A DNA stretch of 64,000 nt from Takakia lepidozioides (lineage: Eukaryota > Plantae > Bryophyta). The notes beneath the pieces were generated by a model that was not told the origin of the DNA, searched no databases, and saw only the letters and a list, made by a program, of their open reading frames with translations. The stretch is from assembly GCA_030704615.1 (NCBI GenBank), contig CM060732.1, positions 32,302,001-32,366,000 on the forward strand. The letters run 5' to 3'. Made by a program: the position numbers and the translations under genes. Below are positions 1 to 64,000 of this stretch, piece after piece. The number at the start of each line of letters is the position of its first letter. The stretch's first letter is position 1.

Positions 1-2261
1 TTCAGTTTAAATAAATCTCCAGCAGCTCTACATTTGAGGGGACCGTGGTTTCTCTCTTTAAAACGGAAGGCTGCAGCATAGAGGCCATAGAGGTTATGTG
101 AACTTCAGAAGGGAGCATTACCTGGACTGATATTCTGATTACTGCTGTCTGTAAAGAAGCGAGTGTTATGTGGCTTTTGTGCCACTATTAATGTTATAGC
201 AGGGCGGTAACCAGACTGCAGACTCTCGCATGCCTGCATTTGTGCATGCCAGTTTTGATCCATAAGAGTTAAAAAAGTCCTGATGAATTTGGAAACATCC
301 TCTGTCAAGCACTAAGTGATAGAGATGCTTGCCTTGACAAATGCAGTCACCTCCAAGTCGAGAATTTGCTGAAATTGTGAGTTGCTCACCCCACCCCTGC
401 ACAGCAAACCAAGGTGTTAGGTCGAGAACCTGAAAACGATTGGCTTCAGGGAACTCAAGACTTGCAGGATATGTACATGTTCAGTGTGAGCACATTGGAG
501 AAGGCATTGAGCAGTATATTTTCAGCAAATGCAATATTGGGAAAGCCTTCAGGAGCTAAAGGGCATTGCCAGCTTTCAAGATCAGGAGATGTCATCGTTG
601 CATTTGTTAACCCAGCTACTCCATGGAACAAGAGAAGGTGTCCATGGCCACATTATCAAATAGGGGTTGTGCAGTAAAATGTGTGTGTGCAGAACACCAG
701 GCTCCACATTATGCTTTCTAAGCTTACTGCAATGTTGGTGTAGTTGATATATGCATGCATGCACAAGTAAATTCTGAAGTACGGATTGAGATGATAGCAG
801 GATGCTCAAATGATTCGAGCAAGTAAGCCAGAAGTCTGAGCTCTACATACCTGTATATTATGATCTGTTGTGGTAACGCGCTCTTGTGCGGATATTGGCA
901 CGTGTTTTTGAATTCAGTGAGCAAATGCCTAGATCTCACATATACCCACATACTGACAACTGTAAGAAAACACACTCGTCTAAAAGATGCCCGGCCCTGA
1001 TCAATAACAACAACCACACATGACTACAAGTTGATTACAAGTACATTAGCATCGAGAAACCATCACGACGGGCCATGTTCAAATTGAAGCTCTTTTAGTG
1101 AAAAACTCCTTGAAGCCTCGAACACAACGTTACATTTTTAGCTTGCTCAAATTGCTAACTGGTGTTGGTCAAACACGAATAACTCAAGAATGATGAATCG
1201 AACTTGTTTGAGCGCAGTTTACAATCTTAGAACTTTTAATGATTTGTGAAGTTTCAGTTTCTGACCGGACCGTGCCAGCTGCTGCTTGTCCTTCAACGTC
1301 TTCGCACAGGCCTCGGACCAGCGGTTGTCGAGCTGTCTGTGTCCTCACTTGAACTGCAGACAGGCCAGCAAAGTGGGGCCAATTCTTTGTCGCCACCACC
1401 TGTACATACCCAACAATGCTGGCACAAATTTCTCAACTGCTCATAGTTTGCACCGACATAAGGTTGTAGATCTAAGATCATGCATAAAGTTTACCAATTT
1501 GAAGATGGCACTTGATTCAGCCTAAAGTGAGCGCGGTTTATCCACAGTGTGATGGAGACCACATCATGCATGGCTGCAGTCAATGAAGAGGCACTGCTTG
1601 TACAACTATAGGACTGTTCAGTTGATCAGTCATGAAGTTGTGTGCATTTCAAACACTCGCCATTACGGTGCGGGCCCATATTTTGAGTTTAGAGCACAGC
1701 ATATAACTTGCAAGCACTACTATGAGTGTGCATGCAAGCGTTAATTTGCAAGGATACGCTACTGCCATCACTGTTCACATTAAACCAGATACAAATTAGT
1801 CTGCAAGACACAATTTTGTGTTTACCGATCGATACATTGATCAAAGTCATCCATAGCTTACGGTTTAGAATGTTCCTTACAGCTGCAGCGGAAGGTGAGT
1901 CTGCATACGGACTGGGCTCCGAGACTTTCATTCCAAAGATGATGGTGGGGCCCCGGTCTCCCAAGAAGCGTGTCAGCTGGTGAGAGCTCAGTAAGGAGTT
2001 GTACCCACCCAGCTGTCATTCCAGAACAAAAACGTTATCACGTCATGCAGTCCGAGGGAAGGCCTGGAAATTGCGACATATAAGCGCTTACACAGCACCG
2101 CACTATAAATTATAGGGACACTGAACTTGCCCTACCGCCCAGCATCGTTTCTCTAGATGTGCTTCCGTGAGGAAGAGCAATAAAGAGTCCGAGCGCACCT
2201 GCAGGTCTGCACATGTTTCTATCACCTCTCCACTTGGAACTGAAAATAATCTTTATAAAGC

Positions 2262-2289
2262 ACCATTTCATTTCATTTCATTTCATTTC
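2262..2289. repeat. (CATTT)n pentanucleotide microsatellite in an AGO intron
   Basis: About five tandem CATTT units read directly. Confidence 0.8.
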
Positions 2290-3396
2290 CCTCCTTCTCC
2301 CGGGGAGAAATCATGAAGATGTTTAGAATGCTGTGAGGGGGCGCTGCTTAAGAACCTTGTCTAACGAGCTGCATTTAATTAATGTTGTAACACCATGGAG
2401 GACACTCTCTTTATCGACTTCTAGATTGACTCGTACCGAAGCAAGCGTCTCGGCAAGCGTACATTCTTCACCCACCGAATGAGGCTACTGCCTTTCGTTC
2501 GGAAGGTGGACACCTACGTCGTCCTCATTAAACATTATCGGTGACTTGTTCTATTCAAGATTTCGTGGTCGCCCTCACAGTCAGATGGACACTAGAGGAT
2601 GGACACCTGTAGATTGATTCAAGTATTGTACAGACATGCACGAGGAATTTTCTGGAATTTTACCTTCAGATTGATCTTCAGGGCAAGGTTTGCCAGTTGA
2701 TGATCCAAGTTTTTCCCTTTGACCATGCACTGTGACACGACTCCGAGCTCCTCTTCGCAAGTGCGCTTGAAAGGGACTGTCGAGCCAGGCCACATGTATA
2801 TTGGCGGCACAGAAGATTCACGTACAAGACATTAATTTATTCAAATACAAGATTCATAAAAGGAATGGGTCCGTCTCTAGAAGATCATCTGAACAAGCTG
2901 CAACTCTTTTGCTTCAGCAAGTATGTTAGGTCTAGATACCCTCCAGGTAAACCAAGGGAGGCTGGAAAATATCGAAGTAGCAATTTTGGTGATAGGTGTC
3001 TAAACACACCATAGAGTTCGGAGGACTTTTTGGGAAGAATCGTCAATATGAAATTGGGTGTGGGTTTGCACATCCGCTCGAACATTGTTTCCACTTGTTT
3101 CTTAGGGGACCAATCGTATTCTCCACTATCTAGCTCCAAGGAAACTTCTGGTTCAGCCTCCATTGTCTGTTCAATTCGGGGATCACTCTTAGTCACGACT
3201 TGGTTAGACAACAGTTGTCGATCGACTTGGTTAGGATCTGTGAGGTAAACTTTGGAACCTGGACATGAATTATCCATCCTTTTTCTATGCGAGTGCAATC
3301 TAGTCAGGACTGACAAAATGATCGAAACGTGTAAAGAAGGAATGTGAAGCCAGCAATGCTAAGTTCTCTAACCACTCGAAACTGTCTAGTGCTACT

Positions 3397-5842
3397 CCCA
3401 GTCACCGTGAACGCTCTAAGTGACTTAGGAGAACGTCGTTTCTGACGTTCCTGGTGTAAAAAAAAAGAAACGTAAGGAAAACGTTTAGGGGTGCATGATA
3501 AGTTTTCATCCAAAATTTGAATGGATGAAAAATCGGGCAACAAACCCTAGAGCCCTGCCAGAGCAGATTCTTTCGAAATCAGACAACTACTCAGCCTGCG
3601 ACGAGAGAGAGCGCGTTGCGGGAGGCAGATTCATGCTGGTGGGTGAGGAAAAACACAAGCGAGGTAGCTGTTGAGTGGCGTGGAATCATTACTGGGTGGC
3701 AGCAAGCAACATTCAGCTCAGTCCCACTTGTCAGGAAAGCATGTCTTCTCTAAACACCTGCACTAGTTCGGACAGCAATGTTGCATCCTCTTTTAGGAAG
3801 AGAGCACCAAAATTTCCTCCAAGCCCTGCACTTGAATGGTCATTGGTTGACTGTATCAATGCTCTAGTCCAGCATGGAAAATGCTGGGAAGTCAAGTGCA
3901 AACATTGTGGAAAAGAATTCAAGGCAGGGTCTGTTGGTCGTGTTAGAGAGCATTATTTTGGAGGAGGGAACATTGAGGTGTGCACCAGTGTCAGTGAGGA
4001 GATTTTAGCACCTGTGAGGGTAGTTGTGGACAAAATGAACCTAGAGAGAGCAACTACCAAGAGAAAAGTAGAGGAGAGAGCCTCCCTGTCACGTAAGAAA
4101 TCATTGAGTGCTTCACAACCTACATTGGCTGCATCTTGGCAAGCTACAAAGATGCGACAACAAGATGTAGACCAAACTGTCGCACGTTTCTATTACTCAT
4201 GTGGGGTTCCTTTCAACTATGCAAGGACCCCATATTTTCAGAATATGATATCAGCCATTTCGAACTATGGGGCAGGTTATAAAGCACCTGGTTCAGAGCA
4301 GTTGCGCACCACTTTGTTGCAGGATGTCAAAAAAGAGTTGAACAAAGACTTACAGCCCATCATAGAGTCTTGGAACAAAACCGTATGCACATTGACTTGT
4401 GATGGGTGGTCTAATACCACCAATAGACCTCTAATTAATGCACTGTGTGTATCACCCAAAGGAGAGTTTTTCAAGAAGGCTATTGATACGAGTGGACAAG
4501 AAAAAACAATTGATAGATGTCATGGAGGAGATAGGTATACAAAATGTTGTTCAGGTTGTCACAGACAATGCAGCTGTCTGCAAGAGAGCCGGGAGACTCA
4601 TAGAAGAGAAGTACCGTCACGTTACATTTTCAGGATGTACTGCACATTGCCTTGATTTGTGTCTCGAGGACATTGGCAACTTAGAGTGGGTTTCTTCATT
4701 TGTCAAAGAAGGAAAGTCTGTGGTGAAGTTTATCACAAATCATCACCGTAGTCAAGCTCTTTTTCGGGAGTATTCTTTGAGAGACAAAGGACTGGAGCTC
4801 CTCAAACCAGGAGAGTCACAATTTGGGACATCTTTCATCATGCTTGAACGATTGTTGAAGGTGAAAACACCACTTCAACAAATGATTGTTAGTAGGGAAT
4901 GGCACAATTGGGACCAGTCACGCAGCTCGGAGGGGGAAACAATTGCTGATAACCTACTGGCTCCTAGATTCTGGAAGAACTTGGAGCTCATTGTTGAGAT
5001 TTCAGAGCCCATCTTCACCTTGTTGCGCATGGTTGATTCTAACATGCCAACAATGGGAAAATTTTATGAGAAAATGGATCAGCTCATTGAAAAAGTGCAT
5101 AGCTTATCCGGGCTGTCAACAGAGAAGAAGGAACAAGTTGTGGACATTTTGCAGGACAGATGGTTATTTATCCACAGTCCACTGCATTGTGCCGGATTTG
5201 TTTTAGACCCCGAGTGGAGAGGAAAGGGTCAAGCGGGAGACAAGGAGGTTATGAAAGGGTTTCGTATAATCCGGGACAAATTCTATCCTGATGTTCAAAG
5301 TCGGTTCTAGTGGAGAAGCAACTATCTACATTTCGTAACATGGAAGGATTGTTTTCTGATCCCGCTACATCATTGGTGGCCAAAGAAGTTGCAGGTCATA
5401 TTTGGTGGGAGTCTTATGGGGCTGAAACTCCAGAGCTTCAGAAGATTGCTATTAGAGTTCTTGCTCAAATTACTTCAGCATCTTCATGTGAAAGAAACTG
5501 GAGTACATTTGAGTACATTCATTCTAAAAAGCGCAATCGTTTGACTTCTTCTAAAGCAACTGATCTTGTATATGTTTTTAGCAACATTCGATTGCGAGAT
5601 AAAGTTTTTGACCCTGACTATAAAGAGGAGTTTCTAGACTGGTCAGAGAGTGAGGATAGCGAGGAAGAGATTTGAGCTATGTATGTAGCATTATGTGTGC
5701 TCATACTGTGATGAATAAAATTCGTTCGTTGCTCATGCCGTTTTTTGTTACGTTTTCCAATTTCCTCTTCTTTGAGAACTCCCGTTTTTTACGTTTGCAA
5801 GGATTGTTTTTGTGAACTCGTTTTCTGTTTGCGGTGACTATG
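3397..5842 (+). mobile_element. hAT DNA transposon inserted in an AGO intron
   Basis: Perfect 8-bp TSD GTGCTACT at 3389-3396 and 5843-5850; imperfect 16-bp TIRs (CCCAGTCACCGTGAAC vs CATAGTCACCGCAAAC, 12/16); Ac-like AAACG/CGTTT subterminal clusters at both ends. Confidence 0.95.
3741..5675 (+). pseudogene. hAT transposase (BED finger, DUF659-type catalytic region, C-terminal dimerisation domain), two frameshifts
   Basis: VKCKHCGKEF..REH (BED), TLTCDGWSN, CTAHCLDL, WWESYGAETPELQKIAIRVL..SASSCERNWSTF..IHSKKRNRL; split over ORFs 3675-4655, 4438-5310 and 5310-5675 (frame changes near 4505 and 5308). Confidence 0.93.
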
Positions 5843-8800
5843 GTGCTACTAGACTATTGAAAACCCGATCGATATGGCACTTCGAACATTTTTAAAACCG
5901 ATGATTCCATTCTTCCTCCTTCTAGGAATCCTACAATCACCGCCACGGTGGTCTGAAGTACATGTCTCACTTGAGGTGGACGTGCATGTACAGCTCCGAG
6001 GAAAAGTATGACCACCTGGAAGAGGCCTGCCATATGCACGGTCTCTCAATAGGATGTAGTACAGTCTAAGGCAACGGCCAACCATATTGCACAGGAAAGT
6101 TGACACTGAACACACCATTCCTCGTTTATTGCATAGTTCTGACAGCGCTTTCGCAATTTTTCTCGAGGATACATCGCCACAGTTTCTGCTCAACCATGAC
6201 TGATCAAAATTCATCACAGCCCAGGTCGAATTTTTTTTTCCTGTGAGCATCGCCTGTTTCACATCTCTAACCCCCGCAAAACATCAGAGCTGTAGTACGC
6301 ATGCACGGCTAACAGACTGGAGCTTATCTATACTGCTCCAGGATTGGATACGAGTTGGCCGATACGCAAATGACTTCCAAAGAAGAATGAACATTCAGCA
6401 TTGAATTAGTAGCATACAGTAATTCTAGTAATGTTCAGCAGATCAGAGAACTAGTTTAAAAGTGAATACTGGCATGGGGTTGAGAGACCTTGTCACTGAA
6501 ACCCCATCTCCCTACTGTGGGTAGCTCCATCCTTCCACTTGCAAACGTAAGCTGCAGAGACAGACCCATTCGATGTACAAACAATATGCTTAGGTCACCC
6601 ATGTTAGCTCCAAAAAATTGGCAGGCACGTGCATTAAACACGTACTGTCAAACTTGCAGGCGAACCCTTTCAAGATACGACCAGTGCCATTGTTCTAACC
6701 ACGGAAATTACACTGTATTATTCTAGTACTGGACATGACAGTCGAGGACAAGATGATACTCTTATTTGGCTTCAAGCATTCGACCTGCTCAAGGCACCCT
6801 TTAATTTATGTACTAAGAACGGAGGCTTGAAGTATCAAGAAGCAAGCATGTACCATACTCCTCTCCTCATAAGTAAATGGTGTACAATCTATACTTGTAA
6901 TAGCTCCTTCGTACGACCTAGATAGTTATGTACAAGTCCTTGGCCCGGAAAAGTCAATTCTTACACTGGGAGGATCCAAAATGCGCCCAGTCACTCTGGC
7001 CGGGCTTGGACTAAACTGAATACCAAACGCCTTCATGAATTCGTCAGATTTGTCATCGCTCGTAGCCATGGCCTGTGAGAATACACCATTGGTGATCATC
7101 TAGATCACGTCCGTTCCATACGTGAAGCAGTATATTCTTCTTTGAACATCGAGCTGTATTTTTCTACCGTGTCCCTTGGAAGGTACTATCCTCTGCTTTT
7201 TGTTGAGTTGGAGATGTGAATTTGGTCTAGGTATAGACCTTAGAACTAATAGTTTCTAGCTGGGCATCCGGTAGTTCAGTCAGCTCTCTTCGATGGGTCT
7301 ATGCTGGACAAGCTTCCGGTAAGAACAGCTTAACATTGGATCTATCTCATGTATTGCCCTGGGGCGCTTTTAGAGTTTCATGTAGAACCTAAGACTTATG
7401 TAAGATCCTCTGGCCTCCTTCAGGGGACATCATCTACTTCCCTTGAATCGATGTTCAATATTAATTGCTGACTTAAACATGAGCACAATGCGCCAATTCT
7501 ACGGCCTTAAAGATAATAGGAGAGAGTCCGAGCACACACAGTTGCAAATTCGCACAGCTCCTTCCGCTCTCCAGGTGATACGTCTTAGGAAAGACTACAG
7601 CTGCTCGTGCGTACGAAGACATTGCGCCCACATATACTGCCGGGAGCCGGGCATGATGCAGGCGATATTTGTACTTCCAATAGTACTTGGCCAGAGAACG
7701 CTCTTCAATCGTGACATTGCCCTGGTCATCTTTCACCTTCTTCAAAAACCTGGAACTCCAATTTCTGGGTCAATTGCGGCAACTATAATATCCCCACCCA
7801 CAAATTATCCTTATATAACGACAGCATTGGAAGGGAGATTATGTAATATAACATTTTTCACTGACCAGTGTCTACCTTAATGCGCCAAAAGGCTTGGAAC
7901 TCAGAGTTGCGATTCTGTGGATGCCATCCCTATATGTTGCGTCTCCACCCGTGTGCTTTCCAGCCACCTCCGTGCCTGCAAATTAGTCTTACTGAGGTCT
8001 TAGACATTAGAGCACTAGTCTGTCCATATGAGTATTAATCGACATGCAGCCTCCGTCCAATACGCGAACTGTAGCTTCACCCCACTACCTACATGGACTG
8101 CGCCTCTTGTTATCAATTGATAAGGAATCTTAAAAAGTGGTTGGTCAATATACTGAGAAGGTGCCTCGACTTGTCGGAAGAGAAAATTTCTAGGTAGAGA
8201 ATCAAGGAGCTACAGTTCTCCTGTTGCAAGTCTGAGCTAGAATATATAAAACCTACGTCCTGGGCACTAAGGCCATCATGGGTACTGAAAGGACGGCTGA
8301 TCTAAGTTACCTTCTGCCAGTCGTCTTCGCTCAAATATCGTTCAAGTCCCTCTCCAGAGCTCTCCAAGCGGAATTTCTCCTTTAAAAGCTCCTCAATTGG
8401 CAGGGGCTTAATGCATGTTGTGGTGGTGAAATCTGTTCCCATCAGACCGATGAGCAAATCAGAGATGTAAAGTGCTTGAATGCAGGAATGCATCAAGTAA
8501 AAGATAAAATAAAGTCCATGATACATGTATCTCTAGCTGCTAAACTCAAATGGGGGTTCCAAGTGTTAACTTTGATATACTTTGCCTTTGAACAAGACAA
8601 GGTGCATTTCAGTATCTGGGTGATCGCAGCGCACTTAACTAAAACGATTTTATATATGTACACAATTGAGAGTGAACAAGTTGATTCGGGGTTGATTCCT
8701 GATCACGTCTGGTTAACAATATATAAGCAATGCTAATTGAAGTTATTTCTCGTCTGGTAAGTGTTTCATACCTAGATCTTGGTCCACAGGCCATAAGTGT

Positions 8801-11800
8801 TAGGTGCCAGGAACGAAGGTCGACCTGTCAACCGGTTCGGAACAACATACTGCTAGAATATCGCCGAAGTGACAGTTGCAGGTTAAATGGAGCATGCTCG
8901 CGTGCATGAAGATGATCCAGGACTAGGGATTTTTGATGGGTGAGGACAGGGCAGGATGGGAGAAGTAGAGATGATGGTGTACAGGCGCTTTGAGCAGATC
9001 TGCATGGGCAGGAAATCTGCACGGCGTGGTGGCTGGGTGGACCGGATGCTGTAACCGGTGCTGTGCTTATAGAGTTGTACCTAGGTTGATGTTGGAATAG
9101 ACGTCACTGGACTGGAGTGATCTCTGTTACGATCTGAGTCAAAGAGTTGTGACTGGAATAAAAGAGGCTGGTTACATGAGGTCCATACTGTTGTTGATTC
9201 AAGCAAGCAGATTTCTTGGGATTTTGATAAATTCCCTGTGAATAGCAAGATAAACAAAGCGCCTGAAATTTGGTCATAACTTAGTTGGACTGAAGAGAGA
9301 AGAGTTAGATCCTTTTCAATAAGCCAATCATGTTTGGGTGTAGGAAGGTATACAGCTACAAATCTAGATGGTGAAGTCTTTAATATATATGTACATGATC
9401 GATTGATTCATTAGTCTACACGGTATTCCATATGATCTGCCTGTCCAGATTGGTACAATTGACTGAACAATCAATTCCGTTCATTGAGTGAAGAGCATGT
9501 TACCAAGATTGAGGCTGAGACCCATTTTAACGGGTTTGACAGTAAAATGAGAACTCGGCCATGCCTGCAGTCCCTCACCAAGGTCACCCGTAGGACCTAG
9601 AGATTGGTCAAAGAAGCCACGCCTTGCCTGCAGATAAACCCTGACATACATGGAGCATTTTTCCGATCCGGTTAACTTCTAGCCCTTAAGGGAGTGGACA
9701 GTTTGACTGCGTTAGTTCTAGTACAACGGGCTATCATAGAACCCGTGTTGCAGTTATATCTAGTCTTATGCATGCACATGCAGGCCCACGTCTATAATTT
9801 CCCAAATTATGTTAGGAGGAATGTGTGATATTTCTCTGACCCCTTAGATTATCGGGCTTAAGTGAAGTAGTGCACTAACTTTTTGTAATGTCCACGCAAC
9901 ACAACACAGTACTTAGCACACGATTCAAGGCGTCGACCTGCGCCTTCTCTGATAGAGGGCCAGACTGGTACTCACGCAGAAGAACCTTATCAATGATGCA
10001 TTCCTTGTTGATTTTGGCAACCAACTTAATCCGCACTACGAAGAATTTTCCGGGCTCACTGTCTGCCACCCTACTGGCGTCTCGTGAGGGGCCCGTCGGT
10101 TCTCTGTGCAAGCCAGCCAATGAGAAATCATGTCAATCCCGTTGGTAAAAGTTATGGTGCGGCAGGCGGTCAACAGTATTGTCACTGGCCTGCATGAATA
10201 TTGCAGGCTAGGGAGGAAAATCTTGCAGTCTAATCTGCTGGTTGGTGAGTACATATATGTAAGGTCGCATACCATGCTGAGCTACCTAGGACTGAATGAA
10301 AAGCAGACCTGTGCATTCTTGAACAGTATCTATATATATACAGAAATTAAAGAGACAATTAAAAAACCACAATCGTGCGTCTTCGAATCATACTGGTCTC
10401 CCAGTTGCTGATTTTTCTTAAGAACGTGTCCATGGATCATCAAGGCCGAGCTACTGGAGGGCCTGTCGGTCAACTCCCGGCTTCGAGCACTTACGTAAAA
10501 TCCACGTTCCACAAAAGAATGGACTGAGCACTGGGAGGTGAGTGGATGGTCTAACTGATGTCCAGTGCTCGTGACACTGTAGCTTTAAAGTCCTATCTAC
10601 AAATATCGATCGATAAGTTCAATTGTCAAAAACGCAGCAGGTCAGGTTCACACTTAACATACCTGAATGATGGGCCTCGCACTAGTTGACTTTCATGCAA
10701 GATAACATGATGTAATTTTTGGTCCTCAGAAACAAGAGGGTCCACATGTGAATAGAACATCTTCTCCGTCGTATGCATAGTTCTTGCAGGTCCCTTTGAA
10801 TTCGTCAGATGTATAAGTGGTGCATAACGTATTCACCAATTCCCTGCGAGACTTGTCCCACAACTCACGTTGAACACCTTGAATACTTGAAACCTCCTGC
10901 ATGCACATGGGAGGACGGTCCAATTCAGATTCTACGACTGTCCAGAGTCATCAGTCTTGCTCGAAATCTTGGAAGTCTGGTGACCCCCACAACACGCAGC
11001 GATACCGTGGAACATCCGAGTACACTCCGAGTACCGAATGTCCCTTTGTAACTGTGTAATGGGTGACATCAACCCACAGATCTACGTCGTCAAGGAGATC
11101 ACTTGTGCACAAGACCATGTGTCACTGGAAAATCCCTTGCTGGATGCACTCATATTTAGAGCAACATCAACTTGCAGTCTTAACTTTCTAGCGTTCTAGC
11201 AACATCAAAGCAAATGACATATCGGTAGACCATGAGGACATACAGACAAGTGCTCTGGTAATATATGGTATTGATAAACGTCGTGCTTCGGCGTCCATGT
11301 GACTGCAAAATAATTGCATTGGAGCTCTACTGGACGGCCGAGAATCCCAAATTCAGGTTTTGCGAACGGATTTGGATCGCTGGCACTGCCACATGACCGA
11401 CCACCCCTGCGCCTCAGCATTTGTGGATCTCCCGCAGCTGCAGCATTCCGGCCTGGGTCCGAAGTCGCCCCCCTTGTCTCTCCTGCATCACCCCTCCTTA
11501 CCGACTGGTCAGGACAAGCTCGCGCTATATAATTCAAGTTCAAGTTTCGTACGGGATAGACGATAGGCCAGGTAGTGAGTAATTCTTAGAAGCTTACAAA
11601 ACAATGTTCACAGTTTGATATATATTAGATCAGAGCAACAGCCTGCTTCACTCTGGACACAAGATTCGTACCTGACCTGATCTTCTTTGTGGGTGGTAAG
11701 ATTGATTCTTCGGGAGTCACGTCTCGAGCCATAAGAGCTCTCATCGCTCAAAAGTTGGTCGCCTTCCTACTGAATGCATGGCAGCACCACCCACTATATC

Positions 11801-11934
11801 CTCACATCCCCACTTGCGAAACGTACTCTTGAGCACTATGTCTTCATCTTCCCTGCCTATCGATCATCACAACAAGTGATTCTAACGTAACTGAACCCTC
11901 ACACTCATCTTTCCAAGTCATGATCTATCGGAGT

Positions 11935-12260
11935 CTATTTATAACTTGCACATACAAAGCAAATACTCTCCCTTGCTTTGCTGCTTGGTGACTTCTCAGT
12001 TGTGAGTTTTCTACTTTGAGACGCAATCGACCTCTCTTTTGCGAAAAGAACCGCACCAATACCAACATGCAAAGCATCGCAGATGGCTTCAAATGGCTCA
12101 CCTGAAATAGGTATAGCTAATGCACACACGCATAAGTTAAAGCAAACCCTGGATGCCTTCTCGCATTCATCAGTCCAAATAAACTTGACGTCAGGCTGTC
12201 GAGTCAAATTGATGAGAGGAGCAACTAAGGTAGAATGACCCTGAATGAAATACCAAGATC
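11935..12260 (-). mobile_element. Ty3/Gypsy RT-RNase H junction relic
   Basis: LVAPLINLTRQPDVKFIWTDECEKA...PFEAICDALHVGIGAVL...SQSRKLT resembles the gypsy connection/RNase H region; short and degenerate. Confidence 0.8.
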
Positions 12261-13869
12261 TTTATTGAATCTTAGACGATGCTTTCCCCACCTGTTTCAC
12301 ATTTGGTGGACAATTGCCCATTTTCATATCAGTTAGTTTGCATAGTACAACAGCTTGCAGCTCGACTCTTGCAACAGCTTCATTTGCTTTTGCAGTACGC
12401 CAGTCACTAGTCACAATCTCTCCACAAACTCTTTCGGTGTGGTCAACTGATCTCTAGGGCTACCTAAAGCAATGCTAACCGCACCTGGACCAGATAATCT
12501 GCTGGTAAACTTTTGACAGAATTGTACTATAAATCATTTCCGCTACTCAGTGTTCAGAAAACATGCATACTTGTCTCAAGCACAGAGATCACCTTGCCTG
12601 CAGCGATCGATTCGAAACAAAAGAGGATTCAACCCCTACCCGAGTTTGAACCGCCAGATGTATCCTACCTGTCTTCGCTCGGGCGTCTTTAGAAACTCTG
12701 CCATGGCGATTAGATAATTTGACAGAAGCATTTTGAACGACAGCCACAGAGTCGACAACCACACTGCGTAATGCAGCCTGTCTGGCTGCCTCGTCCTCAC
12801 GTCCTCCGAAGAGCTGCAGCTACCATCCACCCATACCTGATCTCCACTGCGCCTTCTCCAATTGGGTTTACCAGCAACCTCATTTCCATTCGGCTGTGGC
12901 TCATCAACGACCTACTGTCGACTGCGAAAGAAGAAGGTAGTAAAAGGGTAGAGTGAAAGCTAGAAACTGAGACTATCCCCTCTTTAACAAAAATTCTAGC
13001 ACTTGAGGCACTATGCACTCTGTAAATTGTTGTACATTCCTCTTCCTTCCTTTGATCCTAATCTCACAGTAATAAAAACATGTCCAATGCTTGCTGCAAT
13101 CTGTTTGCACTCCATGAGAACACCTCGGATCCCTGTCCATGGATCTCTCCAGGTGCAAAGAGAGCTACTGCAAAGCTAGAGCTCTCATGGCTTTGGAGTC
13201 TCACAAGTGGACAGTGTCATGCTGGGTGGGTCACAAAACACCCATCCTGTCCCACTTGGATCTTTTCTCTTGCATGCTGAACAATGCAAGGACATATCCG
13301 GGAGTCACACAGCAAGCATTGCTCGGCATACCTTAGAAGATGGCCACAAACTCTGAATCATGCAGGCAGTGAAACGGTGGGTTTCGCCGCAGAGTTTAGA
13401 TGTTTCTAAAGCACAGAAGCTTTGATCTATCCCCCTCCAAAGCCCCCCCGCTCAGTAGGCCGGGGAGTTCATAAGTGAAGTCCAACTGTAAAGGCGATGG
13501 TGTGGGTGCCCACCAGCACTGCCATCCAGTGCTCTTGTGGATAAACACACGGGCCGCCACATCACCTTGTCCCCACCGTTTTGATATTTTGCAAACTTAT
13601 AAGACTAACCGGAAAATTTTGACCAGATCTTCTATCATTGGAACATGGAACGCATCTTCTCTGTCGCGATTGACAGTCGATAATGTGAGCAGGTAAGAAA
13701 GAGGAGGTGAATCTGATCCAGTCTGGTCAGCAAGGAAGGAAATGCCCAGGACGTGAAGTGGAGACAACTTATTACACTTGTCTTCCCTCGCTGTTTTTCA
13801 TTGAGCCCATCTATTTTCCCTGGGACAATTTGTGCAATACGGTACCAGAGAGAGCAAGGGAGCAAGAGA

Positions 13870-15841
13870 ATGGCCATGATTGATGCCGTGAGATTGAGTG
13901 TAGCAACAGCCGGAGCAGTTTCAACAAGCCTGGGCTGCAAGCTGAACACAGGAAAGCGCAGCAGCTTGGCTGGAAAGGCTACTGCACAATGGAATTTGGG
14001 CTCCTCCTTCCCAGTGTTGCGAACTAAGGCACTGCCGAGGCTGCATCGGTTGACGGTGAAGGCTGCAGGCGAGAGCGTGGAGGTGGGGGTGAAAGAAGCA
14101 GGCCAGAAGGGGGACATTTTGCCTTCAGGGGAGTGGCCCGAGAATTTTTCTTTGCTCAACTTTGAAGATCTGACGAGGCACTATGAGCCCAGTATCTTTA
14201 AGCCCGAGGTTGGTGCAATGCGCCTGTGGCTACGTCCCTGCTGTGATTGCTCTTTGGGGCCTTGAGCTTGCCCTGCGGCTCTCGCCATTTGCTGCAGCTC
14301 TACTTTTAGGAGCATTTAATTTGAATTTTAATGTTGCCACTGCTTTGCAATAGAATCACTGTCTAAGTAGGCGGTCTTATGATGCTCCATGCAAAGCGAT
14401 CACGGTGTTCATGAACGTCGGGTTATGTTAGGAGGTCAGTGCACGAATACTGGCATGTCATAGAGGTCGGGGTCCCCCAATACATGACTTAGTGATGATG
14501 GGGCACTGAGTGCAGGCGCAACCATCCAAACACCTGGCAGATGTGATGTCGAAGACCATTACCACCGCTTATCCTGAGCAATGTTTGGCGGAGGTGGATC
14601 AGTTTTTTGTGAACATTTCAGGCATACCTGTTATTGACAAGGAGCTTAAATGTGTTGGAGTGCTCTCGAAGAAGGATCTGAAGAAGGCTGCAGATTGGGT
14701 ATGGACTCCCTTTTGTTTGGTTGGCTTTGAAGTATGAGATTTGAGCAATCAACCAGCATAGCTTAATTTACCTTCCACAGCACTGTGAATCTTTTTGTAT
14801 CCAAAGCTTGATGGATTGATGACATTCTATCACCTCAAGTGGCTAGCAGATTTGGGCTTTGGATGTTGTGGCATTAGCTTGAGTGTGGACTCTTGTGTGG
14901 TTGCAGCACAACGCAACAGTTCAGGATGTCATGAACTCACCGCCTATCACTCTATCTGCAGAAAAGACTGTCTCTGGTACTTCTTGGTGCCAAAGTTGCT
15001 AGATGTCTTTTTGCAATTGTTAAGGGAGACGTTGTGCAGCTGAGGTCCCCAGTCGAGGAATTGTTTTGCTTTGAAGAATGTGAACCATCTGGCATGCAAG
15101 ACATAGATACTGATTTATCTCTGCTGTTAGAGTCCCAGGCATCCTGTTGATGTGCTCATCTGCATATACCTCGAACCAGCAGAACTATGGATTGACCTCA
15201 AGAACCGTCGTAGTTTTCAAGAGTAATGTGTTGCTTGCATTTTGTAATGTCATGGGCTCGGAAGGTAACCCTGGGACATCTGGGCCCTTCTAATATGGAG
15301 AAATCTCTCATGAGCAGATGCTGCAGTTCTGATGCTCAAGAATAAGATTCATCGCATACCCATTGTGAATGAGTTCAATCAAGTTGTGGGTGCGCACCTG
15401 AATCCCATACTTCAGTTCCATTGCTGCTTTTGTAGAGCTTCTTATCATTGCCCCCTGGCCATTCAAAGTTGATTGAATGATTGGATTCCCCAGTCAGACA
15501 CAGTGTATCTTCAGTGTCAAATGAGGGTCGAGTACTCCCTACATTCTAGAGATCGGAGGAGTTGGCCCTGGATAAAGATACTAAACCAGGAAACAGACTT
15601 TTTACTCTAGCTTCTGATGTCGTCTTTACCTTTTTTAGATCTAAACAGAATTTGTTTTTGGCTAGATATTGGACTGTAGATTCTATCTGTATGCTTTCAT
15701 GTTTTTCACTCAGACTCAGCGGGCCTCTTGAATTCATTTCAGAACTGCAGATGCTAATATTGTAAGTCTCATGATTTTTTTTACGCGCCAGGTATTGTCA
15801 CAAGAACAGACATCTTTACAGCCCTGGAGGAAGGCGTGTAA
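13870..15841 (+). CDS. CBS-domain (tandem CBS pair, CBSX-like) protein with probable plastid transit peptide; 5 exons
   Basis: Exons 13870-14208, 14516-14698, 14907-14976, 15318-15389, 15792-15841, all GT-AG and in frame; ADVMSKTITT..ISGIPVID..VGVLSKKD and VQDVMNSPPIT..KIHRIPIVN..VVGIVTRTDIF; Ser/Ala/Arg-rich N-terminus. Confidence 0.92.
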
Positions 15842-16044
15842 TCATGAAGAGAGTAATGCTTTGTAAAAAGTGTTGTAGAGTACACTTGCTGTCCATATGC
15901 ATGTTGAGCTCCATAGTTGTACCTATTCTTGAGGGATTGCTGCTGCCTTCAGGATAGAGAAGGCTGGTGAAAATTTGGTCATGCCTCGGTGACTGGTGTG
16001 GGAGACATGGACAGCAGAGCAGCAGAAGGGAATCCATACCCCAA

Positions 16045-16356
16045 GAAATTTGTCGAAATTACCATAGCGTTTGCCAGTAGATTGACAGTTTTTGTTGCCA
16101 TGAATAACTGTGTTCGTCAGCTCTCTCATTTAGTGAATAAACAGGCAGAGCTTGGCTGCTGTTGGAGTGGATTTGAAGGTCTAAATCACCTTTGATCAAC
16201 TCAAGCCTTTCACCACATGTTGTAGTTTTATGACCATCCAGCAACAGGCAGAATGCTTTCGAGCTTGAAAAGTTATGAGGAAAATCTTATCATCACTGTG
16301 TTGTCATGCCAATGGAATCTTTGAGCTGCAATGTAACAGATCTTGGTAAATGCACT
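16045..16356. repeat. Dispersed ~300-bp repeat, copy 1 (inverted relative to 24270-24575)
   Basis: For example ATCTTTGAGCTGCAATGTAACA and GAAAAGTTATGAGGAAAA here are reverse complements of sequence at 24290-24358. Confidence 0.85.
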
Positions 16357-17089
16357 ACACTGTTATGTGCTGGCAAAAGCCTATTTTCTTTCTGAAGAAC
16401 ACTTCTTCTTCTCCGAGATCCGTGGGAGATTCCACTGTCTATTCCCCGGAACCCAATCTCTCAGTGAAGTCTTCCACTATGAGGATCAGAAATGCTTGGC
16501 AGCTTACCTGCACAAGGCCTTCAGACAATCACTCGAGCAATAGTTTGTATTTCTGGCTCTGGTTTTGTTTCCTCTCTCATGTTTTCTTCCATTTTGTCCC
16601 ATAAGCTCTATGAGCTTTCCGCTGACGTTATAAAGCACCATTTCATTTCATATATCATTATGATCCCTTCCCTTCAACTTGCCCCAGCTTCGAGACTACA
16701 TACAACTAATACGCATGCAAGAAAGTCTGTCAATTGAACCCAACAATGTAAGCATTGTGAGAGAAGGACAAGCAGCAACTTGATCAACAGTGTTCCAAAA
16801 AGAAGACCAAACTCCACCAAGCTACAGTTTTTACATATCACTTCACTTTCTGGAACACTGTTACGTATTCAGCTCAGTTCTTGTAAGCATTCAATCCGCC
16901 CACATCTGTCTCTCTCGTCTCGCTCGACAGTAATCGATCTGAATTCTGAAGCCCACCTCGTAATCTAAGCACCATCAAAGCCCGATTCACATTCTGCGTG
17001 TTCCTTTGTGGAGATCTCGAGACTGGAACTGTTTGTATGGAATTGACAACAAGACGGACACGTGTATGGTCGGCTAGGGTTCGACAGGA

Positions 17090-17097
17090 TAGGGTTT
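17090..17097 (-). promoter_or_regulatory. Telo-box (AAACCCTA) in the probable 5'-UTR intron of eIF5
   Basis: TAGGGTTT at 17090-17097; telo-boxes are typical of plant translation-machinery genes. Short motif, could be chance. Confidence 0.4.
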
Positions 17098-17326
17098 GGT
17101 CCGATCATCTCTCTCTCTCTCACATCAGACTCTTTTCTCTTATCGAGGGCTCGGCATATCCTTCAGATTTCTGCTCTCGTCATAGCTCTATGGTGCATGC
17201 ATTCGCTTGACTTGCAGGTGATAGCAGATCGGTGGCGGCAACTGGTGCAGAAGTGTGGTTTGAGAGAGCGGGAGAGATAAGAGTGTGGCATCAGAAGCGG
17301 AGCTCAAGGTGGCGGCACACTCTTTT

Positions 17327-17494
17327 ATGTCTGAAGCCGATTGCTTCTATCTGGGGTCGGTTGGGCTTTTGGGAGAGTATTGTCCCACCACCAGAAAGAG
17401 ATATAAACAGCAGCCGCCGCCTAAGGTTCCTCTGGGAGGAAGGCTGCATGCAGCCGAGGCGGAGGGGTTACTTGCATCTCTAAGATCGTCTTAG
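17327..17494 (+). CDS. 55-aa upstream ORF of eIF5 with poor-context AUG
   Basis: ATG in context TCTTTTATGT (T at -3 and +4); MSEADCFYLGSVGLLGEYCPTTRK...LRSS*; stop lies 10 nt before the eIF5 ATG. Confidence 0.75.
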   Translation: MSEADCFYLGSVGLLGEYCPTTRKRYKQQPPPKVPLGGRLHAAEAEGLLASLRSS

Positions 17495-17504
17495 TGCTGA
17501 GAAG

Positions 17505-18899
17505 ATGGCGCTCCAGAATATTGGAGCTGGCAATCGAGATGATGCCTCCTACCGGTACAAGATGCCGCGGCTTGTGACCAAGATTGAGGGGCGGGGTAAT
17601 GGAATCAAGACCAACGTGGTGAATATGGTGGAGGTTGCAAAAGCTCTCGCCAGGCATCCATCGTACACGACGAAGTACTTCGGATGCGAACTTGGTGCGC
17701 AGTCCAAGTTTGACGAGAAGACAGGAACGTCTATCGTAAATGGTGCACATGATACCACCAAGCTCGCTGCTCTACTCGAAAACTTCATCAAAAAGTATGT
17801 GCAGTGTTATGGATGCGGCAACCCTGAGACCGAGGTTGTCATCACCAAAACTCAGCTTATTACCCTCAAGTGTGCTGCATGTGGGTTTTTGTCCGATGTC
17901 GACATGCGAGACAAACTTACCACATTCATATTGAAAAATCCCCCTGAGCAGAAGAAAGGAGGGAAGAAGGACAAGGCTTTGAGGAGGGCTGAAAAAGAGC
18001 GCCTGAAAGAAGGGGAAGTTGCTGACGAAGAAATGAAGAAACTGAAGAAGGAGACGAAGAAGAAGAAGGGGGCCGATGATGATAAGAAGGTGGTTAAGAA
18101 GAAGTCTGGATCTGACGATGAGGAGTTGTCACCTCCTGTAAGTCAGGCAGACGAAGAGGAGGATGTGGCAGATGTCGAATGGCAGACAGACACATCAGCA
18201 GAAGCAGCACAGCGTCGGATCCTTGAGCAGCTCACCGCAGCAACGAGTGAAATGGTAATGCTCGGCAACGACGGCACGGGTACGACTGAGGTTTCACCGA
18301 GAGTGAGGACTCCCAAGGAAAACAAGCCAAAAGTTTTGAAGAAGGTGCTTTCCAACAAGAAAGGGGAGGTCCTTGAAAATGATGTCAAAGATATTGAGCT
18401 TCCGAAGATTGTTGAGCTCAGCCCTCACGAGAAGCTCGTGAAGGATTTCCAAGAATGCTTGCAAAAGGGGTTTACTCCCTCTCAACTTGCATCGCACATT
18501 CAGAGCAAGGGAGAGCCTCAGCAAGAGGTCATGGATGCCTACTTCCAGGCACTGTTTGAAGGCCTTACAAAGGGGCTCTCAAAGGAAGTGGGCTTGAAAA
18601 AGCTTTATTTGGCCAATGTGGTGTCGGATGAGGCCTCTCAAGAGGCGCTCCTTGGTGCTATTGAAGCCTTCTGCTCTTCTCTTCCACCGGACGCAGGGAA
18701 GGAGATTGCTGTCCTTCTCAAGATCCTCTATGACGAGGATATCTTGGAGGAGGAAGATATATTGCAATGGTTTGATAAAGGAGGTTCTGCCACCAATGGT
18801 AATGGTGTGGGGAGCACGGCCGCCCAAGTGAGGACGTGTGCACGACCATTTGTTGACTGGCTGCGCAGTGCCGAGGCAGAATCAGAGGAGGATGAGTGA
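17505..18899 (+). CDS. eIF5: Eukaryotic translation initiation factor 5, intronless CDS
   Basis: MALQNIG..YRYKMPRL..KIEGRGNGIKT, TKYFGCELGAQ, zinc ribbon CYGCGNPET..CAACG, VEWQTDTS, W2 domain LYDEDILEEE..PFVDWL..AEAESEEDE. Confidence 0.98.
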   Translation: MALQNIGAGNRDDASYRYKMPRLVTKIEGRGNGIKTNVVNMVEVAKALARHPSYTTKYFGCELGAQSKFDEKTGTSIVNGAHDTTKLAALLENFIKKYVQCYGCGNPETEVVITKTQLITLKCAACGFLSDVDMRDKLTTFILKNPPEQKKGGKKDKALRRAEKERLKEGEVADEEMKKLKKETKKKKGADDDKKVVKKKSGSDDEELSPPVSQADEEEDVADVEWQTDTSAEAAQRRILEQLTAATSEMVMLGNDGTGTTEVSPRVRTPKENKPKVLKKVLSNKKGEVLENDVKDIELPKIVELSPHEKLVKDFQECLQKGFTPSQLASHIQSKGEPQQEVMDAYFQALFEGLTKGLSKEVGLKKLYLANVVSDEASQEALLGAIEAFCSSLPPDAGKEIAVLLKILYDEDILEEEDILQWFDKGGSATNGNGVGSTAAQVRTCARPFVDWLRSAEAESEEDE

Positions 18900-20814
18900 C
18901 CCATCTACTTTGTTTGTTCAGATTGCTGCTGGCAATGTACAAGTCATATCCATATACCTCGGCATACAGGCCACAGGGCCCATGTACACCTCCACACATT
19001 CTGTGTGTCGGACTCTCTTCGACTACCAGCTATGAAATGTCTGATCAAACTTCCTCTTTTCTTAGATGCTTAATAAGCTGAGCTCAACTCTGGTTGGTTA
19101 AAAGTTTAGTGGAGCACAAGTGGATCAATGTACGCCGCTCCTGTACATTTGTATTAGGAGTTGCTTTCTAAGGCAGAAAAAGGTTTCGGTACTCCCTACA
19201 CACAGAATGGGACCTGAGGTTCTGCACAGACTTCCTGGACTGATAGCTGGAACTTGAAATTAGGTTGGTATAGTAGCAATGATCCAAGGATAACTTAGTG
19301 AAAAGTGATTGCATCCTTTGTGAGAGTCATACCAATTATTCTCCCTTTTCTTCTTGCAGCCCCTTGATTTGAATTTCTGTCTTCTCTCTCCTGGGGCTGG
19401 AGTCTATCTACGGGTACCCTGTGCCTGAATAACCTTGTACTGTTCTCAATGTTAAAACATAGATCAACACTCTGCTCCAATGTTTTATTGCCGGCCATTG
19501 CTTGAATGCAATGCCAGTTCGAGGTTGAAGGTCATAAACCCTGGTGGGCAGAACCCTACTAGTATCCCGTTGTGGCTAGTTTAACATGTTGGTCTCATGG
19601 AATTGCCAATTAGTGGTCTCTCTCTCCTCACCAATCAGTTCTCAAGTGCTTTCTTGTCAGCAATGGGCCCCTATGTTGGTTCAAGTTTGCGTGTGTGTCT
19701 GTCTCTCCTCTTGCTCAAGTAATTCAGTGAGTATAGTAGCATTTCAGAAAACATTGATACTTGTTTGTGGCAAGTCTTACTGAAAACAGCTGAGGCGAGT
19801 TTTAGCAAGGTCTCTTAACTTGAAAATAACCAAGAGATCCAAATTTCGGACTGATAAAAACCATGTCTTTGATTACTCTTTGGGTATCCTGGAGTCAGGC
19901 TTGAAATGCCAGAGGAGCACAAGGACATGTGGGCTGCAAGGTCTGAATTTGAATGTGGCAAACTATCTGCAATCCAGTTGGCAGCCAAGTTGTTGAGAGT
20001 TTTTGCCCTACTTGTGCATAACCAGGCTGATTGTGGGTTCAATCGTTCAATCAATCAAACCTTGTAACTTCAACATTGCCAAGTCTAAGCCCATTTCAAC
20101 ATTTGTTACACAAATGAGTGGGGGATGATGATCATCCTTGCACTCAAGTCCGAGGAGAGCAATTTGATAGAGATGGTTGGTTGCTGCCAGAATTGGTACT
20201 CCTTGTGACTATTTGAAGGCTGCACTGTGGTGATGAGATATCCCATTCAGGGCCATTGCAGGATCTATCCTCACCTTTGACCCCAATAAATTTCGGTTGT
20301 CTTCATCTCCATAACCTGGGCTCTCTTCATGACAGCTTTGAGAATTGACTTTGACCATATTATATTCCATGCACTAGACTCAGTCTACAACAATACTTTG
20401 CAGGAGCTTAACACACTGGAGGCGAGAACCGCTTCTTCATGTGCTTGATTTTTGCAGAGTTCTGAACGACTACCTAGAGGGTCAGCTGATAATTAACGTA
20501 TTCACACAATGCACATTATCTTCATGTAGGGTCAAAGGAAAAAATGATGTTGTGCCCCTGGACATGCCGGAAGCCGAATGTCTGCCACTTCGTTGGCAGC
20601 CAGGAATATAAAGGCTCTGGACCACACAACACAGGCAATGGCCTTGGCTGGGGCTCTGGTGGATGGTCAGGGAGGCTGCATGCAGGTCTCATAACAAAAG
20701 GTGGCCCTCAAACAAAGACTGAATTAAGGAAGGAGAAGTATCCATTCAAGCTTCAAAGTCGTTTGAACAATGCAAGTATACACGTCTCACGAGGAAAGCA
20801 CCATCCAAAGTGAT

Positions 20815-23520
20815 TTATCCCTCAATAACTTCAGCACCCTCTAAGCGCCGGGGTCTTCTCTCTGCCCTAGACAAGGTGGGTTGAGAGTCATTTCCACTAG
20901 CACCTGAGCTGGTGGAGCTCTCAGGGGACTCAGGCTCCTTTTCTTTTGCTAATGCCTCATGCTTTGCCTTTTCCTGATTTGCTTGCTGCCGAAGTGCTTC
21001 CAACCTGCTTACCATGCCACGAAAAAATTAAGAAGAATCTTCCAAACATGAATTTTCTTGGCTAGGGATCTCATTGATCCAGACACCTCCACAGAGAATA
21101 ACATTCAACTTCAACTTCTTTAGTTCTGTTTTAATACTGTAGCACGTAAACCTAAAACCATCCCCATAGAAGAATATCATATTAATGTATGATTACAATC
21201 TTATGGTGAAGATGTCTCAAATATCCTAGTGCCAAAGGTTCTCAAGTGAAAGAGGGTTAAAAAGTTGAACATCTAGAAGTGAGTTCTTACCAACTTAAAG
21301 GTTGTTGGTAGCCTCAACCCTTACCAGTGTTAAGCATGGGGAATCACCCCATTTGTAAAGGATAATTGTACCCATCAGAAATAAGACGATTCTAGACAAA
21401 AAAAAAAAAACTTTGCCAGAAGTTGGGCATGTTTGAGAAACCCTCTCTAGGCTTATAGTCAAAAACAGTAACTCAGCCAAACCCTAGTTTCACAAGCAAA
21501 ACCTCAGCCATGGAAAGCAGACAAAACCAGAAAGAGAAGAAAGCCTAGCCATAGCCCAAGAACAAAAGGCTAAAACGAGCCCACAGGACGGGGTTGATCT
21601 TACTTGGCAGTCGGAGAATCATCAGCAAAGGGGCGTTTCAATTTAGGGTTCTGGCTTGCATCCTTCTTCAGCACATATATAGCAAAGAGGGCATGATCGT
21701 ACAATGTGATTGGCTGTGTCACTGCATCATGCAGAACACGGGCTCAGTCAAGAGGCAATGTGAGAATCCCAAGCCCATCACAAAAGAAATGACACAGCAT
21801 CACTCAGCCATTGCCTGAGTTTCAAAGGAGCAATGACATAGAGAAACCAAACTACTGGAAACAGGTGCAAATCTCCTGATGCTAATGAGAAATTTTCACA
21901 TCACTATCGCCAGAAAAGTGGCTTATGTACAAAATGGAACGATTCCTAAGAAATCTGTCCGACTGGCTCAAGAAGAAGATTTTATACGTCACATAATAAC
22001 AATGAATTGGCCACGCAAGCATACCCATTTGAAGGAGAAGGGCTGGCACTACCGCCATGTAGGCATGAATAGCCACTGTCATAACAGCTCCCTGCACATG
22101 CATCATTCATCCCATTCCTTTCTCAGGTTCTCAGTGCACCTAGTTAATGCTGCACGAGCCCTCGAGTAACTCTTTCCTATCCAAACATACTTTGTTACAT
22201 CTTTAGTGCTCCGACTTCTCTCTGTGTCTCACTCTCCTCAAAATCCCTTCTACACATGACAGGGCTACAGATAGCTATGGACATGCTCTAATGAGATTCC
22301 GACTTAGCTAGCATGTTCTGAGGGGAATTTCAGAAGAGAAAGATAGAACCAGGCCAGAGCTTCACCACAGAGAAGCTCTTGAGAAGCTTCTTCAGCTCAG
22401 ACATATCGTAGTCCTTGAACGTCATTTCAGTGTCTTCTGCTGGCTCGCTGCATGCCACCCAGTAGTGTTAGGCGAAAACTCTCAACATTAGCGTACCGTA
22501 TTTTTGTAAGGTAAAGTGAGGAGGAATCATAACGTGGAATTGCATAATCCACCACATAAGCTGAAGTTCCAGCACTCTAAATTTCATGCACTCTATACTT
22601 GAAAGAACAAATGAAACTCAAATCTTCCCATCTGGAACCCTAAGCTTATCCTAAACAAAACAAGCTTTCTCCTGGCATTAAAAACCTAAGGTTGGTTAGT
22701 GGCTGAAGACAATATGACATTCACAATAGTAAGACGTAATGCGCATGTGCCATTGTGGGAGGAAGATTGGTCCCAACTCTTTGACAACGGTATTTGCCAA
22801 ATATGCAAGGAGATACTAGGCCCTGATTAATGGTCGGTACTTAGAATGGCTCTTACTCTCTAGTGATAGTCAAGTGTGATAGGGAGAAAAGGGATTCAAA
22901 ACGCAACACAATTTGAGTTGACATTAATGCATACCAAATGGACCACCAAAAACGATGGCCAAAAACTCCTAAAAACAAGCACAAGACTTTATAGGGTTCA
23001 TTTTCAGGCTACTGACTGAAATTGATCCCTGGAGCAAAGGCAATCTGGGCAGGGTGAGACTGTCTTTCTTCGCATTGATCACGATTGAAAAAGGACAATT
23101 GACCCTGTCTAACTTGCAGTAGTTGTACATCTGATGTACTTGGACATTTAGATAAGAAAATCTGAGTCCTCTGTGAGTCATATGAACATCCCACCTGCAC
23201 CGCGAAGCGTAGTGCTTGTGCTTCACGGCGTAGGGTTTCAGAGACGACAAAATAGACAAATGTAAGAGGTGCAAGGAAAAACAAGGTAGGAGATGCATAC
23301 GTTCCAGCAGGGCTCGGTGTCTTCACTTTCAACGACTTCTTCTCATCGCCGTGTTTAGAAATACTGAGTGCAATATAGCCCAAAGCAGAGAACAGTGCAA
23401 TCTGTGAAATGCCATAAAATATACGGATCAAGAGAAGGTTGTCGGGCCGGTCGTAGTCGATCTTCAGTACCTTCATCCCCAACAATAGGGCGGGACCGAC
23501 CAGCATCTTCCATGGAAACA

Positions 23521-23524
<4 letters not shown>
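20815..23524 (-). CDS. Pho88/SND3-like ER membrane protein; 5 exons
   Basis: Exon peptides KIDYDRPDNLLLIRIFYGISQ..LKVKTP (~23300-23524), EMTFKDYDMSELKKLL (~22365-22450), GAVMTVAIHAYMAVVPALLLQ (~22030-22092), QPITLYDHALFAIYVL..KLKRPF (~21604-21725), final exon 20815-21004; the motif order matches Pho88 (YD..L / H..LL.Q / L.RPF). Confidence 0.75.

Positions 23525-23571
<47 letters not shown>
23525..23571. repeat. (TC/GA)n microsatellite abutting the start codon of the Pho88-like gene
   Basis: About 23 perfect TC units immediately 5' of the minus-strand ATG. Confidence 0.95.
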
Positions 23572-23575
<4 letters not shown>

Positions 23576-23876
23576 TAAACCTTCCTACTCCCTACCTCCC
23601 TCCACTCTCCTAACCAGAAAAACCCCAACAAAAATACTAAAATACCTTCCTTGGATCTCTGCCCTCTCAAGATATCTGCCAGAAGCACGGTGCATCTAGT
23701 GAAGACCAGAAACAGGAACCTTCCTTCCTTCTTCCTCCCTTCTCTCCTTCAGCAGCCTCCAGTTTTCTGACTTGACAGGTGAATTCCGGAAGATAAAGTA
23801 AAACCTAATCGCCAATCATGCGACTACTATAGAAATATCGAAGCGGATTAAATTGAACAAAAGCATAAAACTGAAG

Positions 23877-23949
23877 TAGTCCCGACGGGTTTCGAACCCG
23901 TGACCTTTCGCGTGTAAAGCGAACGTGATAACCACTACACTACGGAACC
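23877..23949 (-). tRNA. tRNA-Val (anticodon TAC)
   Basis: GGTTCCGTAGTGTAGTGGTTATCACGTTCGCTTTACACGCGAAAGGTCACGGGTTCGAAACCCGTCGGGACTA: 73 nt, cloverleaf stems pair, A and B boxes present, oligo-T Pol III terminator just downstream. Confidence 0.96.
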
Positions 23950-24269
23950 CGTGCTTGCAGGGAATTATTCTTTGAGCTATCTATAATCTAAACAAACTCG
24001 ATTGATCCCTTCAACACTTCCCATATGTCAACCCAAAATCAACCCCAGAGTGCTAAGGATATTGCGGCACGGTACGTTGAGCTTTTCTTCAGCACATCTG
24101 TTTATCTCTTCTCTGAGACATTTATGTTCGTGATGGAATTCTGTAACGTTCCAACTTCCACAGGTTCCTTCCAGCGTTTTTCTGGCTGAATTACTAACTC
24201 TTGTCAACGAGGAGCCTTTGAGGCAGTTTGTTGACTCCAAGTCGAGCAAGCGGTGATTTTTGAAGTGAG

Positions 24270-24575
24270 ATGATGCATTTACCAAGATGTGTTACATTGC
24301 AGCTCAAAGATTCCGTCGACAACACATTGATGATACAGTTTTCCTCATAACTTTTCAAGCTCAAACCATTCTCCCTGTTGCTGGATGGTTATAGGACTTC
24401 AACATATGGTGAAAAACTTGAATTGATCAAAGGTGATTAAGACCTTTGAATCCATTCCAACAAGCAGCCATGTGAGTTTCTACCTGTTTATGCATTAAAA
24501 GAGAGCTGAGGAACATAGTTATTTCCTGGCCAAAAAAACTGTCAATGTAATGGTAAAGCATATGGTAATTTCAAT
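24270..24575. repeat. Dispersed ~300-bp repeat, copy 2 (inverted relative to 16045-16356)
   Basis: Reverse-complement similarity to 16045-16356 along its length, diverged with indels. Confidence 0.85.
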
Positions 24576-25080
24576 ATACATATATGTATATTACTGTGTA
24601 GATTGGGATGAAGGGAAGGGAGAGGAATGTACAACAATCAACAGAGCATAGAGCCATCAAAGGCACACCCATGGTGAGTTTTCATTTTTCAGATAGTTGA
24701 AACCTGCAACAAGAGCTGCATGTATTCATGCAATGCCTAGGAAGGGAAACAAACACAATTGACAGTACAGCAATGCTGAAAAGACTCACTCAAAAGTTCC
24801 TAAGTGCAGACTCATGCACTGTATAACATTTCGGGGCTCCATCTTTTGTTCTCTGTGGATTGTGGAGCATGTATAAATCTAATTGCAAAGCAACAACCAC
24901 ATTGTTTCATAGCTACAAAGCAAACATATACGTGTGCCTCAGTATATGTGCAGACAGAAATCATGCCGCAAACAGCTGGGACTTGGTGCCCAAGAGATCA
25001 TTGGCAATGACATAGAATGCAGCGGTGAGATCTATGGATGGTATGGATTAGTGTTCAATAATCCATACGAGACGCTGCAT

Positions 25081-28000
25081 TTAGCGAAGAGGACTTTTCC
25101 CCTTGAGCATGCCCAACAACTGGTCTAAGATGCGGGCCCCATCCTCACGTAAACCGGTATGCATGTACTCATTAGTCACCCATGTCCTGATCCCTGCAAT
25201 CTGTCCTGCAGTGGCCTCTGAGAGAGCAAAATTTACATACTGGTCCTCATAGTAAACAGCTGCTGCAACTGGAACCTGTGCAGGCAGTGTGGACTGTTAT
25301 CATCAAGAGAGCTGCACAGGTTCATGCTAAACACCCAAATCCTACTGGGTAAAGTTATCAGGCACAAGTGGTGTTGTTCACGAGTGGTCCGTCTCCAGGA
25401 GAAAGAAAGCCAGGATTATTTTTGGATATCACGTGCTCTCATTCGCCTACATGAGCGTGGCAGTCCGCATGCAGTCACTGGAGTCTCTAGAAGGCAGTTT
25501 CAATGATAGCTGACCTTGTGCAAGTGTGAAGACCTGGATGAAGAAGCTCAGCGACCAAGACGTGTACTGTGCATGCACATACCTTATTGGTGTTCAGTGC
25601 CTCACTGTTGTAAAGTGGGGGCCAGTCTGCTGTTTCGGCCAAAATGTGGGCAGCCTCCTTCAGTGGGCGCAATGCTGCAATCTCATCAAACATCCACGGG
25701 AACACCATCTGCTTACCCAGCCAATAACGACTTTCAGATCATAGGCACTGATGACAATGATGAACTCACATCTTGTGCTTCTGAAGCAGAGTCTAAATAA
25801 CAAGACAAAAATCAAATCCTCTAATCTAGAGCTAATGTCCTCAGTTAACAAAATGTAAACTTTGACACCATTAGGTTAATATTTGTCAATCCATACCAAA
25901 CCAGCACTCAGCTCGCAGAGACCATACAAATAGGACAATGTAGAACCCCTGCAGACAAGAATAGTGCATAGATCACGGTTTCTACAGAGAACAGGGGTGT
26001 AAGACAGAGTGAGCAAGACCTCCCCAGTAAAGAGAACACGTAGACCATTTGAGGCAGCCTTGACAGCATCAAACTGATTGCCCAACTCCTCCCGCACACG
26101 GTGCGCAGCCCACTTGGATGCAGCTCCCTTTATCAAGTACCACTACCCACAACACCTTTATCTGATATTTTGACACTGCTCAAACACAAGTGTAACTGAG
26201 AATTTCCATCTAACAAGTGTAACATCTGACATCACATTCAAATTACTGCAATATCACACTCTTGTCATTAACTGACCTTTGCTTTGTCTCCTCAACCCCC
26301 AACTGAAGGCTGATATATACAACATGGAGTCAAAGCATTTAATGTGTAGAGCACTTCATGTATAATCCACAAGCACTGATGGCCTACCTGGCAATATATG
26401 GACTCGTGCATGATCGCGTACAGTGGATTTGTATCAAAACTAAGTGAGTTTTCAAACTGCAATAGTACAATCATGCAATCATTACACTGTGGTGACTGTG
26501 GCCTGTTCATCTACTAAGTAGAGGCCAAAGTCCAGTGGAGCCAGTGTCCAGATGCTTCAATCTATCTACTACAAAAGAATGGACTCCAGCAGAATATTAT
26601 CAAAATAGACACAAGAAACAATGTTGAACACGTTAAAAAAGGCTTGACATCATCCTCTGTGTGGACTTGAGGGCAATTAAGACCCAATCATACCCTGCGA
26701 AGAAATGTGTGGCTGAGCTGTTTCTTGCTTCCAGGAACCAGCACCGGATCCCATGCTCCCTCAAATCTGCAAAACTTTGATATCAGTGCTTTCAGAGAAG
26801 TCACCATGTGACCATCCTAACCAGTTACCCAAATCACATCCAGTATTTCAGACCTGATTGTGTATCGAAAAACCAGCGATTTTTGTTGGTGGAGACTTCT
26901 GTGGAGGTTCAGTGAGAAAGCCATACACATGACGCTAGGACCACCTTTCTTCGCACAACATTACCGCCAATCTGGCAAGGATGCTGCAAAGTTTTCTAAT
27001 GCTATGCTTTCTTGACACCTTCTCACAGAGACCTCTTATTTACACTTTAGCTTAACTTATTAATGAAAGTAAAACTTTCAAACAACGCAAAGGCAGCATG
27101 GATTCACTTCTTACATGTAATGTAAGCTTTCAAAGCCTCCAGAGGAACCCAAGCCTAGCAAGCCCAGAAGCTGAAGACCACGTGGAGTCAATATTCCACC
27201 AGAGGGAAGAGGTACCTGCACTGCATTGCACACACACCAGATTAACTCCACTCTGTCCCTCGGGGGAAATCCTCGGAATGGAGCGCAGGATATTAAAAGC
27301 TTGTGGCTTGCAAGAACCTCTGCATCCTAGATCAAAATAGTTATAGCTAGGCTCTTTGTGATGATAGACCAGCAAAGAACTCCTGACAGAAGCTGGTGAC
27401 AAGTCAAATTGATTATATGGCGTAGTATGTACTCTGTGGCAAACCACATCGACTCTGAACGAATGACACTTTGACTGACCATAGCTACAGTACAAACAAC
27501 CATTGGATGCACTTGCAAAATGAGTAGATTCTGATAGACTCAGTTCACGAGGTTTGAGAGCTTTCAAGCTCACCCCTCCTCCTTCAGACTCTGCTAGATG
27601 AAGAACAACTGAACGCACAATTTCCTCATCTTGAGGAAAGCGCTCATAAAACTTGGCATTCTGAATGGCCACTCGCTTGTAGCATGCTCGATACACTGCT
27701 TCTGCCGTGCACCCATCATGCAGTGGTGGCAACCCACCAGTGAGCAACACATGCCGCAAGCCAGATGGTGCCATGCTGAGGTATGAGACAGCACAAAAGC
27801 CCCCGTAACTCTGATTGATCACAGTAAAGAGCCAGCTTTAGCCTCCTACAACACATCATTGAACAGAATATTATCAGCTTCATTCAAGTAAGGGCAATCC
27901 TGAAAAGCTTCAGAGGCGGAAAAGAGAGATATGTAGAAGAAAGGAGCAAGAGAGAGAAACAGACCTGCCCAAGTACAGTCCATGGTTCCCCATCTGGAAC

Positions 28001-30187
28001 CAAACACCCCCGCACAAATTCGGCATCCTTTACAATATTATCAGCTCTAAAATGCTGCAGATATGCTGCCTGCTGGTTTGGTGTTGCGAACTGGGAAAGC
28101 GCAGTTACAGTGAGTGGTGTAGAGAGTCCCGTCCCACGCTGTCATTCCACCATCTTTTGACCTATCAGAACTAAGTATTACTAAGAGGAACTTCAGACCT
28201 CTAAAGCCCTGCGCTCAATGCAGAAGCACCATCAAATTTGCAAGAAAAGTTACAACGCAGTAGATTATAACCAAGTTTTATATTGAGTTCTGCATCTGAA
28301 GGCTATCAGATTGGAAACTGTTTAAAGACAATCCAGGAGACTTCTGGCACCACTTGACTCCATGCATAATATGTGTTGCAACATAACCCCTTGACAACAG
28401 CATCATACTCAAGTTTTGCTCGGAAGGCCAGAACTTCAAGTACTTACAACCACATCATCAATGATCAGTGATTAGCAGTGCAAAAAAGCAGTTCAAATAC
28501 CGCAAGCACTTCCATTCAAGAGATATGATGGAACTTCCAGTTAGTGAGGGGGGGCGGCAAGGAGGGGGCCTTGTCTTTGGCAAAATCCCCAATCAGAATG
28601 TCGTTCTAGCATGTGAAAATGTCAGGCTAACAACTGTTTGATAATTTGAACAAAGAGATTGTTTAGTAAGGTACACTGCCTGGTCAAGAAGGATGACCCG
28701 ATACTCCTCACATGCTTTCTTCACCCAACCACTCGCCTCAGTTGGCCGACCGCACTCAAAGCCTGGGCCCCCTTGTAGAAACACCAAGAACGGCAGCTGC
28801 TTTTCCTCTTTCCCAGCTGCAATATGTGTTGGGCCATCTTAGAACTTGCCTTGGTTTATATGAGGTGATCTTCCCTCATCAAATCATATGCCCTCTCAGA
28901 CAAGGCCCTGACTTTTCCTCAGATTTACAACTTGTGACAATAGTCATTTCGTCCAGCTTCTAGGTCATCTTTGGACAGCTGTTAACGAACTCTTCAGTGT
29001 TATAAATTTGAAACTAGATATGCACAGCAGATATTTGCTGAGCTTTTTCTTCCTTCATGAACACGCTCATTAGAAAACTTGCTACACATCTGACGTATTG
29101 AGAGGCAATCTCAGGACTATTCCATGCAACTGAAGATCATAGCCCTAAACTGTGTTGATCTGCAGCATGTGCCCTTGATATTTGAATGTCAATCAACATG
29201 TTTCCCAATATCACAAAGATGGCCCAGCGTTGGCAACAGTGACATGTAATGAGAGAGACGTGCTGCAACAGGACACAGACTGATGCTCACCGCCAACCAC
29301 CTCTCGGGCAAAAATGGAGATGGAAGTGCCATTTGGGGAGTTATAATCAAGAGGGACCACAAAATAGTGGTCACGCAGGGCAAGGTCAGGTACTTGAAAC
29401 CACACCTCGAACTTGCTCCGGTGCATGATCTCTTCCTTGTCATTTGTAATTCCTGCCCTGCCATCCAAACCTCCCACATCCTAATCAATATTGCAATGGG
29501 AGAAGCTATGAGGTGTGCAAACGGGCGGCTCCAAGTTGCGTATGGCTTTTGAAGATCTGTAAGTCTGAAGACAGTCGGTCCACAATACAAATACTCATGC
29601 TGCATAATGCGTTCAGTGGCGGACCATGCAAAGTGTGTATCCCAGATAAGCAGGCTTCATTCTACAATAGAACATTCTATAGTACAACCCTTTCTTGTAA
29701 GAAGGTAAAGGCCGGAGGCAGAAAGACTGCGACAGAGCAAGTCACCCACGCCTCTCTACAGGAAGGACGTTCCAAACATTTGAAGATGGCATACTCCAAG
29801 GTCACAATCACCGCGGTGTACTACTAATTGTGAAAACGGTTGTTCCAGCCCCTCACGAAGTGCAAGACTCAAAATTGTCATAGCGCTTCCGCACGCCCGA
29901 CGATCCGATGCCAGTCAGATTTTCTACAAGAATGCAGATAAAAGGAGGAGACAAAGATCAAGAAGTGGAGGGGCATACTGCTGAGAAGAACAAATCACGG
30001 CCTGGGAGGGAGGAATAGCTGCAAGCCAAGCAGAAGAGTGCAGGGCAGTGACAGCAGCAGCAGCTGTGAGAACGCCGCCTGCCCATCCTTGCAAACATGT
30101 CCGTGGGCGCAGAGATGGTGAAGTACAGGGAGGCTGCGTTCTTGCGGACACTCGAATTGCCGTCATAAAAAATCGTGCACCAGCCAT
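25081..30187 (-). CDS. Proline iminopeptidase / prolyl aminopeptidase (alpha/beta hydrolase), at least 11 exons; N-terminal exons uncertain
   Basis: LRDHYFVVPLDY..ISIFAREV, FLQGGPGFE, ILLDQ|RGTGLS, HFRADNIVKDAE, nucleophile LGQ|SYGG, LLTGGLPP, TNPLYAIMHESIY, LFTGE|MVFPWMF, VAAAVYYEDQYV..TNEYMHTGLR; stop TAA at 25081-25083. Confidence 0.93.
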
Positions 30188-30565
30188 TTCAAATCCTGTT
30201 CCTCAACCTTCCAAGTGATGCTCCGAGCTGTAATCAAACGAGACACTCATTGAAACCAGATTGCACCGTGAAGCTTGCATCCACATGCTCGCTCTCTCAG
30301 TCAATCGCGAGCATCGCGCTCGAATTAGGAGAGAACATAACTACCGGCCTCTAACGGTCAACGCCGGTCAACGCGCGTATCCTGCCGACACAAGACAGGT
30401 TCACACGACGCAAAGCCGTCCGTCGCGTCGTGTCCATCCATCCATTCCTGGTGGACGGGGATCGACGGACGGACGGCAATGCACGTTGACAATGGTTAGG
30501 AATGGGATGTTGTAGCACACCAATTTAGCCACTGTCGTTAACGATTTCTGATGAAGATTCTGCCC

Positions 30566-31517
30566 CTTTTTCTTTTTTTTAAATAAAGAACAGGGGGATT
30601 GCAGCCCTGGTTATTTTATAGATGATAAGGAAAAAATAACCTTACAAAAAGCCATGAGGCAGATTACTGAGGTACTACTTCGAGCCTAAAGTTCAGATGC
30701 TAGGGAGAGATGGAAGCAAGATAAAGATAAGGGAAAAATAACCTTACAGAAAGCCATAAGGCATATTAATGAGGTACCACTCTGAGCCTAAAGTTCAGAT
30801 GCTAGGGAGAGATGGAAGCAAGACAAAGATAAGGAACTAACAAAAGTTCCTAACTAAGCCAAATAGAGAGAAGCAAGGAGCAAGAGCTACTGGTGAGCTT
30901 CCTGAAAAGCCTATGCAGGAAAGAAAGTCTCTTCCAAACAACAGATCAGGGAGGGAAAGATCCAAGCACCAATTAGCTATAACCTACATACAACCCTTTT
31001 TTTCTCTTGGGAGCTTCAAAGGTAAGCTGGGCCTTAGATTTTGCTTTCCTAGACCCACTACGTTTATGCCTCCAATTTACTTCCGAATCTTCCGCCTCCA
31101 GATGTGTTTGCTTAGTGCTGGTTGAGCTGCCAACAGGCAGGGACGGAGTCTTCCCACACAGTCGTGTCTGACAGTAAATTGCAAAAAACGAAGTCCTTCC
31201 CCCAGGATTTGTCGAAAGAGGCAAGCAGATGATCTCTTCTATTGTTGTTGCACCTGGAAAGAGCTGCAATAAGTACAGACCATGCTTTACGAGCTTCAAA
31301 CCTAAGGTTTGAGTGAGCCAGAAAAAGCACTCTCTGCATACAAGGCCTCTATTTCTGATATACCACACAGTATCTCATTTTCCATAACTGCCACAGGATT
31401 ATCCCTCTCAACGAACCCCCAACTGGACAAGAGCTATGCATTCTGTCACTCTTGACATTGAGCAAGAAGATAGATGGAGATGAGTCCAGATTTGATGACC
31501 AGAACGAATAAAGAAAG
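30566..31517 (-). mobile_element. 3' part of an L1/Tx1-type LINE (ORF2 C-terminus, 3' UTR, A-rich tail)
   Basis: Reading frame continues across the Gypsy insertion (..CPFVQAL*DKA|IFLYSFW..; IILWQLWKMRY); T-run at 30566-30580 is the tail on the minus strand; two ~100-bp tandem units at 30620-30830. Confidence 0.8.
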
Positions 31518-32909
31518 TGTCATGGTTTTAGTCAGGTTATCTAGAATTACCTACTTCTAGTTAACTAGGATATTTTAGATATTTATATTTATATTTTGTG
31601 TGTTGGGACTTCATTTGGTCTCACATGTCAAGTGAGGTGTCGAGCCTCACTTGAGACATGGGGATAAGTTTTCCCCTTGTGAGGATAGAGAAGGTTCATC
31701 TTCTTGTAGTTGAGCCTCCATGAGTCTTTCTCACCTCCATAGCTCTAGGTATTGAGAAGGAGTGTGTTGAGGGCTTTGTAGGGTGGATTCACTAGAAGGA
31801 AAACGCGGAATAACCACTGGCCTCCTTAACCACTCTTGTCTTTTACCACTCTATAAATCACTCCAAGTAATGGTAACCACTGGCCAGTGGTTAATTCCCA
31901 TGAAATGCCGCAGTGGCATCATATGGAGTGGTTGGAAGTGGTTTCAACCATTGAGTAATCCAAGTGTAATATTTAATTTTATATTTATTATTCAACATTT
32001 GGTCAAATGTTTATGTTATGATAATATCCGACATGGACGGGTACAGTGGTAAATTATGAGTGGTTAAAGACACCTCAGTGATGGGAAGTGGTTTAAACCA
32101 CTTTCTACTCCACGTGTAATAATTCATTTTTTTAGATTTTTATCATTTCAAAATATATTTTAATTAACAAATATATTATTCCACGTGGACGAGGATAGTT
32201 TACGTAGATCTGGAGTGGTTAAAGACCCCCCACTGATTGGTACCACTTGCACAGTGGTGGAATGTGAGTGGTTAAGACCCTTTTGTAACTGGAACCACTC
32301 TTCAAGTAGGCACTTGTGAGTGGTTACATACACGTGAGTGATTGGACCACTTTTGTGGTGGGTTGTGAGTGGTTGAAGACACCTGAGTGATGGGAGGTGA
32401 TTGAAACCACTTGCTACTCCGCGTGTAATAATTCAATTTTTATTTAAGATTTATCATTTCAAAATATATTTTAATTACGAACTATATTATTCCACGTGGA
32501 GGGGGATAGTATGCGTAGATCTGGAGTGGTTAAAGACCCCCATTGATTGGTACCACTTTGAGAGTGGTGTAGAGTGAGTGGTTACAGACCATTTAGTAAC
32601 TGGAACCAATCGGCCAGTGGTTACGCGTGAGTGATTACATACACACCAGTGATTGGTATTACTTCTGTGGTGATACATGAAAAACTTTAGTGGTTTGTGT
32701 GTTGATGGAAAACCCAAAATCCATCTATCGCTACATTCATCCATCCAGTCATGAGTAGAGGGGACTTAGTGTTTTTTTTGTCTTCCCTGCCACTGTGGCA
32801 ACGTAGCTACGGCGTAAGCCCAGCCCCGTGAGCCTGGGAGCTGAGCTCACGCTTCAGGGAAGCGTGAGCGGCACAAATCTGCTGGAGAAGCAGGTCCTAT
32901 AGGCAAGGA

Positions 32910-33509
32910 TTGCAGGAAGAGGGCATGCCTATGAAACTTGGGACGTCGCTGTCATCAACCGAGATAAGCATGCTGGAGGAGGGAGGGTTCTGTCTTGCAC
33001 GGTCCTGGGTGGTGCCCTCATGCACTGTCGGTACAGATGTGCCACATGCTCCGGCAATGCCTCCACCCGGTGCCAACTCCCACCCAACAAAAAGAGATGG
33101 AAAAACAGTGCGCCGTGTCGCTTCGGGTGCAGATCACGAATGCAAGATGGAATCGGCTAGAATTTTGCAGGTTCGGGTGACTCGTATCACCGAAGTCCCT
33201 ACCCCGGGGTATGGACGGATTTACATAGTGCTGTCTATTGGCTCAGTTCTTCATGACAAAGAATATCAGGTTACCGTGGGATATTTCCCTACGTGCACTT
33301 GTCCGGATTTTGTAACGATGCGTGAGGGCGCTCTCGGCATAAGAGGGAAGTGGGTCCCCTGCAAGCATCAATATTACATATACCTTGTAATTATGTGCTG
33401 CAACGGTAAGAGAGACCAATTCATTCACCAAGCCACACTAGGCTACGGAGAAGTAATCACCCTTCTGCAGCGGAACACCTCACGTAGGGCTCCACCAAAT
33501 TCTCTTTGA
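32910..33509 (+). CDS. SWIM zinc-finger ORF (possibly 5'-truncated) inside the CACTA element
   Basis: YQVTVGYFPTCTCPDF...VPCKHQYYIY = CxCx(n)CxH SWIM signature. Confidence 0.75.
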   Translation: MQEEGMPMKLGTSLSSTEISMLEEGGFCLARSWVVPSCTVGTDVPHAPAMPPPGANSHPTKRDGKTVRRVASGADHECKMESARILQVRVTRITEVPTPGYGRIYIVLSIGSVLHDKEYQVTVGYFPTCTCPDFVTMREGALGIRGKWVPCKHQYYIYLVIMCCNGKRDQFIHQATLGYGEVITLLQRNTSRRAPPNSL

Positions 33510-33719
33510 ACACATACGAGCCATGCCCGCTTCCCATGCTGGTTTCCAGGTTACCGTGTAAAGACTTTGCATTTAGGACAAACACATACATTTTGTTCGC
33601 GGAACCAGAGCAAATGCACATGCCATTCATTGTAAGCGTCTATCTGTGAATTGAAATAAAGTGTGTCAATCATTCTGAGCTCAAATCTGCCATATTTTCA
33701 TATTCCTCTTTTGGTGCAG

Positions 33720-36700
33720 GCATTGCAGACATGGTGCATGGTGGCCCCCTTTGTTTTGTCACGGTCAATCTGTGTTTTACGTCTCGTTGGGCGACGCCAA
33801 CGGCAGGGAAGTTTTGGTGGACGAGACCATTGTTGGAGGCTGCAGGGATCCAATATGGCGACGCATCAACGAGGAGTTTGAATCAATTATTTGTAAGAGG
33901 CTTGTTACACAGCCTTTCTCAGGCAAGATGTTCCATGTCTGGGATGGCAACCACCGATTGCTCGCCGCAGAACATGACATCGAGGTATCATAGCACTGAG
34001 GAGGAGTGGCACTATTGTGTGGCCTCCATGGTACTGGATCCCAAGGGAAACATCACTGCGTTCTTGACAGCAATGCATGACGTGAACAAGTAAGTGTCTT
34101 TCCTGAAATAACCTGATTCTTTCCCTCATGTATGTGTTCGGGAATCATATCAGACATGTGATGACATACCACTGCTTGTGGCAGGGGAACTGAAATCGCC
34201 CATGTTACAACGAACCTGGTACACACCCTGTTCAAGATCTAGAATATTGGCCAAATGCCCCTCAACACATTCAAGAGCATCCTCAGCCCAGAAACCTTCG
34301 CAAAATGCCAGACCTCCAAAACATCTGACACATGGTACAAGCTGGCAAGGGGAGCATTCATGGAATACATGTACACGGTTAGTATATCATCACCAAGAAC
34401 TTTCATTTTCTAGTACAATTCAAATTATTCTGTTATCTGATTTTTGATTGGTTTTTGCAGCAAGAGATAGCGGAGGCTGAGGAGAGGGCTAAAGCATAGT
34501 ACTACTTCAAAACCCCTGAGGGGATGAAAACATCGAAGGGAGTGGCTGAAGCAATGAAGTTAAAGATGAATGAGACTCGGAAGAAGCTCCTGAGCGCCTT
34601 GGTGAAACAACTGAGAATAGCAGACCCTGCCTTTGCGCCTCAATTCTTGAACGAGCTAAGGCCACTGGAACAACAACACCAAGCCAGAGATGACACAGGA
34701 AAAGCTGCAGCTCTTGTCAACTGCAGTGGTGGACTCCAAGCAGAAAGTTAAATGGTTAGAGATTTGGTATTCTGACCCAATAGTGAAGGACACATATTGC
34801 TTCCCAAAGGGGGAAAGAGACGAAAACACTGGCCACATCAGGCCCTTCAGCGATCAAGTTTTTGATACATGGCTGCACAAGCCACGTACTGGAGCCAAGT
34901 AATCTTGTGGACTGTCTTTTCTTGAATTTACAGAAGGATCTTCCCTGGTATGAACTCTAACGTTTTGGATTGCATCTTTTGACAGATTGAAGCTCATGCA
35001 AACCAAGTGCTGGAGAAGCAGCTAAATGCTTACAAGATGACGATGACCTTCCCCAAAGATACTCTAGATGATTACTTGAGATAGTGGAAGGCGACAACGT
35101 GGAGTAACTGTTTCTTCAGAGAGTTCGCCAGGGAGGGGGGCATATCCCGCACAAAAGAGTTCGAGCAGCAGTTCGGAGCCGAGGGAGCCATGAAAAGGGT
35201 CCTGTACATGTGGGTCATTTGAACTAAGCAGGTTCATCTTCTTCCTTTATGGCCCTCCAAAATTGCGTGCGTCACCGCACTCATTTTTGGAGGGTTAGCT
35301 CTCTGGACTGTTTTCCCTACGTCTCATTCAATGCAAGCTCATTTCTTGGAGACTCGCTGCCTATCTGGTTGTTTTTTCATGTTATGAGTTCTTGTTGTCT
35401 GACCTCTACCTTCAATTGTCTTCTGACGTTTATTAAGTTGTTTTCCAGTTGTGTGCGTGTTTGTCAACTTTTATTGGACCCCTTAAAATGTGTGCGTTGA
35501 CGCACACAGATTTCAGGGGCCACACATCATATAGTTTCTCCTCCACTTTCTGATATTGTGCCTGCATTGTTCTGTAGGTATATCAAGAACGTTCTGATTC
35601 CTTGGAACAACCTCAGCAAGTACCCAGGCTTCATCGACTTGTGGGCTGACTCCTCCAACAGCCATACCATGTACACTGCAACAATCCTCAGGGATTACGG
35701 TAGATATCACCTCAAGGACTGCTGCTGGTATCTCGACATACCCAAATCAGATTGCCCATGGTATGAGTTGCAGACACGGAACCAGAATGACAATGCGGAG
35801 TCATTGGCTCCACTAACAGACAGGGAACTGCATGACAGAAACCTGCAAAACCTTGTTGAGAAGGAACCTGCAGCCACTAACACTCCGGTGAGAGGGAAGG
35901 GGAAGGGAAAGGGCACAAAGGACAAAGGGAAGGAGAAGAGCGCCCAAGGGGATGCTGCAGTAGGTCAAGGATCGTAAACGCAAGGGGAAGTTTGAGCCAT
36001 TCGGCGTAGTGGAGCACCCATCCCGAATCAACCGAGAATGCAGATGCGAGCTTTACTCCTTCCTTGCCATGATGGAGACCAGGAAAGGTGGTTACACTGG
36101 AGATCCCTCTCCAACATGGGTTAAGATGAGTGCTTTTCTGGAGTCGGTAAGCAAATTTCCCATCTTCACTGTTGCAAATTTCCCACCTTCACTGTTGCAA
36201 ATTTCCCATCTTAGATGTGGTTTTGAATTTTTGTCGGCGCTGTTTGCAGGTTTCGTCGGGGCGGGATTGGGTGAATGGTGCTCAGAAGCCGTGTGCTGCA
36301 GACATGGTGATTGAGACATTTTGGACGGGCAGGCGGTACCAAATATTCTCCCCACTGGCACTTGCCCAACCTGGAATGCATTTGACGAAAGGTACTGGCG
36401 GTGGGTCTTCTCTTTTTGCAAGTTCTTTCTGTCGGATGGAGGGGTTCTGGTGATGATTCAGTCTATCACTACGAAATGCCGTCGGGAGATTTCAAGCTAT
36501 TTGAAGGCCTCAGGGATGAAGATCATCAAAACGTGGAATGGTGTGAACAGCCTGTACCTGACAAAGGGTGACTGCCCGGGACAAATGGTAATCATCCTTC
36601 TCTTTTCTGCTTCAATTTTATTGCAATTTGGCCCCTCCGGAATTGAGTGCGTTGACGCACTCAACTCCGGATGGTGCAATCGCTCTCATCTGAGTGGGAT

Positions 36701-37300
36701 TTTGAATCAGATCTTATCTGATTCATGATGTCTTTTTGAGCAGACCCGCCTTTTTGAAGCCGTGTGCCTCGTCAGGATTCGCCCAACTTCCACTCCTGTG
36801 TCAGTGAAGGAATTCAGGCTTCATGGGGGAGGCTGTTTTATCAACAACAGGTTTGATCTTGTGGTGGACGACATTCACTACAACTACGTAGATTCTAATG
36901 TGTGTTTGAGAAAGTCCAATTCCACACCATGGGAGAGTGGCAAAGGAGAAGAGCCCAACTTTTATTCAGACAATTATAGAGACATGCTCTCATCCGGGGT
37001 CGCGCATCATGGACCTCACTCTTGGGATAGATTAGACCCCGATCAATCTCTAGTGTTCTCTTCTTGTTGTAGAGTTTGTAAAACCTTGCTAACAGTACAA
37101 CGTCTTGTTGGCGCTTCGTACCATGCTTGCAAGGCTGGGGGCAGGCATTTGTTTGGTGTGGAAGGGGATGCGGATATTTTCAATGACATCATTGCAGGCT
37201 TGCAAGGGCCAGCCCCTGCCGTCCAGGAATAGGAGGGTACAGTGCTTGTGGATATCAACGAAGGGGACGACAAAGACCTGGACGACAATTTTGCATGTGA
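33720..37300 (+). pseudogene. Intron-containing ParB/Srx-like + beta-class N4-cytosine/N6-adenine DNA methyltransferase-like gene, disrupted
   Basis: MFHVWDGNHRLLA (~33928-33966; ParB-type DGxHR); ADMVI (~36298-36312, frameshifted at the catalytic motif) ..WNAFD..VFSFCKFFLSDGGVLV; KEKSPTFIQTIIETCSHPGSRIMDLTLGIG|ASYHACKAGGRHLFGVEGD (~36943-37170; SAM-binding motif I-II). Several GT..AG introns; stops and frameshifts. Confidence 0.75.
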
Positions 37301-39823
37301 GTAAGTTGAAATTCTGTATGATTCTTAGTTCTCGAACACAACCCCCCACCATTCCCTTTTCTTCTATGTTCGCTAATGCATTGCGTTCACTTTGGTTGCC
37401 AGGATATTGGAAGCTATTCCTTTGCACAACGTCTGTGTTTTCTAGTCCGACTTCTGGTGCAGCCCTCCACGTTCGGACATCCTGCCAGAGTACGCTGAGG
37501 CCATTGCTCGACAGCAGTTGTTGAACAAATCTCCCCCGTGTGCTCGGAAGCAGAAAAGGCACCAAAGAGCTCGGGTTTTCGTGGATGAAAGTGCCACAGT
37601 TTCAGGGCATAGTTGTAGTGATTGAGACCATGCGTCAATGTAGTCCGGTTTTGGTTCAGGGCATGTGGCAAGTGCCATACCTATTGTGTTCCCACACATT
37701 TATGTAATACAATTCCTGCATACGTTGAATGCTCGTTCCTCAATTTCAAGGCTTGTATGCATTTGCAAATATGACTTCTGTCTGTATTTATGTCTTCATT
37801 TCAAATCACTCTGTCATTTTTGCATGAGCTAACATTTTAGGTGCAAGCCTTATGGCTGCAGTAGGTATGCACTATCGATTTCAGCGCTAGATGAAGGGCA
37901 CGACATTCCCAGCAAATGATGTGGGAAGGGATGAAGCGAGACCAGGTCATGCTCATTTGTGTTTCACTTGTGTTTGTAATATGCATATGGGAGCCTAGCA
38001 GCCCTGGGAAGGGGCAAAGAGGTTCATGGTGACATTATCAAAGCTGGAATTGTACCAGAACATTCCCCTGGTGTACATCTACATCAAATGTGAGCCTGGC
38101 AGCCCTGGCCACCGATAGACACGTGTCCACACTGAGAGTGTCGCCACGTGTCAACATAATCTCCAATATCATCCACGGACCACCAACTTCCACGTGTCCA
38201 CTGGAAAACGGAAGTGGTTACTTTACCACTATGACACGTCAGTTTACGACTGTGACACGTCACAGTGGTGAGTTTACACATCACAATGGTTAATTTACCA
38301 CTATGACATGTCAGCGAACAGGTGGACTCGGACGTGAGTGGTTCGAACCACTGTCCTTAACCACTGGTGCCACGTAATGTCTTTACCACTCACTTGTCCT
38401 AATCCACTGGTTCTTCATCGCTCTGGGGCCAGAGTGGTTTAGTGTCTTTTACCACTCAAAATGAGTGGTTAACAGAGTGGTTATTCCGCGTTTTCCTTCT
38501 AGTGATTCCCTTAGCAAGGGTGCCCTTGGCTTGACTTAGTTTATGTGATTGAGTGGATTCATGAGTGGAGGGTTTCCATTATGTTCACTTTCATTATCAC
38601 TACAAGAAGATCACATTATGCTTATGAGTGCGGAGTGTAAGGATGGTTTTGCACTTGTATTGGTGTACACCAAGGAGTGAGAGAGCTAGGGAAAGCTCAA
38701 GTATCTCACAAGGCTTGCAAGGTGTTGCAAGGGAGAGTGTGTTTGCATTGCATCAAGGAGGTGAAGAGCTCAAGGAGAGAGCTCTTGAGTTACAAGACTT
38801 TGCAAGTACTGCAGGGAGAAAGTCTTGTGTATGTGGAAGCAAAATGTTTGAAAATTTGAGAAGAATGAGCGCCATCTCTTGTATCTCAAGTGTTGTGACA
38901 ACCATTTGCCAAGGAAGTGGCTTCTATGGTGAAAAGAATGCATGAGGGTTTGTAGAAGCATTATTGTGCACCAAGGGTTTGAGAGCTTGGAAAAGAGCTC
39001 TTGCATCACAAGAGAAGCGTCTTGTGTGTGGAGAAGATAGACACTAGGGTTTCAAGAGCAAGCTCTAGTTGTTCATGGTGTGAAAGAGAAGCCAAAGAGT
39101 GGCACATGCTTGGGTTAGAAACACCATAGAAGGAGTACAACAAAGATAGCTTGAGGAGCATTGAGTAGCTCAAGAGAAGCTAAGAAGTGGTTGTTTTATC
39201 CATGGTGAAATGAAGCCAAATGGGGTTTCATTTGGTTGACAAACAAGTAAGCTAAGGCGCTAGAAGGGAGTGCTTTTGCTAGTTCTATGAGTTCTTGGAT
39301 TGCTCTTGGTGAAGCAAGTGGTTGACCAAGCAAGTGGCGCATGTGTGGAGCATGCTTTCTAAGTGCGGCTTCCAACTTCAAGCTTGAGGAGAGCTAGAAG
39401 GTGAAGGGAACAAGTTCATTCCTTTGTATATGAGGTGATGCTTATGTGGAGCATGTTTTCAGCCCATTGAGGCTTCTATTTTCAAGCCTTGGAGAGCAAG
39501 AAGAGATGGAGATGTATTGATGCTTGGAGAAGCAACACATAGAACCCAAGAATGGAGCATGTGTGTGGATGGCCAAAGAAGAGCACATGAATGAGTGCAA
39601 GACTTGGTTGCTTGTCAAATGAGGTAAAAAGCTCTTGAGCTCCAAAGAGAAGTGAAGCTTGTTGTGTGCCAAATGCATTGCTAGGTGAGATGGAATCAAG
39701 ATTGGTTGTGGCTTGAGGTGAAGAAGATCAAGGTAGTTTGCCTTGGTATCTCATAGAAGTCATAGATGCTTGAGGAGAGCAAGCATGAAGCTCAAGGAAG
39801 CCCAAACCCTAGCTTGGACTGCA

Positions 39824-40400
39824 CAAACCCCAGCTTGGAATGCACAAACCCTAGCATGAGATGCACATGAAACCCTAGGTTCATGGGAACAGTCACCGTA
39901 GTGTGGGAACGATCACTGTAGTGTGGAAACGGTCACCAAGGTGTGGGAACGGTTACTATAGGCTGGGAATATAGTGACATATAAAGACAATATAGGGCTT
40001 TTGGAGGATTTTCAAGGGCCTTTTGAAGAATTGTTTGGGGGATCTTTGGGATCTTTTGAGGAGCTTTTGGAAGACACTCTGAGGAGCTTTTGTAAGGCGC
40101 TTTGAAGAGCTCTTGAAGAGGTATTTGGATGACTGTTTGGAGGACTATTTGCGGTCCTTGAAGGCCAAGTTTTGGCAAGTTTTTGGAGCCTTTGGAAGGC
40201 TATGTGGAGGACCATTTGGGGTCTTTGAAGGCCAATATTTGGCAAGTTTTTGGAGCCTTTGGAAGGCTGTTTGGAGGGCTGTTTGGGGTCCTTGGAGGCC
40301 GATATTTGGCGAGCTTGAGGAGTCTTTGGCGACTTGTTTAAGGACTATTTGGGGTCCTTGAGGGCCAAGATTTGACAGGCTCTTGGGGCCTTGGTGTACT
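39824..40400 (+). repeat. Short tandem arrays in the 5' non-coding region of the Gypsy element
   Basis: 21-bp AAACCCTAGCTTGGACTGCAC-like x3; 20-bp GGGAACAGTCACCGTAGTGT-like x4; ~48-bp TTGGCAAGTTTTTGGAGCCTTTGGAAGGCT-containing units. Confidence 0.8.
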
Positions 40401-41192
40401 GTTTGAAGTACCATTGTCCAAGCTTTGCGAGTCTTCGTGAGATTATTTGAGAGACATCTTGAGGGCTCTTAGAGAGTTATTTGAGAGATCCTTGAAAGGT
40501 CTTGTCTATTGCTTAAGCAAGAGAGTGTGGAGATAGGGTAGTGGGATGAGAGCATGTTGTGATAGGAATTGCTTAAGTCTCTCTTCCTTGTAGTCTTCCA
40601 CCCTCTCTATAGGCCAAAACCTTTCCGTAGGTGGAGGCAAGAGTCAGTCCGGGTTTGGGCTGGGGTGTCTTGTAGGAGCGACACTGTGGAGTGTTTTTGG
40701 TGTGGGGGAGTTAGTGTTTTGATTTGCGTGTGTTTGGATCCCCTCCACACCTGCATGCTTGACTGTGCGCCATGTTAGTTTTGTGTGGGCGTTTGTTTTC
40801 ATAGGAGGTTGGTCCGGATTTGATCACCGGACAATCCTAGAGCGTGCTATCGGTGGTGAGGCTGGGGTGATGACCAGTTAGACCATCATTGTTCTCTTAT
40901 GGTGAGGCTGGGTTGATGACCAGCAGACCATATGAGTGCTTGCGGTGGATGTAGGTGCAGGTACAGGTCTACGTTAGAAACCTATTATTCCTTATTGAAC
41001 TAGTAGCCGCAACAAGTTCTCTACCCAGTTACCTTGTAGAAAGTGGGGATTAGAGACAGATTGACAACCGGTTGGGTTGTGAGTTTTCATCACGGAGGTG
41101 CCACCAGTTACTGAGGGGAGTGCCGGTACGAGCACCAGCGATACTAGTGGGTACATAAGACGAGGTGTGCTGTTTAGGCCACCTTCAATTCA

Positions 41193-41940
41193 GTGTCTTC
41201 TGAGGAAGGTTCAGACTCGGAGTCAGGAGGATTCTCGCTGAGGGTGCAAGTCATTTCCGTGCCATTGTTGTGGGACACGATGGAGAAGATGTATGGAGCC
41301 ACCAAGGGGCCACGTAGGTACTCTGGAGCTGTAGGCACCATCGAGCTTGATGACTTAATACAAGAGTTTGACAGTTGGTGTGATTTGCAGCAAATGCGCA
41401 ATCCACAACTGTTTACGCCCTTTATGGCGTGGAAAGGGCTATTCCAGCACCTTGAGGGGCCGCCCATGGAAGATTACCATGAATTTAGGCGGGGACGTGC
41501 GGTGGAGATTGAGGAGTGACGAGAGTATTGGTCACCTAACTATGTCTCCATCACTAGAGGCACAAGGGCAGCGGTGACACCAGCAGCTACACAAACATCT
41601 CCAATTGCAAGCATTAGTAGTGAGACAAGTGGTACAGGAGCTGGGAAATCCACTCAAGCTCCTGCTGCAGCACCAGCACCCGTACCTGCCTTTAACCCAG
41701 TTGTGGAGTTCTTCGAGGCGTTGAGGAGAAACTACCAAGGGATAAGGACAGAGAAGTTGCGGAGCTTGCAAGAGTTCCAACAAAGGTCTACTGAGAGTTT
41801 GAGGGAGGCTTACACCCGCATGAGGCGCTTGATAAATGTAACCCAAGGGGTTATGGAAGCTTAGGCAGTCCAATTCTGGTATGGGATATTGGACAAGGAG
41901 CTGAGGAGAAGGGTGTGGGATGCAACTCTCCTACAAGTGG
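41193..41940 (+). pseudogene. Retrotransposon gag, truncated
   Basis: RRYSG..LDDLIQEFDSW..; EFFEALRRNYQG..LQEFQQRSTESLREAYTRMRRL..FWYGILDKELRRRV (retrotransposon gag Q..ES...Y..R motif); in-frame stops. Confidence 0.8.
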
Positions 41941-43274
41941 ACGGGGATTACTAAACCGTGAGCAGAATCCGTGAGGAGAAAATTCCGTGAGTAGAATTAT
42001 GCTCACGCTTTTGGATGTACTCACCTATAACCGCAGACACCTATTCGGCTTAGATGACCTATTACTGCGGGTAGTGTCCAGTATAACATGCATACCAATT
42101 CATCCTTATGGATGAATGATGGATGAATGGACGATGAATGTATGTTGGACGAATGGCACATGGATGAATGTAGTTTGTGATTGAATGCAGAATTAAAAAG
42201 CATTTTTGAGTAGTGGTTGCCAAATCCCCCGAGCTCCAGAGTGAACCTCTGTCAACTGCAGAGGGTTGTGGTTGTCCTTTCACCAGGTATCCTAAGTCGA
42301 GAGAGATGCTGACACCCAATTGCAAAGAAGGTGGAGAGGCCATTTGGTGCTTTAATATAAATCGTTTGAAAACAGCCGATTCATTCCGACGAAGAATATC
42401 CACTGCTACTGGAGTCGGAGTCCAAAACGAAGGAGAAGATTTTGTGTAGAGCTTTGTTGTCATGTCCTTCTTCCATGTGATCAAAAATCCATGCTGGGTA
42501 AATGCCAGGTCTTTTGCTTGCAAAGCAGGGGTTGGGTTCATTTGCAAGTTTTTCAATTTTTATTTTTATTTTATTTTTCCCCGAATATGCCAAATTAAGG
42601 TGTCGTCAACGACACCTTAATCTACCTTAATCTGGCTAGTCTTCTGGTGTGTTATTTGGGATGAATGGCATCTACAAATTGCTCGGACCACATAATTTAT
42701 TATTTGTTGTCATGTCATTCTTCCATGTGACCAGAAATCCATGTTGGGTAAACGCTAAGTCTTTTACTTGCAAAGCAGGGGTTGGGTTCATTTGCAAGTT
42801 TTTCAATTTTTATTTTTATTTCATTTTTTCCCGAATGTGCCAGATTAAGGTGTCGTCAACGACACCTTAATCTGGCTGGTCTTCTGGTGTGTTATTTGGG
42901 GTGAATGGCATCTACAAATTGCTCAGACCACATAACTTATGATTCATTGTCATGTCCTTAGTCTATGTGACCAGAAATCCATGCTGGGTTAACGGTCGTT
43001 TGCTTGCAAAGTAAGGGTTGGGTTCATTTGCAAGTTTTTCAATATAAATATATAAATATATAAATATATATATATTTCCCCCGAATGTGCCAGATTAAGG
43101 TGTCGTTAATCTGGCTGGTCTTTGGGTGTGCTATTTGGGGTGAATGACATCTACAAATTGTTTGGACCATATAACTTATGATTCGTTGTCATGTCTTTCT
43201 TCCATGTTACCAGAAATCCATGCTGGGTAAATGCCAGGTCTTTTACTTGCAAAGCAGGGGTTGGGTTCATTTGC
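41941..43274. other. Unidentified ~1.3-kb insert replacing the gag 3' end and protease N-terminus; contains ~3.4 tandem copies of a ~245-bp unit
   Basis: Units start near 42454, 42704, 42944 and 43184 (TTGTCATGTC..AATCCATGCTGGGT..GGGTTGGGTTCATTTGC); three CCGTGAG motifs at 41956-41991; pol resumes at about 43275. Confidence 0.75.
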
Positions 43275-46200
43275 CTTTTCCAAATTCAAACATCTTTGGG
43301 TGGTTCAGAAAAGGCGCGAGGGATTACACGCCATGAGCTCTTCATTCGATTGCAGCCGGATCATCCTATGGACGGCTCAGTCATGAGAGCTAAAGCCATT
43401 GTTATAGACGCGATGTCCTATGATGTGCTTGTTGGTGGGGCTATGTTATACCCAATGGGATTTACTTTGGACTTTTGGGAGGAAACGACATCCTATAGGT
43501 TGGAATGGCAGTCAGGGGATGGTCGACGTGCACTGCTCCCAGTGCGGTTTATTGGGAATGTAGCGGTGGATCATAGGAACATGATGCCTACATTGGCTGC
43601 ATTCTCAAGGGTGGTGGCTTGGGGTGGTGAGCTCTTGGAGGGCAATAGTCATGCAAATGATAGGCCACCACATGATGAGGACAAGCAATTAGCATACAAG
43701 GCTGAGTTGATTCCTCATGTTCCTTTGCATAGTTCACTGTGGAATACAGTTGGGGATTTGCAACGAGTGGCAAGCCAGTGTGTACAGCAAGCATAGTAGG
43801 AGGCATTTCCATCGGTAGGTGAAGGGAGTTCAGTTACATCACCTGGACCTTCTCAATTTTTATTGGACACAATGCCTATTATCTGGCAACAACCTGACTC
43901 AGGCATTTGTTTGCTAGACCTGTTTAGAGGCATGAGCAATGGGCTTGCATGAATGTTGCAAGCATGAATCAAAGTACGCAAGTACTTGTATGTGGAGAAG
44001 GATGAGATTGCTTGGCGTGTTTCCATGCGCCATGTTGCCTTACTCACACATCAGTATCCTGAGTTGTTCCATCTCTTAGCAATTCAAGGGTATCAAAAGG
44101 CCTTGCCAGCAGACATTACCTTGCTGGGGCGGATGATTTGGACCGACATGGTGCCATTGACTTGGTGATAGTTGGATGGCCTTGCCAATGACACTTTCCC
44201 GCAGGTCATGGAAATGGCTTGCATGATGCACGATCGCATTTGTTTTGGGAGATATTGAGAGTGTTGCGTGACTTGCAGATGAGGCAAATGCAACCTCCAG
44301 CTTACATCCTGGAGAATGTTCCTCTTATGGGGGACTCTCCGGCCAGGGTTATGGCCAATGTGCATCAGGTGCGGTCTTGGATTGGATCGGCGGTGCTATT
44401 GGATGCAGCAGCGGTGGAATCACGAGCGCATCGACCTCGATTGTGGTGGACCAATCTTGCACCACCAAAGCTGCTCAAGAGAGCATATAATTCCATTCAA
44501 CGGCCACCCAATCTCACAGTTGAGGGCATTTTGGACCAAGGGAGGCAACCACATAGGGTGCGACATGATGACCGTCCACCTCTAACAGTGGTAAATCGAG
44601 TGGGGCAGCCACGTGCAGCCTTGCCTACGCTCATGAGCTTTCCCTCGTCTCATGCTTTTCGAGACAATGGTCCTGGGTTGATTTGGGACAGTGTGCTACA
44701 ACAATTGGTGGAGCCCAATGCGGATGAGCGAGAGCGGGCAATTGGATTTGCCACGGGCACTACAGCTGTGCCAACTCTGTTAGAAGCATCACGACGTCAG
44801 GTGTTGGGTCAGGAAATGGATCTCAATTGCTTGACATGGATCATTGGCTTGTGCATGGCTGAGCAACGGAGATTGCAAGCATTAGCGGCTACTTTTGCAC
44901 TTCCATTGGATATTGCACTATCTCTGCCAACCGGGACGGTAGAGGTAGTGAGTGGGGGCGAGCATAGGATCATGGGGTGCAAGCACCCATGGCAGATATG
45001 GGATGAGATGCGCAAAGAGAGAGTCATTGGATCTCTCAAGCAGCAGTATGAGGAGTGGGGAGAGCCATATACTGAGGATCAGTTGGAGGTCAAGGTAACC
45101 AATGTTTTTGAAGAGGTTGAGAATGTTTCTTCCCCAGAGGATGTTCTCAAGGTGGCTATGGTGGAGCAAGTGGAGGCTACGCCATAGTCAGGGTGGGCGG
45201 ACAAGGCCCAAGAGGTTGCTATCTAGCAACCAAAGGATGCGTCTTCTACCTCCAAGCCTGGTGTACCCAAGGTTGCAGTCACTGAGGACGGAACCAGATG
45301 TTGGACCTACAATCACCGGAGGAGACAGACAGAGGATCCAGTGATTTCTAAGGGCTTATAGAAATTGCTTTGCCTTCGGTTTGAAGGATTTGGGGAGTTT
45401 GAATGGCCAGGAGATTCGTATTGATTTGGCAAGTGACACGCCAATTTTTCGAAGGCCCTACAGGTATAGTGATATGGAGAGGTCTTTGATCCAGTCACGG
45501 ACTATGAAATTGTTTGAAGCTGGATTGGTGGAGTTGTCAGGCACGGAATATGCCTCGGCAACGGTGATGCCAGCTAAGAAGGATATCTATGGCAATTAGA
45601 CAGAAATGAGGATGACATGTGGGGACTACCGTCCTGTGAACCGTCAGACTAAGTCCGATAGATATGCCATGCCAACTCCAGAGGAGATCTTTGATGTCAT
45701 TGGGCATGCAAAGGTGTTTAGCACATTGGACTTGCGATCCAGTTACCACCAGTTGCCAATCAAAGAGGCTGACAAACAAAAGACGACATTCTGGGGGATT
45801 GACCAACATGGGAAGGATTGTTTGTACCAATGGCGCTTCCTACCGTTTGGGTTGAAGAATGCTCCTGCAGAGTTTTAGAGGGTCATGGATAGGATTCTTG
45901 CGGGGCTAGACTTCGCCCGGTGCTACATTGATGACATCATCATCTTTAGTGCTACGATTGAGGAGCACGAGAGACACCTTCAGATGGTGTTTGAGTGCTT
46001 GAGAGCGCATGGGTTGAAATTGCACCCTGAGAAGTGCAAGTTCTTCCACAACCAGATTGAGTATCTGGGCCACATGATATACCCTGGAGGATTGGGTGTT
46101 CAAAAGACGAAGGTGGAGGCCATTGCACGCATTCCATGCCCCATCAATGTTAGCAGAGTTCGTGCTTTCATGGGGTTGACAAACTACTATCGACGGTTTA

Positions 46201-48347
46201 TCAAGGGATTTAGCAGTATTGCAAAGGCTCTTACCAAGTTGACCAAGGTGGGTCAGGAGTGGCAGTGGGAGGAGGAGCAGGATGAAGCCTTTGAGGAACT
46301 CAAGGCTCGATTGACTTCTGCGCCTATTTTGAGGCGGCCTATTCGGGGGCGGTCTTTCCAGCTACATACGGATTGGAGTATGTTGGGGATTGGAGCAGTG
46401 CTCACACATGTGGATGATGAGGGAAGAGATTTCATAGTAGCATATACTAGCCGCTCAAACAATGATGCCGAGGCGAAGTATAGTTCCGGCTATGAAGGGG
46501 AGTGTCTAGCTGTGGTATGGGCAATGACACATTTTAGATGCTACCTCTATGGCAATCTTTTCACCCTTGTCGCGGATCACCAACCATTGAAGTGGTTGAT
46601 GGAGTCAGACAAGCTTACAGGGAAGCTTGTACGGTGGGCACTTATGCTTCAAGAGTACGACTTCCAAGTGGTGCATTGAGCTGGTATAGTCAATCGGGAT
46701 GCAGATGGGTTGAGTCGTAATCCATGCACAAGCGAGCATGATGATACTGGAGCTCGATGGCATGGTGAGACGGATGAGGACATGGTGCTAGGATGGCATG
46801 CATCTGTCTTTTTGTGCATCCTAGCAATGGGAGCTCAAGCTAGTCCATCCCATGCGATTGGTCATGTAGATAGCATGCATGACGATCCACAGACTAGTGA
46901 GGAGTTTGGATGTGCATGAAGATGCAGCAGTGTTGGCCTATCTTCGTACCAGAGAGACAGCAGCCAGTGTGACTGCTGAGGAGAGAGATCGGATCCTACA
47001 ACGAGCCAAGAGGATCAAGTGGGAGGGGACTCACCTACTCCGAGTATGGGAGGATGGATGAGTAAGGATTGTGCCTCATCCAACACAACGAGCACAATTG
47101 GTACGCCATGCCCATGAGGAGTTGGGACATTTTGGGATGCGGCGCACTCATAGTTTGCTGCAAGGACAGTACTGGTGGCGGGGCATGCACACGGATGTGC
47201 AACAGTTAGTGGCAAGGTGCACGGTGTGTGATAGAGTGTGGGTTTCTTTCAATGCATCTGTTGCACAATTGCATCCTTTACCCATTATGGGTTTTGGGCT
47301 ATCGTTGGAGTCTTGACTTCTCTAGCCCATTGTCACTGACGATTCGCCATAACAAGTATGTGCTGGTGATGGTGGAACATTTCTCCAAATGGATTGAGCT
47401 GGTGGCATTCCCTGACAAGGTAAGTGAGGGGGCTGCGTATGCATTCTTAGATCGAGTGCTTAGCCAATTTGGTGCTCCAGCCGAGGTACTCACGGACCAG
47501 GGGGAAGAGTTCTTGGGGGAGTTTCAGGCTTTGTGTAAGCAAGCCTTGATAGATCACCGCACTACTTCTCGGAATCATCCCGAGGCTGATGGCTTGGCCG
47601 AGAGGGTTGTGCAAACAGTCAAGCAAGGCTTGCGCAAGTATGGCTTGCAGAATGGACACTTGGGAGATTGGGACCTTCAGCTACCTTGGTTGGCCATGGG
47701 TTACAGGTTTAGCAAGTAAGCATCACTTGCCTTGTTCTCGCCTTATTTCCTTTTCTTTGGCCAAGAGCCAGATTTACCTGTATCTATTCGCAGGAGACTG
47801 CAGTAGTCCTCAACCTTGATGATCCGGATGTGTGGACACAAGCATGTGCCCAACGGGCAGAGTTGTTCAAGAGAGTCATGCCTATGGCGAACCTTGCTAT
47901 TGCCCGACATCAAGACACATTGAGGTACGCCATTATATGTGGAGGGGGATATCGGTCAGGTGTTCGGCGTTTCCATCCTAGGGACTATGTGTATCTGCAA
48001 CAAACATCGCCTACGACCTTGGATGTCACAGCAGGTCGTGTGATTCTAAGGGTCCGGGAGGTGTTGCCTTCAGGAGTGTTGATTATGGAGGTTGAGATGG
48101 CATGGTATGGAAGGACCATGTGCGCAATTGTGCGCCATGTAACCTTCCACATGTGGATAAGAGGATAGATCCCAACCTTGTAGTGGTACCTGCAGGGTTG
48201 CATTGCATGCTATGTAGGCATACTGGTGGTTTCGCAACCATGTTGGTGTGTGACAAATGCTCAAGGGGGTGGCACATGGAATGTTTGACACCGTCACTTG
48301 AGAAGGTTCCTAGTGGAGAATGGTTGTGTCCACGATGCCTTGGATAG
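43275..48347 (+). pseudogene. pol: protease C-terminal half, DNMT3-like C5-MTase, RT, RNase H, integrase, PHD finger; many stops and frameshifts
   Basis: YDVLVG (PR); RT CGDYRPVN, FSTLDLRSSYHQ, LPFGLKNAP, YIDDII; RH LHTDWS..GIGAVL, DHQPLKWL; INT HEELGHFG..CTVC, WSLDF, LTDQG, GLAER; PHD CMLC..MLVCDKCSRGWHMECL..WLCPRC*. Confidence 0.95.
43900..44840 (+). pseudogene. C5 cytosine DNA methyltransferase domain (DNMT3-like) within pol
   Basis: Motif I LLDLFRG (~43910), II YVEKD, IV DLVIVGWPCQ (~44159-44188), V LFWE, VI YILENV (~44303-44320), VIII AHRPRLWWTNL (~44426-44458), IX ERERAIGF, X RRQVLGQ (~44792). Confidence 0.9.
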
Positions 48348-48607
48348 AGGTAGTGGGGCATGACAATGGTGAGGTTGATAAGTGATCCGAGGTCTAGCTA
48401 ACGGGAGTTCAATGCCATGGAAACCCAATTGAAGCCATGGATTGCAGGAAAGCGAATAACAATGGGGCTACTTTTGCACCGGCCTCTTGATCTATTGCCT
48501 TCAGATACTGGGACTTGGGCGATTGATGACCACGCAATGATCTTATTGGGATGGATACTTGTTAGCTATCCAGTGTTAGATGGACCTAATCACCAGCTAG
48601 GGGGGCG

Positions 48608-49147
48608 ATTGTGGTATAGCTTTCTAGGATTGTGTGCTTAGATTGTGTGGTGGACAGCGATGTATGTTGTGGCACGATGCTTAGGTGCACGACAGCTGTC
48701 ATGGTTTTAGTCATGGTTATCTAGAATTACCTACTTCTAGTTAACTAGGACATTTTAGATATTTATATTTATATTTTGTGTGTTGGGACTTCATTTGGTC
48801 TCACATGCCAAGTGAGGTGTCGAGCCTCACTTGGAACATGGGGATAAGTTTTCCCCTTCTAAGGATGGAGAAGGCTCATCTTCTTGTAGTTGAGCCTCCA
48901 TGAGTCTCTCTCACCTCCATAGCTCTAGGTATTGAGAGGGAGTGTGGTGAGGGCTTTGTAGGGTGGATTCCCTTAGCAAGGGTGCCCTTGGCTTGACTTA
49001 GTTTATGTGATTGAGTGGATTCATGAGTGGAGGGTTTCCATTATGTTCACTTTCACTATCATTGTGGTATAGCTTTCTAGGATTGTGTGCTTAGATTGTG
49101 TGGTGGACATCAATGTATGTTGTGGCACGATGCTTAGGTGCACGACA
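48608..49147 (+). repeat. 3' repeat block B1 (48608-48694) - GC - A2 (48697-49060) - B2 (49061-49147)
   Basis: B = ATTGTGGTATAGCTTTCTAGG...CTTAGGTGCACGACA (~87 bp, two near-identical copies); A2 matches the element's 5' end. Confidence 0.95.
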
Positions 49148-49151
49148 AAAG

Positions 49152-52100
49152 ATGGCCTTGTCTCAAAGTGCTTGGACAAAAGGGCACTGCACCAAACAAT
49201 GTTCCAAATCCTCATGAGCATTTAGGCTGCAAGAAACACAATGAGAGGGAGCGTCTTTGAAGTTTGCCGCCACCAGCAGTATCATGTTTGCTACCTTCCA
49301 CAAGAAACCAGTCACTTTCGAGGGTCTATACTTTTTCCAGGTATCAGCCCACACAAACTTCCAGGGTATAGGATTGCTAGAGAGATGCTGCCACTTTTGA
49401 TTCCATTTCCTATCAAAGCCTCTCTTTGGCAGCTGCAACTTATAACCAAGCTTAACCGAATAGTGAAAAAAAGGGTCATGTTTATTGTTCATCCACACCC
49501 ACTTTCCTGGGTCAAACTGCAGCAGCTTAATAGGAGCAGTTAAAAATCAACAGAAGATATTGTTATAGAGCTACAACTCCAAGGGAGGCATCGGGTTAGG
49601 ATTGCCAGAAAGCAAACAGTAAACCCTTATGTCAAAGCAAGCAATGTCGTTAGGGATACAGATCACCGACGTCGGTGAAACAAACATGCCATCTTTAGTT
49701 ACAGAGAAGCCAGTGCCATGTATGTAATCACTATCTCTGGAGATTGCATATAGAACTTTAGGTTGGGAATCAATATAGTATCCGAGCCAACCAAGCACAT
49801 TTTTGCAGGTGAGGCTCAGAAAGAAGGCTTGTCCAATGCTCTAGAAGGTCTTCCATGACCTCCTTCCATCCAAGGTTTACTCATCTTGCAGAGAATTGCT
49901 GAGTAGCAGTTTCAGTAGAGATAAGAGAGTTCAAGGAATCATCCCAAATTTGTAGCAGATGAGCCAAGCCTGCAGCTTCCCATTGATCCGCCCAACATTT
50001 AGTATAGGGAAATAACATTTCTTTGTCTCGATTATAATTCCCAAAGAGAGGTTGTCTCAACACTTCGTTGAAGGACGTAGAGGGACTTATCTAAACCAGG
50101 AAAGGGCGCAACTTGCACCACGCCACCCAAAATGGATTGCCAAGCTCGGGATCCCAGCCGAGGTTTTTCATTAAGCTTCCCTCCTTGGAGCATCCATCTC
50201 AACGAGTGAGCCCATCTGTCGCTTTGTGCGAGGCGTAGTAGTCATGAGATGCTGACCAGTCTACTCCAAGGACTGAAAGGTGAGTCAGAGCATGAGGAAC
50301 CTACTTCACAAGAAGCACCGTGAACTGCGCTTGGGGATCTAATACACCTAAACCCCTATTTTTTTTGCTTTGAGTCAGCTAGTCCCAACTGAAGGCTATT
50401 TTTGAAGATGAGGTTGGTGTTGCCCCCCAAATAAAGTTTCTCGTCAACGACTTAACCTTCTTAATAATCAGAGATCCTGGAGACCATACCGAGGCCAGAA
50501 ACCACAAAGAGGCCAGAAGAACTTGCTTCACATCTAAACTCTGCCCACTATAGATAGATATAAAGAACACCAGTGCGCAAGTTTCCTTTTCAACTTAGAA
50601 AAGACAGCAGCAAACCTGACATGCATAGTCATTGAGATCAGTACCCACCAGTTGCCCCAACAGCTCATGCGATTCACTATCCAAAAGCCATCTCAAACCC
50701 AACTCAATACCCCACGAGGCAATGTGGGAAGCTAAGGTAGGATTTGACAACTGACTTAGCAAGTCCACTGCTTTCTTCCAATTAATTTTGAGACCCGAGG
50801 CTCCACAGAAGGCCTCCAGTGAGCTGAGTGCCGCGTTGACATTGGATAAGGAAGAGTTGTTAATAAATAACGAGATGTCATCGGCATACAACGAAGACTT
50901 AATGGAAGAGGAAAGTGAATCAAGCGGGGAATTGGGAACCACCAAGCCCAAGGAGTCTTTCCTCTTATCTAACAAGTGGCCCAGACCATCTACAGCTACC
51001 AGGACAAGAAATAGGGCTAGCGGACAACCCTGCCTAACAGATTTGAAGAGAGGAAAGGCTTTGGAAACCACTCTATTAACCATCACTCTACTCGAGGCTG
51101 AAGAGAGAAGGATCTGAATCCACTTTAGAAAACCCCCATTTATCCCAGCTGCTTCCAATGCACCCAAAAGGTAGCTCCAATTGATATTATCAAATGCTTT
51201 CTCGAAATCTAACATCAAGAAAGTTAGGGGTTGGTTATCGATTCGAGCCAGATGCAACGCCTCATTGTTAAGAAGAATATTCTCAAGTATCATTCTATTT
51301 TTCATGAAACCTGATTGCTCTGGTCTTATCAGCTTAGATAACAAGGGCAACAAGCTGCGACGAGGGAGAGCCTTAGCAATGCTTTTATAGATAGAGTTTA
51401 ACAAAGTGATGGGCCTATACTAGTTAGAAAGCAACTCACGGTCACCTTTCTTGTACACTAAGGTAATGAATCCCTGCGATAACTGTGAGGGCATAATCCC
51501 TTTGATCAAGATATCATTGGCCATTCGCAGGAAATTGTCCCCAATGACCTCCCATAGGGCAGTGAAGAACTCCACCGGCAACTCGTCCAATCCAAGGGCC
51601 TTCATCGTACTCAGAGCTTCCGCAACTTCCATAAGCTCTTCTTTGAAAAATGGGGCTGACGGACCATTTTAATACGGAAGAATTTCTCCTTCTCCGCATC
51701 AACTTCAGCCATATTCTTTTTGGCCACTAGGTATGATTCCATCGTAACATCGCTATGGTTTCCTTCTTCAATCCTTCTTTGGCAATGTAACAGGCATTTA
51801 GTCAAGGCCTTTTGGTGCTGAGCTCTTTCCAAGGTTACAGAATGGGAGAGGGCCTGAGCCAAACGTTTAGTGGCTTGAAGCTTATGCAAGAAGGAGATGG
51901 AAGGGGATTGGAAGCCAGTTCCAGAAGATGTCCATTCCTGTTTCAACTTCTGTAGACAGTCAAGCTTTTTTAGAATGCCAGGGTTCAGTTTGAAATAACC
52001 ACGTCCTCTCGAATGCAATCCAGGCAGTTTAAATTCAGCAACAACCACGGCATGGTCAAAGTCAGCTAGGATGGGAGTTTGAGCCATACCTTTAGACCAA

Positions 52101-52190
52101 GATAGGGGAGTTTGAGAACAATAAATCCTGTCCAGACGGGCCATACAAAGATGAGGAGGACTTCTCAAGTTTGACCACGTGAACCTTAAG
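49152..52190 (-). mobile_element. 5'-truncated LINE ORF2 (APE endonuclease C-terminus, RT, zf-RVT), degenerate
   Basis: FTWSN..ARLDRIY, DFDH, GYFKLN; LDFEKAFD, VRQGCPL, YADD; KVTGFLWK..CVSC..EDLEHCLVQC. Confidence 0.93.
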
Positions 52191-52800
52191 TACTGTGATT
52201 GGTGTCTGGGAGGTGTCCACCTTCTTGTCGGAACGCATAATTTACGCTGCCTTCAGGAGGCGTCATACTTTATTTTACTTCATGCTTACAAGATACCAAC
52301 CCCTCGGTTACTAGTTAAAACCTTAAATAAACCAATAGGTATTGGCCAGTTCTTTCAAATGTTATTTGCGTAGTTGTTTGAACGCCCAATCTCCGTCGGT
52401 CTTAGTTGTATAGGTTAATTCAATTTTTTTACCTTTAGCGATTATATATAAACATATACACACAACCTAGATGTGACCCCGTTATAATGGCCACCTGACA
52501 ACCAGCATGTAGCCCAGTGGTAATGGGCACATACCATGTTGGATGTGGTTGTGGGTTCAAACCACGGTCTGGTGTGTCATGAAGGTGTCCACCTTTCAGC
52601 TGGAAGGTAGCCCTTGTGGTGAAGTGACACCATAAGTTACGTTCCCTTCGGGAGGCGCGCCATATATATATATATGGCCACCTTCGAAAGTGGTTGGGGG
52701 CTCAATCCACTATGATTGGTGTCTTGGAGGTATCCACCTTCTTGCCAAAAGGCATAATTTACGATGCCTTGAGGAGGCGTCATACTTTATTTTACTTCAC
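52190..52800 (+). mobile_element. tRNA-derived SINE-like element plus two partial copies of its body
   Basis: Head at ~52501-52575 with A box GTAGCCCAGTGGTAA and B box GGGTTCAAACC but no proper cloverleaf; body GGTGTCCACCT..CATAA(T/G)TTACG..GGAGGCG recurs at ~52195-52282, ~52583-52660 and ~52712-52799. Confidence 0.6.
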
Positions 52801-54314
52801 TACATATATGTGTGTGCGTGTGTTTTTTTTTAAAAAAAACGACCATAGGTCCATTAGTCATTATAATTCATTTCCGCATCCAATATGACTATTCAAGAAA
52901 AATATACAATAATATAAATATAAATATAAATTAGAAATGGTCGAAATGTTTTTTTGCTTCACGTTTCTTTTTCTGTTATTGTATCTATGTTTTATCTTTT
53001 TTGCTTTCACGTTTAGCATAGACGACCATATGGTCCATGGTCCATAAGTTATCGTAACTTAGTTTCGTAATTCTGAAGAAAGAGAGAGAGAGAACTACAT
53101 ATATGTGTCTTACCACTTTTTATTCATGAATAAGGATACGATGGGTGCAATTGCCAGATATTTCTCTAAATGTGAACAATATATCACATTACAACTAGAT
53201 CCCTAGGGTTTATATAAAAACTTCACCATTTATACCGTTTCAGTACACACAGCTACCAATTAAGGGGGTTCTATCATGTGAGCACAACGTGTACACGCTC
53301 GCCAGAGCGCAATCCACGGTCATGGGAGTTTTATGTTTTTAAACCTCGGTCATAGGAATTATATGTTTTCAAAACGAAATAAAACATAAGCGGGTATAGA
53401 GGACCGGTGCATTTGTACGAGGAGAAACCGTGGGTAATGTAGCCAAAAAACCTAAACTTGTAGTGATGGCAGTGAATTTCACAATGAGAAATACTTGGTG
53501 ATATGGGCACAAACTAAGCAAGCCGTGGATTTTGCATTGAGAAATCCCATCACCCAAAAATCCTACATCCAAACGGATGGGGCTTGAAAAGTGACTTATT
53601 CATCCTTTTAGCCACAATGTGATTGCTTCTCAGGCGGAATTTCATAGTGCGAAACTATCCACGGGAGTAGTTTTTTTTTTTTTTTTTTTTTTCTTCTGGG
53701 TAAGCAAGTAGCTTTATGTGTTAGTTTCGCATAATTAACAAATTTCGTCAATTTCATTTCGCTGTGGAAGCTTCCCGGAAATTTCCCGGGAATTCAGGGA
53801 ATATGCCCTTGTGCTCACCGGAGCATGCTCACGTCCCTTGTCCCTTCCCCGCTCGTCGGGTCCCTGCAGGGGGGGGGGCCACCTGACGTCCGGACGGGAC
53901 GGACGGCAAGCGCCGTACGAACCTGCCTAGAGTCCGGTAGAGGTGTGGTGGCCCCTTGCGTGCCTCCCTCTCGTCCTTCCCCTCTCGAGGTTTTGGTGCC
54001 CGTTCCTTTCTCGCTGCAGCGCTGCTGCCTTTCGTGTTCCCCTACAAGAAGGCTGAAGTTATCTCGGAAGCTAGTTACAGCAGCGGCGGCTATTCATAGA
54101 AACTGGTTTCTGTTGGATAGACGGGTGAAGTGCTTTCGAAGAGAGATAGGTCTTGGAAAAGAGGCTGTTCTGAGGGGTTGCGGCTATTTGAAGAAGTTGT
54201 AAGATTGTGTATCACAGTGTTGCCTATCGCTGCCGTGATCAAAGGGTGAAACTGTTACCAGGATAGTATTGGGAGGAGAAGCTGTCTTTGTGTTTCTGCT
54301 TGAAGGGAGCAGCC

Positions 54315-57300
54315 ATGCTTCAGGCGAGTTTACTGACTTTCTCTCTCTAGTACTCTGAAGCGGGATTTTGAGGGCCGGAGAGTGATGATTCTGTCTTCAG
54401 TGTCTGTATGTTAGCCCTAAGAGAAAGGCGGCGGGACAAATATCTCAGGAACATGATTGCAGTGAAAATGAGGAGACGGACAGAGGGTTTACAGCATCCT
54501 GTTTTGTTATTACGGATTTTTCGTTTCATTCACACCGAATGGGCATGGAAGTTACTTGGTCATATGCTTGGAGTAGTCGAGGATTTTCTTTGTAGGCCTG
54601 TTGCACTGTGACCTTGCCATTGAAGATTACCTGATTCGTGGCAGATCGTACCGCAAACTTGCTGCGTATGTTATCTGCTGGTTTATTTGTGTTTTGCTCT
54701 GGATTAATGGGGCAACTGATGTGTGTGTCCTGTTTCCCTGTCAGTATCTTACTCTCCTCAGATTCCTTCTTGTACTCCAAGAAGGAAGGTCAAGCGCCTT
54801 GCTCGTACTTCTATTTCCCACAGACAGAAAACGGTGTGTATGTGTGTTAATGGTGTGTATGTCCTGCATGTGACCAGACGGACTTTCGGGGGGCAACAGG
54901 TCCGAAACGTGCACGCACAGATGGTAAGTTAGAGAGCATAGTACTGTAGCATGCGGATTCCCTGAAGTTTGTGTGATTGAAGGGGAACCTTTGTAGCTCT
55001 TCTGTAGTAAAATCTGATGTCATACTCTATGGTGAGCTTCTGTAACCTTCTTTCAGGTTTCTTTGTTTTGACAAACTTGTCATTTGTTGCAGGTGTCCGT
55101 GGTGAAGGCGACTGGGCATGTCCACAGTGTGGGAATGTGAACTTCGCATTTAGAACTACCTGCAACATGCGCAAATGCGCAACACCCAAGCCATCTGAGT
55201 CTGTTCAGGTGAAGAGTTCGACACGAAATCTTTTGGTCTCTGCATTATGGAGTCCTTGTACTTTCCTGACAGCAGTGTATGGTTGCTATGCTGTTGAGGT
55301 TTAGAGTGTAGACTCTGGTGAAGAACTGCATGGATGAAGGATGACAAGGTTGGTGGGTTCTCTGCCGTACAGAGAGCTGTTGGAGGGCCCATGGTTCCAT
55401 CAATGTATGAGCAGGTGCCTGCGCCCATGTACATGGGAGGCCCAGGTGCGCCAGCACCTATGTCATTGGGTCTGCCCTCAACCTACGGGGCACCCATGGC
55501 GATTCCACCTCCAGCAGCAGTCACTGTGCCCTATGATTATGGTGTGTCCATAAACAATGTTGCAGCCTACAATCCAATCCCCAGGCCTTCATCTTATGCT
55601 CCTCCAGGGCCCGTCCTCACCGGAGGTGATTTTCTGCCTTACGGCCTGTGAACCACTTAGGCTTAGACGGACAGTTGTTGTGTTTGATCTCTGTGTACTT
55701 GTTATGTTCTAGTGCCTGCCTGTTCAAGATCCAGAAGGTATTTAGGGTGTATTACTATACTCTAAATCTTCAGTAAACATTTTCCACTTCTATTTGTAGC
55801 TCTTCGAACAAGTTGGCATTAGGTAGGGATGTTAGTATAACAGGGAGAAGTTTGGATGCAGGTCCTAGCTACAATACTGCACCTGTACTGGATGGATATG
55901 GAATGAACATGAATATGAGTCTAGGTCCTCCGGTATGTCTCTTACTCCCTTAGGAGCTTGTTCTGATTGGTACTCCATAGCTGCAAACTTATCTTCTACT
56001 CATGAGCTCCAGCCTGCGGCTCTTTATCTTCAATTATTTTGCAGCTTGGTCATGGGGTTGAAGCTTCAGAAATGTGTGTATATCTAATCCAGTGTTTCCA
56101 GATGCTTATGGAGCATGATTATCTGCAGATGCCTGTGCCTAGAGCACCCGGAAATTATGGAGATGAAAATGGCTCTAGGAAGCGAAGAGGAGGTATGTGT
56201 AATTTGTTTTCCCTAAGCATTTTTTTTTTCTTATAGTTGCCGAGCCTTGAGCAGTGAGCCTTTTAAGTATTTGAGGTTATCCTTGAGGTGGTGTCCAGGT
56301 TGGTTACAATCACAAATTTGCTGTTATCACAAGTGGTTGTCAGCAACAGAATCTGAATGTAAGGCCACTGTCATGTATACAGGTCCAGATGGTTTCTCAG
56401 AGGGTGACTGGGTGTGTCCCAAGTGTGGAAACACCAACTTTGCCTTTCGCACTACCTGCAATATGCGCAAATGTGGTGCTGGGAAGCCCACTGAAACAGT
56501 GAGTTTTCTTACGACTGTTCACATGCAAGTTATGGATGAGCAGCTAGTAGTAAATATATCCCTCCATTCTCTTACATTGACTCCCTTTTCCATCTTCTGG
56601 TCGATTGATTCTAGGACCTGAACGAAGAGGTAGCCGATGAAATGTTTGTTTGGTGGCAAGGAAATGTGTTTTTTGTATTGTCTTATCTTAATTGTAGATC
56701 TTGTAGTATCTCATCATCAACATTTTCTCGTTTTATGTATGAGGGATCCTAGTGATTGGTGTTCATAGCTTGAGGTGATTGTACATTCAGGCGCGTTATG
56801 GAAATGGTCCACCATCAAGAGCTCCTCCAGTTTCTCGTGAGTGTTTGTCTCAGTATCTTTTACTCATTGGACACGGCAACTTCTGTAAGAAAATGAATGA
56901 GTAAAGTTCAATTGAAGCTAATTGTCATGAATTACTGTCACTCTCCCTTGTATCGGAGCCATTATAGCTCTCGCATGTTCACTGTTATGCTAAGGCCAGC
57001 CATAGCTCCAGGTAAGAAGTCTTTGTGCCCGGATAGTCCTGTGGGTTTCTGATAAACTGCCAGAACGAGAGTTGAACATATCCAAATTGTACAATAGCTC
57101 GGTGAGTTGGGACATCATTGCGGTGTTTTAGGTAGGTTCAGAGACTGAAGTTTGATGTAGCACTTGCTGTTACTCATTAGCAGAGAATTGTCATTTGATA
57201 GGCAAGCCTGGTGGACTTGCAGAGGTCCCTCCTCCAGATGGCAGTTGGACATGCGAAGCATGTGGGAATGTCAACTACCCATTCCGTACAAAGTGTAATC

Positions 57301-57835
57301 GTAGGAATTGTGGGGCTGATAAGCCAACTGAGACGAAGCCCAGCACCATATCCACCTCTCCTCCACCATCTTCTGATCAGGTTTGTGGTCAAGTCTGTTG
57401 CTGTAAGTTGCTTCAGGTAAATCTTGCGAGTGTCTGTACAAACTTCCTTGTTGAATATCAGATGTTTGCTTCAACTGTTTGTTTGTGATTTTCTGTCCTT
57501 TGAAAGTCCTGCACCTTTCCACTCTGACACTTGTTCTGGTACATTCTCAATTTCCTCCCCGACTTGATGTCTCAAGTAGCTTTTCATTTTCTTTGATTTT
57601 TGTTTGGAGAAAGTAGGAAAAAAAAGAGTCTACAAAGAAGCAGTCACTGGGTCTTCCATGCACACTCTCATGGTTGGGGACTTATTCACTCAGCTGTGAT
57701 GTGTGTGCACGATGATGGTGTGGTCAGAAGTACTCTTACATGTCTCATTGCTTGTCCAAACGTGCACATGACACAATGTGTGAGAAAGAAAGGGCAAAGT
57801 TATTGATTGTGTTCCGTCTGGCACTGTTCCAGTGA
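54315..57835 (+). CDS. RanBP2/NZF-type zinc-finger RNA-binding protein with three fingers; about 10 exons
   Basis: MLQ|TDFRGATGPKRARTDG|VRGEGDWACPQCGNVNFAFRTTCNMRKC; EGDWVCPKCGNTNFAFRTTCNMRKC; DGSWTCEACGNVNYPFRTKCNRRNC. The first exon (54315-54323) and the stop-only last exon (57833-57835) are inferred. Confidence 0.88.
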
Positions 57836-60800
57836 GTGCCGTGTGTCGTCTCGTCGCAATGTGAGGGTGGATCCGAGGTCCAGAGTACATTGTGGTCGCG
57901 GTTGGCGTAACCTCCCTCGGTCAAGGTGTTGGTGTCAGGAGTCAGTCGAGGGCCGTCTTCGTCCATGTTCATTCATTCGTTTGTACCTCCCGATCAAATC
58001 TGATTGGCAGGCAGCAGGGTCAACCATGCCTGGTTTTTTATCTTAGTGGATGGATATATGGGCTCATCTGTCTTTCCTGGGCGCACTCTGTAGATCGGTT
58101 GTTGTCACGTACGTCTCAAATGTCTTCGTCAGCAGAGTGCAAGCCTCAGTAGCAGTGTGGTTGGGATTCTCAGTAGCGAGTGACACGAAGTTAGGAAAGT
58201 GTGCCAGGGAGGCATTTCACCAATTTTTACGGGATTTTGTGACTATGGTGGGAGGGCTGGCCTTTTTGGAGATCTGAATGCAGTCTAGCGCTCTTCTTCT
58301 CTTGATTCTAGCAATACATCCCATTCTGCACATTATGTAGTGCAGGTGTCAGTCTTAAGAGTCCTCAAGGGGGAAGAGTCTAGCCATCTACTCTGTTTTC
58401 AGTGATAGCTAGGCAGAGCCATTTTGAAATTCAGTTAGATGGACATGGCTGTGGGAGGGTGCATTTGTTTGTAGGTAGGGTTGTCGGCACAGTTAAGTTT
58501 TTGCATCTGAGGATTTCCATCATGCCATCCTGTCTTGAGGTCTCCTGTGAGTTTCAAGCATTTGTCACCTGGTATCCTTAAGCCTTTGTTAGCTTGTTGG
58601 AATGTACCACGCTCAAAGCAGAGGTTAGTGGTGGGTCTTTGTTGAGAAAGAACGAGTATCTTCCATGTTGTGCCCATATTCTGAGAACCTACGTTCACAT
58701 CATCAGTTCTAGTCAATCCAGCAGTTCCCTTTCTAACGGCTCTGGACACATAAATCAGGCGCTGCAGATGGACTTTTTTTTTAATATCATGCCCTAACTC
58801 AGATCTCCTTATGAATAGTAGCAATTGTCTCTCAACGGTTCTGGACACAATGGTGGGCATTTCTGTACTCACGACCCCTCCAGTGCACAGTACAGAAGTG
58901 GTTACTCTTGGGGCAAGCGTGAATAGTTCTCATGGCAGCTAGGTGGATCACATATATAGCCATATCAAGGACCTTATACCCATAGGAACATTACTCCTTC
59001 GGCCAATCAGCAACCGGCAGACATCTAAGAATTGATGCTCATCTGCATCTTGCTCGAACTCCCTCCACCTGGTTTTGTCTACACTGCTATCATCCAGCTG
59101 GGCTTTGCTACCTGAAAGCCTTCCAACCTAATCATTGGCAGCATTACTGGCTGGCTCTGCGAATGTCCAAAAAAGCAATGATGCAAGAATGTCAGAGCTG
59201 GTGTGTACAGACAATTGTCTAGCCTTCCACACGCAAGGTAATGTGTCCCTGCCCTCCTTGAAGCACGCTAAGGTTTTCCATTGTGAACTAGATTACATGT
59301 AGGATGAATTGATGGTGTGGTTGACAGCTTGGAGAGGGGTATCATTAATCTATGCATGTATCCTCAGCCCATCTTCTTTTCCCTCCTCTCTGTGGTGTCG
59401 GTTGGGTGGTTATGTGATAGTCTGTCTTGGTATGGATTGTCGGGGACCTCAGGATGACAGCTTTTGGCTTGTTTTGAGGTGAATGCACAGTTCTGGGGTT
59501 GTGAGCCCTTCTGAAAAGGTCTCATAATTTTATTACCATGCTGACATACACATCCACTAAGCAAAGAGAGTTATATCATCTTTAATAGCCAGTCCTTTAT
59601 ATATTATATGTACGCAGTCAATTGCGTGGGGTAAGGAAGATGGAGATACAAATCAGTTCCAAAGGCCAATTAAGAAACACCCCAGGGAAGGTTTCCTTCA
59701 ACAGTTACTAGTTTTCTACAGACTACAGAATTGTGAAGTTACAACACCAAACACTACAGCTGGGTATTCCAGGTGTCAGGATGAACAATGAAGTAAAAAA
59801 CTAGTTGGACCAACAGCTTCTGATCATTTTTCTTATGTCAATTTAGCTCTTAAGGGGGTGAATCTGAGTACTGTAATTTCTGCATGGACGAAATCCCCTC
59901 TCCCCTCTCCTGCGTGATTTGCTGAAGTCCTCCTGATTGTACCCTGTACATGACGGTTGGGAAGGATATAACTGTTAGCACATGTAAGGTTGATTCCAGA
60001 TCAGTCTTGAGAGCTGTCTTTCCTGGAAAGATCATCTCTATCTCAGCAAGTAAATGGTGAGCATGTAACGGAGAAATTGTACCAACAGTCAGTACCTCAG
60101 TCGGTAAAGTGCACTGACCCTGGGGTCAAATCCTGCTACTTGACGGGTGTGGTATGCTCTTCTCCCCCTTCCCTGCGCGCAGTGTTGCATCTGAAAGCCT
60201 TACTTCTCCCCCTTCCCTGCTCGCAGTGTTGCATCAGAAAGCCTTACGGCCGAGGTCACTGAGAGGTTATTTTCTCCTCTCTCTATTAAAGGCCTGATTT
60301 GTGAGCTGACGCTCCCAGGTGTTTCCCTTTTTAAAAAATTAAAAAAAAAATCTTACTCTATCTTAAGTCCTATGTACGACCAGCATATATGAAATAATAC
60401 TTGCACTGTCTTGCTGTTTACAACAAATTCTTCGAATGCACTCAACCATCCGACTACTTTGTCCTGTAAAACCGTTACGTTTAAAATTTAATGTCATCAT
60501 GGTGCTGAGGATGTATATCTGCACTGAAGGCTTTTGAAATCCTCTGAAGTATCAACAAAATTTATACAACCTACCTCACCTAACATTGGGCCAACATGAG
60601 TAGGGAGTCTGCAAGCGAGCATTTCAACACGTGTGGGAACCTGATTTGTGGGTCTGGAGCTCCATCCTCTGGGCTGCTTTGGGGCTACAATGGAAATGGC
60701 AAATGATCCAACAATACTAGAAATTTGTGACACCACTTCGGCTGACTACTCCGGAAGCAAAAAACATAGAAACCGAAAAGCTCTGGACGCTTTGTTGCAT

Positions 60801-63800
60801 AGATCATACCGGGTTGGTAGCTTTTTTAGGTATAAAGAGAAGTAGAAAAAATAACCACCCAGGGCTGTGAAGGTACAGTACTGCGGGAATTCCAAGACTA
60901 CTGTCAACAATGCAGGCTCCATGACTTGTTATAGGTATGTAGATCATCAAAAGCATTTTCTGGCAGTGTCCACCCCAAGGATTATCAATAGCATCTGCAC
61001 TAACTACTCGACATAGCAGCCAAGCCAATACCAATTGCGGCTGGCTTGCACAATGTGGTAGTCAAGATTCTTGAAATCATACTCCCATTGACATTGACGC
61101 ACCTGTTTATGGATTGCATTGGGGCAACCATTCCATGCAAATCAGGAAGGCAAGGCAAAGGTTCACAGGCAAGCCGCAGTCATAGATCATTGTTTTGGGG
61201 GAAGGGAATACGAGGGATAATGTTGATGCTGACGATGGGACCTAGAGTTATCCTCCCACCATACCTGGAAATGTGTGGGGCACAAAAGACTTCCGCAAAC
61301 ACCTTAGCTGTGGACTCTGAAATGGTCCCTGTAGGATCATGCCACCTCGGAAGCAGGGGCAAGGCAGGGTGATGTGCAACAGTGGGCCTTGCAGGTGTTG
61401 GCAAGTTGGTTTTTCCTCTAAATTTTAAGAAAATAATGATAATAATTTAACAAAATTGTCAACTAACTTGTTATAGTTTTGAATGGAAATTCAATAGGTA
61501 GATTGTTCAAACATGGATAAAAGTTCTTAGATTACATTTTTTTTTTGTCTGAAATAGGACAAATGAAATGTTTTCCTAGAGTGTGGATACAAAAATCTTA
61601 TATGCATCCAAAATCTTATTGTGTATATATACATTCACTGCCCTTGTAGAGTGTATATGGAATAGCACCCCTCTTGATATCGCCATTTTCAATTGAAATT
61701 GCATTTGAATGCCTCTTATCTCTTTTTAATATTCTCTTAAGAGGAAAAAACTGATCAAATGCTCTTGTGAGGTTCCATGGGCACTCCCAATCCCCACCCC
61801 CCAAGCAACCGCCCCAAGGAGGGAATCGCCCCTTAAAAATGGAAAAGGGTGCTTCTATGGAGACCTTTCCATTTAGCCCCCTAAAATCTGGCACCACTTA
61901 CCATGTGGCCCCAGACATAATAAACAATAAGTTTTAGATGAAGTTGTCAAAATACATTCCCTTTCCTAAAATCTAACTTTTTTTGGATGAAAATCAATAG
62001 TATTCTCTAAGGATGTGACCCCGCAATAGAAAAAGACAAGCATGTCCCTTAGGGCGCCCCAAAACTCGAAGGCCCTTTGTGAAGGGATGTCATTTTTTTC
62101 CCCTTAGCAAGGGTGGTTCCGTGGGGCGACCGTGACAGAATATTCTATCTAAGCCAGTAGCTGAGTCTCTTTAATCCTGGGGGTTAGGGACGCTTGGCTG
62201 CCCATGGAACCTGGCGCTTAGATCAACTCGTATTAAAATTTAGTATTCTTAGAGGAGAAATCAACTTTTATATTCACAGATGTATGTTGGATGTCATCCA
62301 GGTCCATGTTTGCTATGCCTGCCATAAGTTTAGCGTGAGAGAGGGGGATGGGTTTGGTTGATTTGCTCTTATAAGCTCTACATTTGGGCCGAGGGGTCAT
62401 GGGATGGAGGGACACAGGGAGGTGACTTGGCTGCAGAATGTGTGAGGTTGAGGTGGTACTCTTTGGAGAAGGAAGGTGAGGAGGTGATGCTATGTGGTCC
62501 AGTGGGTTGCTAATTTTTTGTGTTGGTCTATGGAGGGGAGGGTGCGGTATGTGGAGCAGGTCGGAGAGAGAAGGCAGTCGTGAAGGTGGCGGCGGAGGAG
62601 TCGCCATGTTAACTAAGTAACGTCTGCTTGAGGGGTGGATTAGTTTATACAGTAAAAAACATGTCTAAAACTAAAGAGTTCTTTTTTTAGCCTAGCTGAT
62701 AGTTAGAAACTATAAGGACACCCCTACAGTCGACAGGAACTGCCTTTCTGTCCTCACCCCGGAATCGTGGTGTATGGGTGAGTAGCTGATGATCTGTGGA
62801 GATATTGTGACGGGAAACATATCTTGTTGTGGAGCTGTGTTGGGAGTGACGGTCTATCTGAGTTTCTGTGCGGTAAGGTGTTGTTCTTGGGTTCATTTGG
62901 AGCGTTGGAGATGGAGACGACTTATGCAGCGACTGGCTGTCTTTGATCGTTCCCTCATCAACCGTGTGAAGGTTTTTGTGCACGATCTGATAGTTTTTGG
63001 CAGGGATCAGGCTGCCCAGAAGAGGTTGGAGGCACGTTTGGGCGCTCCATTCTACATGTCTGATATATACTTCACGTCAGACCAGGCTGATGATATTCTC
63101 GCCTTTGCTGGGAGAGATGGTGTCACTTTGAGGACAGTACTGACATGAAATCGGAAGTTTGTACGGGGCACAAATTGGCACCTATATTTCAGAAGCACTT
63201 CAGCCTTCCCAAGGACTTTCAATATCAAAAGGAACACAACAGTGTTTACAAGAGCTTTTGCAAGTCCCGGAAGAAGAAGAGGTGATTCATATTGTTCATC
63301 ACCTGGGGAGTCCAGCCAGGATCCATAATTGGGACTTGGGAGGCATCCCGCTTTCTTTGCCGCCATGATCTATGCTTGTCGGATGGAATAATGTATGAAA
63401 TTAATGCAAGCTGTGATCTATGACAAGATGGTAGACTAGAGTACCACATATTGAATCTTCCACACCCTCTCTTAGAGTAACCTGGAACTAAAGGGAGTAT
63501 AACTTCAATTCGGGTAACAATGGGAGGGAATGTAAAACTCCAGTCAGGTTACATGGAAGGGAATGTAAATCCACTGAGTGTAACTTGGTCTGGAAATTTG
63601 ACTAGTCCAATTTTAAAATGGACTAAAAGAAGTTATTTAACGTTCCTAGCTAAAAACAGGAGTCTGGACTCCCGCAGGATGGCAGGGTTACATGAGGGAC
63701 CAGTGTTTGTTGTACATCCAAATGGCAGCTGGCTAAAGTCTAAACCCCAACCATATGGCCAAAGATTGTCGTGTTGCAATGAATGAAAGCATCCTAAGCT

Positions 63801-64000
63801 CCTAACAACATCCTCACATTGGACAAACTCCTCATCATATAATAGAAAACATTGCTTCTTTACATACTCCGGTACACTTTCTAAAAGTCCGTTCTCATAT
63901 GGGCATATCAAACAAGGTAGTAGACCTGCTTGCTCAAGAACCAATTATGCAAGAATATGGCCATGTCAAAACAGACGGTGCCATAGATAAAACTTTGGAC

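Follow-up and report, generated by a model that had tools for sequence, protein, structure and literature searches.

Genes that join a ParB-like domain to a DNA methyltransferase have been described as transposon cargo in algae. The Sola-1 element Sola1-1_Ec32 of the brown alga Ectocarpus carries, on the strand opposite its transposase, a gene for a ParB-like plus predicted N4C/N6A DNA methyltransferase protein, and it has been suggested that this accessory protein binds its own element and modifies it (Dinatale et al. 2025, PMC12477816). In red algae, the PF01555 methylase and ParB-like genes of Plavaka PAG2/PAG3 are carried by elements of the CACTA-type, Mutator, and Zisupton groups, with inverted-repeat arrays beside the ParB gene and a cassette that moves among superfamilies (Petroll et al. 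2025, 10.1101/2025.02.11.637652), and ParB-HTH fusions to adenine methylases occur in chlorophytes (PMC4738411). The general idea of transposon-borne ParB plus N4C/N6A methyltransferase genes is already published for algae (2025), and a literature search of incomplete coverage returned no land-plant version. Two further systems invite comparison, namely the Marchantia host genes MpDN4MT1a/b, which have the motif TSPPY and shown 4mC activity and for which no ParB domain is mentioned (10.1101/2021.02.12.428880), and the anti-silencing Mutator elements of the VANDAL/VANC type, whose accessory protein presumably targets repeats of the element itself (cited in 10.1101/2025.02.11.637652).

The locus considered here lies in a 64-kb stretch of Takakia lepidozioides DNA (hereafter the window), which by appearance is repeat-rich plant DNA, and contains a decayed member of a family encoding both domains in one gene. 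The family matters more than this copy, as it brings land plants into a proposed class, so far algal, of transposon accessory proteins that target their own element. Judged by description, the Ectocarpus gene is a ParB-methyltransferase fusion of the same kind, differing in its brown-algal host and Sola-1 vehicle, whereas Plavaka PAG2/PAG3 place a methylase-SET and a ParB-2OG oxygenase in separate genes and the present family combines both domains in a single gene, in which motif IV is non-canonical. VANDAL/VANC is similar in combining a Mutator-type element with an accessory protein, a functional analogy only, with no shared domains evident. Marchantia DN4MT1 is also a land-plant amino-methyltransferase of prokaryotic type, but it is set apart by description and motif; its TSPPY is absent from the family, and the link to it suggested in the initial annotation finds no support here.

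The CACTA insertion and its interior

The element spans 31790-38504 (6,715 bp) and is bounded by identical 29-bp terminal inverted repeats (TIRs) at 31790-31818 (+), starting CACTA, and 38476-38504 (-), flanked by matching 3-bp target-site duplications (TSDs) of ATT at 31787-31789 and 38505-38507. It interrupts a 365-bp host repeat whose twin at 48697-49061, 95-99% alike, is uninterrupted and has one ATT at the same place (near 48968), so that insertion with a 3-bp duplication is proven, and the perfect TIRs and TSD reported earlier agree with this empty site. Both subterminal regions, at 31819-32700 (with a 311-bp tandem duplication at 32057-32672) and 38130-38475, are rich in ACCACT/AGTGGT, at a density of 29-32 per kb versus 0.6 per kb outside (about 50-fold). 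The TIRs, 3-bp TSD, and subterminal repeats at both ends identify a CACTA-type insertion, and the TSD establishes that the element jumped at least once as CACTA. No CACTA transposase (TnpD/TnpA) was found inside it by Pfam searches of the longer frames, and the interior is explained by other parts, namely a SWIM transposase tail and the exons of the ParB-methyltransferase gene. Pack-CACTA and other non-autonomous En/Spm elements combine CACTA TIRs, a 3-bp TSD, and subterminal repeats with the lack of a transposase and with foreign, rearranged cargo; the architecture here is alike, although the cargo is a piece of a transposon rather than of a host gene. About 270 bp between the 3' flank of the gene and the CACTA right end (37860-38129) contain a 17-bp direct repeat (at 37991 and 38092). 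The uninterrupted twin of the host repeat, a TG...CA sequence, is bordered by an 88-bp direct repeat (48608-49147 in all) and has no short TSD.

Inside the left CACTA end lie remains of a Mutator-like element, whose SWIM transposase tail the initial annotation had missed. The outer part of a terminal repeat (32796-32924, +; outer edge approximate) is delimited by a step in contig depth and loose ends at 32797/32924, and its motif is common to the ends of two related loci, L005 and L011. It is followed by a segment (32925-33765, +) that appears inverted relative to the family layout and holds a transposase tail together with the sequence 3' of it and the inner terminal repeat. The tail (32926-33509, +) is equivalent to the C-terminal third of a transposase of Mutator-like type that bears a SWIM zinc finger (CxC...CxH). 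It matches the L011 transposase with 33% identity over 182 aa (E 4e-22) and that of L009 with E 3e-8, and reaches E 0.049 against Pfam SWIM; a homologue search with this frame alone returned nothing, and its relatives emerged through comparison with the related loci. In same-species contigs, which leave the present copy at 32924 and 33760, position 32924 is followed by the reverse complement of the sequence that runs down from 33765, and at the joints of these inverted-order contigs the two points lie 2-5 bp apart within the terminal-repeat motif. One contig joint also links 33712 back to 32813.

The family layout is provided by two long relatives, L005/L009 and L011, both from one sample (one other assembly), in which a transposase stands head-to-head with the ParB-methyltransferase gene; in L006, L007, L008, and L010 the gene occurs without a transposase within the range covered. 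Long but degenerate inverted ends (TGGG...CCCA) bound the L005/L009 element, together with an 8-bp duplication, an arrangement typical of Mutator rather than of CACTA, and its ends and those of L011 have a motif in common with the same-species contigs. DDE-like motifs are recognizable by eye in the L009 and L011 transposases, and the Mutator assignment is based on these, the SWIM finger, and one 8-bp duplication, Pfam giving no MULE match. Both ends and the 8-bp TSD are present in L005/L009, whereas the window copy has one broken Mutator end only, with neither a second end nor an 8-9 bp TSD in 37300-38504. The initial annotation had proposed a CACTA family carrying its own DNA-modifying enzyme; the usual vehicle of the gene instead appears to be Mutator-like, represented here by a rearranged fragment. 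The complete L005/L009 element, with its 8-bp duplication, itself lies 25-33 bp inside a CACTA-like end (L009 10995-11028, upstream of L005), the partner of which was not found, and this position makes nesting a plausible first step.

Summed contig depth is 100-190k for the Mutator end and SWIM tail, 16-20k for the CACTA left end, and 1.4-8k for most of the gene, values that depend on an 80% likeness cut and are not copy numbers. This inequality speaks against the three parts normally moving as one unit, and no same-species contig spans the CACTA-to-gene junctions. The stretch from 32797 to 33760 is by far the deepest in the contigs, which suggests that a short derivative exists in great abundance.

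A spliced ParB-methyltransferase gene and its protein family

Exon-by-exon comparison with relatives resolves the gene into nine exons on the forward strand, from about 33766 to 37625. Exon 1 (33766-34089) is a remnant that holds the last two-thirds of the ParB-like domain, including the GNHR motif, and bears a frameshift at 33966-33969, where same-species contigs carry two letters absent here (at 33966 and 33969). Since the frame starts within the ParB domain, near what is residue 65 in the corresponding exon of the relatives, the gene is cut at its 5' end. Exon 2 (34185-34377) has a stop at 34240; exon 3 (34461-34898), a stop at 34497 and two frameshifts; and exon 4 (34986-35209), a stop at 35082, where other copies, among them same-species contigs, have C. 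The frameshifted exon 5 (35578-36146) encodes a conserved HLK.C.WY stretch followed by a lysine-rich linker. The first half of the methyltransferase-like domain is encoded by exon 6 (36250-36587), with motif IV reading D-I-L-D (36315-36326) directly after a 1-bp frameshift, and the second half, up to the SAM-binding motif I, by exon 7 (36744-37030), which has a frameshift near 36933 and a dead donor at 37031. Exon 8 (37111-37300; acceptor uncertain) covers the motif II region (GRHLFGVE) with a stop at 37230, and exon 9 (37403-37625), a conserved last exon with a stop at 37443, matches the last exons of L005, L006, L010, and L011. GT-AG borders are present in seven of the eight introns, the exception being the AT donor of intron 7, for which same-species contigs have GT (37031 A>G).

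Five stops interrupt the frame and no fewer than six frameshifts disrupt it; this copy is dead and yields no protein, and the stops, frameshifts, and mutated donor all confirm its earlier description as such. The motifs listed previously (DGNHR, ADMVI, the W..F..L.D.G stretch, EK..IIETCSHPGSRIMDLTLG, and GRHLFGVE) were likewise all recovered. The extent of the gene has been revised: the spliced, intron-containing structure stands, but the end at 37300 falls short of the ninth exon, which reaches 37625, and the start at 33720 gives way to a frame beginning near 33766, preceded by a reversed piece of the Mutator-like end. A splice acceptor at 33719 was considered as the gene start and ruled out, the DNA up to 33765 being Mutator end sequence. 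In one contig, about 96% identical and probably derived from RNA sequencing (RNA status predicted), 36586 is joined directly to 36743, indicating that a close relative of the gene was spliced across intron 6.

The family is multi-copy, with many diverged gene copies within single assemblies rather than a single-copy occurrence, and its only named relative is an annotated gene model of the moss Ceratodon purpureus. Beyond plants, viral contigs contained no relative of the gene, and prokaryotic genomes gave one stand-alone ParB-like frame rather than a fusion. In phages, the match was limited to the SAM-binding end (E 0.09), and these searches revealed no donor. A PHROGs search with the window pieces gave weak matches only. 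Two metagenome matches to the TIR extended over 21 bp only, inside apparently bacterial coding DNA, and were taken as chance, and an RTX protein (P0029) was dropped as a spurious match.

The exons were searched as separate pieces, and folds were predicted from the natural relatives P0033 and P0070. The N-terminal piece scored 0.94 against DUF6551 clusters and 0.91 against those of ParB_N, and a ParB-domain model built from 92 rows has a pLDDT of 88. The top Foldseek rows for this model are nearly all ParB/Srx proteins (Noc, Srx, and ParB), each weak (E of at least 0.02), and the model reaches Z 7.1 to KorB, Z 7.0 to PadC, and TM 0.57 to a ParB cluster. The GNH[R] motif is found in nearly all 92 rows, and Pfam gave no ParB match for the domain. 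Fold and motif are consistent with the expected ParB-like identity, and modeling lends moderate support to a ParB/Srx fold in intact relatives.

Modeling gives strong support for a beta-class amino-methyltransferase fold in intact relatives, as had been anticipated. The exon 6 search yielded about 30 true relatives, and the C-terminal domain of P0033, which the window exons match, scores 0.96 to PF01555 clusters, with a Pfam match to PF01555 below the cut-off (E 4e-4). Its model (pLDDT 71) shows a permuted Rossmann fold with motif IV ahead of motif I and finds its best structural matches in CcrM, M1.HpyAVI, and M.BceJIV (E 4e-10), with Z 14.5 and 3.2 A over 197 residues for M.BceJIV and Z 14.3 for CcrM, while the alignment between the family profile and CcrM covers positions 29-222 (E 0.003). 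The same fold, with motif IV before I, is shared by M.MboIIA, M.PvuII, and rotifer N4CMT (Z 13-14.5 over this whole group, CcrM and M.BceJIV included). Pfam searches with the window's own exon pieces matched neither PF01555 nor ParB, and a PDB sequence search with exon 6 gave no match.

The catalytic region departs from that of CcrM, whose DPPY lies opposite D-I-P-E in the family profile alignment. Motif IV reads D-[ILV]-P-[DE] family-wide: across 30 rows the first residue is D in 25, the third is P in 25, the fourth is E or D in 27, and an aromatic fourth residue occurs in none, with the same pattern in the six long loci. Neither SPPY nor DPPY, nor any other form of (D/N/S)PP(Y/F/W), was seen at motif IV in these 30 rows and six loci. 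On the SAM side, D-x(3-4)-TG and the acidic residue after GR are kept, and the F of FxGxG and often its first G are lost. The fourth residue of motif IV stacks on the flipped base; with an acidic residue there, activity is not to be taken for granted, and the tetrapeptide, from which the initial annotation had meant to read the product, does not distinguish 4mC from 6mA. Its claim of a writer of non-5mC marks likewise finds no canonical motif in any family member. Given a SAM side that is largely kept but an aromatic residue replaced by an acidic one throughout, the sequences incline us to regard the intact family protein as a putative binding or base-flipping pseudo-enzyme; that it transfers methyl groups is somewhat less likely. 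Should it methylate, the chemistry would be new, as would this source of non-5mC marks in plants; should it not, it would be a conserved pseudo-methyltransferase.

Intronic palindromes as candidate targets

Three palindromes of 42-52 bp, also missed initially, share the core TGCGT-NN-(A/C)CGCA and lie in intron 4 (35253-35294 and 35475-35522) and intron 6 (36628-36679). Their number exceeds expectation (3 found versus 0.05 expected), in a test of clustering, not function, as the pattern was derived from the same three sites. L011 has at least seven palindromes with the core CCTCGT-NNN-ACGAGG between its two genes (6751-9463) and L005 has two with CACGGATCCGTG (5914-6359); no such array was found within the range covered for L006, L007, and L008. 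Such differences in core between subfamilies suggest a matched protein and site, and with each subfamily having its own palindrome, matched and swapped pairs become directly testable. The three intronic palindromes are the likely target of the family protein, in preference to the ACCACT-rich ends that it had been proposed to mark, because the palindromes travel with the gene and the ACCACT repeats are part of the enclosing CACTA element. GGATCC occurs in the L005 palindrome core and GTTGAC in that of the window copy; both are sites of restriction-modification type. Elsewhere in the window, repeats of 240-250 bp (42453-43352) contain perfect palindromes at 42594-42621 and 42839-42876 with a core CGT-NN-ACG, as in the intronic palindromes; they may be an array of another ParB-methyltransferase family element, or of Gypsy.

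Probable formation of the chimera

The locus is probably a non-autonomous CACTA element that encloses a rearranged Mutator-like wreck with the ParB-methyltransferase gene, the resulting chimera having jumped as CACTA. The parent would have been a Mutator-like element in which a SWIM-tailed DDE transposase stood head-to-head with a spliced gene for a ParB plus beta-class methyltransferase-fold protein, accompanied by family-specific palindromes. It most likely inserted into a CACTA element and was then trimmed: one Mutator end would have broken mid-way with a flip of 32925-33765, and deletion would have removed the remaining transposase, the divergent promoter that the two genes shared, and the first part of the ParB gene, the far Mutator end also being lost. 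The CACTA element would then have been moved in trans by a transposase encoded elsewhere, presumably with the cargo already inside. In intact parents, by analogy with the described algal systems, the protein would most likely load at its own palindromes and shield the element from host silencing.

The last jump is where an unlikely alternative diverges, according to which the chimera was never mobile as a unit and a Mutator element landed in a resident CACTA, both decaying in place. Nesting does happen, as the complete L005/L009 relative just inside a CACTA-like end illustrates, and sister chimeras are missing from the contigs, none of which spans a junction. However, neither the Mutator target duplication nor its right end survives, and the perfect CACTA TIRs and the close likeness of the host repeat to its twin stand against the many lesions of the cargo, which appears older than the last jump. 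Clean CACTA ends and a TSD around the gene would equally be expected if a CACTA family had stably adopted it to write 4mC/6mA actively on its own DNA, leaving this copy as a decayed member, and close copies lacking several of the lesions, the contig spliced at intron 6, and the similar genes carried by red-algal Plavaka (EnSpm/CACTA) elements and mobile between superfamilies (10.1101/2025.02.11.637652) point the same way. Such adoption is nonetheless improbable: the gene is cut inside its ParB domain, lacks its promoter side, and is accompanied by Mutator remains; depth at the CACTA end is several-fold above that of the gene; no canonical catalytic motif exists; and the spliced contig may come from a Mutator-borne copy. 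Capture of part of a host gene, whether ordinary or domesticated (a DN4MT1-like methyltransferase, for instance), would account for the intron-rich structure, the splicing of a related transcript, and the Ceratodon purpureus gene model, but is very improbable in view of the many diverged copies per assembly and the lack of TSPPY, and is largely refuted by the linkage to a transposase.

If the rearranged nested element is accepted as the preferred reading, this copy is a well-resolved case of a cassette between the ends of another superfamily and illustrates a possible route for vehicle change. A broader proposal, which we consider doubtful as a whole, is that land-plant transposons carry a self-recognizing ParB plus methyltransferase-fold protein whose new motif D-x-P-D/E still marks its own palindrome, and that the cassette passed from Mutator-like to CACTA elements, with intact CACTA-borne copies elsewhere in the genome. 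Other sequences recognized by eye in the window include a hAT transposase fossil (3675-5672, +), an intronless eIF5-like frame (17484-18896, +), and LINE endonuclease/RT remains (50598-52252, -), and a C5 cytosine methyltransferase-like frame (PF00145, E 5e-4) lies within a Gypsy pol region at 44192-45184 (+).
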